A DNA stretch of 62,472 nucleotides, taken from positions 1-62,472 of IMG/VR virus record IMGVR_UViG_3300043466_001090, one strand, 5' to 3'. The notes beneath the pieces are model-generated. The model ran no database searches, was not told the DNA's origin, and was given only the letters and a program-made list of their open reading frames with translations. This document shows positions 1 through 62,472 of the stretch, piece after piece; position 1 is the first letter of the stretch, and each line of letters starts with the position of its first letter. This DNA is from a virus. Its lineage: Duplodnaviria; Caudoviricetes. The translations under genes were made by a program, and so were the position numbers.

Positions 1-2
1 CT

Positions 3-1154
3 ATGAATTTTGTAGAGCAGGCTGGTATGAGAAGTGACATGGCTTCTTTTCTTCAACCTATTAGAAGTAATGTTACAGGTGAGATGTTATCACACAGCAC
101 CGTATATAATCCTTTAGGACTATCTCGTGCTGAACTAAGAAAGATGCAGAAGAATGATTACATCAACCAAATGAATTCATTATACTCTCCTAAGTTTTAT
201 GATAAGTATTTAGCAGAGGTTGTAAACTTTTACAATGATCCAAAAGGAGGATCTTCAGACTTTGTAGCAACTGCTGAGAATAAGTTTAAACAGAATAAAG
301 GTGGTGAAAAACAAACAATTGAACAATCTTTTTCTTTTGACTTTAATGAACCAAAACTTGAAATGTATGATGAAGAAACTGGTGAATACTTTTATAAAGT
401 AAAACCAGAGATAAAAGAGTTTAGTAGAATAAATAAACTACTAAATGGACCTGATGCTGGTAGAATGATAATTAATATGGGTGGTGTTTCTGAATCTCCT
501 GAAGAAAATAATTTAGAAAAACAAGCAATACTTGGTTTAATGAGTTCTGCTTTACAAGATGCTGTAGATAAGAACACAAGAAAAAAACCATATGGTGATA
601 TTACTTTTCAAGGAATAGTGGCAGGGGGTGAGTTAGACTATCATGCTTATCATATTAAGTTTAAAGAAAACTACTTAAATCAAAATAAGTTTAAAGGAAC
701 AGAAAAAGAACCTAAGCTTACTAAGAAATATCCAAAACTACTTTCAGAAGGATTTACAATTTACATACCTTCAGAGATTAGTTCTAAGAAGACTAGTACA
801 GGTAAGACATATAGAAAAGCTAGTACGCTTTCTACAGTGGAAATGTTACTTAATACAACAAACAATATTGATATTAACATTCCAAAGGGTGGTAATTTAC
901 ATCTAAGAAAGGATGATGAGACAGGACAAATAACTGCATCTGGATATGTAGTTGATTATAATCCAGACTTAGCAAGATATGATACTACTAGACTTCAATC
1001 AGAAACATTTCCTTTTGATGCTGCCACTGATATAGATGCTATAGTTATTGATGATTATTTAAAAGGTTTATTTAAAGATAAGTATTACTTTAATATTGAT
1101 ACTGAAAATAAAGTGAGAGAGCTTAGAGGAGTAAAAGATCCTAGTAAACTATAA
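3..1154 (+). CDS. Putative virion cargo protein, probably 5'-truncated by the window edge
   Basis: 383-aa ORF at the window edge, co-oriented and closely spaced with the giant virion genes; no recognisable motif. Confidence 0.6.
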   Translation: MNFVEQAGMRSDMASFLQPIRSNVTGEMLSHSTVYNPLGLSRAELRKMQKNDYINQMNSLYSPKFYDKYLAEVVNFYNDPKGGSSDFVATAENKFKQNKGGEKQTIEQSFSFDFNEPKLEMYDEETGEYFYKVKPEIKEFSRINKLLNGPDAGRMIINMGGVSESPEENNLEKQAILGLMSSALQDAVDKNTRKKPYGDITFQGIVAGGELDYHAYHIKFKENYLNQNKFKGTEKEPKLTKKYPKLLSEGFTIYIPSEISSKKTSTGKTYRKASTLSTVEMLLNTTNNIDINIPKGGNLHLRKDDETGQITASGYVVDYNPDLARYDTTRLQSETFPFDAATDIDAIVIDDYLKGLFKDKYYFNIDTENKVRELRGVKDPSKL

Positions 1155-1167
1155 GAAATATTTCAAC

Positions 1168-4100
1168 ATGGCTATAGAAAATACACTAGCGGAAGCTAAT
1201 GAGCAACTTCTAAATACATCAGAACAAGAACAAACTTTACTTAATCAAGATTCTTCTAAACTTGATTTTTCTACTTCTACAGAACCTACAGGTGATTTTT
1301 CTGGATTTAATTTAGAACAGATTCAAGAACCAAATGAACCTGCTGGTGATGGTTCATTTGTAACAACTGATCAAACTACAAAACCAGTAACTTTAGAAGA
1401 CTTAAGTAATCAATATAAGAAACAACGTGACATATCTAAGAACTGGTCTAGAAATGCAGTTAAGGTGGCAGCAACTAGAAGAGATCCTAGACTTGCTTTT
1501 GGTGACTATGAGTTTGATCAATATACAACTAACGTAGATAGATATAGAGGATACGGTAAAGAAACTTTTAATCGTCTTGGATTTAATCCATTAGATGATA
1601 ATGAAAAGTATTATAATGAAAATACCTCCAACTGGCAGGATTTTAAAAGAATGACTGGTCAGTTTGGTACATTATTTGGTTCAGCATTTTCTAGTAACTA
1701 TAGATCAATTGGTAATTTTTTATCAAATGATCAAGATGTTCTTTCTCCTGATCTAGATGGAGCAGCTACTTTTGAAAAAGCCATGAAAATTGGTATGAGT
1801 AGTAAAAAAGGAGTGAGAGCTTGGGGAACAAACTTTGCACTTAATCAAGCATATACAGCTGGTATAATGGCAAACATAGCCTTTGAAGAAGGTCTTATAT
1901 GGGCAGGGGGACTTGCCCTTTCTCCGTTTACAGGAGGGGCATCTGTAGCTGCTGCTACTGAACTAGGTGGAGCTAGTTTAACAAGAGGAGCACTAGCTTT
2001 GAAAAGAGCTAGAGAATTGAAACAAGCTGTTTCTTCTGCATATGGTGGTGCTCAAATAGGAGGCATGGTTAAGGGGGGTTTTCAGATGATCAAGTCTTTA
2101 AAAGATATAAATAATGCTAGGGCATTTTGGACAGGTGCTAGAACAGGAGCTAAAACATTTGCTAAGGGAACAGCTGGTTTTTTAAATCCTTTAAGACAAA
2201 CAACAGAGGCAATACAAGGAATGAGAGCAGGATTTTCTGTAGAGACAGGTTATAGAAATCTTTCAAACTTTGCTAAAATGTCTAGAGGGTTTGGAGGTTT
2301 TTATAGAGACACTAGAGAAAATATATTTGCCCTTAGTGAATCTCAATTAGAAGGTGGTAACACTTATAACGATGTATTAAATGAAAAAATAGATAAGTAT
2401 AAAAAGGAGAATGGTGGTAAATATCCAGAAGGAGCTGATCTTAATCAGATTTATACAGATGCTGAGGCAGCTAGTAGATTAACAACCAGCATAAACATAC
2501 CTCTTATATATTTATCAAACCGTTTTGTATTTGATGGGTTGTTTAATTTTAGAGGAGTTAAACCACTTATAGAGGCAGCAGAAGATGCTTCAACAAAAGG
2601 TTTGGCAAAAGGACTTAAGTTTGATTTAGCTTCTAAGTCTTTTACAGAAAATGCACAAGGCTTTTTTAAAGAAGCTTTTCAAAATGTAAAAAGACCTAAA
2701 GCTTTAGTTGGATCTTTTCTAAAATATACACAAGCTAATCTTGCAGAAGGTTTGCAAGAGATAGGTCAGGAAGTTACAGGAGGAGCTGTTAAGAATTACT
2801 ACATGGGTAATTATAAAGATGCTTCTCTTGGTGGTAAAGACTATTTAACAAGTGCTATACAATCATCTTTAAATGAAAATGTTTTTTCTGCACAAGGTTT
2901 AGATATATTTCTTTCTGGTTTTCTATCTGGTGGTGCCACTCAAGGTGGTATAAAACTTTTAAAGAATACTGTTACAGGTAGTAGAAATTTGTTTCTTGAA
3001 TCTAAAATAGCTCCTAATAAGTGGAGAGAACAATACAAAACTTATAAAGAACAAAAGAAACAAGCTAAAGATGTAGTTAGAAATGCAATGAATGAAATTG
3101 TTTCTGACCCTGAGAAATTCTTTAGTAGAAAAAATGAAAGTTTAGTAACTCAGAAGAAGGCTAATCAAGATATGATTGATGCCGATCTATCTAATGATAG
3201 TAAACTGTTTTATGATGCTAAGGATGAAAAAACTTTAGATCATATATTTACAGTGATTGAAGCAGGTGGTATACCTCAACTTAAAGCAGCTTTTACAGAT
3301 TTAAGAAGTTTATCGGATAACGAACTTAAAGAAGCATATAATATAGATAATGGTGCAAAGGCTAGAGAAAAGCTGGATGAGTATGTAACAAGGATGGACC
3401 AAATACAAAAGTCTTATAACTTTTTTAATAGTAAGTTTTCAAATCCTTTTAATCCATCTAAACTTAGAACAAAACCTTCTAAAGATTTAGTAATAGCAGA
3501 TAACTACTTATCTGGAAAAATAACATCAGAGGAGTTCTTGTCTAAAACTAAATCAATGCTTCCAGAAGGGGCTGATGCTGAAACATTTGCAACAGAAGAA
3601 GCTAATAAAATAATTGATAGCAAAAGTGGACATGAAGCTTATATAAAAGAGTTTATAGCTTATAAAGCTTTTGAAGATGCTAAGAAAGCAGCCATAGGTG
3701 CTACATTTGGATATGAAAGAGCTGTAGAAAGAATGGTGGGTTTGTTTGAAAATTTAATTTCAGAAGCTCCTCTTTCTAAAGCTAACGCTTTGGACTTTAC
3801 TGTTTTACAATCAGAGAAGTCTATGAGAGATGAGGTGAAAATGCTAAGTGAAGAAATTAACACCTTAGAAGAAGGAGGATCTAAAGAACAAAAAGCATTA
3901 GCCAAGTCTAAAAAAGAAAAACTTAATGCTTTACAAAACTATATAAAAGCTCTTTCTGAGTATAAGAAAAATAAGACCAATCCTAGTGTAGATGAGAACG
4001 GTCAGATAACTATTTCTTTTAACGAGGAGAATGCAAAAGGTTTAAAGGATGCGTATAATGCCTATCTAAAAGCTATTGCTAAAGTTAATGATGACTATGT

Positions 4101-6240
4101 TTTTGATTCTAAGATAGATGACTCTTTTGATAAGCTTTTAGATTATTATGAACTAGATGCTGATTCTAGAAGATTTAATAATGTTGTCAATACACTGTCT
4201 AATCCAGAAGGTCTTTTAAGATATGCAGATCTTGTAAACTCTACACTAACTGATTTATATCTTGAGAGGTTTGATATAATGGAAAAACGTGTAGATGACT
4301 ATATGAGCATATTTGAGTTTCAAATGCTCATAAATGTACTTGGGGAAATGAATGTTAAAATAAATCCTGCTGACGTAGAGGATTTGTTAAAGAGAGGAAT
4401 TATTCCTAATACATTCTTTGATCTTAAGAATAACAGGTTAATAACAGAATCTGATAGAAGATATCCTCAGATAGTACAGATGATTAACAACTTTGCCTCT
4501 TTACAAGAAGGAAAAGAAGCTGATGAAATAGAAGAGGAAGAATCTATAGAACAACCTACAGAAGAAGAAACAACAGCTCCTGCAGCACCATTTGAAATGG
4601 TTGAGAGAATTGAGGAAAAACCTGAAGAAAAAGTAGAACTTCCTGTTGATTTACAATTAAAGTTAAAGGCTGCATATAACGAATATATCAGATTTAATCC
4701 AGATGCTACGATGACGTTTAAAGAATATGTAGATACATCTTCTAAAGCTCAACGTATTAAAGAGGAATATGAAAAGCAACAAGTTAAACCTGCTGCTGAA
4801 ACAGTTGCAGAAGTAAAGCTTCCTGAAATAGAAGTGATAGAAGAACCAGTTGCAGAACCTGAAGTAACTCCTACAGAAGAAGCTCCTGTTTCTACAGATG
4901 CTAAAGCTGAGATACAACAAAAGATCATAGCACTTGTAAACGCAAGAAAGAGTGATTCTGTTGTTGCAAAAGCAATTAGAGACTTTAATCAAGATAAGAT
5001 TACCATTGAGGAGTTAGATGCTATTCAAAAGAAGTGGGATGATGAAAATGGATTAACTGATTTACAAAATCAACTTAGTGCTTTAGAAGGTAAACCAGAA
5101 ATACCTACAGCTCCAGTTGCAAGCGTAGAAACTGAAAAGAAAAAACTTGAAGCTGAGAGAGATAGGAAGATTGAAGAAGAAGCTCCTTTACAAAACTTTG
5201 GCGTAATTACATTAGGGTTTGTTAATGCAACTCCTAAAGAACGCAGATCTGTAAAACAATCTACAGAAGATGATGGTGCAAGTTATTTAAAAAATTTAGA
5301 AACATTAGCATTACGTACAGCACAAGCTAAAGAGGAAGATGTATTTCCAAAGGGAAAAGAAAATAACCCAGGAGCTTACATACGTAACTTTATGACAGGC
5401 AATACTTTTGATGATGTTAGAGTTGTATTTGCTGAAAATGAAAAAGCTATTTCATCAACTGATCCTGCCCTCGTAGGTAGACAATTTTATTTACAGTCTT
5501 ATAGATGGGCTCAGATGAAACTTGCAGGTCAAACTACAAGATCATTAGGTGAGTTCCTACTTGATACTCAGAAAGAAATTAGAGATGAATACCAAGCTAA
5601 GATAAATGCTTTAGAAGGTGGGACTAAACCTACGCAAGTAGAGCCTGTACAAGTTCAAAAAGAAGATGTTAGCAAAATTCTAGATGGCATAACATCTTTA
5701 AGAGATATGCCAAATATCTCTTTAAATGATAAGTCTGCAGTTAGTAATAAACTTTTAGACATGATTACTAACAAAGAAACTGATTCTATTACATTGACCA
5801 ACATGCTAAAAGAAAAGATGGAACAGTTGAGAAAAAATTTAACTGTTTCTGATTTTGTTAAAGGGGATTTTGTTACTTTTACTAATGGTAGAAAAGGGTG
5901 GATTACAAGTATTACCAAGACAGGAGATGTGCAGATGAAAATGGTAGGATCAGAAAAAGGACAGTACGAAATAATGGATGTAAAAGATATTTCTAAAAAT
6001 GTAAGCATGATTGAAAAAAGTAAAAAAGTATCTACACAACCAGTAGAAGAATTAACTATTGACCCTGCTGATCTTGAAGAAATTGAAGGTTCTAAAAAAG
6101 ATACCAGAGAAAGCTACTCTAGTGATATAAATAAGATTAAAGAATCTACAAACAGTGCTAAAGAAAGTAGTAAGGATGGTGTAAACAATAACTTAAATAA
6201 TCTATTAAATAACTTAGGCTGTAAAACAAAAGGACAATAA
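1168..6240 (+). CDS. Giant virion ejection/cargo protein (1690 aa) with a Gly/Ala-rich membrane-inserting region
   Basis: Hydrophobic G/A-rich stretches (GLIWAGGLALSPFTGGASVAAA; FLSGFLSGGATQGG), EGLQEIGQ motif, long helical and acidic Pro-rich linkers; immediately upstream of the vRNAP as in crAss-like phages. Confidence 0.7.
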   Translation: MAIENTLAEANEQLLNTSEQEQTLLNQDSSKLDFSTSTEPTGDFSGFNLEQIQEPNEPAGDGSFVTTDQTTKPVTLEDLSNQYKKQRDISKNWSRNAVKVAATRRDPRLAFGDYEFDQYTTNVDRYRGYGKETFNRLGFNPLDDNEKYYNENTSNWQDFKRMTGQFGTLFGSAFSSNYRSIGNFLSNDQDVLSPDLDGAATFEKAMKIGMSSKKGVRAWGTNFALNQAYTAGIMANIAFEEGLIWAGGLALSPFTGGASVAAATELGGASLTRGALALKRARELKQAVSSAYGGAQIGGMVKGGFQMIKSLKDINNARAFWTGARTGAKTFAKGTAGFLNPLRQTTEAIQGMRAGFSVETGYRNLSNFAKMSRGFGGFYRDTRENIFALSESQLEGGNTYNDVLNEKIDKYKKENGGKYPEGADLNQIYTDAEAASRLTTSINIPLIYLSNRFVFDGLFNFRGVKPLIEAAEDASTKGLAKGLKFDLASKSFTENAQGFFKEAFQNVKRPKALVGSFLKYTQANLAEGLQEIGQEVTGGAVKNYYMGNYKDASLGGKDYLTSAIQSSLNENVFSAQGLDIFLSGFLSGGATQGGIKLLKNTVTGSRNLFLESKIAPNKWREQYKTYKEQKKQAKDVVRNAMNEIVSDPEKFFSRKNESLVTQKKANQDMIDADLSNDSKLFYDAKDEKTLDHIFTVIEAGGIPQLKAAFTDLRSLSDNELKEAYNIDNGAKAREKLDEYVTRMDQIQKSYNFFNSKFSNPFNPSKLRTKPSKDLVIADNYLSGKITSEEFLSKTKSMLPEGADAETFATEEANKIIDSKSGHEAYIKEFIAYKAFEDAKKAAIGATFGYERAVERMVGLFENLISEAPLSKANALDFTVLQSEKSMRDEVKMLSEEINTLEEGGSKEQKALAKSKKEKLNALQNYIKALSEYKKNKTNPSVDENGQITISFNEENAKGLKDAYNAYLKAIAKVNDDYVFDSKIDDSFDKLLDYYELDADSRRFNNVVNTLSNPEGLLRYADLVNSTLTDLYLERFDIMEKRVDDYMSIFEFQMLINVLGEMNVKINPADVEDLLKRGIIPNTFFDLKNNRLITESDRRYPQIVQMINNFASLQEGKEADEIEEEESIEQPTEEETTAPAAPFEMVERIEEKPEEKVELPVDLQLKLKAAYNEYIRFNPDATMTFKEYVDTSSKAQRIKEEYEKQQVKPAAETVAEVKLPEIEVIEEPVAEPEVTPTEEAPVSTDAKAEIQQKIIALVNARKSDSVVAKAIRDFNQDKITIEELDAIQKKWDDENGLTDLQNQLSALEGKPEIPTAPVASVETEKKKLEAERDRKIEEEAPLQNFGVITLGFVNATPKERRSVKQSTEDDGASYLKNLETLALRTAQAKEEDVFPKGKENNPGAYIRNFMTGNTFDDVRVVFAENEKAISSTDPALVGRQFYLQSYRWAQMKLAGQTTRSLGEFLLDTQKEIRDEYQAKINALEGGTKPTQVEPVQVQKEDVSKILDGITSLRDMPNISLNDKSAVSNKLLDMITNKETDSITLTNMLKEKMEQLRKNLTVSDFVKGDFVTFTNGRKGWITSITKTGDVQMKMVGSEKGQYEIMDVKDISKNVSMIEKSKKVSTQPVEELTIDPADLEEIEGSKKDTRESYSSDINKIKESTNSAKESSKDGVNNNLNNLLNNLGCKTKGQ

Positions 6241-6242
6241 AC

Positions 6243-9200
6243 ATGGCTTGTAAACTATCAGATGATCAATTAGATGCGTTATATAAAGCAACTGTAGGAG
6301 AAATAGTAGCTAGTAAAGTGAACGGACAAACATTTAGTCCTGATGCTTTTATGAAAAAAATACACAGTGCTATATTTGAAGCTACAAATGATATGGCAAA
6401 TGCTTTAGACTATGTACAGCATATTCCTTGGGCTATTAACCTGGCTCAAGGTATTGATATGGAAATAGCTGATTATCTAATAGATAGCGGAGTGAGTATG
6501 GATGCTGTAAATAAACTTCGTAGAGATTTTGATAATGTAGATAACATAGTTAAATACTTAGGTCTTAATAAGAACGATGAGTTAGAAACAGCTAAAGAAA
6601 TAATAGAAGAGTCTTTTCCAGAAACACAAGTGATTGAAACTGATGAGTATACAGAAGTAGAAAAAAAGGATAAAGATCTTAAAGAACAAGAAATTAAAAA
6701 CAATTTTGTTCAAACTAAAGATGGTGCTTTTGTAGCAAAACCAGATAGTGCACTTGCTACAATAAGTCAAGAAGCTAAAACCTATGGAGGCTTTGTACAA
6801 AAAGATAATGTAATAGATGATGATCCTCAGAAGAAAGCTTACTATAACCTGGTAAGATTAATTAATGATGAGTTGGTAGGTTTACCAAATGCTAATAATT
6901 TAAAGATAGGAAACATAACAGGCATCTTCTTTAAAGCAATACCTACAAAGAATATTGACTCTGAAGATTTTTATCAAGAGCATAGAGAGTTTTTTTCTAA
7001 ACCAGATAATCCTGGTATTAAAGAAGATGATGTTTCTTTGGTGTTTTCTGACAAGGAAGGAAACATATTATACTTTAATGAAAATGCAGAAATAGTTTCT
7101 AAAGAAGAAGGTAAACCACTCTATACATTTATGCGTAGGGTGTACACTAAATCTGGGAACAAGGTTGTATATAATGTTCAGGATGTAGAAAGTTTAAGTT
7201 TGAAACCTGGGGCAGAAGCTGTTGAAGTTTTAAGAGAGGCTCGTAACAGTGAGATAGAAACTTTAGAAAAGCTTAGAGACTATGTTTCAAAGAATCCTAA
7301 TCAAAATGTTTTACTTTCTGTTACAGCAGGTAAAAATGGATATGTCACTGAAGACTTCTCTAATAAAGTGAGAATATCTTCTATAGACTTAGGTGGTTCT
7401 TTCTCACCATACTATTCTTCTATAAATCAAAGTGGTCAGGTAAAAGGAGGCGTTTACTTTAATGTTTCTGATTATCCTCTTCCCGTACTTATACATAGAC
7501 CAAAGTTTTCTGAGATTCCAAATCTTGTTGAAAGTTTGACTAACGTTTTATTTGATTCTTCTTTAAACAATGCTCAAAAGATAAAACTTGTAAAACAGTT
7601 TACTCAGAGTAAAGACACTGCTGTTTTTGAAGAAGAGGGTGTTGTAAAGGTGAGACAAGGTGAAAGTATTTTAGATACAAGTGTAAAAACAAACAAGGAT
7701 GCATTTGTACAAAACTTAAACAACCAAACAGTAAACATTAACAAAGATCTTCTTGGAGGATACTTTACGATGCCTGTAATGGTAGATAATAAACTGGAGC
7801 TTCAAGAAAGTAAAAACTATAATAACTTTTTAGCAGATAACTTCTATACATTCTTGCAAAAGAATGCTGAGAATAAAATAGTTAAACTAAATGCTTATAA
7901 TACTTTTCAGCTCACTACAGAAAGTGCTGAAAAGATATTTGATGTAAAAGTTAAAGAGCCATCATCTAAACAAGAGTCTACACTGGAGCAGGATACACCG
8001 TCTGATCAGAGCGTGGAAGATTTTAAAAAAGCTATCGGTAAAATAGATACTTCCCTAAAGAAAGTTAAACAATTAAGCAGTGAGGCTACAGAAAAACAAA
8101 TAGCTGATGCTGAGAAGTGGTACAACAACTCTCCTCTTTCTAAACATGTTCCATTTAGTGTTATGCTTAATGCTGTAAACTCAGATGCTATAGCTGAGTT
8201 TACCACTTCAGGTATATTCTTATATAAAGGATCAAACTTTACAGATCTTTACCATGAAGGTTGGCACGTATTTAGCCAAATGTTTTTAACAAAACCACAG
8301 AAGAAAAAACTGTATGGTGAAGTTAGAAAACTATCTGGCACGTTTACAGATGTAAACGGAAAAACTTTAAGATTTGCTACAGCCACTGATAAACAAATTG
8401 AAGAGTTTTTAGCAGAAGACTTTAGAAAGTATGTTCTATCTAAGGGAACTAAGATATTTGAAAACAGACCTGTAGCTAATAACATATTCCAAAAGATATG
8501 GAACTTCTTAAAAGCATTGTATAAAGGTCAATCTATAAAAAGAATTCTTTCAGATACTTCTACTACCGGAATGGTGAAAGATCTTTATGACAAACTCTAT
8601 ATTGGAAACATTAATGAGTATAAGCCTTCTCTTTCTAATGTACAGTTTACTGTTTTAAATAAAGGTATTCAGGACTTAGACGCTAAGTCTGATGAAAACA
8701 AAGGTATGAACTACCAAGACTCAATGGTTATTAGTCAAACTATTGATTCTTTAATGGCTTCTAATCTATCTGAACAAGGTCTTAGTGTAAATACAGTGTT
8801 TACCAACCCTGAACTTCTAGGTCCTTTGTATGCTAAGATTAAGTATGACTTATCAAAACTGAAGGACAACTTTGATCCAGAAGACTTTAGAGTTAAAATG
8901 ATTGATAAGGCTTTAGAAAACTGGGGAGATTTTTCTAAGGTTATACAAGGAGAAGAACAGAATGGTGTAATTGCATTTCATAGAAAGAGATCTGACTTTT
9001 TAGGATTTGATGAAAAGTATTCTAATCTTGCATTAGATGAACAAGATGAGGAAGATGGAAACGTTAGTGAAACAGATATTACAGATGAGGGTAGTAAGTT
9101 AGAAAAGAGAGATGCTGAACTTCGTGAACAGTTTGGTTCTAAGGTTGGAGAAAAGAAAGGTAATGAAAATTCAATTCTTGAAATAGCTAGTAATCAAACG

Positions 9201-12200
9201 GTCTATTTGGTAAAAAGTTTGCCTGCCATGGACAAACAAGGAAACATAGACTATAATATACTGGGTGTACCTAAGCTGGTAGAGTTTAATAGAATGTGGG
9301 GTATTTTAATTAATACTGTAGCTGGTTCTATTAATAAGACAGACATGTATAATAAGATTGTTGCAAACTCTGCTGTTTTTCCAGAACTAAAAATGTTGGC
9401 AGAAAGATTGAAAGATCCTGTTAGCAAGTCTTCTGTTAAAACAGATGCTCCATATATTCAAATGTGGGGAGCTTTCTTTAGAGACTTTAGTGTTTACAAA
9501 GTACCTATTAAAGAACTTCAAGTAGTAAAACAAATAGTTAAGGAAAAAATTAATGGAAAAGAAGTTATTGTAAGTGAATCTTATAGTATAAGATTTGTAG
9601 AATCTGAACCACTGTTTCAACAAGTGAAGACTAACTTTACAAATCTTTTTCAGACATCAACATCTAGACAGTACATTACAAGAGATGCAAAAAATCTTGA
9701 AGGAGTAAATGTATTAAATCTTGAAAAACTATTTGAAGACTTTTCATCAGCTAAAGATCTTCAAAGAGGAGAAACTGCTCTTAAGTTTTTGAAAGCTATA
9801 GGTTTTTATATGACAGACAATAAGTTTGTTAAGGATAACTTATTCAAAAGCAATAACTTAAAAAAAGTTGGTTTCATTTATGATAGATTAAAGAGAGCAT
9901 ATAAAGCTAACATTGTTATACAAAACCCAATTGCTTTTTTAGAAAGTAATGAGATTAGTTCAGATGCTAGCTTTAACGGTAGAAATAATGGAAATGATGT
10001 AAAGGCTATCCTTGATATAGAAGGTAAATATTCTACCAACTACAGCAACAACTCTATAATGAATGTTAGTGGTGATAGAGAATATGATCTGTCACTTAAC
10101 AATAGTCTCACTCAGTTTTTAAAAGAAATAAACAACCCGCAAAAAGCTAAGTATCAAGATGTTGTTTCTCAACCACATATGGCTCACTTAGATTTTAGAA
10201 GAAATCCAAATGCTAAATATTCTTCTTGGATTAGTAGCATGTTTGATATTCCTAAACTCTATGGTGACTTCTCTACAATGAATCAGGGATTTAGAAAAAC
10301 AGAAAATGGAGTTGCCTCTGTTTTAAATGTTATAAATCTAAATGGTATTAAGAGCGTTATAGATGAAGTTGGTAAAACTCAATATAGTGATGGTGGTATA
10401 AAGACGGCTAACTTAGATGGAAATAGTAAGTTCTTACTGGACTTGCATACAATGCTTGAGTCTGGAGTTATGGAACTTGCTCGTAGAGCATCTAAGTCTT
10501 CTTCTTATGGTGTTTCTGTTTCTAATCTAAGAACTCCTTATAATGAGAATGATAGAACATCTTATATAAGTGTTGGTTATTTTGCAGATGATAATATATC
10601 TACAGACTATGCTATTAAGATGCTTAAGGAGAAACTGGCAGCTGAGATGGAAAGAATAGCAATAGTAAAAGATGATATAAAAAATAAGGGCGAGCTTTCT
10701 AAAATTCCAGGGTTTGCAGAAAGAGCTGTTAAGTTTATGGCTTTTGATGACATGTTGGCTAGTGACAAAACTTTGAAAGAAGATTTGATTAAAGTTGCAA
10801 ACCAAGAAGATTCTTTTTCTATTGTAAATTCTGCAGAGTTTTCTGGTAGAATATCAAAAGCTTTGTCTAAATATCTACAGGCTCTTTACAACGAGAATAC
10901 AGAGATATATAAAGAAATGCCTTTTCTTTCTACAGCTGTCAGAAATAAAATAAGAAAAACAGTAAAGAATGATGGGTATTCTGTTTCAGATTCTAAAATT
11001 GAAGAAGTTGCTATTAAAGCATTTACTGTAAACTCTTTAATTCATAACTTAGAAGTTATTGCTGTATTGGATGGTGATCTTGCTAACTTTAATCATGAGA
11101 AGGAAGAATACAATAAACGTAATGCATATATAACATCTACAGGTAGAATTTTCTCATTTGATGCTTCCGATATTAAAGTGTTAAATAGTGAAGACTATTT
11201 CAACAGTACGTATGCTAAATCTATCACTGCTCCTAAAAGAGACTTTAATGGAGTGTTAAACACTGCTGTATTTAAAGACAATAATTTTAAGTCTCTTTAT
11301 TATAAAGAATATGTAAATGCTTTAGTAGATACAGGAAAATATACAGAAGAAGAAGCTGAAAAGATATTAGAGCCCTACATTAAAATGAATGAAGGAGATG
11401 GTCAAGGTTGGATTACCTTTGATGCATACAGAACTCTTTCCATACTTGAGGGGAATAAGTGGACTCCTAAACAAGGAGAGCTTTATACAAAAATAATTAA
11501 AGGAGAAGAGGTTAGTCCAGAAGATATTTATGAATTCTTTCCTCCTCTTAAGTTTCAATATGCTGGTCCACTTAAAACAGATAAGCTTGACGTAAGAGCG
11601 TTTCATAAGTTTTCTCTAGCTCCATTGATTCCTAGTATTATAAAAGGAACCAACATGGAAATTTTTCATGACAATCTTGTAAAGCAAGGTATTGATTATG
11701 CTTTATTTGAATCTGGTTCTAAAATGTCCACTCTAACAAATGATGGATCTGCTGATTCATTTTATGATGGTGATGACTACGATTCTAGAAAGATTAGTCC
11801 TTGGACAGATAATAAACAAATGTATAAGAAGAATCCTGTTTTTATACAATACCTTAAGAATCAGGTTGATATTGCTCCAACGTGGAAAGGAAAAACAATA
11901 TTTTCTACGCAGCTTAGAAAACTAATCATTAATGATATTTTCTTAAAAGGTTTACCAATCAATGATGACTTTAAGAAACTTGTTGCTGATTTTGAAAAGA
12001 ATCTAAATGACCTACAGTCTTTTAAGAAACAAGAGCTGCTTGAAGAAATTGGTTGGGTGATTGATGATAAAGGAAACCCTAAAGGAAATACTGCAGACTT
12101 AGTAAAGTTTGTAAAGAAAGAATTATCAAGACAAGGTTTACCTGATCATGTTGTTGAGTTTATTGACTTAGATGATTCAGGTAAGAAGTTAAGATATGAT

Positions 12201-15200
12201 CTGAGCTATAGTCTTGCTGCAGAACAAATAGAAAAGCTTCTAAATGCTATAGTTGTTAAGAGACTCATTAGACAGAAGTTAAATGGAGAGCAGCTTATTC
12301 AAGTGAGTGGTGCTGGGTTTGAAACAAGTAATAGAGCTATATTTACTAAAGCTACGGAAGAGCAACTTAAGAAATATCGTGGTACCAATGACCTTCCTAC
12401 ATATCGTCCAGGTAAAGGAAAGAACGGAGCTACCACTGCTATGAAAGTTAAGGTGGCTATGAACGGAGATTATTATAAGTTGTTAGAATTAAATAGTGTA
12501 AAAGAGTTTTCAGAAAAAAATAATATAACTCGTTTAGAAGCTCTTAATAGACTTTTAAAGACCGAAAGCTGGTTAGACAAAGATGACAACCGTAAGCTTG
12601 TTACAATGGTGGCTGTACGTATTCCAGTACAAGGACTCAACTCTATGGAGTTTATGGAAGTGTATGAGTTTCTTCCTGAAGAAGCTGGTAACATTTTAAT
12701 TCCTCCAACTGAGATTGTAGCTAAATCAGGATCTGACTTTGATATTGATAAGCTCACTGTGTTTCAACCAAACTATGATGGTAAAAAAGATTATGCCAAG
12801 CTCTCTAAAGGAGATAATGTAAAAGGTGTTGAAAACAATGTAATTGATAATATACGTAAGATATTAGAGCATCCTGATAACTTTGTTTCTCTTATACGTC
12901 CTAACGATACAGATCTTGTTAAAGGAGTGGCTGATAACTTAGCTAAAGAAAATATTCAAGGTTTTAATCCACTTGCTAATAAAACAATAGAAGGTTATAA
13001 TAAAGGTAAGAAAGGAAATGTCATAAGCCCCACTCGTATTTTAGAATCAAGATATAATATATACAAACATGATTCTAATAATATAGGAAAGAAGACACTT
13101 GGTATTGGTGCTGTAGATAATGCCTACTCATCTATATTTAAACGTATAGGTGCTAGACTTATGCCTGAATATACATTTAGACCTTTTGATAAGAAAAAGA
13201 AACCTCACACTAGAAAAGTAAACATTGCATTTGATCACAATAAAATAGTTATTGACGGTGTAGAATATGTTTCTCTTTCTGATATAGAGACAACTACAGG
13301 TAGAAAAATAAGTGATATCATAGCTCAGCTTATGAATGGATGGGTGGATATTGAGAAAGATGCTTGGATATTTAACATCAATGGAAACAATGTAGCTGGT
13401 CCAGTTCTTCTATTCTTGTTAGAGACAGGAGTAGATTTTAAAACAGCAGCTTATTTTGTTTCTCAGCCTATAATTGTTGACTATATTAAACAAAGATTTC
13501 AATCTGAAAGTCCTTTCTACGAGCCTTCTGGTAAAGGTAAGAGACAACAAAGAGGTCTTAATAAGTTTGCCATAAGAATGAATATGGTTAAAGAGTATAT
13601 TGGACCACTTCCTGTTATACAGAAAGGAGATAGAGCTGGGGAAGAATTTTTGTCTGGTGAAATACTTTATAATAACTTTATAAAGCCTACTACTTCTAAT
13701 GTAGTGTTTTCACAAAAAGAATTGTTGGATAATATACAATCAAAAGACTTAAAATCACTTACATCTAAAAGAGCTCTGATGCATTTCTTTGAGCTTGAGG
13801 ATATGATGAACCAGCTTACAAATGTAAAGCTTACGGTTAACGTTGATACAAACCCATCTAAAACATTCTTAGATGCTCAGACTAGATTGATTAATATAGA
13901 AGGATTGAATAAAACTGATATCTTCCCTCCTGATACTATTCAAAAGATAAAAACAGATTCTCCTATTTCTTCTTTCTTTATACAGAACTTCCAGTTAAAT
14001 CTTTTCAAACCTTTGATGAAACTTAGAGCTGATGAAAAGATTAATAACTTTTTGATTAAGCAGATAGAGTCTGAGAGTTTTAAATTAGGGTTTGATGACA
14101 CGAGTAAGTTTGCAGTGGCATTTAAGAATGATATTCCTCTCTACTTGTTACACAACTATTTAAAAGGAGTTAACCTAGATAGTATAAAAGAATACAGTAG
14201 TATTGGTGTTGATTCTAATATTCCTGTAGAAGAAGCTCAGCTTAAATACGGAGCCTTTGTAAAGAATAATGTAATGTACATAGACAAGGCTCAGATAAAG
14301 GAAGACTTTAAAACTAAAGCTTACGCAAGTGCTGCTTATGAAAAAAGAGGTCTTCATAAAGTATCAGAAGAGCACTTTACTTTCTTTAAGAACAATGATT
14401 TGGATTTCCAAGAGTATAGTCACTTTGTTTTGGAGAGAGAATATCTCAGAAGCGTAACTCCTACAGAAGGTAAAACAAGACCAGAGTTTGAGAAAGAAAT
14501 TGCAGAGAAAGCTTTAGAGAATACCTATAACTTCTATAGTATTTTAAAGTCTCCTTCTAGTATAGCAAATGTCTTTAGTCAGATTAAAGAATCAGCAACA
14601 TCTGATGTATCAAAAAATTATATGATATTTGATCAGATTGTACCTAGTAAGCTTAAATCTGATAAGGGTATAAATACTCTTAAAATGAAAAGTGCAAAGG
14701 TAGATAAAGACATGGCTAACACTCTTCATGAAAATCTTGTTAGACTATCTGATCCTAATACAATTAAGTTAGCAGATCCTGCTAGAAATGCTAATATGTC
14801 AGCATTTTTTCGTAAATTTATTGTAGCGGAGTATATGAGATCAGGTATTACAAAATCAAGTGATAGTCTTTCTCCTATTCTTCCGACAGATGTTTTAATG
14901 AAACTTTTAAAAGAACCAACTCAAGACTTTAAAGTGACTGATGAGTTTTTAGAAAACTATTACTCAGCGTTCTTAAGAAACTGGAATAAAGCATCAAAAG
15001 ATAGAAGAAATAAAATTCGTAACTATTTGAAAGTGAGTGAGTTAAGTATACCAAGTTTGGAAGCTGCTGACAACTCACTGGTTATCACAGATGAGAAAGG
15101 TCTTAACAATTATGTTAGACCTATTAGTCCTGAAGGAGTTAAATCTATTATACAGAACAATCCAGGATATGTTTTTATATATCCTACTAATGAAGCTGGA

Positions 15201-15623
15201 ATAGATGAGAAGCTTTCCTCAGAGTTCCAAAAAGGATCTTCTATTGGAATTCCTGTTAAACCTAAGGGAGGACGTATGCAAAAGTGGTCAGATAGTTCTT
15301 ATGATAGTAATGTTGTGGCTATAAACAATTCTTTAAATAAAATAGAAAAGGCTCTTGAAGATGATCAACCTATTGCTTTTCCACAAGAAGGATTTACTGA
15401 TGTAGTGGATAAGAATAAGTCTAGTCAATTAGAGTCTTTTGATGTTTTACAACAAGCTGCACCACGTACCTTTGAGTATCTGGCTACAGAGCTTTATAAA
15501 AGATTTGGATATATCCACCCTGGAGCTGAAAAGCTTTTAGGATTTAGAACCCTGTATCAAACTTCACAAGAAATATCTGATACTGAGGTTGATGAGTTTA
15601 TTAAAAAATGCTTTGGAGAATAA
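6243..15623 (+). CDS. Virion-packaged single-polypeptide two-barrel RNA polymerase (crAss-like), with N-terminal zincin-like domain
   Basis: Catalytic KSGSDFDIDKL (DxDxD at 12735-12749) preceded by RIPVQGLNSM; NEGDGQGWIT motif; HEGWH zincin motif at ~8253-8267 with downstream EEFLAEDF; 3126 aa. Confidence 0.9.
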   Translation: MACKLSDDQLDALYKATVGEIVASKVNGQTFSPDAFMKKIHSAIFEATNDMANALDYVQHIPWAINLAQGIDMEIADYLIDSGVSMDAVNKLRRDFDNVDNIVKYLGLNKNDELETAKEIIEESFPETQVIETDEYTEVEKKDKDLKEQEIKNNFVQTKDGAFVAKPDSALATISQEAKTYGGFVQKDNVIDDDPQKKAYYNLVRLINDELVGLPNANNLKIGNITGIFFKAIPTKNIDSEDFYQEHREFFSKPDNPGIKEDDVSLVFSDKEGNILYFNENAEIVSKEEGKPLYTFMRRVYTKSGNKVVYNVQDVESLSLKPGAEAVEVLREARNSEIETLEKLRDYVSKNPNQNVLLSVTAGKNGYVTEDFSNKVRISSIDLGGSFSPYYSSINQSGQVKGGVYFNVSDYPLPVLIHRPKFSEIPNLVESLTNVLFDSSLNNAQKIKLVKQFTQSKDTAVFEEEGVVKVRQGESILDTSVKTNKDAFVQNLNNQTVNINKDLLGGYFTMPVMVDNKLELQESKNYNNFLADNFYTFLQKNAENKIVKLNAYNTFQLTTESAEKIFDVKVKEPSSKQESTLEQDTPSDQSVEDFKKAIGKIDTSLKKVKQLSSEATEKQIADAEKWYNNSPLSKHVPFSVMLNAVNSDAIAEFTTSGIFLYKGSNFTDLYHEGWHVFSQMFLTKPQKKKLYGEVRKLSGTFTDVNGKTLRFATATDKQIEEFLAEDFRKYVLSKGTKIFENRPVANNIFQKIWNFLKALYKGQSIKRILSDTSTTGMVKDLYDKLYIGNINEYKPSLSNVQFTVLNKGIQDLDAKSDENKGMNYQDSMVISQTIDSLMASNLSEQGLSVNTVFTNPELLGPLYAKIKYDLSKLKDNFDPEDFRVKMIDKALENWGDFSKVIQGEEQNGVIAFHRKRSDFLGFDEKYSNLALDEQDEEDGNVSETDITDEGSKLEKRDAELREQFGSKVGEKKGNENSILEIASNQTVYLVKSLPAMDKQGNIDYNILGVPKLVEFNRMWGILINTVAGSINKTDMYNKIVANSAVFPELKMLAERLKDPVSKSSVKTDAPYIQMWGAFFRDFSVYKVPIKELQVVKQIVKEKINGKEVIVSESYSIRFVESEPLFQQVKTNFTNLFQTSTSRQYITRDAKNLEGVNVLNLEKLFEDFSSAKDLQRGETALKFLKAIGFYMTDNKFVKDNLFKSNNLKKVGFIYDRLKRAYKANIVIQNPIAFLESNEISSDASFNGRNNGNDVKAILDIEGKYSTNYSNNSIMNVSGDREYDLSLNNSLTQFLKEINNPQKAKYQDVVSQPHMAHLDFRRNPNAKYSSWISSMFDIPKLYGDFSTMNQGFRKTENGVASVLNVINLNGIKSVIDEVGKTQYSDGGIKTANLDGNSKFLLDLHTMLESGVMELARRASKSSSYGVSVSNLRTPYNENDRTSYISVGYFADDNISTDYAIKMLKEKLAAEMERIAIVKDDIKNKGELSKIPGFAERAVKFMAFDDMLASDKTLKEDLIKVANQEDSFSIVNSAEFSGRISKALSKYLQALYNENTEIYKEMPFLSTAVRNKIRKTVKNDGYSVSDSKIEEVAIKAFTVNSLIHNLEVIAVLDGDLANFNHEKEEYNKRNAYITSTGRIFSFDASDIKVLNSEDYFNSTYAKSITAPKRDFNGVLNTAVFKDNNFKSLYYKEYVNALVDTGKYTEEEAEKILEPYIKMNEGDGQGWITFDAYRTLSILEGNKWTPKQGELYTKIIKGEEVSPEDIYEFFPPLKFQYAGPLKTDKLDVRAFHKFSLAPLIPSIIKGTNMEIFHDNLVKQGIDYALFESGSKMSTLTNDGSADSFYDGDDYDSRKISPWTDNKQMYKKNPVFIQYLKNQVDIAPTWKGKTIFSTQLRKLIINDIFLKGLPINDDFKKLVADFEKNLNDLQSFKKQELLEEIGWVIDDKGNPKGNTADLVKFVKKELSRQGLPDHVVEFIDLDDSGKKLRYDLSYSLAAEQIEKLLNAIVVKRLIRQKLNGEQLIQVSGAGFETSNRAIFTKATEEQLKKYRGTNDLPTYRPGKGKNGATTAMKVKVAMNGDYYKLLELNSVKEFSEKNNITRLEALNRLLKTESWLDKDDNRKLVTMVAVRIPVQGLNSMEFMEVYEFLPEEAGNILIPPTEIVAKSGSDFDIDKLTVFQPNYDGKKDYAKLSKGDNVKGVENNVIDNIRKILEHPDNFVSLIRPNDTDLVKGVADNLAKENIQGFNPLANKTIEGYNKGKKGNVISPTRILESRYNIYKHDSNNIGKKTLGIGAVDNAYSSIFKRIGARLMPEYTFRPFDKKKKPHTRKVNIAFDHNKIVIDGVEYVSLSDIETTTGRKISDIIAQLMNGWVDIEKDAWIFNINGNNVAGPVLLFLLETGVDFKTAAYFVSQPIIVDYIKQRFQSESPFYEPSGKGKRQQRGLNKFAIRMNMVKEYIGPLPVIQKGDRAGEEFLSGEILYNNFIKPTTSNVVFSQKELLDNIQSKDLKSLTSKRALMHFFELEDMMNQLTNVKLTVNVDTNPSKTFLDAQTRLINIEGLNKTDIFPPDTIQKIKTDSPISSFFIQNFQLNLFKPLMKLRADEKINNFLIKQIESESFKLGFDDTSKFAVAFKNDIPLYLLHNYLKGVNLDSIKEYSSIGVDSNIPVEEAQLKYGAFVKNNVMYIDKAQIKEDFKTKAYASAAYEKRGLHKVSEEHFTFFKNNDLDFQEYSHFVLEREYLRSVTPTEGKTRPEFEKEIAEKALENTYNFYSILKSPSSIANVFSQIKESATSDVSKNYMIFDQIVPSKLKSDKGINTLKMKSAKVDKDMANTLHENLVRLSDPNTIKLADPARNANMSAFFRKFIVAEYMRSGITKSSDSLSPILPTDVLMKLLKEPTQDFKVTDEFLENYYSAFLRNWNKASKDRRNKIRNYLKVSELSIPSLEAADNSLVITDEKGLNNYVRPISPEGVKSIIQNNPGYVFIYPTNEAGIDEKLSSEFQKGSSIGIPVKPKGGRMQKWSDSSYDSNVVAINNSLNKIEKALEDDQPIAFPQEGFTDVVDKNKSSQLESFDVLQQAAPRTFEYLATELYKRFGYIHPGAEKLLGFRTLYQTSQEISDTEVDEFIKKCFGE

Positions 15624-15637
15624 AATAATACACACTT

Positions 15638-18600
15638 ATGCTAGTTTGTCCTAACATCAATACAAAAGAGTGGAAAGAGTTAGAAAAAGCTCTTGGTCAA
15701 AAAGAAGCTTTTAGAGAATATATTAGACTTAATACAGGAGGTATTCCCTCTTTGGTAGATGTTCTTCCTTTAAATCAGGTTCCTTTTTCTAAACTAGAAG
15801 ATGACGAGAGTGTTAAAACACTTAAAGAAAATACAGCTAATGATTTAATAGATTTTCTTAATAACAAGTTTCCTGGTGTTAAGGGTGCTGTCATCAATGA
15901 TAAGAAACAAAAGTGGAAAGGAAAACTAGTAGATGGTAAAACTCCAACAATCAATCTTGCATATGCAGAAGCTTCTGATGGTTTTCATGAGTTTTCTCAT
16001 CCTTTCTTAATGGCTTTAAGAAAGTCAAACTCTGAAACATTTAACTCTTTGTATAATGATTTAAAAGAATCTGAAGAGTGGAATGAGATAAGTGTTAGAG
16101 CTACAGAGCGTGTAAATAAACTCTACCCTGAACTGAGAGGTAATGTTAATCTAGATTTATACAAAGAAGAAGTGATGGCTACAGCCATAGGTTATGCTTC
16201 TGAATTAAAGCTTCTTACAAGTAAGAAAAAGATTAGCTCAAGATTAGGTAGAATAATTGATAATATTTTTGAGTGGCTTAATAATTTCTTCTCTGAAATT
16301 TCACAGAAAGGTTTTGCAGATCGTATTAAGACAAATGACCTCACTCCTAATACTACTTTTGGTGAAATCATTGATATGTTCACCGATACCAGAAGTCAGA
16401 TTATTTTAGATTCTGATTGGAATAAAGCTGCTGATAATCTTAGAATAGCTGATGCTATGACAGGAGCTCTTACAACCAATCAAGAACTCATGTCTGAACA
16501 ACTGATGAATGATGTATCAACTGAAATACTTACAAATAAAGCTTTTAGTTTAGATGAGTATATCAATCAGTGGTTAGCTAAAACATTTAAACTTCCTAAA
16601 AAAGAATTTGTACCAAGAAAAGTAAAACCTTCTGAGCTTGCTTACAATATTGCTAGCAGAATGATAGAAAGTGTTCAGCAAAAAGGTTTCCAACTGAGAG
16701 GTATTGATTTTAAACAAGTAAAAACTTTACCAGAGAGTTTTGCTGTTCAGAAAGCAACTATAGAAAGACTTGCAAATATCATCACCCCTATTGAACTTAA
16801 TTATAAGTTTTCAAACTATCTTACAAATAAGAAAGCTACATCTATAGCATTAAATCAACCTCTTGTTACAATAAAAGATGTTGAGACAAAAGATAAAGAA
16901 GGAAACGTAGTTATACAACCCACTCCTAATATTCAAATTTCTGTTGCTGAGGCAGAAGCTGTTATTGATTTTCAAAACTTTATTAAGGATAAATTTCCTG
17001 GACGTAAGTCTATACCAGCAGACGAGCTTAATGATGAGTATTTAAAGTGGGTGACAGAGAACTATGGAATAAATTGGACAGATGCAACTGGTGTAGCAGG
17101 CTATGGTATGAATAGGATTGCTAATGCTCCATATCAAAATTATACTAGAGTTTTATTTATAGATGATTATTTTGATACCAGTCCAAGACATAATTTTACA
17201 GTGAACCAAACAGGTGATCAAGGAAATGGATTAGGTTGGTATGTAAGAGTTGAGATTGGAGGAGATAGATTTGATCATGAGTTTCAATCAGATATTCTTC
17301 CTGAAATTGAAAAAGACTTTAAAGAGGGTAAGTATTCTGAAAGTTTACCAGCTGGAAAACTAAGACCTCAGAATAGAAGAACGCAAGTTGAAAATCTAGC
17401 TGTATCTAAGATAACTAGCATGATGCAAACATCTGGTGATTTTCTAATTGCCAGAGATAATTTTTTATATGATCAAATAACTACTGTTGATGAAGAAATA
17501 GAAAATTCTTCTCCTACTCTTATTGAGATAGAACCACAGGAGTTACAGATTTATCCTGAACTTCCTTTTAGTAAGTTGGATAGTTATGATCCAGCTAGAT
17601 TAGAAAACTCTAAAAAGTTTTTGCTTGCTGAGGTGGATGTTCAAATACAACTATTAAAAGATTCATCTAGAAGATTGGATACTATTTTAGGACAAAAAAT
17701 GTTTTCTAAACTTTACAATCTATTTTTAAGTAGAAAGAATGATGAGCAGAAAGAATTGTTTGATTGGTTTAAAACATTTAAAACTACTGATTTTAGTACC
17801 TCTGATCAAGACTCACTGCCTTTTAGTAAAATAGATAATGCTCCTGTAGAAATATTTTTAGGAACGTATAATGAAAAAAGTTATTACTTAACTCAAGAAA
17901 GTATTGATAAATTTCCTTCTGCATTTAAGAAAATATACAAAATACATTTGGAATGGGCTCAGTCAAATGCTCCATTAAAACCTAAGTTGCCAAATGATGA
18001 AATGTTTTGGATAAATACAATGGCTAATGCGTTTATGAACAGACTTGTTGATAAACAAGGAAATATTAAAAAGAATTATGGAAAAAATAAGGCTGATATT
18101 CAAAGGACAAGAGATCTTATAAAAGATGAGCTTAAAAAATCTTTTAACTCCTATAACTTTTCTAAAAAACAACTAAAGGCTTTAGAGTGGAGACAAATAG
18201 TATATCAAGATGTAAATAATATAGTACACATTACTGAATACTATAAAGGACAGTTTAATAGACTTTATAGATTTTATAATAATATTTATGAATCAGCTCT
18301 TCCTATAGCTCAAGAAAAAATAACAGCTAAAGAAAGAGACCCTAACTTTGCTAGATATAAAAAATACAATGACCTTTACTATAAGTGGTTTGATATAATT
18401 GTTCCACAATCTATAAATAGTGCTAAAGCTGAGGGACGTCCATACTACTATCTTCCTACAGCTATGGCTATGAATGCTATTGAAGGTAATCCTGCTGCTG
18501 AAAAAGTCTACTGGACTCCTTCTGATAGTCTTGAAGAAATGAAAAGAGGTTTAAATCCTATATTGGATATTGAACGTTACATATCACAAAATACAGAAGA

Positions 18601-21600
18601 GACAACAGCTGTAATGCGTCAGTATCTAACTTCAGAAATGTTGGCTAGATATACACAAGAAACAACTCCTAGAGAAATTGCTGAAGATTTATATGATAAG
18701 ACTAATTTTACAAACTCAGATGAATTTAATAAGTTTCTATTAACTAATTCCAACACTGTAACAAAACCTAATGGTCCTTTTTACAATGCTGTTGTTAGAT
18801 ATGCTAGAAAGAATAATATAAAACTTACGTTTGAAAAACCTGTCTGGTCTAAAGAAACATTGATTAAAGTAGATCTTACAGGTTACACAATAAAGCCAAT
18901 AGATAGATTCAGTAAGATAGATGTTGAAAATGTTGTTTCTCCATCTTTGAATAAAGAACAAGTAAAAAAAGAACAGAAAAAAGATGCAGGACAATCTATT
19001 GTAAACTCTGTAGCAAATAGATTATCTAATAACTTAGGAATAAACTTTAATGTTGTCACTGCAGAACAAGCTAGAACTCTTACAGAAGGAACAAATAATC
19101 CATGGAATGGTGAGAAAGCTTTCTATCTTAACGGAGAAACTTACTTCTTATCTGAAGGTTTTAATACAGAAAATGTACTACATGAATATAGTCATCCTTT
19201 AATTGATGCTGTATTTGCTACCAATAAAGAACTTTTTAACAGATTGTATGATATGCTTTCTTCCAGTGAAGAGGGTAGAGCAATCATAAATGATGTTACC
19301 AATCTTTATCCTGAGGTGAAGTCTACAGATCCTCTGTTTAGAAAAGAGGTGTTGGTTAGAGGTTTAGCTACTGAAGCTCAGAATAAAATAAACGGTGTTA
19401 CAAAAAGTAAAGATTTCAGCAGTTTTATAGATAGAGTTTTGTTTGCCATAAAACAAGCTTTGAGAAAAGTGTTTGGTGTAAAGGTTAAGGTGGAAAAACT
19501 TTCTACTAACACTACACTAGCAGAACTTGCTAAAATGTTAACTAGTGATCAGTTTGAAATTGACACTGAAGTGATTTCTGAAAATGATTATGTTCAGTAT
19601 TCAAGAGATTTGAATGAGTTAAATGAACTAGTGGAGTCTTTAGATGCTGTAGATAGTTCAGATATTTCTTTAACTATAGATAGGTTTTACGAACTGGTTA
19701 GTAATCAGATTCGTCAAGTTATGAGAAATAAAAACTATTCAGAAGCTCGTCAAATACTTATAAATGAAGAAACCAAAAAAGGTCTTCTTCAGGAAATCAA
19801 AAGTACATTAGAGGTTACTCCTGAAATTAATGAGAAACTGAGAGAGCTTTTGGATGAACAGGATATTAGAAAAAGAAACGTTAAGAACTTTGTTCACTCT
19901 GTAAACCGTCTTGAGATTTTAGCAAAAGCTGTTCTTTCACATATGCAAGAGCTGTCTAAAAAAGGAGATGGTGTGGAAGTGATGAACAGTATTTTTTACT
20001 ATGATCTTCTGGTTAGAAACTGGGATAAGTTCTTGAAGGAAACCAAAATAAGATTGTTTGATAATGGTCTTGATCCAGATAGTAGTTTTGGTGAAATGAT
20101 TTCTTCTACTTCTGAAAACATAGAAAAAACTAAAAGACTGATTAGATCTTCATATGTACCAGGTGTATTTAAAGTTTTAAAAGAATCTTTGGAGCCTCTT
20201 TCTAAAGATATTGATAGAGTTTATTCAGATCAAATTAAAAAAGCTCAGGACAGAAATGCTCCTCAGTCTGCTATAGATAGAATACAGAAGAAATGGGATG
20301 CTACTAAGTTAACCGATGAAAGAATAATGGATCTTTTGTTAGGTGAAGCTGGTGATACCAACCCTGTATCTGCTTTCCTGGAAGATTATACAAATAGTCC
20401 TGACCCAATTGTTGGTGGCTTTGCTGTATTTATTAAGAATGCTTATACAGATGTAGATGTTGAAGCATTGAAAAACTCAAATGAGTTTGTAAGAGAGATA
20501 ACTCCACTTCTTAAAGAAGCTGGATATAGTCGTACAAACTTTACATCTTTGATGCAGAAGATATCTTTCTTGGATGAGATGACCTATTTTAACAGTAAAA
20601 CAGGTAAGCTTGATACTAAAAAGATGTGGACGTTTTTAAATGAGTTTAAGAATGTTGATGCTAATCTTAAGAAATATCAGCATGACTATGAGATTGCTAA
20701 AGAAAATGGTGACGTTGCTGAAGCAGATAGAATACTAAAAGAAAAACGTAAACACTTAAAGGATTATTTTCATCAGGAATATACTGATGAGTTTTATAAA
20801 AGAGAAGAAGTTTATGATTCTTTAGAAAAGAATAAGGATTTAGAGGATGCTGTTTACAAAGTTTTAGGTGTTAATAAATCTAAAGCCAATGCTGCTCAAA
20901 GAGCTGAGGCTGCTGCTCTGTATGATAAATCTGCTAAAGAGGCTTACAGACGTAAGTATTTGATTATTAACGAGATTAAAGAGTTAGATGGTCTAAATTA
21001 TATTGAAAATAATTATGATCAAGTAGCTGAACAAAAAACACTTCTTTGGAGAAGGTATTCTCAGATTGCTTCTTTAAGAGATATAAATGGTCAACCTAAG
21101 TTTGGAGAAGAATTATTAATTGCCTTAATAGAAAAGAAATACAGAAAAGTTTCTAATGACATTTTTGAATGGAAACCTATTACAGGTCAGTTTGAATTCT
21201 CTTTAAGCATGTACGAACAGAGTTTAATAGATGCTGGGATACCAAAAGACAGTATAGAGTTTGATGAAAAAAGAAAGAAGTGGATTAAAGACAACACTGT
21301 TATTAAATACACAGATAACTTCTATAAAGATAGAAATGAAATACTTTCAAAGCTTAGAAGACTTCTTGATGAAATACGTAAGATAAATCCTAATCTTGTA
21401 GAAAGAATTGACTCTACAGAAGAGGTTGAAGAGATGTTGGATCTTTCGTTAGGTTTCCGTGATCAGAACGGTCAGATAATGGGGAATGATATATCTGATG
21501 CTTCTAAAGAAAGATTTAAACAGCTTCAAGAAATAATAATAAAAAAGAAAGAAAGTTACGCTGGTTTTAGTGGATTAACTGCTTCTGAAAGTAGGGAGCT

Positions 21601-24175
21601 TTCTGAGATATTTGAAAAGATTAAAGCTAAAACAGCAACTGCTTCAGATAAGCTTAGACTTAATGAACTCACTGAAATAAAAAATCAGTTGGGTATTAAT
21701 AAAGCAATGCAGCTTGAGCTACAAGGTTTATACAGAGAGCTTTCAGACATCCAATCTAAAGAAGCTACTGATTACTATGTAGAACAATTAAACGAGTGGC
21801 TAACTCACATGGGTGAGAATCCTGTTGATAATGATACAGCTTCTTCAGTGTTGGCTCCTGAAAACTACACTTCACTTTTTAAGAAGAGTGCTGATTTTGA
21901 AAAATGGTTTAAAGAGAACCATGTTTTAAAAGAGGTTTACGATGAGAGTAAAGGAGAAAGTGTGCTTCTATACGAAAGACTTTTTATATGGAACCGTACC
22001 CGTCCAAATGATCCAAAACATTTCCAAAGCTACACTCTTCCTTCTGGAGAGGTTATACCAGGTGTTCCGACTCTTTCTTACTTTAGAAGAGTTGTTAAAG
22101 ATGAATATAAAACCAAGAAAGTTGTTGGTAAGAATATAGATAACCGTGGAAACTGGCTTCCAAAGTTACCTCAAGATGGAGCACCTACAGACTCACCATA
22201 CATAAATCAGGAATATTTTGATTTAAAAAAGAATGATCCAAAAGCTTTTGCTGTCTTAGAAAAGATGAAAGAGTACCATCTTAAGTGGCAAGAGAACATA
22301 CCTTTTGAGAGTAGACTTTATATGCAAGCTCCTAGATATAGAAGTATGGCATCTGAGAACTTAAAAGTTTCCAGACTTAAAGAAGTTAATCCTTTAAGAA
22401 GACTTTGGTTAAATATAAAAGATACTTTCTTTAAAGCTAATGATGACTATCAGGATGATTTAAACTTCAACCCTGCAAACTTAGTAAGTGCAAACATGTT
22501 TGATGAGGAAATTAGAAAAGTTCCTGTTACTGGTTTGTATGATTTAAAACCTGATGAGGTTAGTATGAACTTCTTAGATGGGATGATGTCTTATATGCAT
22601 GCTGGTTTAAAACAAAAAAAGCTTATAGAACTTAATCCATTTGCACAAGCTTTAAAATCTGTATTGGAAGATCCTTCCAATGCCGTTGTGGTAGAAAATA
22701 AGTTTGTAAAAAGCATCTATAAAAAGACAGGTAGAAAAGTTCCTATTAGAGAGCAGGGTCAATCTGTTAGAGCAAAAGCAATATCTAACTTTATTGATAG
22801 AGAGTTCTTGGGTATTAATGTAGCAGATATGACAAGGTCCATGCCTCTATTATGGAAACTAAAACGTCTTACATCTAGTATAGCAAGTACTTCTGCATTT
22901 GCTTTAGACATACCATCAGCTTTTAAAAATAGACAAGGTGCTATTGTACAAGGTTTAATAGAAGCAGGTGGAGGTAGATTTATGAGTGCTAACAGTTATC
23001 GTTTAGGAAAAATCAGAGCTTTTTCTATGATGAAAGAGATTAGCACACAGGTGTATGCTACAAAAAATAAATCTTTAGATGTTCAATTGGCTCAGATTTT
23101 TGATCCAGGTGAAGAGTTTCTAAGAAAATCTATAGAAACTCAATTTGGAAGATCTGTTTTTTCTGATGCTGCTAACCTTAGTATACTAACTAATCCTCGT
23201 AAGTTTTTACAGTTAGAGGCTACATTAGAAGTGATGTGTGGTATGCTCTATCACGTTAGGGTTCCACAAACTATAGATGGTCAAACAAGAGAGTTAGAGT
23301 ATATAAATGCTTTTGAAATTAAGAATGGTCAGATACAACTAAAACCAGGAATACCAGAAGAGTGGGCTCCAGGTGGTGCTAAGTTTAAAGAAATTAAAAA
23401 CAAAGTTCAAGAAGTTGGTAAAAGACTAGAGGGTACTTATTCAGATTTAGGAAGAGCAGAAATAGATAGATACTTCTTAGGTAGTCTCATGAAGTTTATG
23501 AAGAAGTATTTTACTTCTATGTTTATGAACTGGTTTGCTCCTAATAGAACAAGTGCTGCTTTGGGAACAGTTAGTTCTGGTAACTATGTTGCCTTCTTAA
23601 CGTTGATGGCTCAAATTCTTAGATATGGACCTAAAGCTTATATGTGGGCTAATGAAAGTGATGTAGCAGGATTTAGAAAAACTCTTATGCAGGTTGCTGT
23701 TGTTTCTTTCCACTACATGGCTCTGTCTTGGTTCTTTGATTATGATGATTCAGATGAAAACAGATTTGAAAAAATAAGAGCTCGTGAAAAGTCAAATCTA
23801 GACGATAGTATAAACTATTCAGGATGGGTGTTTAATCATTTATTACTTCTTACGTTAAATACATTAACGGAGACTGAAACTTGGACAAACCCTAAAACAT
23901 TTATAAACACTGTTTATGGTATACCTACTCCTGGTCCAATAATAGACTTGTCATTGAAAACTCCTTATAATCTTGTAGACCATAGTATTGGTATGGTAAC
24001 AGGAGATCCTTCTGATTTCTATAAACAAGATACAGGACCTTTCTGGTTTCAAAAAGAAGGTGCACCAAAAGCTATGAATGATTTAGCTAAGTTGTTTGGT
24101 GTAACAGGTAAAACGTTAAGTCCTGAAAAAGGTATTAAAGCTGCTGAAGCAGTAAGAGAAGGGGTGTTTAAATAA
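15638..24175 (+). CDS. Giant polyvalent virion cargo protein (2845 aa) with two zincin-like metallopeptidase modules
   Basis: HEFSHPF (~15986) and HEYSHPL (~19181), each followed by LYPE...EV(M/L) and L(T/S)(P/T)NTT(F/L); hydrophobic C-terminal segments; third giant gene of the crAss-like RNAP cluster. Confidence 0.75.
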   Translation: MLVCPNINTKEWKELEKALGQKEAFREYIRLNTGGIPSLVDVLPLNQVPFSKLEDDESVKTLKENTANDLIDFLNNKFPGVKGAVINDKKQKWKGKLVDGKTPTINLAYAEASDGFHEFSHPFLMALRKSNSETFNSLYNDLKESEEWNEISVRATERVNKLYPELRGNVNLDLYKEEVMATAIGYASELKLLTSKKKISSRLGRIIDNIFEWLNNFFSEISQKGFADRIKTNDLTPNTTFGEIIDMFTDTRSQIILDSDWNKAADNLRIADAMTGALTTNQELMSEQLMNDVSTEILTNKAFSLDEYINQWLAKTFKLPKKEFVPRKVKPSELAYNIASRMIESVQQKGFQLRGIDFKQVKTLPESFAVQKATIERLANIITPIELNYKFSNYLTNKKATSIALNQPLVTIKDVETKDKEGNVVIQPTPNIQISVAEAEAVIDFQNFIKDKFPGRKSIPADELNDEYLKWVTENYGINWTDATGVAGYGMNRIANAPYQNYTRVLFIDDYFDTSPRHNFTVNQTGDQGNGLGWYVRVEIGGDRFDHEFQSDILPEIEKDFKEGKYSESLPAGKLRPQNRRTQVENLAVSKITSMMQTSGDFLIARDNFLYDQITTVDEEIENSSPTLIEIEPQELQIYPELPFSKLDSYDPARLENSKKFLLAEVDVQIQLLKDSSRRLDTILGQKMFSKLYNLFLSRKNDEQKELFDWFKTFKTTDFSTSDQDSLPFSKIDNAPVEIFLGTYNEKSYYLTQESIDKFPSAFKKIYKIHLEWAQSNAPLKPKLPNDEMFWINTMANAFMNRLVDKQGNIKKNYGKNKADIQRTRDLIKDELKKSFNSYNFSKKQLKALEWRQIVYQDVNNIVHITEYYKGQFNRLYRFYNNIYESALPIAQEKITAKERDPNFARYKKYNDLYYKWFDIIVPQSINSAKAEGRPYYYLPTAMAMNAIEGNPAAEKVYWTPSDSLEEMKRGLNPILDIERYISQNTEETTAVMRQYLTSEMLARYTQETTPREIAEDLYDKTNFTNSDEFNKFLLTNSNTVTKPNGPFYNAVVRYARKNNIKLTFEKPVWSKETLIKVDLTGYTIKPIDRFSKIDVENVVSPSLNKEQVKKEQKKDAGQSIVNSVANRLSNNLGINFNVVTAEQARTLTEGTNNPWNGEKAFYLNGETYFLSEGFNTENVLHEYSHPLIDAVFATNKELFNRLYDMLSSSEEGRAIINDVTNLYPEVKSTDPLFRKEVLVRGLATEAQNKINGVTKSKDFSSFIDRVLFAIKQALRKVFGVKVKVEKLSTNTTLAELAKMLTSDQFEIDTEVISENDYVQYSRDLNELNELVESLDAVDSSDISLTIDRFYELVSNQIRQVMRNKNYSEARQILINEETKKGLLQEIKSTLEVTPEINEKLRELLDEQDIRKRNVKNFVHSVNRLEILAKAVLSHMQELSKKGDGVEVMNSIFYYDLLVRNWDKFLKETKIRLFDNGLDPDSSFGEMISSTSENIEKTKRLIRSSYVPGVFKVLKESLEPLSKDIDRVYSDQIKKAQDRNAPQSAIDRIQKKWDATKLTDERIMDLLLGEAGDTNPVSAFLEDYTNSPDPIVGGFAVFIKNAYTDVDVEALKNSNEFVREITPLLKEAGYSRTNFTSLMQKISFLDEMTYFNSKTGKLDTKKMWTFLNEFKNVDANLKKYQHDYEIAKENGDVAEADRILKEKRKHLKDYFHQEYTDEFYKREEVYDSLEKNKDLEDAVYKVLGVNKSKANAAQRAEAAALYDKSAKEAYRRKYLIINEIKELDGLNYIENNYDQVAEQKTLLWRRYSQIASLRDINGQPKFGEELLIALIEKKYRKVSNDIFEWKPITGQFEFSLSMYEQSLIDAGIPKDSIEFDEKRKKWIKDNTVIKYTDNFYKDRNEILSKLRRLLDEIRKINPNLVERIDSTEEVEEMLDLSLGFRDQNGQIMGNDISDASKERFKQLQEIIIKKKESYAGFSGLTASESRELSEIFEKIKAKTATASDKLRLNELTEIKNQLGINKAMQLELQGLYRELSDIQSKEATDYYVEQLNEWLTHMGENPVDNDTASSVLAPENYTSLFKKSADFEKWFKENHVLKEVYDESKGESVLLYERLFIWNRTRPNDPKHFQSYTLPSGEVIPGVPTLSYFRRVVKDEYKTKKVVGKNIDNRGNWLPKLPQDGAPTDSPYINQEYFDLKKNDPKAFAVLEKMKEYHLKWQENIPFESRLYMQAPRYRSMASENLKVSRLKEVNPLRRLWLNIKDTFFKANDDYQDDLNFNPANLVSANMFDEEIRKVPVTGLYDLKPDEVSMNFLDGMMSYMHAGLKQKKLIELNPFAQALKSVLEDPSNAVVVENKFVKSIYKKTGRKVPIREQGQSVRAKAISNFIDREFLGINVADMTRSMPLLWKLKRLTSSIASTSAFALDIPSAFKNRQGAIVQGLIEAGGGRFMSANSYRLGKIRAFSMMKEISTQVYATKNKSLDVQLAQIFDPGEEFLRKSIETQFGRSVFSDAANLSILTNPRKFLQLEATLEVMCGMLYHVRVPQTIDGQTRELEYINAFEIKNGQIQLKPGIPEEWAPGGAKFKEIKNKVQEVGKRLEGTYSDLGRAEIDRYFLGSLMKFMKKYFTSMFMNWFAPNRTSAALGTVSSGNYVAFLTLMAQILRYGPKAYMWANESDVAGFRKTLMQVAVVSFHYMALSWFFDYDDSDENRFEKIRAREKSNLDDSINYSGWVFNHLLLLTLNTLTETETWTNPKTFINTVYGIPTPGPIIDLSLKTPYNLVDHSIGMVTGDPSDFYKQDTGPFWFQKEGAPKAMNDLAKLFGVTGKTLSPEKGIKAAEAVREGVFK

Positions 24176-24188
24176 CACCCCTTTTTTA
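24159..24188. terminator. Intrinsic terminator at the convergence of the structural (+) and replication (-) blocks
   Basis: aaggggtgtt-taaat-aacacccctt perfect stem followed by a T run; overlaps the stop codon at 24175. Confidence 0.8.
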
Positions 24189-24350
24189 TTTCTGATACTT
24201 TACAAAGTCAAAGTTTATAAATATAAACCCTATTCTAAATCTTATAAACTCAATCCATTCACCATCTTTTTTCTGATAGTCTCCCTGGTCTATCATTACA
24301 CCTAGTAATGATTCTGCTTTATTAAAAAGTCTAATTTCAAATTCAAACAT
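24186..24350 (-). CDS. Small hypothetical protein (54 aa; not in ORF track)
   Basis: ATG at 24350, MFEFEIRLFNK...FVKYQK*; fills the gap between 24356 and the terminator. Confidence 0.55.
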   Translation of the reverse strand: MFEFEIRLFNKAESLLGVMIDQGDYQKKDGEWIEFIRFRIGFIFINFDFVKYQK

Positions 24351-24355
24351 AGTTT

Positions 24356-24577
24356 CTATTTTTTAGATGATGCCACTCTTATGGCAATTTCTTTATTAAA
24401 TCTCTGACAGAATCTTCTTGTCTTAGTTTTTGCTGCTAAACTAATAACCTTATAGGTCAACCCAAGCTTTGAAGAAGCTTCTTTGTATGTATTATAAGTA
24501 GCTATTAACTCTTTCTTTTCAGGGTCATATACTTTAACACATACATCTTCGTGTCCAAAAAGATTTAGTGGATTCAT
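24356..24577 (-). CDS. Small NUMOD1-like HTH DNA-binding protein
   Basis: VKVYDPEKKELIATYNTYKEASSKLGL resembles the NUMOD1 pattern. Confidence 0.55.
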   Translation of the reverse strand: MNPLNLFGHEDVCVKVYDPEKKELIATYNTYKEASSKLGLTYKVISLAAKTKTRRFCQRFNKEIAIRVASSKK

Positions 24578-24578
24578 A

Positions 24579-25022
24579 TTACTTCTTAGTTTTAGTTTCT
24601 ATAATAAAGGGATGCTTCATTAGGAAGCAGTCTTCCACCCATCCCATGTGTTTCTTAAATCCATTTAGGAAGTTCTGTATATTAGAAGCTCCTACGGGAT
24701 TATGACTATGTACACAACACTGTTTTAACTTTACATCCATCTTCTGGCAGTATTCTACTAAGAAATTAGCACAATCCATACCTGTCTTCTCTTTATAAGA
24801 AGTGTAGTCTGGTTGTTGATATCCATTAGCAGCCACTTGATTGTAGTAGTCATTCATGTGTTCATCGGCTAAGTCATGATCAAAACTAATTAAATCAGGA
24901 ACTCCGTTTTCTATAATCCACTTACAGAACTCATCGTAGTTTCTCACTACAAACCAGGGATGATAACCTGGGATAGTTTCTGTAGGTGTGCGTTGATCAT
25001 CTAAATAAAGAGCTTTTTTCAT
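24579..25022 (-). CDS. Stand-alone cyclic-phosphate-processing receiver (cREC)-like protein
   Basis: LYLDDQRTP, ISFDHDL, TGMDCA and VHSHNPVG motifs. Confidence 0.75.
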   Translation of the reverse strand: MKKALYLDDQRTPTETIPGYHPWFVVRNYDEFCKWIIENGVPDLISFDHDLADEHMNDYYNQVAANGYQQPDYTSYKEKTGMDCANFLVEYCQKMDVKLKQCCVHSHNPVGASNIQNFLNGFKKHMGWVEDCFLMKHPFIIETKTKK

Positions 25023-25556
25023 TTAAAAGTTTTTATGCATTAAAGACTCTTGTACACCTGTTTGGTTATGATATTTACTACCAGCTTTCTTATCATAGCT
25101 TTCCAAGATTTCACCTTCCACTCTTGCAAATTCTATTTGACAAATCTTCATGTTAGGATAGATGCGTATTTCTCTAGTGGCTACTAGTTCTAATACCAAG
25201 CTACCTTCAAAACCTGTGTCAATAAAACCTGCTGTTACGTGGATGAATAATCCTAGTCTTCCTAAAGAACTTTTACCTTCCACCTTAGCACGGATGTTTT
25301 TCTTTACGCCTATTCTTTCATTACAAGCATATAGATAAACTTGTTTAGGTTTAAGGATGAAGCCCTCTTCAGGAATTTGGAATTCCCAAAACTTATTTGG
25401 TTTACGAACATCTAGTACGCCGGGTTCATAAACTTTAAAGTCTGGGTGTAGCGTGAGGTCTACACTGTTAGGGTTTAAGTGATCTCTGTTAAACGGATCT
25501 ATGATAATGTTTCCGTTTTCCATCTCTTGCAAAATTGTCTTGTCTGATAAAATCAT
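25023..25556 (-). CDS. dcd: dCTP deaminase
   Basis: MILSDKTI, NPNSVDLTL, EGKSSLGRLGL, TAGFIDTGFEGSLVLEL, ICQI and KYHNQ motifs. Confidence 0.9.
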   Translation of the reverse strand: MILSDKTILQEMENGNIIIDPFNRDHLNPNSVDLTLHPDFKVYEPGVLDVRKPNKFWEFQIPEEGFILKPKQVYLYACNERIGVKKNIRAKVEGKSSLGRLGLFIHVTAGFIDTGFEGSLVLELVATREIRIYPNMKICQIEFARVEGEILESYDKKAGSKYHNQTGVQESLMHKNF

Positions 25557-25558
25557 AA

Positions 25559-26410
25559 CTAAAAAATGTATCTAATGTTTAAAGGGTTGAAATATTCCAT
25601 GTAAAGTTCAGTGAACTGCTTAACCATATTACTTTTGAGCTTATACATATAACGTATGTTATCAGGGGCATACTGAGAGTCTTTACACTCTTGTATGTCA
25701 GGTCTCCATAGTAGCTCATTAACTTGTTCATCATTACGCTCATATTGAATTTTGTTGTAAGTTAAGAAGATACATTCACATTTTACGTCTATATCTTTAG
25801 CTTTTAACTCTTCAAAAAGTTTTTTGTATTCATCTAACCATCCTCCTACATACACTATAGGAGAGAAGTTGATGTGTACTTCCATCTTCTCTTGAAGCTT
25901 TGGTATACAGTCTATTCTATCTGATATCTTATCTGTATTAGGTTCTAGTATGTCTGAGAAAATCTGAGGCATCAGACTCACTCTTATTCTGTGTTTACCT
26001 GGAACTAATTCATACTCATCTATAGGAAATTTAGTGGGGTACTTGGTTGCAAATGTACTTTTTGCTTTACCACTGTAGTTAAAGAAATCAAATACACTTT
26101 GCCAGTTATAATGCTTAGACATAAGTGCTACATCTGTACTACAGCCTATATCTATTGTATAACGTTCAGGATCGCATTGATTAGGAACTTTGGGCCATGG
26201 TTGGTAAGCTACCCACTTGTCTATAGAATGAAAAATATCTTCTATATTCTCATTTATATATACCTTGTCATCGTTGTATCTTCCTACATAACAATAGGAC
26301 TTCATACAACCTCCTAAACATCCGTAGATAAAATTGGGAGAAATGGCATCAGCACTTCTCCCATTATCTCTGGTATGTAGGGTTTTAGTTTTCTGTTTTA
26401 TTATTTTCAT
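25559..26410 (-). CDS. Spore photoproduct lyase (SplB)-like radical SAM protein
   Basis: SADAISPNFIYGCLGGCMKSYCYV, DIGCSTD, FATKY, RIRVSLMPQ, VHINFSPIV and IRY motifs. Confidence 0.8.
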   Translation of the reverse strand: MKIIKQKTKTLHTRDNGRSADAISPNFIYGCLGGCMKSYCYVGRYNDDKVYINENIEDIFHSIDKWVAYQPWPKVPNQCDPERYTIDIGCSTDVALMSKHYNWQSVFDFFNYSGKAKSTFATKYPTKFPIDEYELVPGKHRIRVSLMPQIFSDILEPNTDKISDRIDCIPKLQEKMEVHINFSPIVYVGGWLDEYKKLFEELKAKDIDVKCECIFLTYNKIQYERNDEQVNELLWRPDIQECKDSQYAPDNIRYMYKLKSNMVKQFTELYMEYFNPLNIRYIF

Positions 26411-26558
26411 GATATCTTTCTTTTAGGAAGATGTACCTTCTAGATTCAAAGTCTACTGCTATAAGTTTCCAACCTTCCTCACCTATTTCGTTTAGACTAT
26501 TTTCTAGTAGGTTTGCTCCCATTGCAAGAGTTACCACTTTATAATCATATCTAGGCAT
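26385..26558 (-). CDS. Small DUF4177-like protein (57 aa; not in ORF track)
   Basis: MPRYDYKVV...LNEIGEEGWKLIAVD...YIFLK; start coupled to the upstream stop (TAATG). Confidence 0.65.
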   Translation of the reverse strand: MPRYDYKVVTLAMGANLLENSLNEIGEEGWKLIAVDFESRRYIFLKERYHENNKTEN

Positions 26559-27235
26559 TACAAAAGTTTTTCGTGTTTAAGAATATTTTCAACTGTTGTT
26601 TTTAAAGAAAATAAATCAGAGACATTTGCTATTCTATAGTCAAAGTTCCATTTGTCTAAAGAAGTTTCACTAGGGTGAGCATTTACAGGTTTACATCCTG
26701 GTCTATCTATACGAATAATTATACCACCTTTTTCTTTTATAGCTGTTGCTTCATTAGAAAAACGTGTATCAGTGATAATCCAGTTATCACAATCCCACCC
26801 TTGTGGAGCTCTATCTGCGGGAACACATTCATAGTCAGCCATGAGAGCATTAACCCATACGTTAGTATGTAATCCGTTTCTCATAGCATCTGTACCAAGC
26901 TTTTGTAGAAAATCTCTTACCGTCATAGGTTGTAAGCCTTCGTCACAAGGTGTCCACCATTCTGCAGGAAGAGGTGTTCTTTTAAAGTCTTGATCTTCAA
27001 ATAGTTCTTCATCTATACCAAGTATATGAGCAGCAATTTCTTTAAGCTTATCTGCAAACTTTCTAATTTCCCAATTAGAAGACTCTTCCAACACCCAGTC
27101 GTATTCTTCTGGTTCGTTAACAGCATCTTCTATAGAGAATGCAAATGGATCTTTTTTACCACCCATTAAATATTGGATGATTTTTCCTACTGTGTCTTTA
27201 CCAGAACCTGCGTATCCTGATACTCCGATGATCAT
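26558..27235 (-). CDS. Deoxynucleoside monophosphate kinase (T4 gp1-like)
   Basis: IIGVSGYAGSGKDT P-loop, FADKLK, RDFLQKLGTD, IITDTRF, HPSE. Confidence 0.88.
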   Translation of the reverse strand: MIIGVSGYAGSGKDTVGKIIQYLMGGKKDPFAFSIEDAVNEPEEYDWVLEESSNWEIRKFADKLKEIAAHILGIDEELFEDQDFKRTPLPAEWWTPCDEGLQPMTVRDFLQKLGTDAMRNGLHTNVWVNALMADYECVPADRAPQGWDCDNWIITDTRFSNEATAIKEKGGIIIRIDRPGCKPVNAHPSETSLDKWNFDYRIANVSDLFSLKTTVENILKHEKLL

Positions 27236-27290
27236 TTTGTGGGTTTTTTAGTAAGTGATATGAAACAAAAAATAATGTGTTTAATCCAAC

Positions 27291-27298
27291 CAAAGATA
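27291..27298 (-). promoter_or_regulatory. Possible Bacteroidota sigma-A -7 element (TATCTTTG)
   Basis: Matches TAnnTTTG between a terminator and the dNMP kinase start; no clear -33 TTTG at the canonical spacing. Confidence 0.4.
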
Positions 27299-27331
27299 GT
27301 GTTTTTTCTTTTATAGTTTTTCATAACAAAT

Positions 27332-27361
27332 AAAAAAAGGGGGAAGATTTTCTCTTCCCCC
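27332..27361 (-). terminator. Intrinsic terminator
   Basis: gggggaaga/tcttccccc stem with an A7 tract on + (U tract on -), just after the stop at 27369. Confidence 0.8.
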
Positions 27362-27368
27362 GTGATTA

Positions 27369-28178
27369 TTATAAAAAGGTTACACCAAATTCTTCTTGCT
27401 CAGTGACAGGATTATCTATATCAAAATCTGAACCAGTAGTTTGAACAGTCTGTACTGGAGTGATAACACCGTTATACTTTACAAAGTAGTCATGAAGTTT
27501 CTCATGATCACTCATGTATGTACTAGGGTGAGATTCTTTTAGAGCAAGTGTAATATGATTGTACATAGCCCAAGCTGAATCAGTGTGGCAGTTGTAAGTG
27601 TGACTAGGTTTATCCATTTCACGCTTAACTATACCCACTTGTGTCAGTGTAAGGATTTCGTCTTGAGCAAACAGCTCACCCAGAATTCTACCCTTTTCTC
27701 TAGGAGTGAGGATTACATTCTTAAGTGTAGTTTTATCTTGCAAGAGTCTATCGTAGTGTTCTCTAGCTGCGTGCACCTGATTTTTAATTTGACCCACTAC
27801 ATCTTGAAGAGCTGTACCAGAATGCTTACGAGAATAGCTTCCCATGTCTCCACGTAGTACACCATTCATACATACAAATACATGAGCTCCAATGCCACAC
27901 TTAAATCTCATAGTTTTATTGTAACTATTAGACCAAGCAAACATCATACCCATGTCTGGATCATTTCCATAATCAAGATGATATACACCTTGAGCTATAT
28001 TACCTTCATTGCTGAGCTTGTAACACTCATTCTTAATAGTAAACCCTGCTGCTTTTAATTCATTCTTTACATTGTCTATAACATCACCGTGTGGTACCAC
28101 GGCATAACGTCCACCATGGTTAGGCAGACTTACACTTCTTACTTGATTTTCTGTGTAATAAGGAACTTTAGGAGGCAT
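27369..28178 (-). CDS. DUF932-like protein
   Basis: Y..VPH...I, NSYNKT, GAHVFVCMNG, RKHSG and WAMYNHIT patterns. Confidence 0.65.
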   Translation of the reverse strand: MPPKVPYYTENQVRSVSLPNHGGRYAVVPHGDVIDNVKNELKAAGFTIKNECYKLSNEGNIAQGVYHLDYGNDPDMGMMFAWSNSYNKTMRFKCGIGAHVFVCMNGVLRGDMGSYSRKHSGTALQDVVGQIKNQVHAAREHYDRLLQDKTTLKNVILTPREKGRILGELFAQDEILTLTQVGIVKREMDKPSHTYNCHTDSAWAMYNHITLALKESHPSTYMSDHEKLHDYFVKYNGVITPVQTVQTTGSDFDIDNPVTEQEEFGVTFL

Positions 28179-28200
28179 ACGTGTTGGTTTTAATTTAGTT

Positions 28201-30138
28201 TTAAAATAATGAAAGCTGTGTTACTTTTTTGAAGGATACAGCTTGAATTCCTTCTATCTCTTTATAGATCTCTTCTAAATAATATCTTTTGTTTATATCA
28301 TAACTATCGAATGGTTTAGTAGCATCTAATTTGTTCACTGTTGTTTGCAGCCACTCACCAGATTCTACCTGGATCTCTCTTCCATCGTTATGACATTTCA
28401 CAAGCTTACTCCCATTACTAGATACATAATATCTAATTATTTTCTGTAGTTTGTTGTTAATAAGTTCTCCGTTAACTATTCTTCTTTCTTCAAAGTGCCA
28501 ACCACCCTTGGCTTTGACACCACCACAATAGTCTACTATGTCTTGGTTCTGATCTAGAAAGTCTTCAGGCTTAGTACCATGTACAAAATAAGCATAGATG
28601 GCTTTTGGTATAATAAGAAAAGACTTGTTCTTATGGAATGTAGCCACTTTCTTTTTAGCTAAGTCTTCCCATTCAAACGCACCTTTACATTTTACTTTAC
28701 CTCCTTTAGTGATAGCCATGTAGTTATTGACATCACGGATTATCATCTTACTATATTGGTCATGCTCTAGGGCTAGCTGTGTAAGCTTTTCCCATTCACC
28801 ACAAACTTTCATATAGTCATCCACTCTACTATCTGGTATCATCATCTCTAGACCATCTGTGTTCAACATAAGAGGTTGACACTCTGGAATAGCCAAACTT
28901 AACATCTCTGCAAGTTTTGATAATAGTAGCTGACCATTAATAGTAATCTGCATAGTCATTCTAGGATCATATAGGAAACTATTCTCGTCACCTGTTAATC
29001 CATATGTACTATTCAGGATAATCTTGTATACATAGTTCTTTGGGTCTGTCTTAGGAATCTTCTTTCTCTCTTCGAAGAACCACTCATACAGCTGATTAAA
29101 CTCTTTAGCTGGTAGATGCTCTGGATGAAAACCATTCTTGATAGCTAGATTAGGATAAAAACTAGTAACATCAGACGTCATTATTGTCCATCCTGGTTTA
29201 GCTTCATACACACCTGCTGATGTGGCACCATGGATACCACCTAAACCGTAGTCAGTCTTCACTCCCTTAAAGTTCATGCTATATTTAAATCCGTCTTTGG
29301 TAGATGTAATCACCTTAGTACGGAAATAGTCTAGCACTTTATTAAACTCAGGAGTTTTAAACTCCACATACGGTAGAATGCAATCTGCTAGTACAATATA
29401 ATCTCGTTTGGTTCTAAGCGTTTTAATATGAGCTTTGTCCCAACCAAGACGTTCTTGTAGAAAATAAAGAAATAGTTCTTTGGATATTCTAGGCTCAGAT
29501 GCTGAATATAAATCTATACCATATTCTTTAGTAAGTGTCTGCCTAAGTGCTATTTGTTCTTTAGAGTGATGAAGTATTTCTTTAGTTGAGAGTACGTCAT
29601 TAATACAATAGTCAATAACATCTTGTAATTGATTAGAATCTGTTATAGGTTGATAATGTGGATGAGGCATCTCTTCTACATTTCCCCAGTCCATGGAATA
29701 CTGTATCCACTTCAGGCTGCTCATCTTAGCTTTATTATCCCAATGATTAAGCTTAAACAAGTCTATCTGTTTAATCTTAAGCTTATAAGGAGCATAATCT
29801 AAGAAGACTCCCTTGTTGGATTTATCTATAACAGATTGTGCATAAGAATAAATATACTTAACTATATTTTCTATAGACTCTCTTAATAGATAAGTTTGAT
29901 TTTCATAGATCTTTTGTGTAATCTGAGCATCAAAGTTTAATCCATTAAAAGATATGTGCCATTCTTTCTTTGCAACACATGTGTTTAGAAACTTAACAAA
30001 CTCTGGAAAGTCATTTCTCTGTTCGCAAACAACGAACACTCTTTTTATATTTGGATCTTTATAGTGTTGAAATACTGCTATGAAACAATTACAGATAGTT
30101 TCATAGTCCATGATCCAGTGAGCTTTTTCTTCTTGCAT
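28201..30138 (-). CDS. Family B DNA polymerase
   Basis: ExoI DYET, FNGLNFD, motif A DVTSFYPN, motif B KIILNSTYG, motif C NTDG, DVNNY, KGAF. Confidence 0.93.
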   Translation of the reverse strand: MQEEKAHWIMDYETICNCFIAVFQHYKDPNIKRVFVVCEQRNDFPEFVKFLNTCVAKKEWHISFNGLNFDAQITQKIYENQTYLLRESIENIVKYIYSYAQSVIDKSNKGVFLDYAPYKLKIKQIDLFKLNHWDNKAKMSSLKWIQYSMDWGNVEEMPHPHYQPITDSNQLQDVIDYCINDVLSTKEILHHSKEQIALRQTLTKEYGIDLYSASEPRISKELFLYFLQERLGWDKAHIKTLRTKRDYIVLADCILPYVEFKTPEFNKVLDYFRTKVITSTKDGFKYSMNFKGVKTDYGLGGIHGATSAGVYEAKPGWTIMTSDVTSFYPNLAIKNGFHPEHLPAKEFNQLYEWFFEERKKIPKTDPKNYVYKIILNSTYGLTGDENSFLYDPRMTMQITINGQLLLSKLAEMLSLAIPECQPLMLNTDGLEMMIPDSRVDDYMKVCGEWEKLTQLALEHDQYSKMIIRDVNNYMAITKGGKVKCKGAFEWEDLAKKKVATFHKNKSFLIIPKAIYAYFVHGTKPEDFLDQNQDIVDYCGGVKAKGGWHFEERRIVNGELINNKLQKIIRYYVSSNGSKLVKCHNDGREIQVESGEWLQTTVNKLDATKPFDSYDINKRYYLEEIYKEIEGIQAVSFKKVTQLSLF

Positions 30139-30233
30139 CTTCTATAGTGTTCAGTTAAGCTGTCCCCCCTTTACTAGAGCCAAAAAAAGCAGATGTAAAA
30201 TCTGCTAGTTTTGGTTCACACAAAAACAAAGGA

Positions 30234-30641
30234 TTAAAGAGCAGTTAGGAGGTTGTTGGTTTGTGGGGCTTCAGTAGCAGCTGTGAAATATTGTTTGGTG
30301 TTAAACTCATCAGCGTTTATTGCAAACATTTTAATAAAGCTTTCTACTTCAGACATTTCTTCAATATAGTATTCGTAAAACGTTTCTAAAGTTTTACGCT
30401 CTTCTGCATAATCTTTACCATTTTCTCTTTTACCAATCTTCATTCTTTGAACGTCACCCATTTCAGTGAGCTTAGCTACCATGTGCATAGACTGTTTCTT
30501 TTGTTTTCCAATTACAGCTAACACTTTGCTATCCAGATCAAAGATACACTCGTTATAAGGAGCATCTTGTGAAGCTGGGATCATTTTAAAAGTCTTTCTA
30601 TTACCCCATGTAGAGGTGATAAGAATCATTGATTTGTTCAT
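30234..30641 (-). CDS. Hypothetical protein
   Basis: 135-aa ORF within the replication operon. Confidence 0.7.
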   Translation of the reverse strand: MNKSMILITSTWGNRKTFKMIPASQDAPYNECIFDLDSKVLAVIGKQKKQSMHMVAKLTEMGDVQRMKIGKRENGKDYAEERKTLETFYEYYIEEMSEVESFIKMFAINADEFNTKQYFTAATEAPQTNNLLTAL

Positions 30642-30663
30642 ACTAATTAGTTTAATAACAAAA

Positions 30664-31221
30664 TTATTGGTTTTCTTGTAAAACTTCCAAATTTTCTAAA
30701 GAAATTTTTAAAGTTTCTTTGTCTTTATTGCAAGGATTACATAACTCTCCTACATTTTTTAGGACGTCTACATCCATTTGTAAGAGATCTGCGTACTTAT
30801 TAAAGTATTCCTCAGGGTTTAAAAAGCTATGTAAATACTTATACTCACCTGAGTTTTCTCCATAATACATTCTTATAGCTCGTCTCAGCACAGTGGAAAA
30901 CTTAGAATACTTTCCAAGCATAAAATACAACCAATCATCTTTGTATAAGTAGAGATCAAATACATATATATTTTTAGATTCTGTATTTATCTTTTTTACA
31001 TAGAGAGGATTTGTAAGAATTTGTTGTTCTTCAAACACTTTGAACTTTTCAGTGTCAGATTTCTTAAAGACACATATTAGTTTCATGTCTTCAGGTGGTA
31101 TGACACCTTCTATAGATAGATAGGTATTTTCTGGTCCAAAGGTGGATTTCTTTATGCCTAATGCTGGATAGAGAAACGATTTAGACTTCTGAAAGTACTT
31201 GTTGTATAGTTTATCTATCAT
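30664..31221 (-). CDS. Hypothetical protein
   Basis: 185-aa ORF within the replication operon (FLYPALG, GKYSKFS). Confidence 0.7.
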   Translation of the reverse strand: MIDKLYNKYFQKSKSFLYPALGIKKSTFGPENTYLSIEGVIPPEDMKLICVFKKSDTEKFKVFEEQQILTNPLYVKKINTESKNIYVFDLYLYKDDWLYFMLGKYSKFSTVLRRAIRMYYGENSGEYKYLHSFLNPEEYFNKYADLLQMDVDVLKNVGELCNPCNKDKETLKISLENLEVLQENQ

Positions 31222-31232
31222 GACTTGTTTAT

Positions 31233-32261
31233 TTACAGGCGTACCTTACCTATTGCAAACTCATAAGGAAGATCATACCTTTTGTTTATATAATGCCACT
31301 CTGCTTTATTTAAAGCCTCTTCAAGTTTTCCCAACCATAGATTTAATGTCTGCTCAGAAACTTCAAAAGGATAGACAGAATAGTTCTTATCAATCACTAC
31401 GAAGTTAAATTTTAAATCATATCCTTGATTAATCAAGTGTGAATATTTAGTAACTACCAAGCTTGTATATATAGCTGCTTGAAGTCCGTAGTTATAATAT
31501 TCAACTGATTCTGGAAAGTCTTTTAAGTCTTTACTAGTGGTCTTTACATCATTAATATACAGAATTTTTTTGTCATGATCAATAACTAAATTGTCCACAA
31601 TTCCTTTAAGACCAAATGGTTTTCCATTTATTTTACAATTTAACTGTAGCTCGTTTAAAACTTCTACATTATCAAACTCAGATGGGTTACATCCTATAAG
31701 TTTACATATAGCTTTATCAGTTTTAATTAGTTCTACAGCATTGTGACAGAAGTCATAAGTCTCTTGATCTAATAATGTCTTACCACCTTTAGCCTTAAGA
31801 AAGTTCCAATAGTTTTCACATTCTACAGTGAGTATTTTATCTAGTCTTTGTTGATCCGTCTTAAGATTCTGATGGTAGTTCATGTCTTTCATGACATCTA
31901 AAACAGCATCGTCAAATTGTTGAAGCTCTGATCTTTGATCACCGTGTTTGAGTAGTTCTTGATGATGAGCAAACACTCTATCTATAACTATTCTTGGATT
32001 ACCTGTTGGTAGATTAGCTGGGCTAACCATAAACTGCTCATTAAACTTTTCTGGTTCTAGTAATAATCCATGAATAATTTTTCCATGAACTAAATGAGCA
32101 TCTAATCTTTCTTCTTTATTTCCAAGTACATATAGCTGATAAAAAACTACAGGATTCCAAAGTAGTTTGTTAAGACTACTATAAGAAAACTCAAACTGTC
32201 TGCTATAGAATCCTTGTTCTAGGATTTCTACAGATTCATTCATCAAATCTTCTAGCTCCAT
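31233..32261 (-). CDS. PD-(D/E)XK exonuclease (RecE/Cas4-like fold)
   Basis: FSYSSL, GKIIHGLLLEP, LKGIVDNL...DVKTT, YNYGLQAAIY. Confidence 0.8.
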   Translation of the reverse strand: MELEDLMNESVEILEQGFYSRQFEFSYSSLNKLLWNPVVFYQLYVLGNKEERLDAHLVHGKIIHGLLLEPEKFNEQFMVSPANLPTGNPRIVIDRVFAHHQELLKHGDQRSELQQFDDAVLDVMKDMNYHQNLKTDQQRLDKILTVECENYWNFLKAKGGKTLLDQETYDFCHNAVELIKTDKAICKLIGCNPSEFDNVEVLNELQLNCKINGKPFGLKGIVDNLVIDHDKKILYINDVKTTSKDLKDFPESVEYYNYGLQAAIYTSLVVTKYSHLINQGYDLKFNFVVIDKNYSVYPFEVSEQTLNLWLGKLEEALNKAEWHYINKRYDLPYEFAIGKVRL

Positions 32262-32374
32262 ACTTTTAAATCTTTTAATAATTTTCTAATTCTTTTTGCA
32301 GTTTCTTTGTCCTTAGTTAGAGCCTCTTCATACTCTAAGAATTCTATAAGTTTTTCTAAATCTGTCTTTGACAT
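32252..32374 (-). CDS. Small hypothetical protein (40 aa; not in ORF track)
   Basis: MSKTDLEKLIEFLEYEEALT...VWS*; overlaps both neighbours as in coupled operons. Confidence 0.5.
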   Translation of the reverse strand: MSKTDLEKLIEFLEYEEALTKDKETAKRIRKLLKDLKVWS

Positions 32375-32568
32375 AATTTTCTAATTTGTTTTCCTAAATC
32401 TCCATCATTTGGATAGTTCTTAGCAAGACTACTTAGTGATGAAGCCATTGGACTTGGTTTACTATTACTTTCTAAAGCATCTGCAATACGTTCTAACTGT
32501 CTAGCTATTTCAGGAAGAGTGTGTTCTATAAGTCTCTTTCCCATTACTGTGTTATGTAGTTCTGCCAT
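32356..32568 (-). CDS. Hypothetical protein
   Basis: 70-aa ORF overlapping its neighbours. Confidence 0.6.
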   Translation of the reverse strand: MAELHNTVMGKRLIEHTLPEIARQLERIADALESNSKPSPMASSLSSLAKNYPNDGDLGKQIRKLCQRQI

Positions 32569-32740
32569 CTTTTTCTGTTAAGTGTTTAAACTTTTTCCAG
32601 TCTGTTTCTGGAAGATAAAATATTAAAGATTCTATAGAGCAAAGTTCTAAAAGTTCTTCCATAGCTTCATATTCACCACAGTGAACATCTACCTTTATTT
32701 GTTCTATTACTGTTTCTATAAGGTCATCTTTAGTTTTCAT
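32552..32740 (-). CDS. Hypothetical protein
   Basis: 62-aa ORF overlapping its neighbours. Confidence 0.6.
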   Translation of the reverse strand: MKTKDDLIETVIEQIKVDVHCGEYEAMEELLELCSIESLIFYLPETDWKKFKHLTEKDGRTT

Positions 32741-33365
32741 AACCCCATGCTTTCAATGTTTCTTTAAATGGTGATCCAGGAATCTCTTGTACAAGCTTTA
32801 ACATGTTTGCTGCTATTTCTCTAATCTCAACCTGAGCATGTTCTGACATTCTGAGTTTCAAGAAGTTAGCAAAGCTTCTCATGTTAAACTGTACATCTGC
32901 TTGTATCTGAGAGTTGTATGTCTTAAAGAATCTAGCTGATTCCTTAGCTCTTTTTCTACCCAAAACAGGTGTCCAGTGTTCTAAAGCTTTGTGATAGAGT
33001 TCATTAGATTTTTTAGTAAACTCTTCAAGCTCATTATAAAATTTCCAATATCCATTACTTTTCCAATCTTCAGGTAGATAGTATTTATCTTCCTTTAACT
33101 CTTTGTATCTAGCTGATTCAGCATTAATAGAAGCTATCCTGTGCTTAAGAAGATGAATGTGTGACGCTATGTCACAGTTTACTAAAAAGTGAACTGTTCC
33201 TTTTTCAAAAGGAGTTTCATGTCCTTCTGACCAAAGCATATTTATAAGCTTGGGGATACGTTGTTTCTTTTCATCTGTAAGTTCTCTGGATGTACTAGTC
33301 CATGCTGAACAAGCTATAATCTCATCTGAGCCATAGTAGCCTAATAATTCTACTGTGTTGTTCAT
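32730..33365 (-). CDS. thyX: Flavin-dependent thymidylate synthase
   Basis: GHETPFE, HLLKHRIASINAESARY (RHRx7SxR variant), KESARF, LRMSEHAQVEIR. Confidence 0.9.
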   Translation of the reverse strand: MNNTVELLGYYGSDEIIACSAWTSTSRELTDEKKQRIPKLINMLWSEGHETPFEKGTVHFLVNCDIASHIHLLKHRIASINAESARYKELKEDKYYLPEDWKSNGYWKFYNELEEFTKKSNELYHKALEHWTPVLGRKRAKESARFFKTYNSQIQADVQFNMRSFANFLKLRMSEHAQVEIREIAANMLKLVQEIPGSPFKETLKAWGYEN

Positions 33366-33754
33366 TTTTTTGTTTTTTCTAATTGGGTTTTCTTATCATG
33401 ACATGTAGTGCAAAGTACTTGAAGATTATCCACCTCACAGAAGAGTCTTTCTACAAATCCTGGAAGATCATCCGCACATCTTAATGTACCAGCTGGTATT
33501 CTATGATCTACGTTAATCTTCTTATCAGGAAACCAGTTAAGACATTCTGCACACTGATACTCAAACTTTTGTCTTTTAAGTGGACCTGTATATGCTCGTT
33601 TAGCTTTTGCTTTAGCTTGGGCTATAGGCTTCCACCATCTAGACTTTTGTCTAAGTGCAGATCTTATAAAACTCCAGAACGCAGATTCCGTCATGGTACC
33701 TGCATTCCGAGTTTTGGGTGTTTGGGTTTTTCTTGTAACTTTCTTCTTAGCCAT
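33362..33754 (-). CDS. HNH endonuclease
   Basis: CAEC...VDHRIP...NLQVLCTTCHDKKT. Confidence 0.85.
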   Translation of the reverse strand: MAKKKVTRKTQTPKTRNAGTMTESAFWSFIRSALRQKSRWWKPIAQAKAKAKRAYTGPLKRQKFEYQCAECLNWFPDKKINVDHRIPAGTLRCADDLPGFVERLFCEVDNLQVLCTTCHDKKTQLEKTKK

Positions 33755-34718
33755 TCTGTATTTTTTTGTCTAAGATAGGAACTAATCTGTTACGAACTTC
33801 TTTAGCTCCAAAGTCTTTTATACTATCGGATACATCTTTACTCATAGGTAGAACGGCCAATTTTACAAAAGGATACTTCTCTTTATACTTTTTCATAGAT
33901 TCCAAACCAGCGTCATCATTATCAAAAAGTAGAATGATGTTTTTAAACTTCTCAGATAGATCATTCATTATATCTTCCTTTAGCATTGTATTTTCACTAT
34001 CAGGAGCTATAACGTCTATATCAAGCTTAAGAGATTTAATAGACATTGCATCTTTAAGACTAGATGTAATAACTAGATTGGGATGTTTATGAAGCTGTTC
34101 CATTCCCTGGACATAACTAACCACTTTGATAAATTTTTTATCAAGAGTTTTAGGTTGATATATCTTATAGAGTGTACCATCTTCTTTGAAATAACCATAA
34201 AGATAAAGTCCTTTTATGCAGAGCTCATTATCATCTTTGGTCATACAATAACTTTCCAAAGGTTTTACATGATGCTCTTCTAGTAGCTTAGACCCAATAT
34301 TAAACTGAGTCCAGAAATACTGATCTTGGGTACTCCACTTTCTAATCTTAAAACTTGTCACTTTATATTTACTAGCTTGTTTGAATTCTTTAATGTCATA
34401 GCCTCCATTGTTATGGAGAACATAGTCATTATACTTTTCTACAACTAGTTTACAAGCTTGGTGATAAGAAAGATCAAGAAGTAGTTTAACCATCTCTATA
34501 CCAGATCCTCCCTTTCCTGTAGAGAAATCTTTGAATTTATATACCTTTTGTCCATCTACATAAATGCACATACTTGGCGTGCGTTCTTTAGGATTGAACA
34601 TACTTTTTATTTTAACATCCTGACCCGTTAGTTTTTCTTTAAGGGAACAGAAATGTTCAAATACAAAGGACGCAGGTACGTCTTTTACATCATGGACTAA
34701 ATTTTTAATTTTAAACAT
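33747..34718 (-). CDS. DNA primase (TOPRIM)
   Basis: SMFNPKERTPS, FKDFSTG, KIYQP, ITSSLKD, LFDNDDAG, KDVSD. Confidence 0.85.
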   Translation of the reverse strand: MFKIKNLVHDVKDVPASFVFEHFCSLKEKLTGQDVKIKSMFNPKERTPSMCIYVDGQKVYKFKDFSTGKGGSGIEMVKLLLDLSYHQACKLVVEKYNDYVLHNNGGYDIKEFKQASKYKVTSFKIRKWSTQDQYFWTQFNIGSKLLEEHHVKPLESYCMTKDDNELCIKGLYLYGYFKEDGTLYKIYQPKTLDKKFIKVVSYVQGMEQLHKHPNLVITSSLKDAMSIKSLKLDIDVIAPDSENTMLKEDIMNDLSEKFKNIILLFDNDDAGLESMKKYKEKYPFVKLAVLPMSKDVSDSIKDFGAKEVRNRLVPILDKKIQNG

Positions 34719-34732
34719 AACTTATTTAAATT

Positions 34733-34760
34733 AAAAGAGGGGAATGTAGAAACACCCCCC
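34733..34760 (-). terminator. Intrinsic terminator with GTTTCTAC loop region
   Basis: Minus strand ggggggtgtttctacattcccctctttt. Confidence 0.65.
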
Positions 34761-34787
34761 GATCTATCCACGTATGAGAAAAAAAGA

Positions 34788-35402
34788 TTACATGCTAAAG
34801 TCATCATTACCAGCTGGTTCAAAACCAGAAATAGTTTTGTTTTCTAATGCTCTGTAATGATATTTATTATTCTTATCAAACTTCTCAAGTTTGTTCTCAT
34901 CTAAAGATACAAACTTATATTTTGGCAAAGACAATTTAATAACTGTTTTACCGTTATACTCTTCTTCTTGACCTTTCAAAAAGAAATAAGCATCATGTCC
35001 TTTGAGAATAGCTACAGTCTTTGCAACCCACTCTTCCAGACTTTCAGCAGATACTTTGTTAACATCTTCTCTTACACCCAGTTGGTCTGCAATAACAGTG
35101 AGCTTGTACATAATCTCATTCTTCATAACGTTTGGTTCGTTATGTTGATCAGTCCATGTAGTTGCCATAACCTTAGAAGACTGACCTTTAAACTTAGGTC
35201 CGTTTTCTTCGTTACGGTCTACCAACCAACCTTCAAAGTTTTCCAACTCTGGTCCTTCTAGAACCAGTTCCAATGCTTTCTTTCCAGTGTTTTTAGATTC
35301 TCTAACTTGTGCACTGTGGATGTGAGCATAAACTACTCCAGCTTGTAATGACTTAGGAATTCCTCCTCCTTGTTTGACATCTTGTCCTTGTGTACTAAAC
35401 AT
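34788..35402 (-). CDS. Putative single-stranded DNA-binding protein
   Basis: Lies between the Sak4-like ATPase and primase; beta-rich; acidic-hydrophobic C-tail (GNDDFSM). Confidence 0.5.
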   Translation of the reverse strand: MFSTQGQDVKQGGGIPKSLQAGVVYAHIHSAQVRESKNTGKKALELVLEGPELENFEGWLVDRNEENGPKFKGQSSKVMATTWTDQHNEPNVMKNEIMYKLTVIADQLGVREDVNKVSAESLEEWVAKTVAILKGHDAYFFLKGQEEEYNGKTVIKLSLPKYKFVSLDENKLEKFDKNNKYHYRALENKTISGFEPAGNDDFSM

Positions 35403-35424
35403 GTGTTTAAATTTTAAATGGTTA

Positions 35425-36108
35425 TTAATTCTCGTAGTTAATAATAGCTTGTCTTACATACTCTAAATCATTTAAGATCTCAAAGGTAGGGAACATATCC
35501 TTAGGAGACTTACATGTATTCTCACCATTGGTTTGAGTTTCAAATACATAACGTATCACACCGTCTTTGTTCTTCTTGGCTTTACCAAACAAAACTATGG
35601 AAAAAAGTCCTTCCAACGTAAGTTTTTCATCAACCATTCTTCCAATAGTTTTTGCTTTAAACTTACGTTTACCTTCTAAATCCGTAGCTTCTTCAGCATG
35701 AGTGAGGAAGAAGATCATTAAGTCTTCTCTAAGATCCTTTGGCATCCTTGCTATTCTAGCTAAGTGTGCACCGATCTTAGTGAACTTTTCATAACCTTTC
35801 TCATCAGCCTTATCAAAGAATTCAAAGCTTGACATATACTGAAAGTCATCCACTACAATAGTTTTGATTTCAGGACGTTTCTCACTTACATACTTTAGAC
35901 AAGCCTCAATGCTTTCAGGATTACATTTGTCGTACATGTTACCACCTGGATTATCCTTACTCCATAGTGTGTACTTGGTTTTCCAACCTCTAAAAGGAAG
36001 GGGTTTGTTCGCAACGTTTACAATAAACGTTTCTTTGGGGTTTAAAGTCTCAATACTGGTAGATTTCCCAGCACCAGACTCAGCAATAATTAAGATCCCT
36101 TGTGCCAT
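35425..36108 (-). CDS. Sak4-like/AAA_24 P-loop ATPase
   Basis: IAESGAGKSTS, KPLPF, IVVDDFQY, FLTH, KTIGRM, EGLFSIVL, KSP. Confidence 0.8.
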   Translation of the reverse strand: MAQGILIIAESGAGKSTSIETLNPKETFIVNVANKPLPFRGWKTKYTLWSKDNPGGNMYDKCNPESIEACLKYVSEKRPEIKTIVVDDFQYMSSFEFFDKADEKGYEKFTKIGAHLARIARMPKDLREDLMIFFLTHAEEATDLEGKRKFKAKTIGRMVDEKLTLEGLFSIVLFGKAKKNKDGVIRYVFETQTNGENTCKSPKDMFPTFEILNDLEYVRQAIINYEN

Positions 36109-36113
36109 ATGTG

Positions 36114-36686
36114 TTATTTATTGTTTTTAATTAACTCATTTAACCAAGTCTTTGCACTAACTGGTCTACCTGTTTGTATAGCAAAATAGTCTCTTATAGT
36201 CATTTCACTATAAGGAGCATCTTCCATAGGGGCAGGAGCTTTATAAGCTACTTCAGGTGTAAAAGATTTAGCTAACACTTTGTCACTACTAGTTACAGCA
36301 GAAGACTTACTAATAAAAACGGCTTGTTCGTTCACCACTCTTAGTTCATCTAATGGTACAAGATAAGATCCTTTTTCATTAAGTTCAAACTCTTCCTCAA
36401 AAGAACTACTTGGTGCCACTCTATACACTTTACGTTCAGAGTCAATAGGATCTAAGCTTCTATTGATTAACTCAAAGAAGAAACCTTTTTCTTTCTTAAA
36501 CTCTGATGCAAAAATACCTACCACCATTCTACCTTGATCGTCATAGAATGGCATTTTCATGTTGAAGTCTGTCTTGGCTATTTCAAGATCTTTGATGAGT
36601 TCTTGATGATAGCTACGGATAGCTTCTAATTTTGATTTTTTCCAAGCATCATGTGACACTTGATCTGACAGTTGAAATGTTGACAT
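36114..36686 (-). CDS. Hypothetical protein (start revised to MSTFQL)
   Basis: ATG at 36686 lies just after the helicase stop; C-terminal MTIRDYFAI motif. Confidence 0.65.
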   Translation of the reverse strand: MSTFQLSDQVSHDAWKKSKLEAIRSYHQELIKDLEIAKTDFNMKMPFYDDQGRMVVGIFASEFKKEKGFFFELINRSLDPIDSERKVYRVAPSSSFEEEFELNEKGSYLVPLDELRVVNEQAVFISKSSAVTSSDKVLAKSFTPEVAYKAPAPMEDAPYSEMTIRDYFAIQTGRPVSAKTWLNELIKNNK

Positions 36687-36705
36687 GTTTGTTGTGATTT
36701 TGTAG

Positions 36706-37761
36706 TTATGAAATGTTGAGATCTGCAGATTCAGCTTGTCTTCCTCTACCAGAACCACCAGCTCTCCTTGGTACAAATCTACCAGTGGGATTATTAGAAA
36801 GTGGTTCAATAGTTTCAGACATCTTTTGTTTGTTAAAGTCACCTCTTAAGAAAATAAGATTGGTGTCGTCAGAACCATTACGTGACTTTATAATATGCAT
36901 GAACAAGTCTTCCTTGTTACACATATATTCTTTTGGCCCATATACAGGAATGTCAGCTTTGTATGGTCTAGTAAGAACTAACACCATGTCTGAACCCTGC
37001 ATAAGAGCATCACCACCAAATATATCTGAACTAGTAGGAAAGTTGGCTATAGAGCCAGGAGTTTTTCTAGCTGGTTCATCTATACTTCTATTAAGCTGGG
37101 TGATCATTAAGACAATAATAGGAAGCTCATTCTTCACTCTCATTAACATCTCTACGGTGTTATACAAAGTGTTAAGCTTTTCTTTCTCGTCTGGTGATTT
37201 CTTAATCAACCAGCTATGGTCTATGGATACAACCATTGGTTTACCACCTAATGCAGTGTAGTAGGTGTGAATGGCTTTCTCCATATCTTTATGTGTCAGC
37301 GGAGTATTTATCTGTAGTCTAAAAATACCAGCTTTCTCTAGTACCTCTGTTTCTTCAGCATGTTCCTTCATAATCTTTACAGAAAACTCATCTACTTGCT
37401 GCTTTGTACTAAGAATAATATCATAGTCCAGTCCTACGTGTGCAGCAAAAGCTCTTGAAGCTGATTGCTTAGCACCCATCTCAAACTGAAACTCTAAGAT
37501 GTTAAAGTCTTGTCCAATGTTTAAGTGACGAGCTTCTCTTATAAGTTGAGAAACAAACATGGTTTTACCAGCACCAGGTCTAGCTCCTATAGTTAGCATA
37601 CTCCCCCATTCTAAACCACCAACACCTGCTGAATTTAATGTTGGCCACGGGGTCTTAAAAGATTTGATTTTTCCTAGTCTTCTATCCTGTATATATTGGA
37701 GACCTTCTTTAAGAATCTCTGAATAGGTTCTAGCACCGAAAGGTCTTTCTGTCTTCTCCAT
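36706..37761 (-). CDS. DnaB-like replicative helicase
   Basis: GARPGAGKT Walker A, FQFEM, IDH, ITQLNR, SDIFGGDALMQGSD, KSRNG. Confidence 0.9.
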   Translation of the reverse strand: MEKTERPFGARTYSEILKEGLQYIQDRRLGKIKSFKTPWPTLNSAGVGGLEWGSMLTIGARPGAGKTMFVSQLIREARHLNIGQDFNILEFQFEMGAKQSASRAFAAHVGLDYDIILSTKQQVDEFSVKIMKEHAEETEVLEKAGIFRLQINTPLTHKDMEKAIHTYYTALGGKPMVVSIDHSWLIKKSPDEKEKLNTLYNTVEMLMRVKNELPIIVLMITQLNRSIDEPARKTPGSIANFPTSSDIFGGDALMQGSDMVLVLTRPYKADIPVYGPKEYMCNKEDLFMHIIKSRNGSDDTNLIFLRGDFNKQKMSETIEPLSNNPTGRFVPRRAGGSGRGRQAESADLNIS

Positions 37762-37820
37762 ACGTGTCTCTTTGGAATGTAAATATAAGAAAATTCTGTG
37801 AAAGAAAAAAGTTTTTCTTC

Positions 37821-38402
37821 CTATTTTATTTCGTTCAAGATGTTTGGATTATCTAGAAGTTCTTGACAATAATCTGCTAGTTTAGACGTTGTCTCTTTGG
37901 TTTGTGGATTAGTCTTCTTGATGAAGTAACTACTTGTTACCATATATTGGTAACGCTTACGTTCATATACAATGTTGTAATAGTCTGTGGCATCTAGTAC
38001 AAGATCCCAATCATATTCAGGATAGGTTTTGAAAAACCATACAAACTTATCTTTAAGTTCCTGAACACTTTGTCTAGCTAGTTCACCACTAGGAAGACGC
38101 TTAGCTGGAAATGCTTCTCTATATTCTTTTACCTTTTCTAGAAAGTCTTCACCTAATACTTCTTTAGTGACTTTCTTTTTAGTCTTAATAAGATAAGTTT
38201 CAAACTCATTTAGTATTACGCTTCCTAAGTTTGATATTTCTCCTTCTTCTGTTACAAATCCTTTAATCTTACATATAGAAGCTTCTGCATCGGAGTTAAT
38301 AATTTCTGTAGGTTTTATCTTTTCTCTGCAGCAGTCTAGAAAGTACAGCTGATTAGGCGTTATCTTGTACTTTATTGCTGTCTGCCATAGCTGATGACTC
38401 AT
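37821..38402 (-). CDS. Hypothetical replication-associated protein
   Basis: 193 aa; directly upstream of the helicase; YREAFP...Y pattern reminiscent of phage initiator/loader proteins. Confidence 0.5.
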   Translation of the reverse strand: MSHQLWQTAIKYKITPNQLYFLDCCREKIKPTEIINSDAEASICKIKGFVTEEGEISNLGSVILNEFETYLIKTKKKVTKEVLGEDFLEKVKEYREAFPAKRLPSGELARQSVQELKDKFVWFFKTYPEYDWDLVLDATDYYNIVYERKRYQYMVTSSYFIKKTNPQTKETTSKLADYCQELLDNPNILNEIK

Positions 38403-38832
38403 TCTTTATATTTTTTATGTGGTTGAAAATAGTTTGAAACTTGAGTCTATACCTTGGATCTACTTCCATCAAGTTTGCAAATGTTTTTAATCCATGGATA
38501 ACAGTAGTATGATCAAGTTTTCCTATAGAGTATGCTATGGCTGTTAGTTTATATCCCATACTACGGGCTAAGTGAAAATACATATGCCTTAGTTCAACTA
38601 TCTCATTAGTTCTAGACTTGTGTTCTAAAGATAGTTTTTTACCATAGTATGTTGGTAAAAATGGTGTTAGACATGCTTTAAGTTCAGCTAATGGCATCAC
38701 TTCTAGTTCAGAATCTGAAGAAACCTTTGTAATGATAACAGGTCTATATCCTATCTTTTTATAGAAGTCATCTATAAAATCTTCAACTAGTTTTCTTTCT
38801 AGTTTGAGTTTCTTATACTCTTCATCTATCAT
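38353..38832 (-). CDS. Protein with DnaA C-terminal (domain IV) HTH
   Basis: SRTNEIVELRHMYFHLAR...LTAIAYSIGKLDHTTVIHG matches the DnaA signature RDHTTVxH. Confidence 0.8.
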   Translation of the reverse strand: MIDEEYKKLKLERKLVEDFIDDFYKKIGYRPVIITKVSSDSELEVMPLAELKACLTPFLPTYYGKKLSLEHKSRTNEIVELRHMYFHLARSMGYKLTAIAYSIGKLDHTTVIHGLKTFANLMEVDPRYRLKFQTIFNHIKNIKNESSAMADSNKVQDNA

Positions 38833-38951
38833 AATTTTTGAGTTTTAGGGGGTTAAAAATAGTAAAAATGCTGAAAAAAATTGTATATTATATTGTAAGA
38901 ACTTACATGAAACGCTAAACTTTTTTATTTATATTTTATAACTAATTGAAA
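38833..38951. promoter_or_regulatory. AT-rich divergent promoter region between the replication (-) and late (+) modules
   Basis: Non-coding strand switch containing ttgtatattatattgt. Confidence 0.45.
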
Positions 38952-39275
38952 ATGAGTAACTTACCTCAGAAGAACTCTGTGGCTAACACCATTAAGCTTT
39001 ATCTATTTCCCTCGTTAGTCACTATAATTTCAATGCTTATTTGGCGTGACATTTCTGAGCTTAGAGCTGATGTTAAAGCTCTTCTAGCCCAGTCTAATAT
39101 AGACAAAACTAGAATAGACAATCTAGTGAATGATGTAAAGTCTTTAGAAAGTGCTGTTTTTAAAAGACAAATGTCTATGAATACAAGATGGTTTGAAGCA
39201 GTTAATCATGATCCTTGGTATAAACCAGAAGAAGAGTATGACATAAAAAAGTACATAAAGTATCCTAAAGCATGA
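38952..39275 (+). CDS. Membrane-anchored coiled-coil protein
   Basis: TM segment LYLFPSLVTIISMLIW followed by heptads; ATG at 38952 preferred to TTG at 38946. Confidence 0.65.
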   Translation: MSNLPQKNSVANTIKLYLFPSLVTIISMLIWRDISELRADVKALLAQSNIDKTRIDNLVNDVKSLESAVFKRQMSMNTRWFEAVNHDPWYKPEEEYDIKKYIKYPKA

Positions 39276-40570
39276 TAGATAGTCCACAAACAATAAGCTT
39301 ACTAAAAAGCATTAACAAACAGCTTTGCTGTAAATTGGATGGTACAACTACTCCTTCTAGTATTGTTTTTGCACCCTCTACAGCTCAAGATAGCTTTGGA
39401 AGATTAAGAACCTCTGCACCACTTACATTATTTGATTCTAGTCATAGATATGCGGATAACGGACTTTGGGCCACAAATGCAGCATCAGATGGTGCAGCTG
39501 TATTTAATGCTAACCAAGGACTTGTAGATTTAAATATTACAGCAGCCTCTGGCTCTTCTATTATAAGAGAAACAATGAAGGTATTCTCTTACCAACCTGG
39601 TAAGAGTCTTTTAGTTCTTAATACGTTTGTAATGGCTCCTGCTAAAACAGGACTGACACAGAGAGTGGGATACTTTGGTGTAAATAATGGATATTATTTA
39701 CAACTAGAGAACAACACTCTTAGTTTTGTTGAAAGATCTATTGTTACAGGAAGTATTATAAATACACCTGTAGTTCAGTCTGACTGGAACTATGATAAGA
39801 TGGATGGAAATGGTCCATCTGGAATAACTCTTGATATCAGTAAGTCTCAAATACTTTGGATGGATCTTGAGTGGTTAGGTGTTGGTTCTGTAAGAATGGG
39901 CTTTGTTATAGATGGTCAGTTTATACTTTGTCATACTTTCCATCATGCTAATATCTTAGCATCTACATATATTACAACAGCTTCCCTGCCTTTGCGTTAT
40001 GAGATTTTTAATACAGCTGGAACATCTGGAGCTAGTACACTTAAACAAATATGTTCCACTGTAATTTCAGAGGGCGGGTATGAGTTAAGAGGTGTACAAC
40101 AAGCTGTTGGTACAAATATAACAACTCCTAAAGCATTTGCTGCAGCAGGAACCTATTATCCTATTGTAGCAATTAGACTTAGATCTATAAGACTAGATGG
40201 TATAGTTATCGCAACCGCTGTGTCTTTATTAGGACTTGGTAGTAGTAAAAACTATCAATGGAGAGTAGTGCAAAGTGGTATAACAACAGGAGGATCTTGG
40301 ACACCTGCATCTGCTGATTCTTCTGTAGAATATAATACTGGTGGAACTAGTGTATCTGGTGGTAGAGTTTTAGCTAGTGGATTTGTCAGTTCATCTAATC
40401 AAGGATCACCCTCTATTAATATATTAAAAGAAGCATTGTTTGCTAATCAATTAGAGAGAAACAGTTTTACAGGAACAGCTTTTGAATTTGTTGTAGAAAT
40501 GGCTGTAGGATCAATATCTGGAGGTGAAGGTGCTTTTGTTTCTATAGACTGGGAAGAAATAAGTAGATAA
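39272..40570 (+). CDS. Putative virion structural (beta-sandwich/lectin-like) protein
   Basis: DSFGRLRTS..TLFDS, YQPGKS, EWLGVG, DWEEI; S/T/G-rich; N-terminal LCC motif. Confidence 0.6.
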   Translation: MIDSPQTISLLKSINKQLCCKLDGTTTPSSIVFAPSTAQDSFGRLRTSAPLTLFDSSHRYADNGLWATNAASDGAAVFNANQGLVDLNITAASGSSIIRETMKVFSYQPGKSLLVLNTFVMAPAKTGLTQRVGYFGVNNGYYLQLENNTLSFVERSIVTGSIINTPVVQSDWNYDKMDGNGPSGITLDISKSQILWMDLEWLGVGSVRMGFVIDGQFILCHTFHHANILASTYITTASLPLRYEIFNTAGTSGASTLKQICSTVISEGGYELRGVQQAVGTNITTPKAFAAAGTYYPIVAIRLRSIRLDGIVIATAVSLLGLGSSKNYQWRVVQSGITTGGSWTPASADSSVEYNTGGTSVSGGRVLASGFVSSSNQGSPSINILKEALFANQLERNSFTGTAFEFVVEMAVGSISGGEGAFVSIDWEEISR

Positions 40571-40582
40571 AAATTAAAAAAT

Positions 40583-40996
40583 ATGGCAATGGGAATATTT
40601 GAACAATTAGCATTGTTAAATAAAAAAGTTAATAGACTTTGTTGTGCTATAAAAAATCAAGGCTTAACAAGCACTAACGTTGATGTTACCCCTTTAGAAG
40701 AAACTCCTGGTTATACTATTACAGAAAGTGGTATTTATCAGTTTTATGGTGGAACAAATATAGGAATTACCTTAACATTTGCTTCCCCAACTTCTGCTGG
40801 ACAAACAATTTATGTAATAAATACTTCTATTGACACTCTTACAATGAGTGGTCTTGTACCATTTATTGGACCTACAGGAAGTGGATTAACTTCTATTGGT
40901 ACTGATAGTGCTTATCACTTGATATCAATGGAAGACGCAACTTCACCTGGAAACTTTATTTGGAGAGCATTTAGTATATATCCTAATAACGCTTAA
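40583..40996 (+). CDS. Putative virion structural protein
   Basis: T/G-rich beta domain; N-terminal helix ending RLCC. Confidence 0.55.
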   Translation: MAMGIFEQLALLNKKVNRLCCAIKNQGLTSTNVDVTPLEETPGYTITESGIYQFYGGTNIGITLTFASPTSAGQTIYVINTSIDTLTMSGLVPFIGPTGSGLTSIGTDSAYHLISMEDATSPGNFIWRAFSIYPNNA

Positions 40997-41616
40997 TGAA
41001 ACGTAACAGCTACATACAAGATAACTTTATGAACATTGTAATCATTGTTCTTATTGTTGTTTTATTACTTCAGAGATGTGGTGGTGATAAATCTGAACCA
41101 GTTCAACCTTCTGTAAAGAGAGATACGGTTTGGATTGTAAAAGATAGTACAATCATCACCAAACCTCAACTTGTTAAGACAATTGAGGTTCCTATAGAAA
41201 GATGGGATACAGAATATCTGCCAGATACTAACTATGCTAAATTGTTAGAACAGTATGTTGCTCTGTCATCTAAGTTCTTACAGATGGGAATCTATCAGGA
41301 TACTGTAAAGCTAGATAGCTTTGGTTATGTGGCTATAAAAGATACAGTGACCAAGAATGCTTTATCTGGAAGACTTGTAGACTACCACATAAAGGTTCCT
41401 AAGATTACAGAAACCATTACAGTCCATGAGAAGAAAAGAAACCAGGTGTATATAGGAGGATCTATAATAGGATCCCCTGTACCAAATGGTATAATGGGTG
41501 GGTTTATGGTTAAAACAAAGAAAGATAAATTATTTGGAGGTTCTGTAGGTGTAAATTCTTTTGGGGATTTACAATACGGAATTCATTCATATTGGAAAAT
41601 AAAACTTAAGAAATAA
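40996..41616 (+). CDS. Membrane-anchored lysis-region protein (spanin-like candidate)
   Basis: N-terminal hydrophobic IVIIVLIVVLLLQRC (possible lipidated Cys), DTVWIVKD-type repeats, beta-hairpin C-terminus YWKI; next to holin and endolysin. Confidence 0.5.
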   Translation: MKRNSYIQDNFMNIVIIVLIVVLLLQRCGGDKSEPVQPSVKRDTVWIVKDSTIITKPQLVKTIEVPIERWDTEYLPDTNYAKLLEQYVALSSKFLQMGIYQDTVKLDSFGYVAIKDTVTKNALSGRLVDYHIKVPKITETITVHEKKRNQVYIGGSIIGSPVPNGIMGGFMVKTKKDKLFGGSVGVNSFGDLQYGIHSYWKIKLKK

Positions 41617-41897
41617 TGAAAATCATAACTAGTTTACTAAAAGACTTTAGAGAGTTGTTTACAGATGACAAAGGTAGAATTTCCTCTAAAAGATTAATGG
41701 GAATCGTTTGCAGCCTCACTTTGTGTATCACTTTATACCACAATAGCTTTTCAGAACAGAGCGTTGCCCCATCACCAGCCCTTGTAGAGAGTGTAGCTCT
41801 TTTAGCTTTTGGTTGTCTGGGACTTACATCTTTAGACAAGTTCATTGCTGCTAAAAACAAAGGTAACGATACTACTAACAACACAGGTTCAGAATAA
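41616..41897 (+). CDS. Holin-like membrane protein
   Basis: GRISSKRLMG followed by two TM segments and a polar C-tail; upstream of the endolysin. Confidence 0.65.
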   Translation: MKIITSLLKDFRELFTDDKGRISSKRLMGIVCSLTLCITLYHNSFSEQSVAPSPALVESVALLAFGCLGLTSLDKFIAAKNKGNDTTNNTGSE

Positions 41898-43015
41898 TGA
41901 AACATCTATCGAAAGAAGAGTTGTTGAGTAGAATGGAAGCTATAAATAGGAGCAATGCTCTTATTTACTTTGACCTTAATGGTATTATATTAGGTGTAAA
42001 TGATATCTTTTTGAAAGCAATGGGGTATGGTGAGAATGGTCACGAAGAACTTATTGGTAAGCATCATAGTACATTTGTATGTGAAGACTATGCTAGATCA
42101 TTAGAATATGAAAAGTTTTGGGATATACTAAGAAGTGGTAAGTATTACAAAGGAGAATTTGAAAGGAGAAGAAAAGATGGTTCTTTAATTAACTTACAAG
42201 CAACTTATAATCCCATTTTTGATGATAGTGGTAAGATTACTAAAATAATGAAAGTTGCTACTGACATTACTGCTATTGTAGATAGTAAAAAACAAATAGA
42301 TGCAATTAATAGAAGTAGTGCAATCATTAGTTTTAACATTGATGGGTTCATACTAGATGCAAATTCTATATTTTTAAAGACTATGGGTTATAAATCTAAC
42401 GAAAAAAATAAAATCGTTGGAAAGCATCATAGCATATTTATAAGTTACGAGTATTCTAAATCTGATGAGTATGTCAAGTTTTGGGAAAGCTTAAAAACGG
42501 GTAAGTATTTTGATGGAATATTTGAAAGAAGAAAAGTAGATGGTTCTACAATATATTTACAAGCATCATATAACCCAGTATTTGATAGTAAGGGTAATGT
42601 TACTGGAGTGATTAAGATTGCTACAGATGTTACTGATTCAATAAATAATAAGAAGAAAATAGATGAACTTTCAAAAAGTTTACAAATTGAGTTAGATAAT
42701 TCAAACAAACTTAAAGATTCAATAGAGATAGAAAAAAATATAGCTCTGAATGATTTAGACATGGTGTTAAAGAAGAGTCAAAATGAGTTAATAAAAGTAA
42801 TAGTTAAATGTGCTTTGGCGGTAATAGTAGGAGTTGGTGTTGTTACCACTATTTTATATTGGATGGCAATACTAACAGGTAAAGATACTCAGATAATTGG
42901 CTCTACTTGGAGTAACATGTTTAGTGTTCTACTAACAAATGCATTTTCAATAGTTGGTACAATTATGGGTATTAAATACGCTACACAAGATGACAAGAAA
43001 GATAAATCAAAATAA
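41897..43015 (+). CDS. Tandem PAS/PAC-domain protein with a coiled coil and two C-terminal TM helices
   Basis: Two repeats of AINRS.A.I.F..G.I...N..FL..MGY...GKHHS.F...Y.KFW..L..G.Y..G.FER...DGS...LQA.YNP.FD..G.....K.ATD.T (BdlA/soluble-MCP-type PAS); no kinase or MCP signalling domain. Confidence 0.88.
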   Translation: MKHLSKEELLSRMEAINRSNALIYFDLNGIILGVNDIFLKAMGYGENGHEELIGKHHSTFVCEDYARSLEYEKFWDILRSGKYYKGEFERRRKDGSLINLQATYNPIFDDSGKITKIMKVATDITAIVDSKKQIDAINRSSAIISFNIDGFILDANSIFLKTMGYKSNEKNKIVGKHHSIFISYEYSKSDEYVKFWESLKTGKYFDGIFERRKVDGSTIYLQASYNPVFDSKGNVTGVIKIATDVTDSINNKKKIDELSKSLQIELDNSNKLKDSIEIEKNIALNDLDMVLKKSQNELIKVIVKCALAVIVGVGVVTTILYWMAILTGKDTQIIGSTWSNMFSVLLTNAFSIVGTIMGIKYATQDDKKDKSK

Positions 43016-43042
43016 CTGGTAATAATATAAAACAAACAATCC

Positions 43043-43636
43043 ATGGATATTAACAAACTAAAAGGACACATTCCAGACGCTGTATTAGCTCAAATTCCTG
43101 AGGTGCAGCAGAAGTTTGGAATAGACACAGCAGTTGAGCTTTCTCATTTCTTAGCTCAGTGTGGTCATGAATCAGGTGGATTTAAAGCAGTAAGTGAAAA
43201 CTTAAACTATGGAGCTAAAGGGCTTCTTGGTATATTTAAGAAATACTTCCCTACAGAAGCTAAAGCTAAGGAATACGAACGTAAACCAGAAAAGATTGCT
43301 AATCTAGTTTATGGTGGTAGAATGGGTAATGGTCCTGAAGCTTCAGGTGAAGGATATAAGTTTAGAGGTAGAGGCTATATTCAGCTCACTGGAAAATCTA
43401 ACTACTCAGAGTTTGATAAAGTGGTAGCAGAAGATATCATTAGTAACCCTGATTTAGTAGCAACTAAGTATCCATTGTTATCTGCTGCTTGGTTCTTCCA
43501 TAAGAACTGTTTAAAAAGATGTGTAGACGCAAGTGATGCTACAGTTACATCTGTTACCAAGTGTGTTAATGGTGGTACAATAGGACTTCCTGATAGATTG
43601 AAGCACTTTAAAGAATACTACAGTCTTTTAAAATAA
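43043..43636 (+). CDS. Glycoside hydrolase family 19 endolysin
   Basis: HFLAQCGHESGGF, ENLNY, FRGRGYIQLTGKSNY, SAAWFF, VNGGTIGL.DR. Confidence 0.9.
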   Translation: MDINKLKGHIPDAVLAQIPEVQQKFGIDTAVELSHFLAQCGHESGGFKAVSENLNYGAKGLLGIFKKYFPTEAKAKEYERKPEKIANLVYGGRMGNGPEASGEGYKFRGRGYIQLTGKSNYSEFDKVVAEDIISNPDLVATKYPLLSAAWFFHKNCLKRCVDASDATVTSVTKCVNGGTIGLPDRLKHFKEYYSLLK

Positions 43637-43654
43637 CCAGTAAATCTATATAAC

Positions 43655-43717
43655 ATGATTAAAAACAATAACATCTACGGCTGTGGCTGTGGTAAACCTA
43701 AGAAACCTAAAAAATAA
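43655..43717 (+). CDS. Micro-ORF MIKNNNIYGCGCGKPKKPKK (20 aa)
   Basis: ATG at 43655 after an A/T-rich leader; stop 5 nt before the next ATG. Confidence 0.45.
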   Translation: MIKNNNIYGCGCGKPKKPKK

Positions 43718-43722
43718 AAACT

Positions 43723-44127
43723 ATGAAAAAAAGAGCATTTGTAAGGTACAGTAAGCAAGGCAAAATTGTACCTGGTAGTTTGATCCTCACTAGTGGATCA
43801 TTCCCTAGTGGACCATCTACATGGAAAGAAGTTCCAGCAGACTTATGTTGTGAAACTGTAACCATCAGTGCCCAAGTGAATGATCCTGCGATTAACGCTG
43901 TATCTATTTCATTTTTGTGTAATGGTGTTAACAAAATTTCTAAATATAGTACCCAAGAGTCTACTGATACGGACAGTTTAGTTGCTATTCTTAATGAAGA
44001 ATTTGGACCTGAGTATGGAACTTTTACTTACTTAACAGATGGTTTGTTTACTTTAGATATTAAAGCTTCTATAGCAAACGAATTATGTCCTAATGGATTT
44101 TTATCATTTGAAATATTTTCTGACTAA
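43723..44127 (+). CDS. Protein with one N-terminal IVPGSL/CC repeat and an unknown C-terminal domain
   Basis: KRAFVRYSKQGKIVPGSLIL...WKEVPADLCC. Confidence 0.7.
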   Translation: MKKRAFVRYSKQGKIVPGSLILTSGSFPSGPSTWKEVPADLCCETVTISAQVNDPAINAVSISFLCNGVNKISKYSTQESTDTDSLVAILNEEFGPEYGTFTYLTDGLFTLDIKASIANELCPNGFLSFEIFSD

Positions 44128-44129
44128 TC

Positions 44130-44993
44130 ATGAGTAAAAATAAAGCCTGGATACAGTATACTAAACAAGGAGAAATAGTTCCTGGTAGTTTGATTGTGTC
44201 TCCAAGACGTCCTGTAAATGGTGTTTGGTATGAGGTGATTACAGACATATGCTGTGACACAGAACCTCCATTTGGTGTTATTAGTAGTAAACAAAAAGCA
44301 TTCGTTAAGTATGACGCTTCTGGGAACATAGTTCCTGGAAGCTTAATACTTACAGATAGTAGACTACCAAAACCTGGTATATGGAAAGAAGTATATATTA
44401 ACATTTGCTGTAGTACTACTATTGATCCTTTAATTCCTGTTACTATTGGTACACAAATATGGAGTGGAATAAACTTAGATGTTGTTAATTATAGAAACGG
44501 TGATCCGATACCTCAGGTTACAGATCAAACAACATGGAATAGTTTAACAACAGGAGCTTGGTGCTATTATGATAATGATCCAGCTAACGGACCAATTTAT
44601 GGTAAATTGTATAATTGGTACGCAGTAACTGATCCACGTGGACTAGCTCCTATAGGTTGGCATGTTCCTAGTGATACTGAGTGGACAACATTAATAAATT
44701 TTGTTGGTGGTACACCAGTAGCTGGTGGAGCCTTAAAAGAAACAGGAACTACTCATTGGGATGCACCCAATACAGGAGCTACTAACAGCAGTGGATTTAC
44801 TGCTTTAGGTGGTGGTAGTAGATTAAGTAGTTTTTCGGCTTTAAAAACAAATGGTAGTTTTTGGACAGCTACTTCATCAGGTCCTACAAATGCAAGAAAT
44901 GCTTCAATGACTTCATTTAATACAGTACTAAGTTTTGGACCAACAGGTACTGCAAAATATAGAGGTAGTTCAGTAAGAATAGTAAAAGATTAA
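44130..44993 (+). CDS. Two IVPGSL/CC repeats plus a Fibrobacter succinogenes major paralogous (FISUMP)-like domain
   Basis: IGTQIW..NL, YGKLYNWYAV, LAPIGWHVPSDTEW, NSSGFTALGGG.R, FWTAT, SVR. Confidence 0.8.
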   Translation: MSKNKAWIQYTKQGEIVPGSLIVSPRRPVNGVWYEVITDICCDTEPPFGVISSKQKAFVKYDASGNIVPGSLILTDSRLPKPGIWKEVYINICCSTTIDPLIPVTIGTQIWSGINLDVVNYRNGDPIPQVTDQTTWNSLTTGAWCYYDNDPANGPIYGKLYNWYAVTDPRGLAPIGWHVPSDTEWTTLINFVGGTPVAGGALKETGTTHWDAPNTGATNSSGFTALGGGSRLSSFSALKTNGSFWTATSSGPTNARNASMTSFNTVLSFGPTGTAKYRGSSVRIVKD

Positions 44994-44998
44994 TAATA

Positions 44999-45127
44999 AT
45001 GGCAAAAGGAAAATCATTAGGTGATGTTAGAAAAGTCACCTTTGGGAAAAGAAAAAAGGGTAATGCTCAGAAGAGCTTTAATAAACATACCCCCCGTCCC
45101 AAGAAATACGTTGGACAAGGTCGCTAA
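44999..45127 (+). CDS. Small basic protein (42 aa; not in ORF track)
   Basis: MAKGKSLGDVRKVTFGKRKKGNAQKSFNKHTPRPKKYVGQGR*. Confidence 0.65.
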   Translation: MAKGKSLGDVRKVTFGKRKKGNAQKSFNKHTPRPKKYVGQGR

Positions 45128-45179
45128 CCCTTCTATATATATTCTGGACGCTGGTCTACTCCTATAGACTCACCCAGAA

Positions 45180-45218
45180 AAAGAAATAGCCCCTGTATTA
45201 CATAACAGGGGCTTTCTT
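45180..45218. terminator. Bidirectional intrinsic terminator at a convergence point
   Basis: agcccctgt/acaggggct stem flanked by A-rich and T-rich tracts. Confidence 0.8.
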
Positions 45219-45221
45219 GTT

Positions 45222-46727
45222 TCACTTTATTACTCTACCTTTTTCATCCACCTTACTGATAGTAGAACCATCAAAGATGATCACTTGATCTCTTCTAGAA
45301 TACTCTGCTATAGTATCAGCATGAAAATGGCTAAACCTGGCTCCCTTTAGACCAATGAAGAATGCTTTCTCAGAATAAGTGTTACATCCGTCTTCTGCAT
45401 CTGTAAGAATAATAGCGTTAACGCCATTTCTCTGTACGCTATTTACAGCATTGTTAATAGTTGTACCACCAGATGTATCCAACATTGCAATACTTACAAC
45501 ATCTTTCTTAAACTTCTTAACATTATTATTAAAGATGTACACTTCATTTAGCATATCCATCTCAGCTAATTTAGCCACCATAGATTTACAAAAATCTAGA
45601 CGGGAAATATTATGTCCATCTTTATTGGTTACACCACAAGAGTCAGACATAGATCCTGATATGTCTATATAGACATCTATCTTACCTATAGACTTGGTAT
45701 CTTTTACCATGATGTCTTCTGCAAAAAGCTTTCTAAGTTTTGGATGTAAGAATTCAAACTCCTCTAGACCAGATATATTATCTGAGTTGAACAAGTCTTC
45801 ATATATCACTTTCTTCTTAGAACTAAAATAACTTGCAGACTTATCAAGCAGCTTCTTAAGCTTGTCTTTAAGAGATCCCATAGATAAAGATATGTTCTCA
45901 AGACTCTTTGCTACTTGTCTGATATAATCAGGACTAAGTTTACCAGCTTCAGATTGACCTCCAGGTTCATTCACCTGGTCAAACATCATCTCTTGTATAT
46001 CTTGGTCCATTGTATCATCCATCTGATTACATAAGTCTGTAGCTTGTTTAATAGCTTCTTCCATTGCAGACTTACCTTGTTGACTATCCATCATGTTTTT
46101 CATAGCATCATCAAACCCATCACTATCAAACTCTGATTGACCGTTCATACCATTCTTAATTTTCTCAGAAGCTTGTGCATCTACATAATCCATGGTTGTT
46201 AGTCTGGTCATATATGCACCCATGATGTTTCTAGCAAAAATGGCAGACTTTAGATTAGATCCTTCAGACATAATCTTAGCTACAGGATTGTTAGCTTTCT
46301 CTAGAAATCTAAACTTAGCGTGGTTAGTATCAGTACGCTCTTCAAACTCTAAGTTTTCCATTCTGTGATAGAACATCTTGAAGATGTCTTTAGGCATATG
46401 TTTAGGAAACTTCTGATAGTTTTCTTTAACCTTCTTTACAAAGTCTCCAAAGTCTGGCTTTTTACCATCAGGTATCTTAGCATAGCCTGTACTCTTTGCA
46501 AACTTATTGTATGCATCTTGTACATTTTTAGCATCACCAAAATAATGATTCATGATGTTATCTATCCGTTGTTCATCTAACCAGTGCATATGTGGCTTGA
46601 TAAGGTCTGGTTTTTTGTAGAAGTTAATCTTACCAAACAAACCACCTTCATTTTTATAATGAGATTGTATCTCACCTTTCTTTACTTTCTCAAGAATGGT
46701 ATATACATTCTTATATTGTTTTGCCAT
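45222..46727 (-). CDS. VWA-domain protein (ViaA-like partner of a MoxR ATPase)
   Basis: MIDAS motif YIDISGSM, GGTTI and IILTDAED in the C-terminal third. Confidence 0.8.
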   Translation of the reverse strand: MAKQYKNVYTILEKVKKGEIQSHYKNEGGLFGKINFYKKPDLIKPHMHWLDEQRIDNIMNHYFGDAKNVQDAYNKFAKSTGYAKIPDGKKPDFGDFVKKVKENYQKFPKHMPKDIFKMFYHRMENLEFEERTDTNHAKFRFLEKANNPVAKIMSEGSNLKSAIFARNIMGAYMTRLTTMDYVDAQASEKIKNGMNGQSEFDSDGFDDAMKNMMDSQQGKSAMEEAIKQATDLCNQMDDTMDQDIQEMMFDQVNEPGGQSEAGKLSPDYIRQVAKSLENISLSMGSLKDKLKKLLDKSASYFSSKKKVIYEDLFNSDNISGLEEFEFLHPKLRKLFAEDIMVKDTKSIGKIDVYIDISGSMSDSCGVTNKDGHNISRLDFCKSMVAKLAEMDMLNEVYIFNNNVKKFKKDVVSIAMLDTSGGTTINNAVNSVQRNGVNAIILTDAEDGCNTYSEKAFFIGLKGARFSHFHADTIAEYSRRDQVIIFDGSTISKVDEKGRVIK

Positions 46728-46826
46728 CTGTATCTGTTTTAATTTGAGCAGCCTTTACGAGATCTTCCAATGAAACACCAGGGAGATCTAGTCCCCCTGG
46801 GTCCATCGGCTTAAGAAAATCTCTAT

Positions 46827-48224
46827 TTAGAAAGGGTTAGCATCAGTCATTGGTGCTGCATCTTCTAGCATATTATCAAACTCTTCTGCAGACATATACT
46901 CTTTACGAGCAGGATGATTAGAAATGATATACTGCATAGACATTTCTATCTCTTCCACCTGACCTTCATCAAGAACACCTCTGCTAGTATAAGCATTGAT
47001 AAGACTTTCAATCTCTGCTACAGCTAGTTCTAGTTGTTCACTAGTGCTATGAGAATGTAACATCTCTACCTTGCTCATAACAGCTTTAACTTCTGAAGAC
47101 ATTAGTTTATTCTGTAGGTTAGAAGCTGCATTCTGATCAATCATAATCTGAGCTGTCTTTACAAGAGCTTTATCTACAGAGATATCCCATATGTAACTAA
47201 CAGCTTTGGCTAGTCCTGGTACGAAAGTCAACGTTCTATCTGAGCTTTTAGTATAACCCACCTCAAGATATTTCTCCAGCTTTTTAACTGGAATCTCTAC
47301 GGCAGCAATCTCTGCTTTGTTTGGAATACCAATAGCAAACTTCTCACGATAGTTACGGGCACCCTTCTCATAATACTTAGCCATCTCACCTGCAGATACA
47401 CGGTTAACCGTCATCTTCAGCATGAATCTGTCCCAGAACGGAGAGTCTTGCTCGTCTTTAGGAATTTCATTACAAGTAGCAATAAACAGCTTCCACTTAC
47501 ATGGAATCTTGTGCTTACCATTAAAGAGGAACTTCTCATTCATTACACCCAGCATAGCATTTCTAATGGCTGAGCTAGCTTTATCCACCTCATTGATGAT
47601 TACAATGTCTGCTTCTGCAATAGGTGTGTTAAGCTCATACTTATTCTCTGTAAACAAAGTTTGTAGATCTGGCATACCTTTAATCTCTGATGCTTTAGTA
47701 CCCTCATCAGTTTCTAGGATGTACATCTTGTTAGCAAAGTCTTCTGCGGACATCTTGCCATCTTTATTCAACCATGCTTTAGCATATTCTATAATAGTTT
47801 TGGTTTTAGCTACACCTGGCTCACCTACTAACAACAGTGGTAATCCTGTAGCCTCTGCTAATGCTAGCATCTTAAATACTTCTTCCTTATTAATCAAGGA
47901 AGTTTCAATCTGACGAACCTCTTGGGTTGTTTTTTTTGTAATGGTCTTAGTTGACTTAGCCATTTTAAGGGGTTTTTTTGTTATTGTTGGTTGTGTTGTT
48001 GCATATAATGATGGTGTTACTAGTTCAAATGATTCTTCTCCTATAAGTCCATCATAGTGATTATGTTTAGTATTTCCTATAGGTGGATAAACTTTATATC
48101 CTGGTCCATAAGAATAATCTCCTCTTTCTATAATAGTCACTTCTAAACCTACTTCTTCTGGTCCACAACCAGAACCAGATGTTATCACTTTTACTATATC
48201 TCCTACATTAAATTTATAATTCAT
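46827..48224 (-). CDS. MoxR/RavA-like AAA+ ATPase (start at 48224 or internal 47963)
   Basis: LLLVGEPGVAKT, IINEVDKASSAIRNAML, ATCNEIP, FWDRF. Confidence 0.82.
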   Translation of the reverse strand: MNYKFNVGDIVKVITSGSGCGPEEVGLEVTIIERGDYSYGPGYKVYPPIGNTKHNHYDGLIGEESFELVTPSLYATTQPTITKKPLKMAKSTKTITKKTTQEVRQIETSLINKEEVFKMLALAEATGLPLLLVGEPGVAKTKTIIEYAKAWLNKDGKMSAEDFANKMYILETDEGTKASEIKGMPDLQTLFTENKYELNTPIAEADIVIINEVDKASSAIRNAMLGVMNEKFLFNGKHKIPCKWKLFIATCNEIPKDEQDSPFWDRFMLKMTVNRVSAGEMAKYYEKGARNYREKFAIGIPNKAEIAAVEIPVKKLEKYLEVGYTKSSDRTLTFVPGLAKAVSYIWDISVDKALVKTAQIMIDQNAASNLQNKLMSSEVKAVMSKVEMLHSHSTSEQLELAVAEIESLINAYTSRGVLDEGQVEEIEMSMQYIISNHPARKEYMSAEEFDNMLEDAAPMTDANPF

Positions 48225-48228
48225 AGTA

Positions 48229-48579
48229 TTAGAGGTTTGCAAAGATGTCTGCTGCTTCAGTAGAATCCACTGTTGTTCTCTCACTGACCATAGATACCAC
48301 TGGTTGTTCCACTGGAGTGTTTGATTTGGTAGGTTTAGATCCTTGGGTTTTATCTGTGGTCTCATTCTTAGTATCGTCTATAATGTTAAAGATTGTAATA
48401 CTAGTCTCTGCATCTTTAAGAGATGGGTGTTTTCTAATAGTAGCAATCTGTAATGCATTAGCACCATATTTAGTTTCTATACTTCCATAGCCAAGGTCAT
48501 CTTTCTTAAGCCATGTTAAACCTGAGTTCAAGTCATTGATAATTTGAGACACTGTAAGGTCTACTTTATTTACTGCCAT
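48229..48579 (-). CDS. Hypothetical protein
   Basis: 116-aa ORF with ATG after an A-rich leader. Confidence 0.7.
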   Translation of the reverse strand: MAVNKVDLTVSQIINDLNSGLTWLKKDDLGYGSIETKYGANALQIATIRKHPSLKDAETSITIFNIIDDTKNETTDKTQGSKPTKSNTPVEQPVVSMVSERTTVDSTEAADIFANL

Positions 48580-48591
48580 ATTAAAGGGGTT

Positions 48592-49308
48592 TTACCAGTT
48601 AATTTTAAATTCTGGTCCATTTTGACCAGTGATTATTCTGTTTATTTCGTTGAACATATTCTCACAATCCCATGGTTGCTTAGTATAACTAGCATAAGCA
48701 GGATGTGTAGTTTTTATAATGTAGTGATGTTCTCCTATTAGTCCTTCTAACTCTTGAGCTTGTTTACCCATGAGTACAAAGATTAATCCTGAGTCTGTAA
48801 AGTTTAGAATATCCATTACATATGCTATGAATTCTTTCCATACATTGTAATGAGACCCTACTTTATCTATCTCACATGTAAGAGCTGAATTAAGAAGTAA
48901 CACTCCTTGGTTAGCCCATCTAGTAAGATCTGGATCTTGATGAGTGGGATAGTCTTGATACACTGTATGTTCTACAGCTTCAAATATCTTCTGAAGACTA
49001 GGTTGAGGTTTGCCTGTATTAGCACAGCTAAATGCTAGTCCATCTGCTACGCCAAAGTGGGGATAGGGGTCTTGTCCTATAATAATAACATGCAGTTTAT
49101 TTACAGGACATTCTTCAAATGCTCTAAACACTTGCTTTAAAGGAGGAGTAAATCTTTTACCATCCTCTCTTAATTTATATAAGGTTTCTAAAATCTTATC
49201 AAAGTCTGAGCTTTGAATGAAACCTCTTAGTTTAGAGGCCCATCCAGAAGCTTGTAGACGATCAATAAGCTTGAGTTTTATTTCCTCAAGATTTATTTGT
49301 TCTGTCAT
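48592..49308 (-). CDS. ung: Uracil-DNA glycosylase (family 1)
   Basis: IIGQDPYP, GLAFS, PSLQKI, WANQGVLLLN, HPA. Confidence 0.93.
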   Translation of the reverse strand: MTEQINLEEIKLKLIDRLQASGWASKLRGFIQSSDFDKILETLYKLREDGKRFTPPLKQVFRAFEECPVNKLHVIIIGQDPYPHFGVADGLAFSCANTGKPQPSLQKIFEAVEHTVYQDYPTHQDPDLTRWANQGVLLLNSALTCEIDKVGSHYNVWKEFIAYVMDILNFTDSGLIFVLMGKQAQELEGLIGEHHYIIKTTHPAYASYTKQPWDCENMFNEINRIITGQNGPEFKINW

Positions 49309-49326
49309 AAATAATTCTTAAGTTTG
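49296..49326 (+). promoter_or_regulatory. Bacteroidota sigma-A-type promoter (TTTG-N19-TAAGTTTG)
   Basis: TTTG at 49296-49299, 19-nt spacer, TAAGTTTG at 49319-49326, 14 nt before the ATG at 49341. Confidence 0.65.
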
Positions 49327-49340
49327 TAAAAAATTACACT

Positions 49341-49631
49341 ATGGCTAAAATAAAAATGATTAAAAATGATGCTGTTGTCCAAATAGGTATAGGAGCAGGA
49401 TTTATGCAAAAAATCCAAACCATGCTTATGAATATAACATCCAAATTATCAATGGATGATATAAAAACTTATAAAGAATTGGTTGATAACAGCCAACCTT
49501 TTACAGAAACTTGGATGGAAGATGTCACTATTCTAACAACTCTTCTAAAAGAATTAGAAGATAAAGCAAATGAACAAGGTCTTATTTTTGAAGAAGATGT
49601 TCCTGATGATTCTCCTATAGTAAAAAGTTAA
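49341..49631 (+). CDS. Hypothetical protein; lone + strand gene
   Basis: 96-aa ORF filling a gap between - strand genes, with its own promoter match. Confidence 0.7.
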   Translation: MAKIKMIKNDAVVQIGIGAGFMQKIQTMLMNITSKLSMDDIKTYKELVDNSQPFTETWMEDVTILTTLLKELEDKANEQGLIFEEDVPDDSPIVKS

Positions 49632-50007
49632 CTTCTTCTCCAATTTCTTGAGCAGCTTGAATAGCTAGAGATAATTCTTCTCTAGAACATTCTGCAAAAG
49701 ATTTAGCTAAGAAATATTCCTTACCACTTACTTCCCTTGCTATACATAACCCTGCTCTGTCCTTCACTAGCAACTTCATGTTCTCAGCTGTTTCACCAAC
49801 GTGCATAGCTAGATGTTTAATCATCACATGAAGTTTTGCTAGCTGAGGAAGAGTACCGTCATCATGTTGCACTTCATAGAAGAATTCTACTATAGCTCCT
49901 TCTGGAATGTTTGATACAAACTTCTCATATTGTTTCATCTCAGCTAGAGAAAGAGGCTTAAGTAAACCTCTCTCCTTTTTATACTTACCATTAAGATGTT
50001 CTGTCAT
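49615..50007 (-). CDS. Hypothetical protein, possibly NinB-like (start revised to MTEHL)
   Basis: TLPQLAKLH...KSFAECSREELS..I pattern. Confidence 0.55.
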   Translation of the reverse strand: MTEHLNGKYKKERGLLKPLSLAEMKQYEKFVSNIPEGAIVEFFYEVQHDDGTLPQLAKLHVMIKHLAMHVGETAENMKLLVKDRAGLCIAREVSGKEYFLAKSFAECSREELSLAIQAAQEIGEEVNFLL

Positions 50008-51094
50008 TGGTATCAAAGTATTTAATTTTTGACTGATCAAGATCTTTCAGAGCTTCGGAAACCCAACGTTCATCCACAGTTTGCTTGTAACACAGAATAT
50101 GTATTATAGCAGTTTCTGTAGGATTAAGCCTAAGAAGTCGTCCAATTCTTTGTGACGACTTTCTTTCGTTTCCATATGCGTGCATAATAATACCAGCTCT
50201 TAAATCTGGAACGTTAACACCCTCATTAAGTTGTAGTACACAACTGAGTTTGTTAATGTTTCCTTTCTTAAATTGTTGAAGATTTTCTTCTGAGTCTGGA
50301 TTATTAGAATGATATGAATAATCACACATATTATCAGCTTGCTCTTGGGTGTTACAAAATAGTATACACTTATCTTCTATCTCGTCAAATAGATTTTTAG
50401 CATACATTTCTTTAGTCTTAAATCCCATAAGAGCTTTCATACGCATGATAGAAGCTATCTGTTCTTGTTTCTTAGTTGTAGCCTGCATTATACGTTGTGT
50501 CCAATACGCATAATTCTTAGACTCTGAAGTGTAAAATGTTTTATCTTTAAGATTAACAGGTAAATTATTTACAGAAGACAAGCTCATTAGATGAACCATT
50601 ATTCTATAATCATTTAGGATTTCATCTTCTACAGCTGTATCTGTAATATACTTGAATACTATGGGACAAAACTGACTTACCATTCTACCCTTTTCTGAAT
50701 TATTATATCTAGGCGGTGTACCTGTTAGTCCTAAGATCTTACCAGTGTAACATCCTAGAAAGTTCAGATGGGAGTCAAGTAAACTATGACACTCGTCAAG
50801 AACCACTATGTCAAACTCTTGACAATCATATTTATTTAGAGAGAGGTAAGTTGTAAACTCAGCCTCACTTATGTCTATACCAAACGTTTCAGCATCAGAT
50901 CTCCAAGAATCAAAAATAGAAAGTTTGGGTGCTACTATGAGCACCCTCACCTTCTTTTCTAACCCCTGATGATGTTGAATATATTTTAATCCTATAAGAG
51001 TTTTACCAACACCCATAGAGATCCCTAAGCCACAACGTTTGTGTTTAATTGCTATGTCCAAGGCATCTTTCTGGACTTGTTCTCTTTTAGTCAT
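49991..51094 (-). CDS. Superfamily 2 DEAD/DEAH-box helicase
   Basis: MGVGKT, VLDECH, GLTGTP, LNEGVNVP, QRIGRLLR. Confidence 0.9.
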   Translation of the reverse strand: MTKREQVQKDALDIAIKHKRCGLGISMGVGKTLIGLKYIQHHQGLEKKVRVLIVAPKLSIFDSWRSDAETFGIDISEAEFTTYLSLNKYDCQEFDIVVLDECHSLLDSHLNFLGCYTGKILGLTGTPPRYNNSEKGRMVSQFCPIVFKYITDTAVEDEILNDYRIMVHLMSLSSVNNLPVNLKDKTFYTSESKNYAYWTQRIMQATTKKQEQIASIMRMKALMGFKTKEMYAKNLFDEIEDKCILFCNTQEQADNMCDYSYHSNNPDSEENLQQFKKGNINKLSCVLQLNEGVNVPDLRAGIIMHAYGNERKSSQRIGRLLRLNPTETAIIHILCYKQTVDERWVSEALKDLDQSKIKYFDTNDRTS

Positions 51095-51267
51095 TTTGAA
51101 ACAGTGTTATAACCGTAAAAGAATATAGGTTTACTTTTTTTAGATAATTCTTTTTTTTCTTTCTTTTTCTTCTTTTCTTTTAAATCTTTCTCTTTAAAAT
51201 AATTATCTATTTCAGATTGTGTAAATCCTTCTTCAAGTAATTGTTTCTTAAAATCTTCTCTTTTCAT
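51091..51267 (-). CDS. Small Lys-rich protein (58 aa; not in ORF track)
   Basis: MKREDFKK...poly-K...NTVSK*; coupled at both ends (TAATG, ATGA). Confidence 0.5.
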   Translation of the reverse strand: MKREDFKKQLLEEGFTQSEIDNYFKEKDLKEKKKKKEKKELSKKSKPIFFYGYNTVSK

Positions 51268-51527
51268 TAGTCAAATACTCTTGAAATGGTTTGGTCAAAC
51301 GGATTATACTCCACTTGGTTGTAGCTTCTATATCTACCTTTTTCAAACATCATTTTAGCATGTTCGTCATGTGTAAGAATACCCATAGACTTCAGCATAA
51401 ACGTAATACCGTTGTCATCTATTTCATATTCTATCTCAGCTGTAGAGTCTAATACATGCTTCTTAATTTCTCCATTAAGATCTCTACCTTCTCCTTCTCC
51501 AAGGATAAGTCTTTTAGATTTTTTCAT
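51267..51527 (-). CDS. Hypothetical protein with GEG..H / L.HDEH / QVEYNP motifs
   Basis: Motif set that I recall accompanying DUF6745-type phage genes. Confidence 0.65.
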   Translation of the reverse strand: MKKSKRLILGEGEGRDLNGEIKKHVLDSTAEIEYEIDDNGITFMLKSMGILTHDEHAKMMFEKGRYRSYNQVEYNPFDQTISRVFD

Positions 51528-51538
51528 GTTGTTTAATT

Positions 51539-51883
51539 TTAATAGTTGTCATCATTAATGTCATCCCAATGATCTACATCGTTCTTACCATAGATATCTT
51601 CTAAGACTTCTTCAAGCTTATCATTAGCTTCATCTAATGGACCATAAGCTCTACCTGCTCTAAATGCAGCTTCTGCTAGATTTTCACAGCTATCTATAAA
51701 TCCTATTTGAGTTAATGCTAAATCTATTTTCTGTTTAATCTTAGCTAGTTCTTTATATAATGCTCCTAACTGAATATCTTGTTCTTGTTCACGTTGTTTC
51801 AACAGTTTTTCATAATCAGCAGTTGTTACTTTTGTTGGTAGTACTACTGATTCAATCTTTCTAGGTCTTCCTCTTTTTGCCAT
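51539..51883 (-). CDS. AT-hook-containing coiled-coil protein
   Basis: N-terminal KRGRPRK. Confidence 0.65.
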   Translation of the reverse strand: MAKRGRPRKIESVVLPTKVTTADYEKLLKQREQEQDIQLGALYKELAKIKQKIDLALTQIGFIDSCENLAEAAFRAGRAYGPLDEANDKLEEVLEDIYGKNDVDHWDDINDDNY

Positions 51884-51894
51884 GGTTTTGTTTT

Positions 51895-52632
51895 TTAAGT
51901 TTCTGAATACATTTTTTCTAAATAAGCTTCTTTACTAAGATGTCTGAAGAATGCTATAGGCTCAGCTTTATCATTGAGTTTAGCTACAATAATATCACCT
52001 TGTCTATAAAGCTTTTCTATTTGATCTTCTGATACATCCACTCTAATAGTCCAAGCTATAGCTCGTATAGCATCATAAGTGACTTCATCACCAGGTGAAA
52101 ACCATCTTTCTCCTGTCGCTGCTTGGTTATCTACATATAACCAATACTCTCTATTAGTTGTAGTGCACCAACATCTTACAGCAAATACAGGATTAGGACG
52201 TCTACCCCATCTGTCTGTTTCAAACATCTTATGTCCATCTATTTCATAGAGCTCATAGACATCTTCAAACTCATACTGATAAGGATCATTGTTGTCATCC
52301 CATTTAGTACGTTTCTTCTTAATCACTTGTCTATCTCTAAGAGTGGGTTCTAATTGTTTGAACAACTCTTGTACACCTATACAATCAAAGAACACTCTTC
52401 TTTCTTCTGCGTTCTCTCTAGCTAAAGCCTGCTCTACTGTTGCAGGTTTAATAGAATCCCACATTTCTTCTATAAAGTTACCAAAATCTTGCAAACTTTC
52501 ATGAATAATAATCTCTTTTTTTAGGTCTTTTAAGTCTGCATATTTTGCTTTCCATAAAGAAAGAGCTTCACTTAATGTGAAGCCCCCTCTGTTTGATACT
52601 GTGTATACTTGTTGTGAATAATCAATCTTCAT
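51895..52632 (-). CDS. DUF6745-like protein
   Basis: ENAEERR, VRCWCTTTNREYWLYV, AIRAIAWT, RQGD, SET terminus. Confidence 0.6.
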   Translation of the reverse strand: MKIDYSQQVYTVSNRGGFTLSEALSLWKAKYADLKDLKKEIIIHESLQDFGNFIEEMWDSIKPATVEQALARENAEERRVFFDCIGVQELFKQLEPTLRDRQVIKKKRTKWDDNNDPYQYEFEDVYELYEIDGHKMFETDRWGRRPNPVFAVRCWCTTTNREYWLYVDNQAATGERWFSPGDEVTYDAIRAIAWTIRVDVSEDQIEKLYRQGDIIVAKLNDKAEPIAFFRHLSKEAYLEKMYSET

Positions 52633-53299
52633 CTTCTATTTCAATTGTTTTAAGATTTAAATAAATTTCTTTATCATGTCCCTCTGGATATCTAAAGTCT
52701 ATGTGCTTAATCTCTCCCACTAACTGATCACCCACCACTTTAAAGTCTTCAAATCTTAGTGTAACATCATCCCATAGACTTTCCAGTTCATGTCCAGTGT
52801 GAGCTTCCCAATCTGATACAGCCTGCTGTATTTTTTCTGATAAAGTTTGTTTTAAATACTCTTCTATTTGGTTATGTTCAGGAGTGAGAAAACCATTTCT
52901 TATTCCAAAGCTTACTTCTAAATCAGGAGTTTCATCATAGTTTGCCTCTATATGAATACCTAACTCATTGAACCACAAGGTTTTAGGAATACTCACTTGA
53001 ATATTTACTTCCTGTGATAATGTTGCAGTTTCAGAATAATAGTCTGTACCTACAAAGGCTTGTTCTTCTACATCATATATAGCATCACCACTAGCATTAA
53101 ACTCACCAGCCCATGATCCATAGTCTAGTTGGTTATACATATAGTCTACTAGCTTTTCTGTATGCTCATCATCATAACTATCTCCATCTATCTCAAAGTG
53201 TACCCACCCTGAGTCTCCACCACCATCCCATACAATCTTAAGTTCTTTACCATCTTTTACTTGTTGGTCACACCAACTGAGCAATGTTTGTTTTGTCAT
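52622..53299 (-). CDS. DUF6878-like acidic protein
   Basis: WDGGGDSG motif, acidic composition. Confidence 0.55.
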   Translation of the reverse strand: MTKQTLLSWCDQQVKDGKELKIVWDGGGDSGWVHFEIDGDSYDDEHTEKLVDYMYNQLDYGSWAGEFNASGDAIYDVEEQAFVGTDYYSETATLSQEVNIQVSIPKTLWFNELGIHIEANYDETPDLEVSFGIRNGFLTPEHNQIEEYLKQTLSEKIQQAVSDWEAHTGHELESLWDDVTLRFEDFKVVGDQLVGEIKHIDFRYPEGHDKEIYLNLKTIEIEDED

Positions 53300-53666
53300 A
53301 ATCTAATTTTTCTTGTTTAATTTCTTTTAAGATTTTTCTACCTTCTCCTGGTTTGTACATCCAACCAGTTTGATTCATTTCTTTTAAATAGTCAGCTATT
53401 GTAGGAATCCATCCTATGTCTTCCATAATATGCTGTTCTGCTATAGTTCTAACAGGTACCATCTTACCATCAGAGTTGGTAATTACTGTTCCGAATTTTT
53501 CTTCACACCAGAAGATACCTTCTGAATGATGACGTAGTGCTCTATGTCTCATATCAGGGAATGCACTTTTAGTCTCGTCAAAAAAATCATGGATTTTTAT
53601 ATAGTCCTGCCACACTCCCCCGAACTTACGGCTGGAGCTAATACTGTGGTAGTAAGGATGACTCAT
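53268..53666 (-). CDS. DUF6915-like His-rich protein
   Basis: HPYYHSISS.RKFGG, IHDFFDETK, RHRALRHH, VPVRTIAEQHI.ED.G.IPT. Confidence 0.7.
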   Translation of the reverse strand: MSHPYYHSISSSRKFGGVWQDYIKIHDFFDETKSAFPDMRHRALRHHSEGIFWCEEKFGTVITNSDGKMVPVRTIAEQHIMEDIGWIPTIADYLKEMNQTGWMYKPGEGRKILKEIKQEKLDYDKTNIAQLV

Positions 53667-53830
53667 CTTCTATAGTATTCTAGTTTAATAATTAAAGTGT
53701 AGTGCTTAAAGTGTTTCTTCTTTGACCAAAATTCTTTACTTCTTGGTCCTGGTACAGCATGTTTGTACCAAATTCCACCTATAAGTTTTCTATACCATTT
53801 ATACTTTGTTAAGAATTTAAGGGCTTTCAT
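53663..53830 (-). CDS. Small basic protein (55 aa; not in ORF track)
   Basis: MKALKFLTKYKWYRKLIGGIWYK...; ATGA overlap with the next gene. Confidence 0.5.
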   Translation of the reverse strand: MKALKFLTKYKWYRKLIGGIWYKHAVPGPRSKEFWSKKKHFKHYTLIIKLEYYRR

Positions 53831-53834
53831 TTCT

Positions 53835-54224
53835 TTAGTTTAAACGTGATTCAGATAAACCAAGTTCTTTGGCTTCTTCAGGATGAGTTTCTATGTAACT
53901 ATGACAATCTCTGCAAACAGCCAACCACGTGTTCATGTTAAGATAGTTATCTCCAACACGTCCAGCTTTATGATGTACATCTGTACTAGATTTTGTACAC
54001 CCAACTAGTTTAGCTTGGCAGAATTGATGTAGAGAAAGGAATGCTAATCTTTTCTTAGAGTATTCATCCATAGCAACCTGCCTCTTTTTAGAGACAGGAG
54101 CTATAGACTTGGGCTTCTCTATTGTATACCAACATTCTTTACAATACTTATCTTTTTTGTGAGATTTCCAAATGTGCTTAAGCTGAGAACAACCAGCACA
54201 TTTTTTAAGTTTAGGTGTGATCAT
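53835..54224 (-). CDS. Zn-finger/HNH-like protein
   Basis: CAGC...CKEC, CQA...C, DVHHKAGR, AVCRDCH. Confidence 0.7.
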   Translation of the reverse strand: MITPKLKKCAGCSQLKHIWKSHKKDKYCKECWYTIEKPKSIAPVSKKRQVAMDEYSKKRLAFLSLHQFCQAKLVGCTKSSTDVHHKAGRVGDNYLNMNTWLAVCRDCHSYIETHPEEAKELGLSESRLN

Positions 54225-54745
54225 GCTAAATTGTAAAAGTTTTGCGGAAGCAAATTAAATTCTATGAGTTTATCAATGATTTGCTTTCTAGTAATTCCTA
54301 GTTCTCTAAAAGAGATATGAGAACAGTCTAATGTATCATCATATCCATTTGTACACACCATTGCTTTTGTAACTGGTGAGCTAGGAAAAAGTTTAGAAAA
54401 CAAACTATTAATATTCTCATTAATAACATTTTGTTTCCAACGGTTAAAAATTCTTTGAGCTATTGTGTATGACTTTTTGATCTCCATACGTTTGCTCGTA
54501 GACATTACGTTTAGTTCTTCATTTGTACAAGCTGTAAAGCCATATACAATTTTGTGATAGAGATCTGTTTGGTGAGGATTTAATTCAACCACTTCAATTT
54601 TCTGGTAGCGTTTAGTACCTTCTAATTGAATCTTACGTACATACTCACTTCTGTTATAAGAAGTAAACATGTGTTTGTTAACATCTCCATAGGATACCAC
54701 TATACCCTTGGAGTTAGCACTGATTGTTTTTTCAGAGTTTCTCAT
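54221..54745 (-). CDS. Hypothetical protein
   Basis: 174-aa ORF. Confidence 0.7.
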   Translation of the reverse strand: MRNSEKTISANSKGIVVSYGDVNKHMFTSYNRSEYVRKIQLEGTKRYQKIEVVELNPHQTDLYHKIVYGFTACTNEELNVMSTSKRMEIKKSYTIAQRIFNRWKQNVINENINSLFSKLFPSSPVTKAMVCTNGYDDTLDCSHISFRELGITRKQIIDKLIEFNLLPQNFYNLA

Positions 54746-54776
54746 GTTTAGAGATTTTAGTTATTAAAAATTTATA

Positions 54777-54808
54777 AAAAAGGAGAGAGTGTTGTTCTCT
54801 CTCCTTTT
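54777..54808 (-). terminator. Intrinsic terminator
   Basis: aaaaggagagag/ctctctcctttt stem. Confidence 0.8.
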
Positions 54809-54819
54809 GTTGTTTCATC

Positions 54820-55275
54820 TTACAAAGTCACTTCTTTAGTTATTTCTGAAAGTTCTTTCTGAGCTTTAATAACTTCTTTAATTTCATCAGTATTGGTATG
54901 CTGAATAAACTCATCAAAGCTATTTTGATTTGTTGTAAAGAACATATCTCTATAGATGGGTTGATCTTCATAACGGCATATGATACCAGAATCACCTGCA
55001 ATTTTTAAATTCTTATCAGGATTTTCATAATCAAACGGAGTTAAAGACTCTACTACAACAATCTTACCAGGGATTTCCATTCCTTCGTGAAAGTTTGCAG
55101 CTTTTAAATCTTCAATTTTACCATTGATAATGGCAGTTCTTCTAACTCTTCTCAACCAACCTGTTTCTGTAATTTGTGTTACAGTTTGTTCAACATTGAT
55201 AAATCCATACTCAGGATTTTTTGAGACACTGATAATGTTTTTGTGTTTGTCAGCTAACACTTTAACTTTTTCCAT
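54820..55275 (-). CDS. Hypothetical protein
   Basis: 151-aa ORF (PGKIVVVESL.P; QPIYR; IQHTN). Confidence 0.7.
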   Translation of the reverse strand: MEKVKVLADKHKNIISVSKNPEYGFINVEQTVTQITETGWLRRVRRTAIINGKIEDLKAANFHEGMEIPGKIVVVESLTPFDYENPDKNLKIAGDSGIICRYEDQPIYRDMFFTTNQNSFDEFIQHTNTDEIKEVIKAQKELSEITKEVTL

Positions 55276-55368
55276 TTTTTTTAATTTTTTAATAAGTGAA
55301 TAAATAAAAAATCCTAACCCCTTAGATATTTTCTAAAAAGTTAGGACTTATGAATAGTTCTTTTTTAA

Positions 55369-55620
55369 CTATTCTTCCTCAAAATCTGTATCCAGATTTA
55401 TCAGTTTTTCTGTTTCGGAAGCGTCAAGTAAGTCAGGTATAGTTTCTGATATGTCGTCAGTATCTCTTTCTTGTTTATTTAACACTGAGCCGTGCCATGG
55501 GTTTTCTACAACGTCACCATAGTTATAGGCAATCAAGTATTCTAATTCTTCATCAGACATTTCTAAATACTGTTCCGTACTTATTTCAATGACTCTTCCA
55601 TTTGGAAGCTGGTAAAACAT
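55369..55620 (-). CDS. Small acidic hypothetical protein
   Basis: 83-aa ORF beginning MFYQLPNG. Confidence 0.7.
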   Translation of the reverse strand: MFYQLPNGRVIEISTEQYLEMSDEELEYLIAYNYGDVVENPWHGSVLNKQERDTDDISETIPDLLDASETEKLINLDTDFEEE

Positions 55621-55705
55621 TGAGTATTAATTTACTATAAAGTTAATAGTAAATTTAATATTATCTATAAGTTGATAGTTTTAGAACGGATTATAGAGCT
55701 ATAAC

Positions 55706-55876
55706 TTATTTAGAGCTCTTTACTTCTCTCATTTTTTTCTTCCAAAAAGCATTTGTCTTGTTAATATGCTCTTGTTTTTCAAGTAGTTTTTTAGAACAAT
55801 CAGCAAGTTGTTCTTTAAGTTGTTCGTTTTCTTTTTCTAGTTCTTGTGTTTGTTTTTTCTTAAATAGGTTAAACAT
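55706..55876 (-). CDS. Small coiled-coil protein (56 aa; not in ORF track)
   Basis: MFNLFKKKQTQELEKENEQLKEQL...INKTNAFWKKK. Confidence 0.55.
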   Translation of the reverse strand: MFNLFKKKQTQELEKENEQLKEQLADCSKKLLEKQEHINKTNAFWKKKMREVKSSK

Positions 55877-56369
55877 TGTCATTGAAATTTTTAAATAGTC
55901 CTACAAATCTTCCTTCTGTTTTTAATCCACTTTCATTCATTACTTCCTCAAGTTCTATCTTTTCTACTAGTCCCTTGTCTTTTACAACCTCCATACCATT
56001 TCTTTTGATTTCATAGATGAGGCTTTGTTGTTTCTTACTTGTCTCTACACTAATCATAATCACTTCTTTTCTGTCTTGTTCATCTTCATGCACCACGGTC
56101 ATCCATGCTTCTGCAGACCAGATTAATGCTACAGGATTGAAGTCTTCTTTTAGTTTCTTAGCCACTTTTGGAAACACTTTCTCTACAAACTCATCTTTAG
56201 ACTCATCGTCTTTCATAAATTCAGCTGGTATAGGTATGTGTATAACAGCTTTTTCATCGTTTTCTAAATTTCTAGCAAATACTGTGATTATAGGAGGAAT
56301 AAACCCCTCTTCTACCATCATTGTTTTAAGATGATCTATATACTCATCTTTCATTTCTTTAAAGGTCAT
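55869..56369 (-). CDS. Hypothetical protein
   Basis: 166-aa ORF with SAEAWM motif. Confidence 0.7.
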   Translation of the reverse strand: MTFKEMKDEYIDHLKTMMVEEGFIPPIITVFARNLENDEKAVIHIPIPAEFMKDDESKDEFVEKVFPKVAKKLKEDFNPVALIWSAEAWMTVVHEDEQDRKEVIMISVETSKKQQSLIYEIKRNGMEVVKDKGLVEKIELEEVMNESGLKTEGRFVGLFKNFNDNV

Positions 56370-56388
56370 ATGATTATAGATTTAGTTT

Positions 56389-56419
56389 AAAAAAAGAGTC
56401 CCGTGTAGAAACACAGGAC
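56389..56419 (-). terminator. Intrinsic terminator with GTTTCTAC loop region, downstream of the tRNA
   Basis: Minus strand gtcctgtgtttctacacgggactcttttttt. Confidence 0.75.
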
Positions 56420-56453
56420 GTGATACCCTTTGAAGACTATTTTCCCATAGTCG

Positions 56454-56527
56454 TGGACTCATCTAGGATCGAACTAGAAACCTATTGATTATGAGTCAAT
56501 TGCTCTAACCTATTGAGCTATGAGTCC
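56454..56527 (-). tRNA. tRNA with CAT anticodon (Ile2 or elongator Met)
   Basis: GGACTCA acceptor, TAGCTCAATAGGTTAGAGC D arm, ATTGA-CTCATAA-TCAAT anticodon arm, TCTAG-TTCGATC-CTAGA T arm, discriminator A. Confidence 0.9.
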
Positions 56528-57868
56528 TTAGTATATACCCATATTGTATGGGAACACAACAGGATTGTTTTCAAAGTTTCTTGACAGTCCTACATCAGTT
56601 CCTGTACTAGCAGCTGGACTTCCTGGAGCTAAATGATAATCCCAAAGAAGAGGATTAGCACTAACTGTGTTCATCCAGATAGTTGATGTAGAATTGATTT
56701 CTGATCTATCTAGCGTGAAGTTGGTTATGCTACCTCCTGATAGTTGAAATAAGTTATTTGTATGTACAAACTGATTAGCAGGAGTGGTTAAGCTTGTTCT
56801 AGCTACCTGAAGACCATTGGTAAGCTTGAAGATGTTGTTCTTAGCTACAATAACATTAGGAATAGTGTCAGCTGATTTTTGACCAAATACAGCTGTAGAT
56901 GTTCTAGGAGTTGTTTCTACAAATACATTGTTATAGATCATTAGGTTTCTCACTCTTGTCTTATACTGTCCACCGTTGTTAATATAAACACTACTACCAC
57001 AGTTAATCACCTTGTTAAAAGCAAATGTGTTGTTACGGATGTCATTGTTAGCTATACCATCAGCATTAGAACCGTGCTCAAGTGTACCGTTGTTATCATA
57101 GAACGTGTTATAAGCAATAAAGTTATTCTCTATAACAGCTCCTTCTTCAAAGAACTCTATACCACCACCATCTCTACCATAATCATAGGACATAGCCCAA
57201 CAATCATGTAGATAGTTGTTTGTGAATGTATTCCCTGAACTAGAGATTTGTACTGGTACACCACCATAGTCATCATCAGGATTGATAGTCTTTGGTGTGT
57301 TTTTAATCATTCTAAGATTACCAATATCACAGCCTGTAATATTGTTACCTGTTGAGGATGATGTAAGATAGAACCCATATCCAATTCTATCCATTCTACA
57401 GTTTTTAACAGTGTTTCCTGTAGAACTTTGATCCATCATAAAGGCTATTTTTATCTTAGCCATTACATATCTATCTGTAAATGAGATGGTTGTATCAGAT
57501 ATATTCCAGTTATCAACTACAATGTTCTTAGAATTTCTAAGGATAACCAATGAGGATATTGTAGCTCCTGTTCCCCAGAACAAAGGTTTTGCACCTGTTC
57601 CATAACTACCAAAGTAGACATTTGTCTTAGAAGATACAACTAATGTCCCATTGAATCTATCTCCACTTCTAAATAACACACTGTCTCCACTAACTATGGA
57701 GGACATAGAGCTCTGCACTTTGCTAAGACTAGCCCATGGTGTAGATGAGCTCTGAGCTTGTGTAATAGTTCTTGTATCATTACCCAAAGTGGATGATACA
57801 TAAATAATTCTACCATAGCTTAATTGACATACTAAAAATGCCAATGCAAAAAGAAAAACTTTTTTCAT
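56528..57868 (-). CDS. Signal-peptide-bearing right-handed parallel beta-helix protein (pectin lyase-like fold)
   Basis: MKKVFLFALAFLVCQLSYG signal; YVSS..GND, PWASL, GDSVLFRSGD, YGTGAKP; Asn ladders; DYHLAPGSPA. Confidence 0.8.
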   Translation of the reverse strand: MKKVFLFALAFLVCQLSYGRIIYVSSTLGNDTRTITQAQSSSTPWASLSKVQSSMSSIVSGDSVLFRSGDRFNGTLVVSSKTNVYFGSYGTGAKPLFWGTGATISSLVILRNSKNIVVDNWNISDTTISFTDRYVMAKIKIAFMMDQSSTGNTVKNCRMDRIGYGFYLTSSSTGNNITGCDIGNLRMIKNTPKTINPDDDYGGVPVQISSSGNTFTNNYLHDCWAMSYDYGRDGGGIEFFEEGAVIENNFIAYNTFYDNNGTLEHGSNADGIANNDIRNNTFAFNKVINCGSSVYINNGGQYKTRVRNLMIYNNVFVETTPRTSTAVFGQKSADTIPNVIVAKNNIFKLTNGLQVARTSLTTPANQFVHTNNLFQLSGGSITNFTLDRSEINSTSTIWMNTVSANPLLWDYHLAPGSPAASTGTDVGLSRNFENNPVVFPYNMGIY

Positions 57869-57890
57869 TTTATACAATTTTGGTTAAATG

Positions 57891-58399
57891 TGGAGGTGAG
57901 GGGAGTCGAACCCCTGTCCAACAAGATTCCAAAAATACCATTCTTACATGCTTAGTCAAGAGATAGCTTGACAACTATTGTACTAAAGTAAAGCTATAAG
58001 CTTACTTTTGCACCGTAGTTTATACTGATAATCAAGAGGATGAACCCCCGTTATCTGCACCGTAAAGGGAACTAACCAGTGGTTTAGAAGCCACCAGCTC
58101 CACCACCTAGTTTATGAACTAGGAAACTAACTTTCTTTTTACATCATATAGTCTTGGATGGTCAGTGTCACAGGATGTCCTATGTCTTTACATGTGCTAT
58201 TTTCTGTTCCAAAGCATAGCTGCTCGTCTGATTAGGCTAATACAGCCTCAGCTTCAAGTTCTGCAAGCAGACTGTCCACTGTGTACTCAGAAAGGTCAAC
58301 GTTAGTGTTGCCAGTTAAAAGTAATCAGTTTTTTTGACCACTGACTAGGTCTTGCATGTGATACTTCCTTCATAATGCTGTCAAAACCATGGCACCCCC
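57891..58399 (-). ncRNA. ssrA: tmRNA (transfer-messenger RNA), ~509 nt
   Basis: 5' GGGGGTG pairs with 3' CACCTCC-A with a G3:U70 Ala determinant; ...GGTTTTGAC near the 5' end; T arm AGGGG-TTCGACT-CCCCT preceded by GGAC; pk1-like gacc/ggtc and tcagt/actga; resume context TAACT-GGC. Confidence 0.9.
58232..58312 (-). other. tmRNA tag reading frame (A)GNTNVDLSEYTVDSLLAELEAEAVLA*
   Basis: 27 codons from GGC at 58312 to TAA at 58232. Confidence 0.75.
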
Positions 58400-58408
58400 A
58401 TGAGTTTA

Positions 58409-58416
58409 CAAATATA
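58409..58416 (-). promoter_or_regulatory. Possible sigma-A -7 element for the tmRNA (TATATTTG)
   Basis: TAnnTTTG match 9 nt upstream of the tmRNA 5' end. Confidence 0.5.
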
Positions 58417-58418
58417 CA

Positions 58419-58790
58419 CTATTTTACTTTACACTTTTCACAATATTGTGGATCTAAATGTCCACTCTTAAAAGCAAAGTCTATTTCTTCTTCTGTAAAA
58501 TCTACACCAGTTTTTATAATAGTTCTACAATCATTACATAGTAGAGCTAAATCACCACCATTGAACTTAACAATAGCTTTTTCTTTTGTCAAGTTTTTTG
58601 TGTCATTTACTTGACTTTTATCTGATTCTTCCCAGAATCTGCAGTAGAAATGTTCTCCTAATGCATCTATTTCAGATTGAGGATAACCCTGTTCTATAAG
58701 CCATACAAGACTGTCTTGTCTTCTATCTTCAGGAATAGATTTAGGAAACCCATACTTCCACCCTGATGGTGGGTCAATAATTGTTGCCAT
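58419..58790 (-). CDS. Hypothetical protein with C-terminal Zn ribbon
   Basis: IDPPSGWKYGFPK N-domain plus KFNGG..ALLC..C...YCEKC. Confidence 0.7.
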   Translation of the reverse strand: MATIIDPPSGWKYGFPKSIPEDRRQDSLVWLIEQGYPQSEIDALGEHFYCRFWEESDKSQVNDTKNLTKEKAIVKFNGGDLALLCNDCRTIIKTGVDFTEEEIDFAFKSGHLDPQYCEKCKVK

Positions 58791-58793
58791 AAT

Positions 58794-58907
58794 TTAGTTG
58801 TTTATAATGTATAAAAGTATAGCTACAATTAATCCAATTATTCCTAGGATAGTCATCATTAGACATCCTTCTTTTCTTTGCTGTTTGTTTGTTGGTAAAT
58901 CCATCAT
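58794..58907 (-). CDS. Small membrane protein (37 aa)
   Basis: TM segment LMMTILGIIGLIVAILLYII. Confidence 0.45.
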   Translation of the reverse strand: MMDLPTNKQQRKEGCLMMTILGIIGLIVAILLYIINN

Positions 58908-59068
58908 TGTTCATATTTTTTATAATATGCTCTGTCCCATTTATAACTATGAGCCCAGAACATGATTTTATTAATTTTACTTTTAAAAATTTTAGGTCTC
59001 ATTATCATGACATATCTAGATAGATTGTCATCTACTTTTTCTATATACACTCTTTTATGTCTTTTCAT
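58904..59068 (-). CDS. Small basic protein (54 aa)
   Basis: ATG at 59068, immediately after the tRNA-Arg; ATGA overlap with the next ORF. Confidence 0.4.
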   Translation of the reverse strand: MKRHKRVYIEKVDDNLSRYVMIMRPKIFKSKINKIMFWAHSYKWDRAYYKKYEQ

Positions 59069-59069
59069 G

Positions 59070-59143
59070 TGATCTCAGATGGGCTCGAACCATCAGCCTA
59101 CAGCTTAGAAGGCTGTCGCTCTATCCTGTTGAGCTATGAGACC
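59070..59143 (-). tRNA. tRNA-Arg(TCT)
   Basis: GGTCTCA acceptor, ACAGC-CTTCTAA-GCTGT anticodon arm, GATGG-TTCGAGC-CCATC T arm. Confidence 0.9.
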
Positions 59144-59151
59144 ATTGGTTA

Positions 59152-59235
59152 TTAGTCATCATTCCAAAGCTGGTTAATCATACTGATCACACCATAGATG
59201 GTAACTATACCTGTAAAAATAAGAAAATAAGCCAT
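59152..59235 (-). CDS. Micro membrane peptide (27 aa)
   Basis: MAYFLIFTGIVTIYGVISMINQLWNDD*. Confidence 0.4.
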   Translation of the reverse strand: MAYFLIFTGIVTIYGVISMINQLWNDD

Positions 59236-59246
59236 TGTTTTTAGTT

Positions 59247-59453
59247 TTAATCTTCAACAAGAACTAGACTAGCATTTTTTTCCATACTCAAAATTTTCAT
59301 AGCTTGTTTTTCTGTATAAATAATATGAGGCTGCATTCTAGCTATTCTGTTTCCGTTAATTTTAGCAGTGGTGTTTTTAAGCTTTACCCATTCTCCAAAA
59401 GAGAATATGTAATTTAAATAAGATCCATTTTTTCTAATGTAATATCTGTTCAT
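59247..59453 (-). CDS. Hypothetical protein
   Basis: 68-aa ORF with an A-rich leader. Confidence 0.6.
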   Translation of the reverse strand: MNRYYIRKNGSYLNYIFSFGEWVKLKNTTAKINGNRIARMQPHIIYTEKQAMKILSMEKNASLVLVED

Positions 59454-59469
59454 TTGATTTTAGTTTAAA

Positions 59470-59573
59470 AAATAAGAGAAGAAGGAAGAATTCCCTATCA
59501 TCGGAAGTTAATTTACCTTACTAAATTAAAAAATTAAATGATTAAAGTGTGTTTTCTTCCTTCTTTCTTATTT
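59470..59573. repeat. ~20-bp imperfect inverted repeat flanking an AT-rich spacer
   Basis: aaataagagaagaaggaagaa ... ttcttccttctttcttattt. Confidence 0.7.
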
Positions 59574-59702
59574 ATGCCTATTCAAGGGATGAGTCTTCTA
59601 AGTCTTACCGATCCTTGATCCCATATCTACTCGGTCGTCACCTTTTGAAGTACATCGTTGATCTTCACGTTAATACGGACTTTAGCTCCTTAAATCAGAC
59701 AG

Positions 59703-59981
59703 TTATTTTAATAGAATTGTCTTACGAGTTGATCCAACTATTCTATTCTCACGTAAAATTATACCCTTTTTCTCTAAACTTGTAAGAATTCTTTTTACGG
59801 TTGATTGAGTTATTCCACACTCTGCACACATTCTGTTCACGCTTACAAACACCTCATTATCACCACCAGAATAACTACAGAGGTATGAATATAGTGCCTT
59901 TTCTTGTAACGTAAGATCTGGATCTCTAATTACAAGAGAAGACACCATACCAAACCCTTTTATGACACGATTATTCTTCAT
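59703..59981 (-). CDS. Winged-HTH protein (HTH_36/replication-initiator N-terminal-like)
   Basis: LTLQEKALYSYL...SVNRMCAECGITQSTVKRILTSLEKKGII. Confidence 0.75.
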   Translation of the reverse strand: MKNNRVIKGFGMVSSLVIRDPDLTLQEKALYSYLCSYSGGDNEVFVSVNRMCAECGITQSTVKRILTSLEKKGIILRENRIVGSTRKTILLK

Positions 59982-60516
59982 TGTTTAATTGCTCCTGTCT
60001 AAACATATTTGCAACCTGTTCCATATACTTCTGAAAGTTGTAGTTAGAACTTTTTACAAATTTAACTCTTTCAATCATATTGAACTTAGTTAGAGCAAAA
60101 GGATCATTTTCTTCTTTGTCTTCGTCATCATCAGACATGAGCTTTTTAACTTCCATAAGTTTTTTAAACAGCTCATATTTCTTTTTAAGTTCAGGATCTT
60201 CTTCTGATTCAAAACTATTGTAATGTCTAAAGGCGGCAATAGCTGCTTCATGATAATGCATGAACATTAAGAGCATGATTTCATACTCTAACTCATTCTC
60301 CATCATAGTGATACACTTTTGAAGATCTCCTGTTATAGTAGTGAGAGACTTTGGAGCGTCTGATGACTTTTCATACATTTCTTCTACAAACAATGCATTG
60401 GATATTGTTGTAAAGATTACTTTTTCTCTGGATGAGATTACAAGATCATGTGGTACACCCAATGCTTTTTGGATGTTGTCTATATGATGATCCACGGTTA
60501 ATTTTGCTAATTCCAT
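59971..60516 (-). CDS. Hypothetical protein
   Basis: 181-aa ORF. Confidence 0.7.
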   Translation of the reverse strand: MELAKLTVDHHIDNIQKALGVPHDLVISSREKVIFTTISNALFVEEMYEKSSDAPKSLTTITGDLQKCITMMENELEYEIMLLMFMHYHEAAIAAFRHYNSFESEEDPELKKKYELFKKLMEVKKLMSDDDEDKEENDPFALTKFNMIERVKFVKSSNYNFQKYMEQVANMFRQEQLNNEE

Positions 60517-60539
60517 GTTTATGTTTTTTAAAAAGATTA

Positions 60540-60571
60540 AAAAAAGCAGGGTTTGTTAGACCCTGCTGTTT
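60540..60571 (-). terminator. Intrinsic terminator
   Basis: agcagggt/accctgct stem with an A tract on +. Confidence 0.75.
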
Positions 60572-60572
60572 G

Positions 60573-61352
60573 TTATGAAAGTTTCTCAAACAATTCAGAT
60601 AGTTTACCTTCTTCTTGTGTAGCAAGAATAAACTTCTCTTTGTTTTTCTGAAGCTTTGCTAAAAATGTTTTATGATCATACTTAGAAGTGCCTCTTAAGA
60701 ACTTTACATACTCTTTTACAGCATATCTGTTCTCAAATCTGTTCATACGTGGAACAATCTTGAGCATATCTGTAACATTGTTAAGTATTTCTACATTCTT
60801 TTGCTCATTAATAATCTTAAACTCACCTGATTTAAGAATTTTAGTATGAGCACCACCACCTCTTGAATTACCCATAAGAATAGCGGCAAGTTCTGTTATT
60901 TCAAGATCATACACTTGAAAGTAATGATTAAGTTTTACATAATCTTCTTTCAAGCTAGACCAAGCTACAACATAGTCTTGCATACTCCATGTCTTAGAGC
61001 TAGCATTAAGCATTGCTATTTTCTCTACAAGATCTTGTTTGTTGTCCACTTGTATAGTGACATAAGGTATTTCCCATCCCAATCTAATGAGAGCATTGAA
61101 GATGTGTTGACCGTCAATGATATACTTTGCTAGTTTACCATTAACAAAAGACATTTCTGCTATCACTACAGGTCTAATAATAGTCATCATTTCTAATGAC
61201 TTAGCTAGTTTAGTAACTTGACCTGGATTTATTGGACGGTTTATACCAGCTAAGTAGTTAAACTTGATGTTACCTGTAAGAGATAACCATTTGATGTTCT
61301 TCAGAGCGTCTTTGTAAAAGTTTTTTGATGCTACTGTTGTTGTTTTTTTCAT
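60573..61352 (-). CDS. ParB/Srx-like N-terminal domain protein
   Basis: NRPIN...V..L..S, PVVI, YIIDGQH, LN...KTW...DY. Confidence 0.7.
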   Translation of the reverse strand: MKKTTTVASKNFYKDALKNIKWLSLTGNIKFNYLAGINRPINPGQVTKLAKSLEMMTIIRPVVIAEMSFVNGKLAKYIIDGQHIFNALIRLGWEIPYVTIQVDNKQDLVEKIAMLNASSKTWSMQDYVVAWSSLKEDYVKLNHYFQVYDLEITELAAILMGNSRGGGAHTKILKSGEFKIINEQKNVEILNNVTDMLKIVPRMNRFENRYAVKEYVKFLRGTSKYDHKTFLAKLQKNKEKFILATQEEGKLSELFEKLS

Positions 61353-61375
61353 TTTTTTGAAATTTAAAGGGTTGT

Positions 61376-61543
61376 TTAGTTTAAATAGACTATTTTTCTA
61401 TCGTGTAACATACTTACACGTAGTTCTTTACACCATTTCTGAAAGTCTTCAGAATTGAATTGTCTTTCTTTAATAGGTGGAGGAACAGGGAGTTTTTCTC
61501 CCTGTATCCTTACACCAAAGATGATTTCAGTAATCTTCTGCAT
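61376..61543 (-). CDS. Small hypothetical protein (start revised to MQKITE)
   Basis: ATG at 61543 avoids a large overlap with 61527-61748. Confidence 0.5.
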   Translation of the reverse strand: MQKITEIIFGVRIQGEKLPVPPPIKERQFNSEDFQKWCKELRVSMLHDRKIVYLN

Positions 61544-61748
61544 AATGATTGATTTCGTCATAGATTTTACATGCGTTTTGATAGGTGTCTGCCCAGCAGC
61601 GGATACCTTTAATGTTCCATAAACCTTTACCAGTTTCAAGATCTATTTCCTCAGCTGGTGGAAATAACTGGTTGTTTTGTAGCAGTTCTGCTACATTTGG
61701 ATGTACGTCTGTAGACTTTACATCGTTCTTTGAGAGATTGATAGCCAT
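61527..61748 (-). CDS. Hypothetical protein
   Basis: 73-aa ORF. Confidence 0.6.
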   Translation of the reverse strand: MAINLSKNDVKSTDVHPNVAELLQNNQLFPPAEEIDLETGKGLWNIKGIRCWADTYQNACKIYDEINHYAEDY

Positions 61749-61761
61749 GTTATTTGGGGTT

Positions 61762-62472
61762 TTAAAATGAAAGTTCTTTAATTAATTTGTTTCCTAGTGC
61801 CCAAGAATTTATAGCATCTAGAAAAATAGCTACTTCTTCTTTAATAGCAGTGCTTACAGATCTATTACTATATCCATAACATTGGTTATAAGTGATAGTG
61901 TCTGATATGTAACATCCAAGTGTTGCTTGTTCACCATAAAGATCTATATGATATACTAAATAGGTACCATGATATACACTATTCCAATAGTTAGTGTATA
62001 CACAATGATTCATTGTTTTACCTTCTGCATAAAGTTCTTTTTTTGTGGTGAGAAGTGTAAATCCTGGATGTGTAAATTCTGTAAAGTTTAGAGTGTTTTC
62101 TGCTACAACATCTTGCATATCTTTTACTTCTACTTCCATGATTTCTTTAGTCCAAACCTGATGTTCTTCATGTAATCTTTTACTAGACCATGTATAGTCT
62201 ATTTTCTTATCAAGAATTTGAGCTTGCTTTACTAAGTCCATAAGAAAATAACTAGTTTGCTTTTCAGGATCAACAGACATACAATATTCTAAGAAGTGAT
62301 TCTGGTCCTTAGCTACAGACATCATAAGTAATAACAACTGTTTGTTATAAACACCTGCTTCTATAATGTTATACAAAAGTTTTGGGCTACAATTTAGTCT
62401 CATCACCTTTATATATGCCTTAACAAGCTCCATGTTATTAGTAATCTTACCATTTAGTAGCTTTTCTGCTAT
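61762..62472 (-). CDS. PcfJ-like domain protein, 5' end probably beyond the window
   Basis: LHEEH, LLTTKKELYAEGKTMNHCV, ATL, QCYG..N; the frame stays open from 62433 to the window end. Confidence 0.75.
   Translation of the reverse strand: MAEKLLNGKITNNMELVKAYIKVMRLNCSPKLLYNIIEAGVYNKQLLLLMMSVAKDQNHFLEYCMSVDPEKQTSYFLMDLVKQAQILDKKIDYTWSSKRLHEEHQVWTKEIMEVEVKDMQDVVAENTLNFTEFTHPGFTLLTTKKELYAEGKTMNHCVYTNYWNSVYHGTYLVYHIDLYGEQATLGCYISDTITYNQCYGYSNRSVSTAIKEEVAIFLDAINSWALGNKLIKELSF

Follow-up and report, generated by a model that had tools for sequence, protein, structure and literature searches.

Cysteine pairs at the gene boundaries of giant crassvirus cargo proteins suggest a head-to-tail chain for delivery into the host cell

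A virus DNA stretch of 62,472 nucleotides (IMG/VR record IMGVR_UViG_3300043466_001090, positions 1 to 62,472; the whole stretch is referred to as the window) raised the question of why most of the few cysteines in three giant tandem proteins lie at the boundaries between their genes. Crassviruses are described as the most abundant human gut viruses, and packing together with interactions among the cargo proteins is considered the probable determinant of the order in which they are ejected (Bayfield 2023, PMC10172136). An excerpt of a 2026 paper on N4 refers to the crassvirus ejection proteins as still to be resolved. The same cysteine pattern was found in relatives of the window, and suggests that the cargo may be clipped head-to-tail into one chain that is then delivered to the host.

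Three giant proteins of the window and their cysteines

The tandem ORFs A, B and C encode proteins of 1690, 3126 and 2845 aa (7,661 aa in total) containing 5 Cys, of which four fall at most 6 residues away from one of the two gene junctions, while the N-terminus of A and the C-terminus of C carry none. The features of this region are as follows.

3..1154, + strand: upstream ORF, 383 aa as read, 0 Cys; not a chain member, and its gene may begin before the window
1168..6240, + strand: protein A, 1690 aa, 188.8 kDa; first chain member, with its sole Cys near the C-terminus
6220..6222, + strand: Cys1685 of A (TGT), the only Cys of A, 6th from the end in ..LGCKTKGQ*
6243..15623, + strand: protein B, 3126 aa, 354.5 kDa; middle chain member, with a Cys at each end
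6249..6251, + strand: Cys3 of B (TGT) in MACKL.., invariant in alignment A1 (31 homologues)
12735..12749, + strand: DFDID catalytic motif of B, residues 2165-2169 in ..SGSDFDIDK.., invariant in 31 homologues
15609..15611, + strand: Cys3123 of B (TGC), 4th from the end in ..KKCFGE*, invariant in alignment A3 (28 sequences)
15638..24175, + strand: protein C, 2845 aa, 327.8 kDa; last chain member, with an N-terminal Cys and an HExxH motif
15647..15649, + strand: Cys4 of C (TGT) in MLVCPN.., within a conserved N-terminal motif
19181..19195, + strand: HEYSH (HExxH) motif of C, residues 1182-1186; H1182, E1183 and H1186 invariant
23237..23239, + strand: Cys2534 of C, internal, outside the junction rule

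Rechecking of the ORFs and codons upheld every Cys coordinate given in the first-pass annotation, together with its count of 5 Cys in about 7,660 aa (the exact length being 7,661 aa) and its placing of four of the five at the junctions and none at the outer ends. At the rate observed in 33 other window ORFs (111 Cys in 9,221 aa, 1.20%), about 92 Cys would be expected in A, B and C; this background comprised 33 of the 36 other ORFs of at least 150 aa, the excluded ones being a 5'-open duplicate and two ORFs with antisense overlap. The probability of at least four of five randomly placed Cys falling in the 28 junction-terminal positions was 8.9e-10, in what is a post hoc test. The one internal Cys in the 7,661 aa, at position 2534 of C, was Cys in 10 of the 17 rows of alignment A2 and F or N in the remaining 7. 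Like the ORF upstream of A in the window, the one or two ORFs at this place in related loci lacked terminal Cys.

Judged by its catalytic motif and its matches to characterised members, B is a crAss-like virion RNA polymerase, which bears out the first-pass call for the middle protein. The same motif was present in phi14:2 gp66, crAss001 gp50, IAS gp056, CrAssphage ZA, cr271_1 and cr118_1. A tblastn search with B matched gp66, annotated as 'Catalytic RNA polymerase subunit', and 124 other phage records, and the profile of B homologues matched gp66 (7e-37), crAss001 gp50 (2e-27), IAS gp056 and a cr118_1 fusion. The A profile matched crAss001 gp47 (4e-13). The C profile gave no HMMER match to the named phages, so that C is placed in the Crassvirales virion RNA polymerase module, of the phi14:2 gp67-gp66-gp65 type, by its position and its HExxH motif only, and hhalign of the C alignment against the zincin-annotated protein of CrAssphage ZA and against phi14:2 gp65 produced no meaningful alignment. 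The designation of C as a putative zincin-like protease is taken over from an excerpt of the Drobysheva preprint that describes gp65 orthologues in this way. With record annotation and HExxH as the only basis, the protein preceding the polymerase in Intestiviridae may be a C homologue, and the Cys of the C-type protein may lie at whichever end faces the polymerase.

None of A, B and C had a hit in PHROGs, the sole Pfam match was a sub-threshold one to DUF7831 in B, with no Hint or intein domain in any of the three, and a PDB sequence search found nothing relevant. The A/B junction had no blastn match among phage records, and the C-terminal 500 aa of A, whose query patterns are of low complexity, recovered no relatives as a locus query. 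Packaging and ejection of the window's own proteins are presumed from homologues; the phi14:2 record annotates its separate proteins as found by MS/MS, and mass spectrometry of crAss001 virions, with data from both reduced and non-reduced samples, was reported by Bayfield 2023 (PMC10172136).

Cysteine pairing across relatives and at shifted boundaries

Relatives were surveyed in 79 IMG/VR loci found with the full-length B alignment, the B proteins of which formed 41 clusters at 50% identity and 24 at 40%. Junctions were defined as adjacent co-oriented ORFs of at least 400 aa, and 197 such pairs gave 171 distinct junctions, with Cys on both sides in 110, on the upstream side only in 0, on the downstream side only in 0 and on neither side in 61; this table overstates the number of independent events because the loci share ancestry. 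The first-pass annotation had made its idea of a disulfide chain depend on conservation of the terminal Cys and on paired Cys varying together, and neither failed: no discordant junction occurred among the 171 from these loci, and the terminal Cys were conserved in nearly all homologues. Of 33 A homologues, 32 had exactly one Cys, placed among the final 8 residues, and 0/33 had an N-terminal Cys; all 68 of 68 B homologues had a Cys in the last 5 residues; and 23 of 25 C homologues had one at residue 3 or 4, with a C-terminal Cys in 0/25. The outer ends of the chain were consistently free of Cys, both in the first 8 residues of first members with a complete N-terminus (55/55) and in the last 10 residues of last members with a complete C-terminus (68/68).

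Depletion elsewhere in the proteins was equally marked. The 201 distinct chain proteins (507,285 aa) contained 275 Cys, 256 terminal and 19 internal (0.0037%). A second set, the best 150 of 2,138 cluster representatives at 50% identity (518,841 aa), contained 277 terminal and 59 internal Cys; among these best 150, no internal Cys was present in 115 and both terminal Cys were present in 128, and the 22 without one or both were, by their length, mostly possible fragments or fusions. The pattern was kept down to 22-25% identity, and independent gene calls in public protein sets gave the same termini. Paired junctions were mostly tight (gap of at most 60 nt in 105/110), and pairs were also kept across gaps of 524-1,837 nt that are able to hold inserted genes.

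A Cys pair was found in 8 of the 8 named phages examined, including phi14:2, crAss001 and the prototypical crAssphage, and the C-terminal Cys was kept in crAss001 gp47 and IAS gp058 though the partner is encoded on the opposite strand. Exceptions were IAS gp055, which ends in ..LILCNGD and is followed by a gp056 annotated without an N-terminal Cys; a CrAssphage ZA protein of ~775 aa ending in ..KQSCR with no downstream partner; and Fpv3 gp30, whose Cys5 has no partner. The IAS record contains ambiguous bases at the gp055/gp056 boundary, where the two ORFs share 11 nt. Internal Cys are better tolerated in gut crassviruses, with 15 in 4,620 aa of cr271_1 and 10 in IAS gp056.

The Cys pairs follow the gene boundaries when boundaries shift, and it is this set of shifts, not the junction table, that constitutes the independent support. 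The A-B, B-X and X-C fusions found among the IMG/VR loci retain the same domain order. Loss of both junction Cys on gene fusion, which the first-pass annotation had looked to as a sign of pairing, was seen in seven verified A-B fusions (L068, P0049, P0052, P0054, P0056, P0066 and P0067), in four of which the C-terminal Cys is the only one over a length of more than 4,000 aa. Conversely, C is split in L012 into parts of 583 and 1852 aa with a new boundary ..NSCKL* / MSKC..; each part aligns colinearly with the unsplit C of six of six relatives, none of which has a Cys there. A 655-aa module that is a separate protein with a Cys at each end in L043 is embedded in C in L020 and in B in L008 and L029, and small links of 252 (L021), 396 (L052) and 171 aa (L079) have exactly two Cys each, one per end. 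False boundaries had no Cys pair: the apparent split in L053 is a frameshift, and cr108_1 is interrupted within its catalytic motif by a group I intron (RF00028, 80 bits, E 1e-20). One prediction was made prospectively from a 6381-aa ORF of L029 that ends in Cys at the locus edge, for which a downstream partner was predicted; beyond the edge a protein beginning MSCPIRG.. starts 2 nt after the stop, with Cys3 as the only Cys in 1,298 aa (1/1). Our analysis established the placement, conservation and strict pairing of the terminal Cys as well as their tracking of boundaries. For annotation, a true protein boundary in the module would be recognized by its Cys pair and a frameshift or intron by the lack of one, and start-codon calls could be corrected by the same rule, for example in CrAssphage ZA.

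A disulfide-linked thread and its alternatives

We regard it as rather probable that the cargo proteins, each translated separately, are linked by inter-chain disulfides into a single thread with almost no branches that serves their ordered ejection. The cargo would be kept essentially Cys-free except for one Cys per terminus facing the next protein, each pair would form an inter-chain disulfide, and the absence of Cys elsewhere would prevent wrong pairings. Each protein would be translated on its own in the reducing cytoplasm and docked end to end with its neighbours before packaging, and the paired thiols would oxidise in the released virion; it weighs against a disulfide that, the cytoplasm being reducing, it could form only after packaging or release. 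A, B and C would thereby give a thread of 7,661 residues and ~871 kDa, with joint overhangs of only 2-5 and 0-9 residues, that would pass the narrow tail channel like a single polypeptide in fixed order and 1:1:1 ratio, its links being cut by reduction on reaching the cytoplasm. For crassvirus relatives in general, we lean slightly towards the view that the RNAP cargo is a 'post-translational polyprotein' of 2-5 giant proteins joined head-to-tail by disulfides, a thread approaching a megadalton that would traverse the tail in fixed order and be dismantled by the host's reducing cytoplasm.

We infer the disulfide itself, its timing, the ordered ejection and the release by reduction from arguments that are all comparative, and the literature on homologues is the source for presence in the virion, partial unfolding for tail passage and disulfides in the crassvirus particle. 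Of the features that an inter-chain disulfide would require, the sequences show a single Cys on each facing terminus, its strict pairing, and basic residues beside it. Bayfield 2023 (PMC10172136) reported inter-subunit disulfides in the crAss001 tail and gp57, and stated that the cargo must partly unfold to pass constrictions of <50 Å. These disulfides come from purified virions, in which air oxidation is possible. Many crassvirus hosts inhabit anoxic guts, which counts against a disulfide. Neither Erv1/Alr nor thioredoxin was found in the window's record, a fragment that is ~50% complete, and the Erv1 search also matched 0 of 14 control genomes, so that this absence carries no weight either way. 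The literature searched, covering few subscription journals, made no mention of terminal cysteines in the cargo of crassviruses.

Alternatively, the termini may dock non-covalently, with the Cys used for something else, such as attachment to another component of the virion, redox sensing or a passing stage of assembly. Conservation around the Cys extends beyond the Cys itself, as this would lead one to expect: C has a conserved 37-residue N-terminal motif (M1 C4 P5 N6 W12 ...) around Cys4, and B has a conserved Q-x-[IV]-[ST]-D-x-E-[IV] ~20 residues before its C-terminal Cys. The orphan terminal Cys of CrAssphage ZA and Fpv3 point the same way. An AF2 model of the last 250 residues of B (mean pLDDT 80.6) had Cys3123 at the end of its last helix (237-248, pLDDT ~80), and a complex prediction for the C-terminal 227 residues of B, with alignment A1, and the first 80 residues of C, with the window's own sequence, scored 0.23 against a mark of 0.32, which speaks neither for nor against contact. 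The B C-terminal model had no significant neighbour in the PDB (best E 6.6e-3, TM 0.28-0.42), and the likeness to a PTP-fold phosphatase at these values was weak and not trusted. Non-covalent docking with another use for the Cys is nevertheless unlikely, as a third-party role leaves unexplained the Cys-free outer ends (55/55, 68/68), the absence of one-sided junctions (0/171) and the joint loss of Cys on fusion and joint gain on splitting.

A second alternative is that the paired Cys share a bridging metal ion (Zn, Cu(I) or Fe) in place of a disulfide. Pairing and boundary tracking fit any bridge between two thiols, and one made with a metal could already arise under the reducing conditions of the cytoplasm, so that the problem of timing would disappear. 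Each terminus, however, offers one Cys with no second conserved ligand, His being within 6 residues of the Cys in 0/109 C-terminal and 7/104 N-terminal contexts, and a two-thiolate site is unusual for Zn. Lys was found at each of positions -1, -2 and +1 of the C-terminal Cys in 29-32% against a background of 9.3%, with K or R at most 2 residues away in 72/109, and flanking Lys would repel a cation. A bridging metal is therefore quite improbable, and a structural zinc site, with three to four conserved Cys or His ligands, was rejected on the same single Cys per terminus and near absence of His.

The pairs could also drive another covalent joining, such as a thioester-based ligation (an intein-free splicing), to give a true polyprotein. 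Their behaviour as stand-ins for a peptide bond agrees with this, and Cys is the residue of N-to-S acyl shift chemistry. The N-terminal Cys, however, lay at residues 3-6 in 129/129 cases and never at 1-2 (2-5 residues precede it), so that no free alpha-amine stands beside the thiol. The C-terminal Cys lay 1-10 from the C-terminus (0-9 residues follow) and was the very last residue in 39 cases, which would need a catalysis that nothing here suggests, and Pfam detected no Hint/intein domain or other catalytic fold at the termini. Together with the MS/MS-based annotation of separate phi14:2 virion proteins, which suggests that no ligation takes place, these positions make ligation very improbable. 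The lipobox of a signal peptide, in which ~15-25 residues precede the Cys, was rejected on the same N-terminal positions.

The remaining suggestion, that chance, an artefact of gene calling or a signal of translational coupling at the nucleotide level produced the pattern, draws on the tightness of most junctions and has a negligible probability, given the 8.9e-10 for the window alone and persistence to 22-25% identity, the identical termini in independently called public protein sets, the survival of the pair across strand inversion and long gaps, and the use of both Cys codons (TGT 225, TGC 31) at variable distances from start and stop; it is not a DNA-level effect.

If the disulfide-linked thread is correct, evolution could cut the chain into genes almost anywhere, with a Cys pair replacing the lost peptide bond, and the virus would have a way to assemble and transfer a chain of nearly a megadalton that is never translated as a whole. 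A further implication of the junction rule is that the redox state of particle and host may affect infectivity, and the rule is accessible to experiment in the already cultured phi14:2, crAss001 and Flavobacterium FpV phages.

Comparison with known systems

The crAss001 virion already provides inter-subunit disulfides in a crassvirus particle, in its tail hubs, ring proteins R1/R2 and gp57 dimer, but these rivet a fixed tail and portal-vertex scaffold, unlike the cargo links proposed here (PMC10172136). The parts of Bayfield 2023 (PMC10172136) covered here contain nothing on Cys in gp47, gp49 or gp50.

The ejection proteins of N4-like phages (Schitoviridae; gp50/gp71, gp51/gp72 and gp52/gp73) likewise include a giant packaged RNA polymerase that is expelled and in which Cys is suppressed. 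An excerpt of PMC11445570 gives a Cys content of 0.00075% in gp71 homologues against 0.865% proteome-wide, for which its authors invoke passage through the periplasm, and the N4-like and crassvirus polymerases are described as unrelated in fold (PMC13434306). The N4-type proteins are Cys-free throughout and their polymerase is one polypeptide, whereas here each boundary has a Cys pair and the module extends over 2-5 genes; the internal suppression of Cys is thus shared with N4-like phages, and the conserved terminal Cys depart from their complete absence of Cys.

Split inteins and trans-splicing also rejoin separately translated pieces with Cys at the junction. The present proteins differ in having no Hint domain, a Cys 3-6 residues from the N-terminus or 1-10 from the C-terminus and no removable intervening sequence, and a split intein reading was rejected on the Pfam result and the only 0-9 residues after and 2-5 before the Cys. 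In AB-type toxins an inter-chain disulfide holds the chains together outside the cell and through the membrane and is cut in the reducing cytosol; there, nicking of a single precursor yields the chains, and the disulfide completes a loop. The analogy is one of mechanism only, without homology, as separate proteins would here be joined end to end in a capsid.

A further comparison is the fused crassvirus RNAP polyprotein, which has the same domain order as the fusions in the loci surveyed here. The Drobysheva preprint supposes, in the part consulted, which does not contain the word 'cysteine' or 'Cys', that this fusion polyprotein is cleaved into parts. Our results suggest the reverse, that separate cargo proteins may be rejoined, because the Cys pairs stand exactly where the peptide chain is interrupted.

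Terminal cysteines of A, B and C and of their homologues

Recounting of the three tandem giant predicted cargo proteins A, B and C, of which B is the crAss-like virion RNA polymerase, agreed with the first-pass annotation in finding five cysteines in total, all at the coordinates it had reported, and in finding the outer ends of the set, N-terminal in A and C-terminal in C, free of cysteine. The residues were distributed as follows.

1168..6240, + strand: ORF A, 1690 aa, with Cys1685 (sixth from the end) as its sole cysteine
6243..15623, + strand: ORF B, 3126 aa, with Cys3 and Cys3123 (fourth from the end)
15638..24175, + strand: ORF C, 2845 aa, with Cys4 and the internal Cys2534

At the background frequency of 1.20% (111 Cys in 9,221 aa from 33 of the window's 36 remaining ORFs that reach 150 aa, leaving out two antisense-overlapping ORFs and one 5'-open duplicate) about 92 cysteines would be expected in A, B and C, and the probability of at least four of five random cysteines landing in the 28 junction-terminal positions was 8.9e-10 in a post hoc test. 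Seven of 17 close homologues have F or N in place of the internal Cys of C (window 23237-23239) and the remaining 10 retain it; this Cys thus appears dispensable. The IMG/VR record of the window is estimated to be about 50% complete.

PHROGs and Pfam searches gave no useful match for A, B or C. By tblastn, B matched 124 crAss-like records besides that of Cellulophaga phage phi14:2, where the hit was gp66, the catalytic RNA polymerase; the SGSDFDIDK motif of B was invariant among homologues, and the profile of B homologues matched gp66, crAss001 gp50, IAS gp056 and the cr118_1 fusion, while that of A homologues matched crAss001 gp47. Profile searches and profile comparison found no sequence homology between C and named phage proteins; C has an HExxH motif that is invariant among its homologues, and HExxH is reported for gp65 orthologues in the available text of the Drobysheva preprint. 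A second HExxH was observed at B residues 671-675 (window 8253-8267, ..LYHEGWH..), with H671, E672 and H675 invariant in 31 homologues and HEAFH as the counterpart in the part of the cr118_1 fusion aligned by the B profile; it is possibly a second candidate metalloprotease-like motif beside that of C.

All 68 B homologues (22-100% identity) carried a Cys no more than five residues from the C-terminus and 46 also had one within the first six residues, with one to four Cys per protein of 2,060-5,271 aa. A homologues never had an N-terminal Cys (0/33), and 32 of the 33 had exactly one, within the last eight residues, the lone exception coming from a 4.2-kb contig. C homologues had Cys at residue 3 or 4 in 23 of 25 cases (the other two being on short contigs or with a start called downstream) and none at the C-terminus (0/25). 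Exhaustive searching with the B core gave 2,138 clusters at 50% identity, and among the best 150 representatives 128 had both terminal Cys, 17 the C-terminal only, three the N-terminal only and two neither; internal Cys were absent in 115 of these 150, and the 22 exceptions were mostly fragment-like (short) or fusion-like (long), judged by length.

Pairing at junctions and at shifted boundaries

An IMG/VR scan with the B alignment recovered 79 loci, each with flanks of up to 10 kb; their B proteins grouped into 41 clusters at 50% identity and into 24 when the cutoff was 40%. Any two neighbouring + strand ORFs, each of 400 aa or more, were counted as a junction (197 pairs, 171 distinct) and scored for Cys in the last 10 residues of the upstream and the first 8 of the downstream ORF. 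Cysteines were present on both sides in 110 distinct junctions, upstream only in 0, downstream only in 0 and on neither side in 61; the co-variation anticipated by the first-pass annotation thus held in 171/171, a table that counts sequences and not independent events, as the loci are mutually related. The 201 distinct participating proteins (507,285 aa) contained 275 Cys, 256 terminal and 19 internal. The N-terminal Cys was residue 3, 4, 5 or 6 in 59, 31, 26 and 13 cases and never 1 or 2, and the C-terminal Cys was among the last three residues in 104 of 127. Where the outer end was complete, it was Cys-free in 55/55 first members (N-terminus) and 68/68 last members (C-terminus), and ORFs upstream of A were Cys-poor and lacked terminal Cys.

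Shifts of protein boundaries are independent events. An N-terminal Cys was missing from 22 of the B homologues, which measured 3,812-5,271 aa, and 20 of these had 1,273-3,136 residues ahead of their B-like part; an A-like N-terminal part was detected by BLASTP or the A profile in P0049, P0052, P0054, P0056, P0066, P0067 and locus L068. The expected loss of Cys on gene fusion was borne out, as the N-terminal B Cys was absent in A-B fusions, and four of seven verified fusions had one Cys in over 4,000 aa, namely the C-terminal one. Conversely, C of L012 is divided into 583 + 1852 aa with a new boundary ..NSCKL (stop), MSKC..; its halves were colinear with intact C in 6/6 relatives, none of which (0/6) had Cys at that point. 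The 655-aa protein of L043 has Cys at each end, and its module was found within C of L020 (69% identity) and within B of L008 (48%) and L029. Small links in L021, L052 and L079 (252, 396 and 171 aa) had two Cys each, one per end. A prediction set beforehand held (n=1): the 6,381-aa ORF of L029 ends in Cys at the locus edge, and the next DNA starts MSCPIRG.. 2 nt after the stop, encoding a 1,298-aa protein with Cys3 as its sole cysteine.

The Cys-lacking split of B in L053 is a polymerase frameshift in the IMG/VR contig (14038-14056) and not a true boundary, as an intact relative aligns straight through, continuous from frame 1 to frame 3; either a sequencing error or a programmed shift may lie behind it. 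The break in cr108_1 (L085, NC_055878.1, 17790-18108) is likewise no protein boundary; it is a group I intron (RF00028, 80 bits, E 1e-20) inside the catalytic ..GSD/FDIDK of the polymerase gene, whose two exons are annotated as separate hypothetical proteins. Between chain genes in L052 (21952-22545) and L063 (12361-13050) lie small ORFs that contain Cys and start MK..YKGSCIY[VI]I..; this motif is reminiscent of GIY-YIG homing endonucleases, a putative label, and the ORFs look like selfish insertions sparing the flanking Cys pair.

Junction cysteines in named phages

At least one junction Cys pair was present in each of the eight named-phage records examined.

Terminal cysteines in named-phage records
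phi14:2: gp67 sole Cys is the last residue; gp66 Cys3 and Cys2179 of 2180; gp65 Cys3 only
crAss001: gp47 (on the other strand) Cys third from end; gp50 Cys5 and Cys 9 from end; gp49 Cys5
IAS virus: layout same as crAss001
CrAssphage ZA: ..ISFSCM (stop), then MSCGN..; annotated non-ATG start upstream of this ATG
cr271_1: ..KISCM (stop), then MSCKIQ..
cr118_1 (Suoliviridae): fusion ending ..MKHCKGE (stop), then MICPN..
cr108_1: ..KNLCK (stop), then MANVCPN..
Flavobacterium phage Fpv3: gp32, 4,287 aa, one Cys second from end; gp33 MACTVE..

In CrAssphage ZA (L082, MK238400.1; 16917-17000 and others) the annotation begins several CDS at a non-ATG codon, with an obvious ATG further downstream; read from its ATG, the polymerase fusion starts MSCGN.. 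with Cys at residue 3. Exceptions were the C-terminal Cys of IAS gp055 without a partner in gp056, in a region with ambiguous bases and overlapping ORFs; a protein of about 775 aa in CrAssphage ZA (6023-8410) ending ..KQSCR before a Cys-free neighbour; and Fpv3 gp30 (L083, 8552-10348, 598 aa), which starts MKKKC (Cys5) with no C-terminal Cys upstream. The orphan cysteines of the latter two phages lie outside the polymerase chain, and their partner may be some structural protein. Internal Cys were commoner in gut crassviruses (IAS virus, L084, 10 in 2,159 aa; cr271_1, L087, 15 in 4,620; CrAssphage ZA, 8 in 4,091) than in environmental IMG/VR lineages (0.0037%), with junction pairs retained. Taken across these comparisons, the junction-cysteine feature is judged real, conserved in every crassvirus family sampled and in related Flavobacterium phages, and under strong selection. 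Downstream of the module, at a distance of a few kb, genes annotated as thioredoxin occur in CrAssphage ZA (31364-31657 and 32374-32643) and cr108_1 (29067-29336); none was found in the window's own, incomplete record.

The candidate link and known systems

Every interruption of the polypeptide is marked by the Cys pair, which is found at no other place, and the simplest account, which we consider moderately likely on this comparative evidence, is that the paired thiols are bonded to each other, replacing the missing peptide bond. A disulfide between facing termini would clip the Cys-free cargo proteins into a chain. The extreme terminal position fits such a bond, as the joined chain would stay almost unbranched, as does the scarcity of other Cys, by which wrong pairs would be avoided. 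Positive charge close to Cys favours the thiolate, and the lysine-rich flanks of the C-terminal Cys are consistent with this chemistry. A Q-x-[IV]-[ST]-D-x-E-[IV] motif about 20 residues before the B C-terminal Cys (window 15540-15600 and the aligned region of 27 loci in alignment A3, the homologue set of that region) is kept though lineages share merely 14-43% identity there, and could serve in docking the protein that follows. The AF2 model of the last 250 residues of B, confident at a mean pLDDT of 80.6, has the final helix end at Cys3123.

Against a disulfide, the bond would have to form after the reducing cytoplasm, and the habitat of many hosts is anoxic. The available text of Bayfield 2023 (PMC10172136) reports that disulfides exist in the crAss001 particle, which could have formed during purification. 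A classical zinc site at the junction termini is improbable, as each terminus offers a single Cys and hardly any His lies close by. A nucleotide-level or coupling signal is excluded, since Cys pairs are kept in strand-inverted cases and across gaps of 524-1,837 nt, some holding inserted genes, both codons are in use (TGT 225, TGC 31), and the spacing of Cys from start and stop varies. A lipobox is excluded by Cys position, and an intein by the absence of both a Hint domain and an intervening sequence. The proposal of the first-pass annotation, a chain of separately translated proteins joined end to end by terminal disulfides or shared metal sites for ordered ejection, survives every comparative test devised. 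Cultured phages already exist in which the chemistry of the proposed link could be examined.

A full-text literature search, its scope taking in few subscription journals and no supplements, returned no description of terminal Cys in crassvirus cargo, and no statement on them was found in the available text of Bayfield 2023, the Drobysheva preprint, the DEV paper (PMC11445570) or the 2026 N4 paper (PMC13434306); two other 'crAss-like' papers containing 'cysteine' used the word for culture media only. Within the same available texts, tail disulfides of crAss001 are known, the cargo must partly unfold for exit and ejection order is left to unknown interactions among proteins (Bayfield 2023, PMC10172136), fused forms of the module are known (Drobysheva preprint), and N4-like phages are known to suppress Cys in the proteins they eject (PMC11445570). 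For the same task of delivery N4-like phages rely on a single polypeptide devoid of Cys (PMC11445570), whereas crassviruses would use several Cys-free proteins clipped in a chain.

Follow-up and report, generated by a model that had tools for sequence, protein, structure and literature searches.

The window analysed here is a stretch of 62,472 nt from a virus of the Caudoviricetes (IMG/VR record IMGVR_UViG_3300043466_001090). Five DNA runs from five studies contain at least half of its words, four of them labelled as lake water metagenome, and no RNA run is listed. A block of plus strand genes extends from 38946 to 45127 and is closed by a two-way terminator-like hairpin at 45188..45213 (9 pairs, 6 of them G-C, assigned to neither strand). 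From 39606 up to this site no other terminator-like structure is found on the plus strand. A scan for sigma-70 promoters returned 25 sites with 28.1 expected. The block opens with orf109 (38946..39275) and includes orf206 (40996..41616), orf93 (41616..41897), a gene for a protein with two PAS domains (41897..43015, 372 codons plus stop) and the gene of a 197-aa GH19 endolysin (43043..43636). The original prediction had read the last four as a spanin-like gene, a holin, a PAS gene and a GH19 endolysin, with TAATG coupling into the PAS gene. Their positions are confirmed, all on the plus strand. The coupling is present as well and is found also one gene further upstream, as TAATG, with stop and start sharing one base, occurs at both the orf206/orf93 and the orf93/PAS gene junctions.

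The 197-aa ORF matches Glyco_hydro_19 (Pfam, 5.2e-9) and the endolysin family phrog_181 (3.4e-63). It has no hydrophobic segment and is hence considered soluble. The same holds for the relatives, where 37 of 38 GH19 enzymes are devoid of such a segment. A pair of SAR endolysin and pinholin was rejected on this basis.

The small membrane protein encoded by orf93 belongs to a family which we refer to as C0. It is holin-like by size, hydrophobic segments, charged tail and position only. These features agree with the assignment as holin made before, but orf93 has no counterpart in Pfam, PHROG or NCBIfam and none of 30 C0 members matches a holin PHROG. C0 is also present in lysis cassettes without a PAS gene. 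For orf206, the term spanin-like is backed by an N-terminal hydrophobic segment (residues 5-33) followed by a cysteine, which makes the protein lipoprotein-like, and again not by any match in Pfam, PHROG or NCBIfam. With 206 aa it is large for a typical outer-membrane spanin. Its family (cluster C25) recurs beside GH19 in three related loci (L166, L173 and L229). The product of orf109 shows an N-terminal hydrophobic segment (14-33) followed by a helical, charged region and has no confident Pfam match. In one locus (L014) its relatives and the orf206 family are neighbours just 5' of the PAS gene, and in another (L229) relatives of orf109 are part of a lysis cassette without PAS gene. Judged by these features, orf109 is a possible candidate for the inner-membrane partner of spanin type.

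The protein encoded between orf93 and the endolysin contains two PAS stretches according to Pfam (PAS_3, 1.4e-26; PAS_9, 1.3e-22). With 93 bits for PAS_3 at a cut-off of 25.6 it is a member of the PAS superfamily, and NCBIfam returns the generic sensory_box alone (1.1e-30). The AlphaFold2 model (mean pLDDT 84.9) consists of two PAS folds, one helix of residues 246-327, a turn and a helix of residues 331-370; its best Foldseek matches are tandem PAS sensors. PAS domain 1 (residues 21-123; 41957..42265) and PAS domain 2 (residues 142-244; 42320..42628) are modelled as strands and helices with pLDDT >90. They are followed by a stalk (residues 246-296; 42632..42784), which is the cytoplasmic part of the continuous helix in the model. 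The subsequent membrane hairpin of TM1, a short outer loop and TM2 (residues 297-360; 42785..42976) is supported by the model and by hydropathy, with hydrophobic segments at about 295-328 and 341-359. TM2 contains conserved polar residues. A short charged tail of ~12 residues (42977..43012) forms the C-terminus and is the sole part of the stalk-hairpin region which varies in length. Both ends of the hairpin are predicted to be cytoplasmic, and so is the PAS pair, which a single continuous helix of constant length connects to the membrane.

Neither an enzymatic nor a DNA-binding output domain is found in the 372 aa. An MCPsignal domain has no Pfam match therein either, despite the automatic JGI name methyl-accepting chemotaxis protein, and none of the holin models in Pfam, PHROGs and NCBIfam matches. 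Pfam, hydropathy and AlphaFold2 thereby reproduce the architecture predicted at the outset, i.e. a PAS pair, a helix, two TM segments and a charged tail without the usual output. The nearest clusters in the Protein Atlas are viral hypothetical proteins with scores ≤0.87, to be read as a lead only.

The solved PAS sequences most similar to the window pair are 3ewk (7e-13), 8dik and 2gj3, of the flavin-binding Aer, NifL and MmoS type, and flavin or heme is the cofactor of the solved PAS domains closest to it. However, the segment of Aer with the stretch RHPDMP, which we take to hold flavin-contacting residues, aligns to unrelated residues of the window protein. Hence flavin binding by the PAS pair cannot be assumed. 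Aer (PDB 8dik, 31cj) resembles the window protein in that a cytoplasmic PAS at the N-terminus precedes a membrane hairpin whose outer loop is short, but it continues into HAMP and MCP domains whereas the window protein has no domain beyond the hairpin. In GenBank phage records, the one strong match is a PAS-PAS-MCPsignal protein of high GC content (ORF 656-2683 of L254, MT836939.1). Its tandem PAS pair is 44% identical to that of the window over 234 residues, including a paired His-His motif, and to this degree the proposed soluble chemoreceptor type applies to the PAS pair. The output of this soluble chemoreceptor is an MCPsignal domain (1.1e-49), in place of which the window protein has stalk and hairpin. 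As a side note, MT836939.1 looks bacterial by eye (high G+C).

The gene belongs to a large family. Among 7999 candidates scored, 5174 protein clusters match the 372-aa protein at E≤1e-5, and with thousands of matching clusters a chance ORF can be dismissed. Identities are 81-99% and lengths 367-393 aa among the 120 matches listed. IMG/VR holds 169 relatives of this fused form and 553 of a relay form described below. In a nucleotide search of GenBank phage records the PAS gene has no match and the virion-protein gene of the window alone is matched; tblastn with the hairpin against these records gives nothing at E≤0.1. No description of a PAS-PAS-stalk-hairpin family was found in the literature that was searched.

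Compared with 80 homologues, the window PAS gene shows a median pN of 0.10 and a pS of 0.62, resulting in a ratio (dN/dS) of about 0.08. The gene is therefore under strongly purifying selection. Recent horizontal spread as cause of the high identity was rejected, the synonymous sites being far diverged. The hairpin has a pN of about 0.09 and is matched in conservation by the PAS domains, while the neighbouring genes have values of 0.25 (GH19) and 0.57 (C0 family). In 176 distinct sequences the loop and TM2 are ≥90% identical at nearly every position. Spacing is constrained as well. A distance of 45 residues from the end of PAS domain 2 to a membrane-proximal motif is kept by 174 of the 175 distinct sequences; the 51 aa after this motif have a fixed length in all 175. 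From a conserved Trp to the C-terminal end, 31-40 residues are counted.

A search with the C-terminal part alone, as had been suggested, yields stand-alone relatives: the last 124 aa retrieve 102 representatives at E≤1e-3 and 70 at E≤1e-10 from 1.84 billion proteins. Their N-termini are PAS-PAS, a single PAS, a GAF domain (2.5e-17) or a small N-domain. In the 91 forms other than PAS-PAS, most positions of TM2 and the loop show ≥90% identity, and these segments represent the most conserved part across architectures. The hairpin has no match in Pfam, PHROG or NCBIfam, and no holin PHROG is matched by 28 short-form relatives. Among 185,579 species genomes it is found in 4 loci only, all on MAG contigs. 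These are 3-32 kb long and assigned to four different lineages, and thus probably represent binned phage DNA. A further 400 genomes from the phylum of one such MAG gave only 4 marginal matches (E 1e-3 to 6e-3, 18-21 bits). A cellular origin of the hairpin was rejected given these numbers. Taken together, the hairpin is an independent, strongly conserved module which occurs almost exclusively on viral contigs.

The form with the small N-domain was analysed in 80 loci (L082-L161). In 74 of 75 cases the gene immediately upstream is a Response_reg gene, which overlaps by 4 or 1 bases, and a PAS-PAS-HATPase_c kinase is found upstream in 62 of 68. The domain matches amount to 1.2e-14 for HATPase_c and 31.9 bits (cut-off 30.2) for Response_reg, and the receiver carries no output domain. 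Stalk and hairpin of this relay form are 50-54% identical to those of the window. Its kinase shares the PAS type as well (46-52% identity), with 46% identity between PAS domain 1 of the window and the second PAS of the phage histidine kinase. The small form shows 14 distinct stalk lengths, all of which fall into 3 of 7 heptad classes. The hairpin thus occurs with other inputs and in one form directly 3' of a kinase and a receiver, and therefore the window gene appears to represent a signalling relay of phages fused into a single protein.

Both forms are almost confined to viral contigs and often adjoin an endolysin. They differ in that the relay consists of three genes (a PAS-PAS histidine kinase, a receiver-only regulator and the hairpin protein with small N-domain) and the fused form of one; its signal would pass by phosphotransfer and binding, that of the fused form within one chain. 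Moreover, the two designs exclude each other. Neither a receiver nor a kinase core is matched in the window or in the 80 loci with the fused gene. Five records with the fused gene (3 of them ≥90% complete) have exactly one hairpin match each and no receiver match, while the receiver is matched in 5 of 5 small-form records that served as positive control.

It could be argued that the hairpin merely localises the sensor, as in Aer, and that signalling proceeds from the PAS pair or the stalk to a partner which is soluble or peripheral. Aer-type receptors indeed have a PAS followed by a membrane hairpin (8dik, 31cj), and the equal conservation of PAS domains and hairpin would agree with this. Still we regard a pure anchor as very improbable. 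Nothing follows the hairpin save the ~12-residue tail, and it is TM2 and the loop that are most conserved across architectures. The hairpin remains constant while the cytoplasmic domain is exchanged, whereas a simple anchor would tolerate substitutions and length changes.

The genomic context was surveyed in 80 IMG/VR loci of the fused form. Genes were called by a crude longest-ORF script, and all synteny counts are raw counts from related loci with some near duplicates, i.e. they do not reflect independent events. An endolysin is located within four genes of the PAS gene in 70 of the 80 loci, in 61 of 66 if at least 3 genes are available on each side, and directly adjoins it in 40. Homologues are thus not mostly outside lysis cassettes, in agreement with the lysis link originally proposed. 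With one representative scanned for each of four endolysin families, the loci comprise GH19 (37), PG_binding_1 plus phrog_3000 (22), Phage_lysozyme (14) and Peptidase_M15_3 (13). A small membrane protein of Phage_holin_4_1 or C0 type is found within four genes in 60 of 80 loci. Considering two genes on each side, 46 different arrangements exist among 71 loci. In the relay form the link is weaker, with an endolysin within four genes in only 42 of 80 loci (35 of 55 with full flanks). Twelve small-form loci show the order kinase, receiver, hairpin protein, soluble GH19, and 16 of the 42 endolysin-bearing ones have no other small membrane protein within four genes.

The PAS gene is nevertheless accessory. 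Of the 80 closest relatives of the GH19 endolysin, just 7 have it within 5 kb, and other holin candidates are available in 60 of 80 loci, and hence the gene is not needed for lysis. In L173 it occupies a slot which holds three unrelated small genes in the related locus L166. Variable 'moron' slots are often located beside lysis genes, and synteny amounts to guilt by association. The protein might accordingly be a sensor-controlled membrane effector acting on a conserved membrane component of the host or on a conserved process (respiration, transport, the envelope or the exclusion of other phages, for example), its place beside lysis genes being just a slot where accessory genes collect. The extreme conservation of the hairpin across phages in which divergence of the neighbouring genes is saturated suggests a fixed, probably host, target. 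The relay form has no nearby endolysin in 38 of 80 loci, and DnaK-like, class II tRNA-synthetase-like and phosphoesterase-like genes are among its neighbours. On the other hand, endolysins from four unrelated families accompany the PAS gene in 70 of 80 loci, in 46 local arrangements, which hitch-hiking alone explains poorly. The PAS gene also overlaps the small membrane gene of the cassette, and the order of hairpin gene and endolysin recurs in the relay form. We consider a role apart from lysis rather unlikely on balance, albeit worth keeping in mind.

A different question is whether, within a role in lysis, the hairpin acts through a holin of the phage. As an antiholin or holin partner it would bind a holin, e.g. 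orf93, and hold it inactive or prime it, with the PAS state timing its release. Such a protein would be a counterpart of RI and RIII of T4 that senses in the cytoplasm. The start/stop overlap with orf93 would suit such a pair, as would C0, which is encoded no more than four genes away from the PAS gene in at least 51 of 80 loci (a lower bound owing to antisense miscalls), and the further holin candidate present in 60 of 80. Antiholins are accessory, too. A complex prediction of the hairpin (residues 280-372) with orf93, for both of which an alignment was supplied, scored 0.00 at a mark of 0.32, which, without controls, speaks neither for nor against binding. The putative partners are however inconstant (C0, two Phage_holin_4_1 groups, other small TM proteins or none seen), and all holin-like clusters together, C0-like ones included, are near the relay form in only 8 of 80 loci. 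Furthermore, a binding pair is expected to co-vary, but C0 has a pN of 0.57 and the hairpin one of about 0.09. A near-invariant hairpin beside fast-diverging holin candidates fits better with a fixed target or self-assembly than with a co-evolving antiholin. An antiholin function is hence judged unlikely.

Our preferred reading is that the window gene encodes a one-protein signalling device for a signal-gated membrane step of host lysis, for which architecture and context make a somewhat favourable, by no means compelling case. A signal arising in the PAS pair from a ligand or a redox change would travel along the stalk, which is probably dimeric, and alter the packing of the hairpin in the membrane. 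As a consequence the soluble endolysin would be released earlier or later. With regard to the membrane step itself, we tentatively favour as the likeliest option, at below even confidence, that the hairpin on its own builds a structure of holin or pinholin type which permeabilises or depolarises the membrane. The hairpin would then either form the hole or act as a trigger that fires whichever canonical holin is present by collapsing the membrane potential. This would explain how it could function beside unrelated holin and endolysin families without co-evolution. Since the window endolysin is soluble, a small pinhole alone would not release it.

Class II holins or pinholins such as S21-68 of phage 21 have two TM segments with cytoplasmic ends, a short charged tail and a polar second TM, and are encoded beside the endolysin. 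The window protein shares the two TM segments, the predicted cytoplasmic ends, the charged tail, the polar TM2 and the adjoining endolysin (40 of 80 loci). Unlike small holins, it comprises 372 aa, with a cytoplasmic sensor and stalk of 296 residues in front, matches no holin family, is accessory and is nearly invariant, the latter being unusual for holins. The endolysin differs as well, being soluble in the window and signal-anchored in the case of pinholins. For the original idea of a sensor-fused lysis gene this means that the architecture and the link to lysis genes across many phages stand, while no holin family model matches. The wider notion, in which phage signal transduction with interchangeable sensors ends in a membrane hairpin as hole-former or trigger of lysis and the kinase-receiver pair of the relay acts by binding the hairpin protein, is conceivable but doubtful at present.

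Lysis timing decides on burst size and phage fitness. To our knowledge, superinfection lysis inhibition in T-even phages is the only well-studied signal-responsive lysis control, with ICP1 as a related case. In T4 the holin T is controlled by the antiholins RI, located in the periplasm, and RIII, located in the cytoplasm (PMC11413866, PMC8385771). According to these reports, this resembles the role proposed here in that an accessory phage protein adjusts holin timing on a signal, in the case of RIII from the cytoplasm. RI, however, responds to superinfection from the periplasm and has a single cognate holin as binding partner, whereas the window protein has a PAS sensor fused to its own hairpin, and no sequence or domain relation exists between them. 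Lysis inhibition by ICP1 in Vibrio cholerae (PMC7182436) is likewise a phage-encoded, condition-dependent delay of lysis outside the T-even phages. Its proteins are unrelated to those of the window, and the abstract of that report notes no sensor of PAS or GAF kind. The relay form also recalls LytSR/LytST of Firmicutes, two-component systems which control the holin-like proteins LrgAB and CidAB (PMC3507848, PMC6997555). As described there, LytSR/LytST are cellular and act on transcription through a DNA-binding regulator, while the receiver of the phage relay lacks an output domain and the fused form does without a phosphorelay altogether.

The combination of a PAS, GAF or receiver input with a helix of fixed register and a two-helix membrane output seems to constitute an undescribed output class. 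If our reading is true, phages would read the physiological state of the host, either directly or via a phage kinase and receiver, in order to time bursting. In the wider notion given above, lysis time would be computed from the redox, oxygen, energy or metabolite state of the host by a holin-type protein. This would be the first sensor-gated holin, and the relay the first two-component system with a membrane pore as output instead of a gene or an enzyme. Being compact, the PAS-stalk-hairpin is moreover a candidate part for lysis switches gated by a ligand or by redox. The PAS gene is short and an identical copy is present in a complete relative of 111 kb (G405), which opens the question to direct tests. 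Members of the family abound in lake metagenomes, thousands of protein clusters being matched, and therefore could shape bacterial mortality in fresh water.

The window is a linear sequence of 62,472 bases with an estimated completeness of ~50% (IMG/VR virus record), and most of the sequencing runs containing the region carry the label lake water metagenome. Replication is represented by genes for a DNA polymerase, a primase, two helicases and an exonuclease. The two tRNA genes, tRNA-Met (CAT) at 56453-56527 (-) and tRNA-Arg (TCT) at 59069-59143 (-), are positioned in the early or replication region. Three giant ORFs of 1690, 3126 and 2845 aa lie in a row on the + strand (1168-6240, 6243-15623 and 15638-24175; ~23 kb). 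They have no PHROG match at 1e-5 and probably encode an undescribed type of virion or injected protein.

A + strand block (38946-45127) has a - strand block on either side and is terminated by a strong two-way terminator-like hairpin (45188-45213), besides which no further terminator-like site is found on the + strand after 39606. The block comprises, in this order and all on the + strand, orf109 (38946-39275, a TM plus a helical region), a virion structural gene (39272-40570; phrog_1645, 6e-134), orf137, orf206 (40996-41616, a hydrophobic N-terminus followed by Cys), orf93 (41616-41897, a small membrane protein), the 372-aa PAS gene (41897-43015), the GH19 endolysin (phrog_181, 3.4e-63), orf134 (43723-44127) and a Fib_succ_major protein (44130-44993; 5.8e-41). 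TAATG is present at both the orf206/orf93 and the orf93/372-aa gene junction. The gene order and the TAATG coupling of the original prediction are hence confirmed, while its labels ‘holin’ and ‘spanin-like’ lack family support.

The phrog_1645 virion gene is placed inside the lysis block, with orf109 on one side and orf206 on the other. Synechococcus cyanophages and Puniceispirillum phage HMO-2011 carry genes with ~65% nucleotide identity to it, and it is thus common to phages of unrelated hosts. orf134 and the Fib_succ_major protein share a similar first stretch of ~30 residues, found twice in the longer protein. By eye, the N-terminal stretches of two ORFs (9311-9697 and 9708-10148) in the viral GH19 locus L166 resemble it; it may be an attachment module of fibre-like proteins. 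On the - strand (45222-46727 and 46827-48365) a 501-aa protein adjoins an ATPase (phrog_19600, 1e-18). In the former, an Asp-x-Ser-x-Ser stretch like those typically found in von Willebrand A domains is visible by eye, and both may represent a MoxR-type ATPase/VWA pair.

Two PAS domains and nothing besides are detected in the 372-aa protein (Pfam, NCBIfam). The AlphaFold2 model (45-row alignment, mean pLDDT 84.9) consists of two PAS folds (pLDDT >90), a single unbroken helix (residues 246-327) forming a cytoplasmic stalk that runs into TM1, and, after a three-residue turn, a helix at 331-370. The membrane part is modelled with pLDDT 64-74; hydropathy places the membrane segments at ~295-328 and 341-359. 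Both ends should be cytoplasmic, since there is no signal peptide and the loop is short. Among solved structures, the nearest by sequence are the MmoS tandem PAS (7e-13), Aer and NifL, and the nearest by fold are MmoS, DosP, NifL, LOV-HK and FixL, i.e. flavin or heme sensors. According to the sequence alignment, the RHPDMP-bearing stretch of Aer is not retained. A Gly-Lys-His-His-Ser motif occurs in two copies in 169 of 176 distinct family members.

In 50,697 GenBank phage records a single strong match was obtained, a PAS-PAS-MCPsignal protein of high GC content, which accounts for the automatic JGI name ‘methyl-accepting chemotaxis protein’. Its PAS pair is 44% identical, so that the assignment to the soluble chemoreceptor type is supported in part, namely over the PAS pair. 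The source of this protein (L254, GenBank MT836939.1, ‘UNVERIFIED: Bacteriophage sp.’, 8.2 kb, high G+C) contains, next to the PAS-PAS-MCP chemoreceptor, a resolvase-like fragment and, by eye, a large GGDEF-EAL-like membrane protein. The record looks bacterial, not viral.

The last 124 residues were searched exhaustively with HMMER against 1.84 billion representatives. This resulted in 102 proteins at E<=1e-3 (70 at E<=1e-10), with the match at the C-terminal end in all 43 examined. This search with the C-terminal part alone, a check suggested in the original prediction, found relatives without PAS-PAS, mostly carrying a small N-domain of ~45 residues and a stalk of variable length (28 aligned), the commonest N-terminus. 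Other N-termini are PAS-PAS, single PAS of two kinds and GAF (2.5e-17); a few odd ones, fragments of SOUL and of a glycosyltransferase, may be chimeras. TM2 is >=90% identical at most positions across 91 non-PAS-PAS forms. The hairpin has no match in Pfam, PHROG or NCBIfam and none among GenBank phages. Among 185,579 species (one genome each) it is restricted to four MAG contigs (3-32 kb), each from a different lineage, and 400 further genomes from the phylum of one such MAG gave no more than four marginal matches. Judged by sequence, the hairpin thus constitutes a separate module.

Relatives of the complete 372-aa protein are abundant: 5174 clusters match at E<=1e-5 among 7999 candidates scored, with 81-99% identity among the 120 matches listed. 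In IMG/VR, 169 of 208 pattern matches encode a relative, of which 80 were retained (full-length identity 79-100%). Neighbouring genes in these 80 loci are much less similar (GH19 45-80%, orf93 24-55%). Pairwise Nei-Gojobori estimates of the window against each of the 80 homologues gave a median pN of 0.10 and pS of 0.62, a ratio of ~0.08 that is similar in all parts of the protein, compared to 0.25 and 0.75 for GH19 (37 loci) and 0.57 and 0.71 for C0, the orf93 family (51 loci). The low pN combined with high pS indicates purifying selection, and recent spread as the cause of the high identity is ruled out. Lengths are likewise fixed. Of 175 distinct sequences, 174 have 45 residues between the PAS2 end and the membrane-proximal motif, the single exception being a motif-matching artefact, and the following 51 residues to a conserved Trp are constant in 175/175. 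Within the stalk-hairpin region of the PAS-PAS form, the tail alone varies in length.

Genes in the 80 loci were called with a simple longest-ORF script, four neighbours per side were clustered by BLASTP, and each cluster was annotated through a single representative searched against Pfam and PHROGs. This survey of lysis-cassette synteny found an endolysin within four genes in 70 of the 80 loci, which are related and hence not independent events (61/66 where at least three genes per side were available), and immediately adjacent in 40. The enzymes belong to GH19 (37 loci), PG_binding_1 with phrog_3000 (22), Phage_lysozyme (14) and Peptidase_M15_3 (13). Phage_holin_4_1 proteins occur in 29 loci and C0 in at least 51, a minimum since in L001 and L064-L066 antisense ORFs were called in place of the real gene; either one is present in 60/80. 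Upstream genes vary widely (ribonucleotide reductase, helicase-like protein, glycosyltransferase, virion protein), and 71 loci show 46 distinct arrangements of two genes on each side. The position among lysis genes is strong, not universal.

The small N-domain or short form yielded 553 relatives among 587 IMG/VR pattern matches, of which 80 loci were retained (contigs up to 322 kb). Directly upstream, 74 of 75 loci with an upstream gene encode a 144-aa receiver-only protein (Response_reg), overlapping the hairpin gene by 4 bases in 49 loci and by 1 base in 25. A membrane-anchored PAS-PAS histidine kinase (HATPase_c 1.2e-14) is found upstream in 62/68, and its second PAS is the closest relative of both window PAS domains (46-52% identity). 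The stalk of the short form occurs in 14 distinct lengths, which all belong to three adjacent heptad classes, as predicted for a coiled coil with preserved register. This relay operon is often near a DnaK-like, a class II tRNA-synthetase-like (tRNA-synt_2, 1.5e-15) and a phosphoesterase-like gene.

The receiver has no match in the window, in the 80 fused-gene loci or in five whole fused-gene records (three >=90% complete), each with exactly one hairpin match, while the identical query matches 5/5 short-form records at 85-88% identity. In the loci and records compared, the fused and relay designs thus exclude each other. The short form has an endolysin within four genes in 42/80 loci (35/55 with full flanks), and 12 relay loci show the order kinase, receiver, hairpin protein, GH19. 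No other small membrane protein is found within four genes in 16 of the 42 endolysin-bearing loci. GH19 enzymes of relay loci carry a peptidoglycan-binding domain, and 37/38 have no hydrophobic segment.

The PAS gene belongs to the accessory genes: of the 80 viral loci whose GH19 is most similar (72-99% identical), seven have it within 5 kb and none has the short form. L166 and L173, with flanks of ~74% nucleotide identity, have the order orf206 family, GH19, C0 in common. In L173 a PAS gene 66% identical to that of the window follows (5838-6950); in L166 the same slot (5832-6791) holds three genes, of 97 aa (TM plus helix, coiled coil), 48 aa and 142 aa (signal-like N-terminus and C-terminal TM). 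This represents a cassette swap within the lysis block of two related phages. An antiholin, as a variant of a role in lysis, would suit a gene that is accessory and coupled to orf93, but it agrees poorly with the invariance. Alternatively, the hairpin may be a non-lysis membrane effector directed at a conserved host target. The variable slot, the dispensable gene and the nearly half of relay loci without an endolysin nearby agree with this serious rival, which we consider less likely than a role in lysis.

Full-text searches of the literature, covering main texts, gave no description of a PAS-, GAF- or kinase-coupled membrane protein in phage lysis cassettes. The nearest concepts, i.e. T4 lysis inhibition (RI and RIII with holin T), ICP1 lysis inhibition, class II holins and pinholins, the PAS-hairpin arrangement of Aer and LytSR control of LrgAB, all differ in hairpin family and architecture.

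Taken together, a cytoplasmic sensor, a fixed-length helix and a conserved membrane hairpin with exchangeable inputs are established. A role of the 372-aa gene in lysis is moderately probable. Within such a role we favour a hairpin acting alone, as hole-former or as depolarising trigger that fires any canonical holin, because the holin and endolysin families next to it are unrelated and do not co-vary with it, and because in some relay loci it is the sole membrane protein beside a soluble endolysin. The state of the PAS domains would be transmitted along the stalk to the hairpin and would thereby alter a step at the membrane by which lysis is timed.
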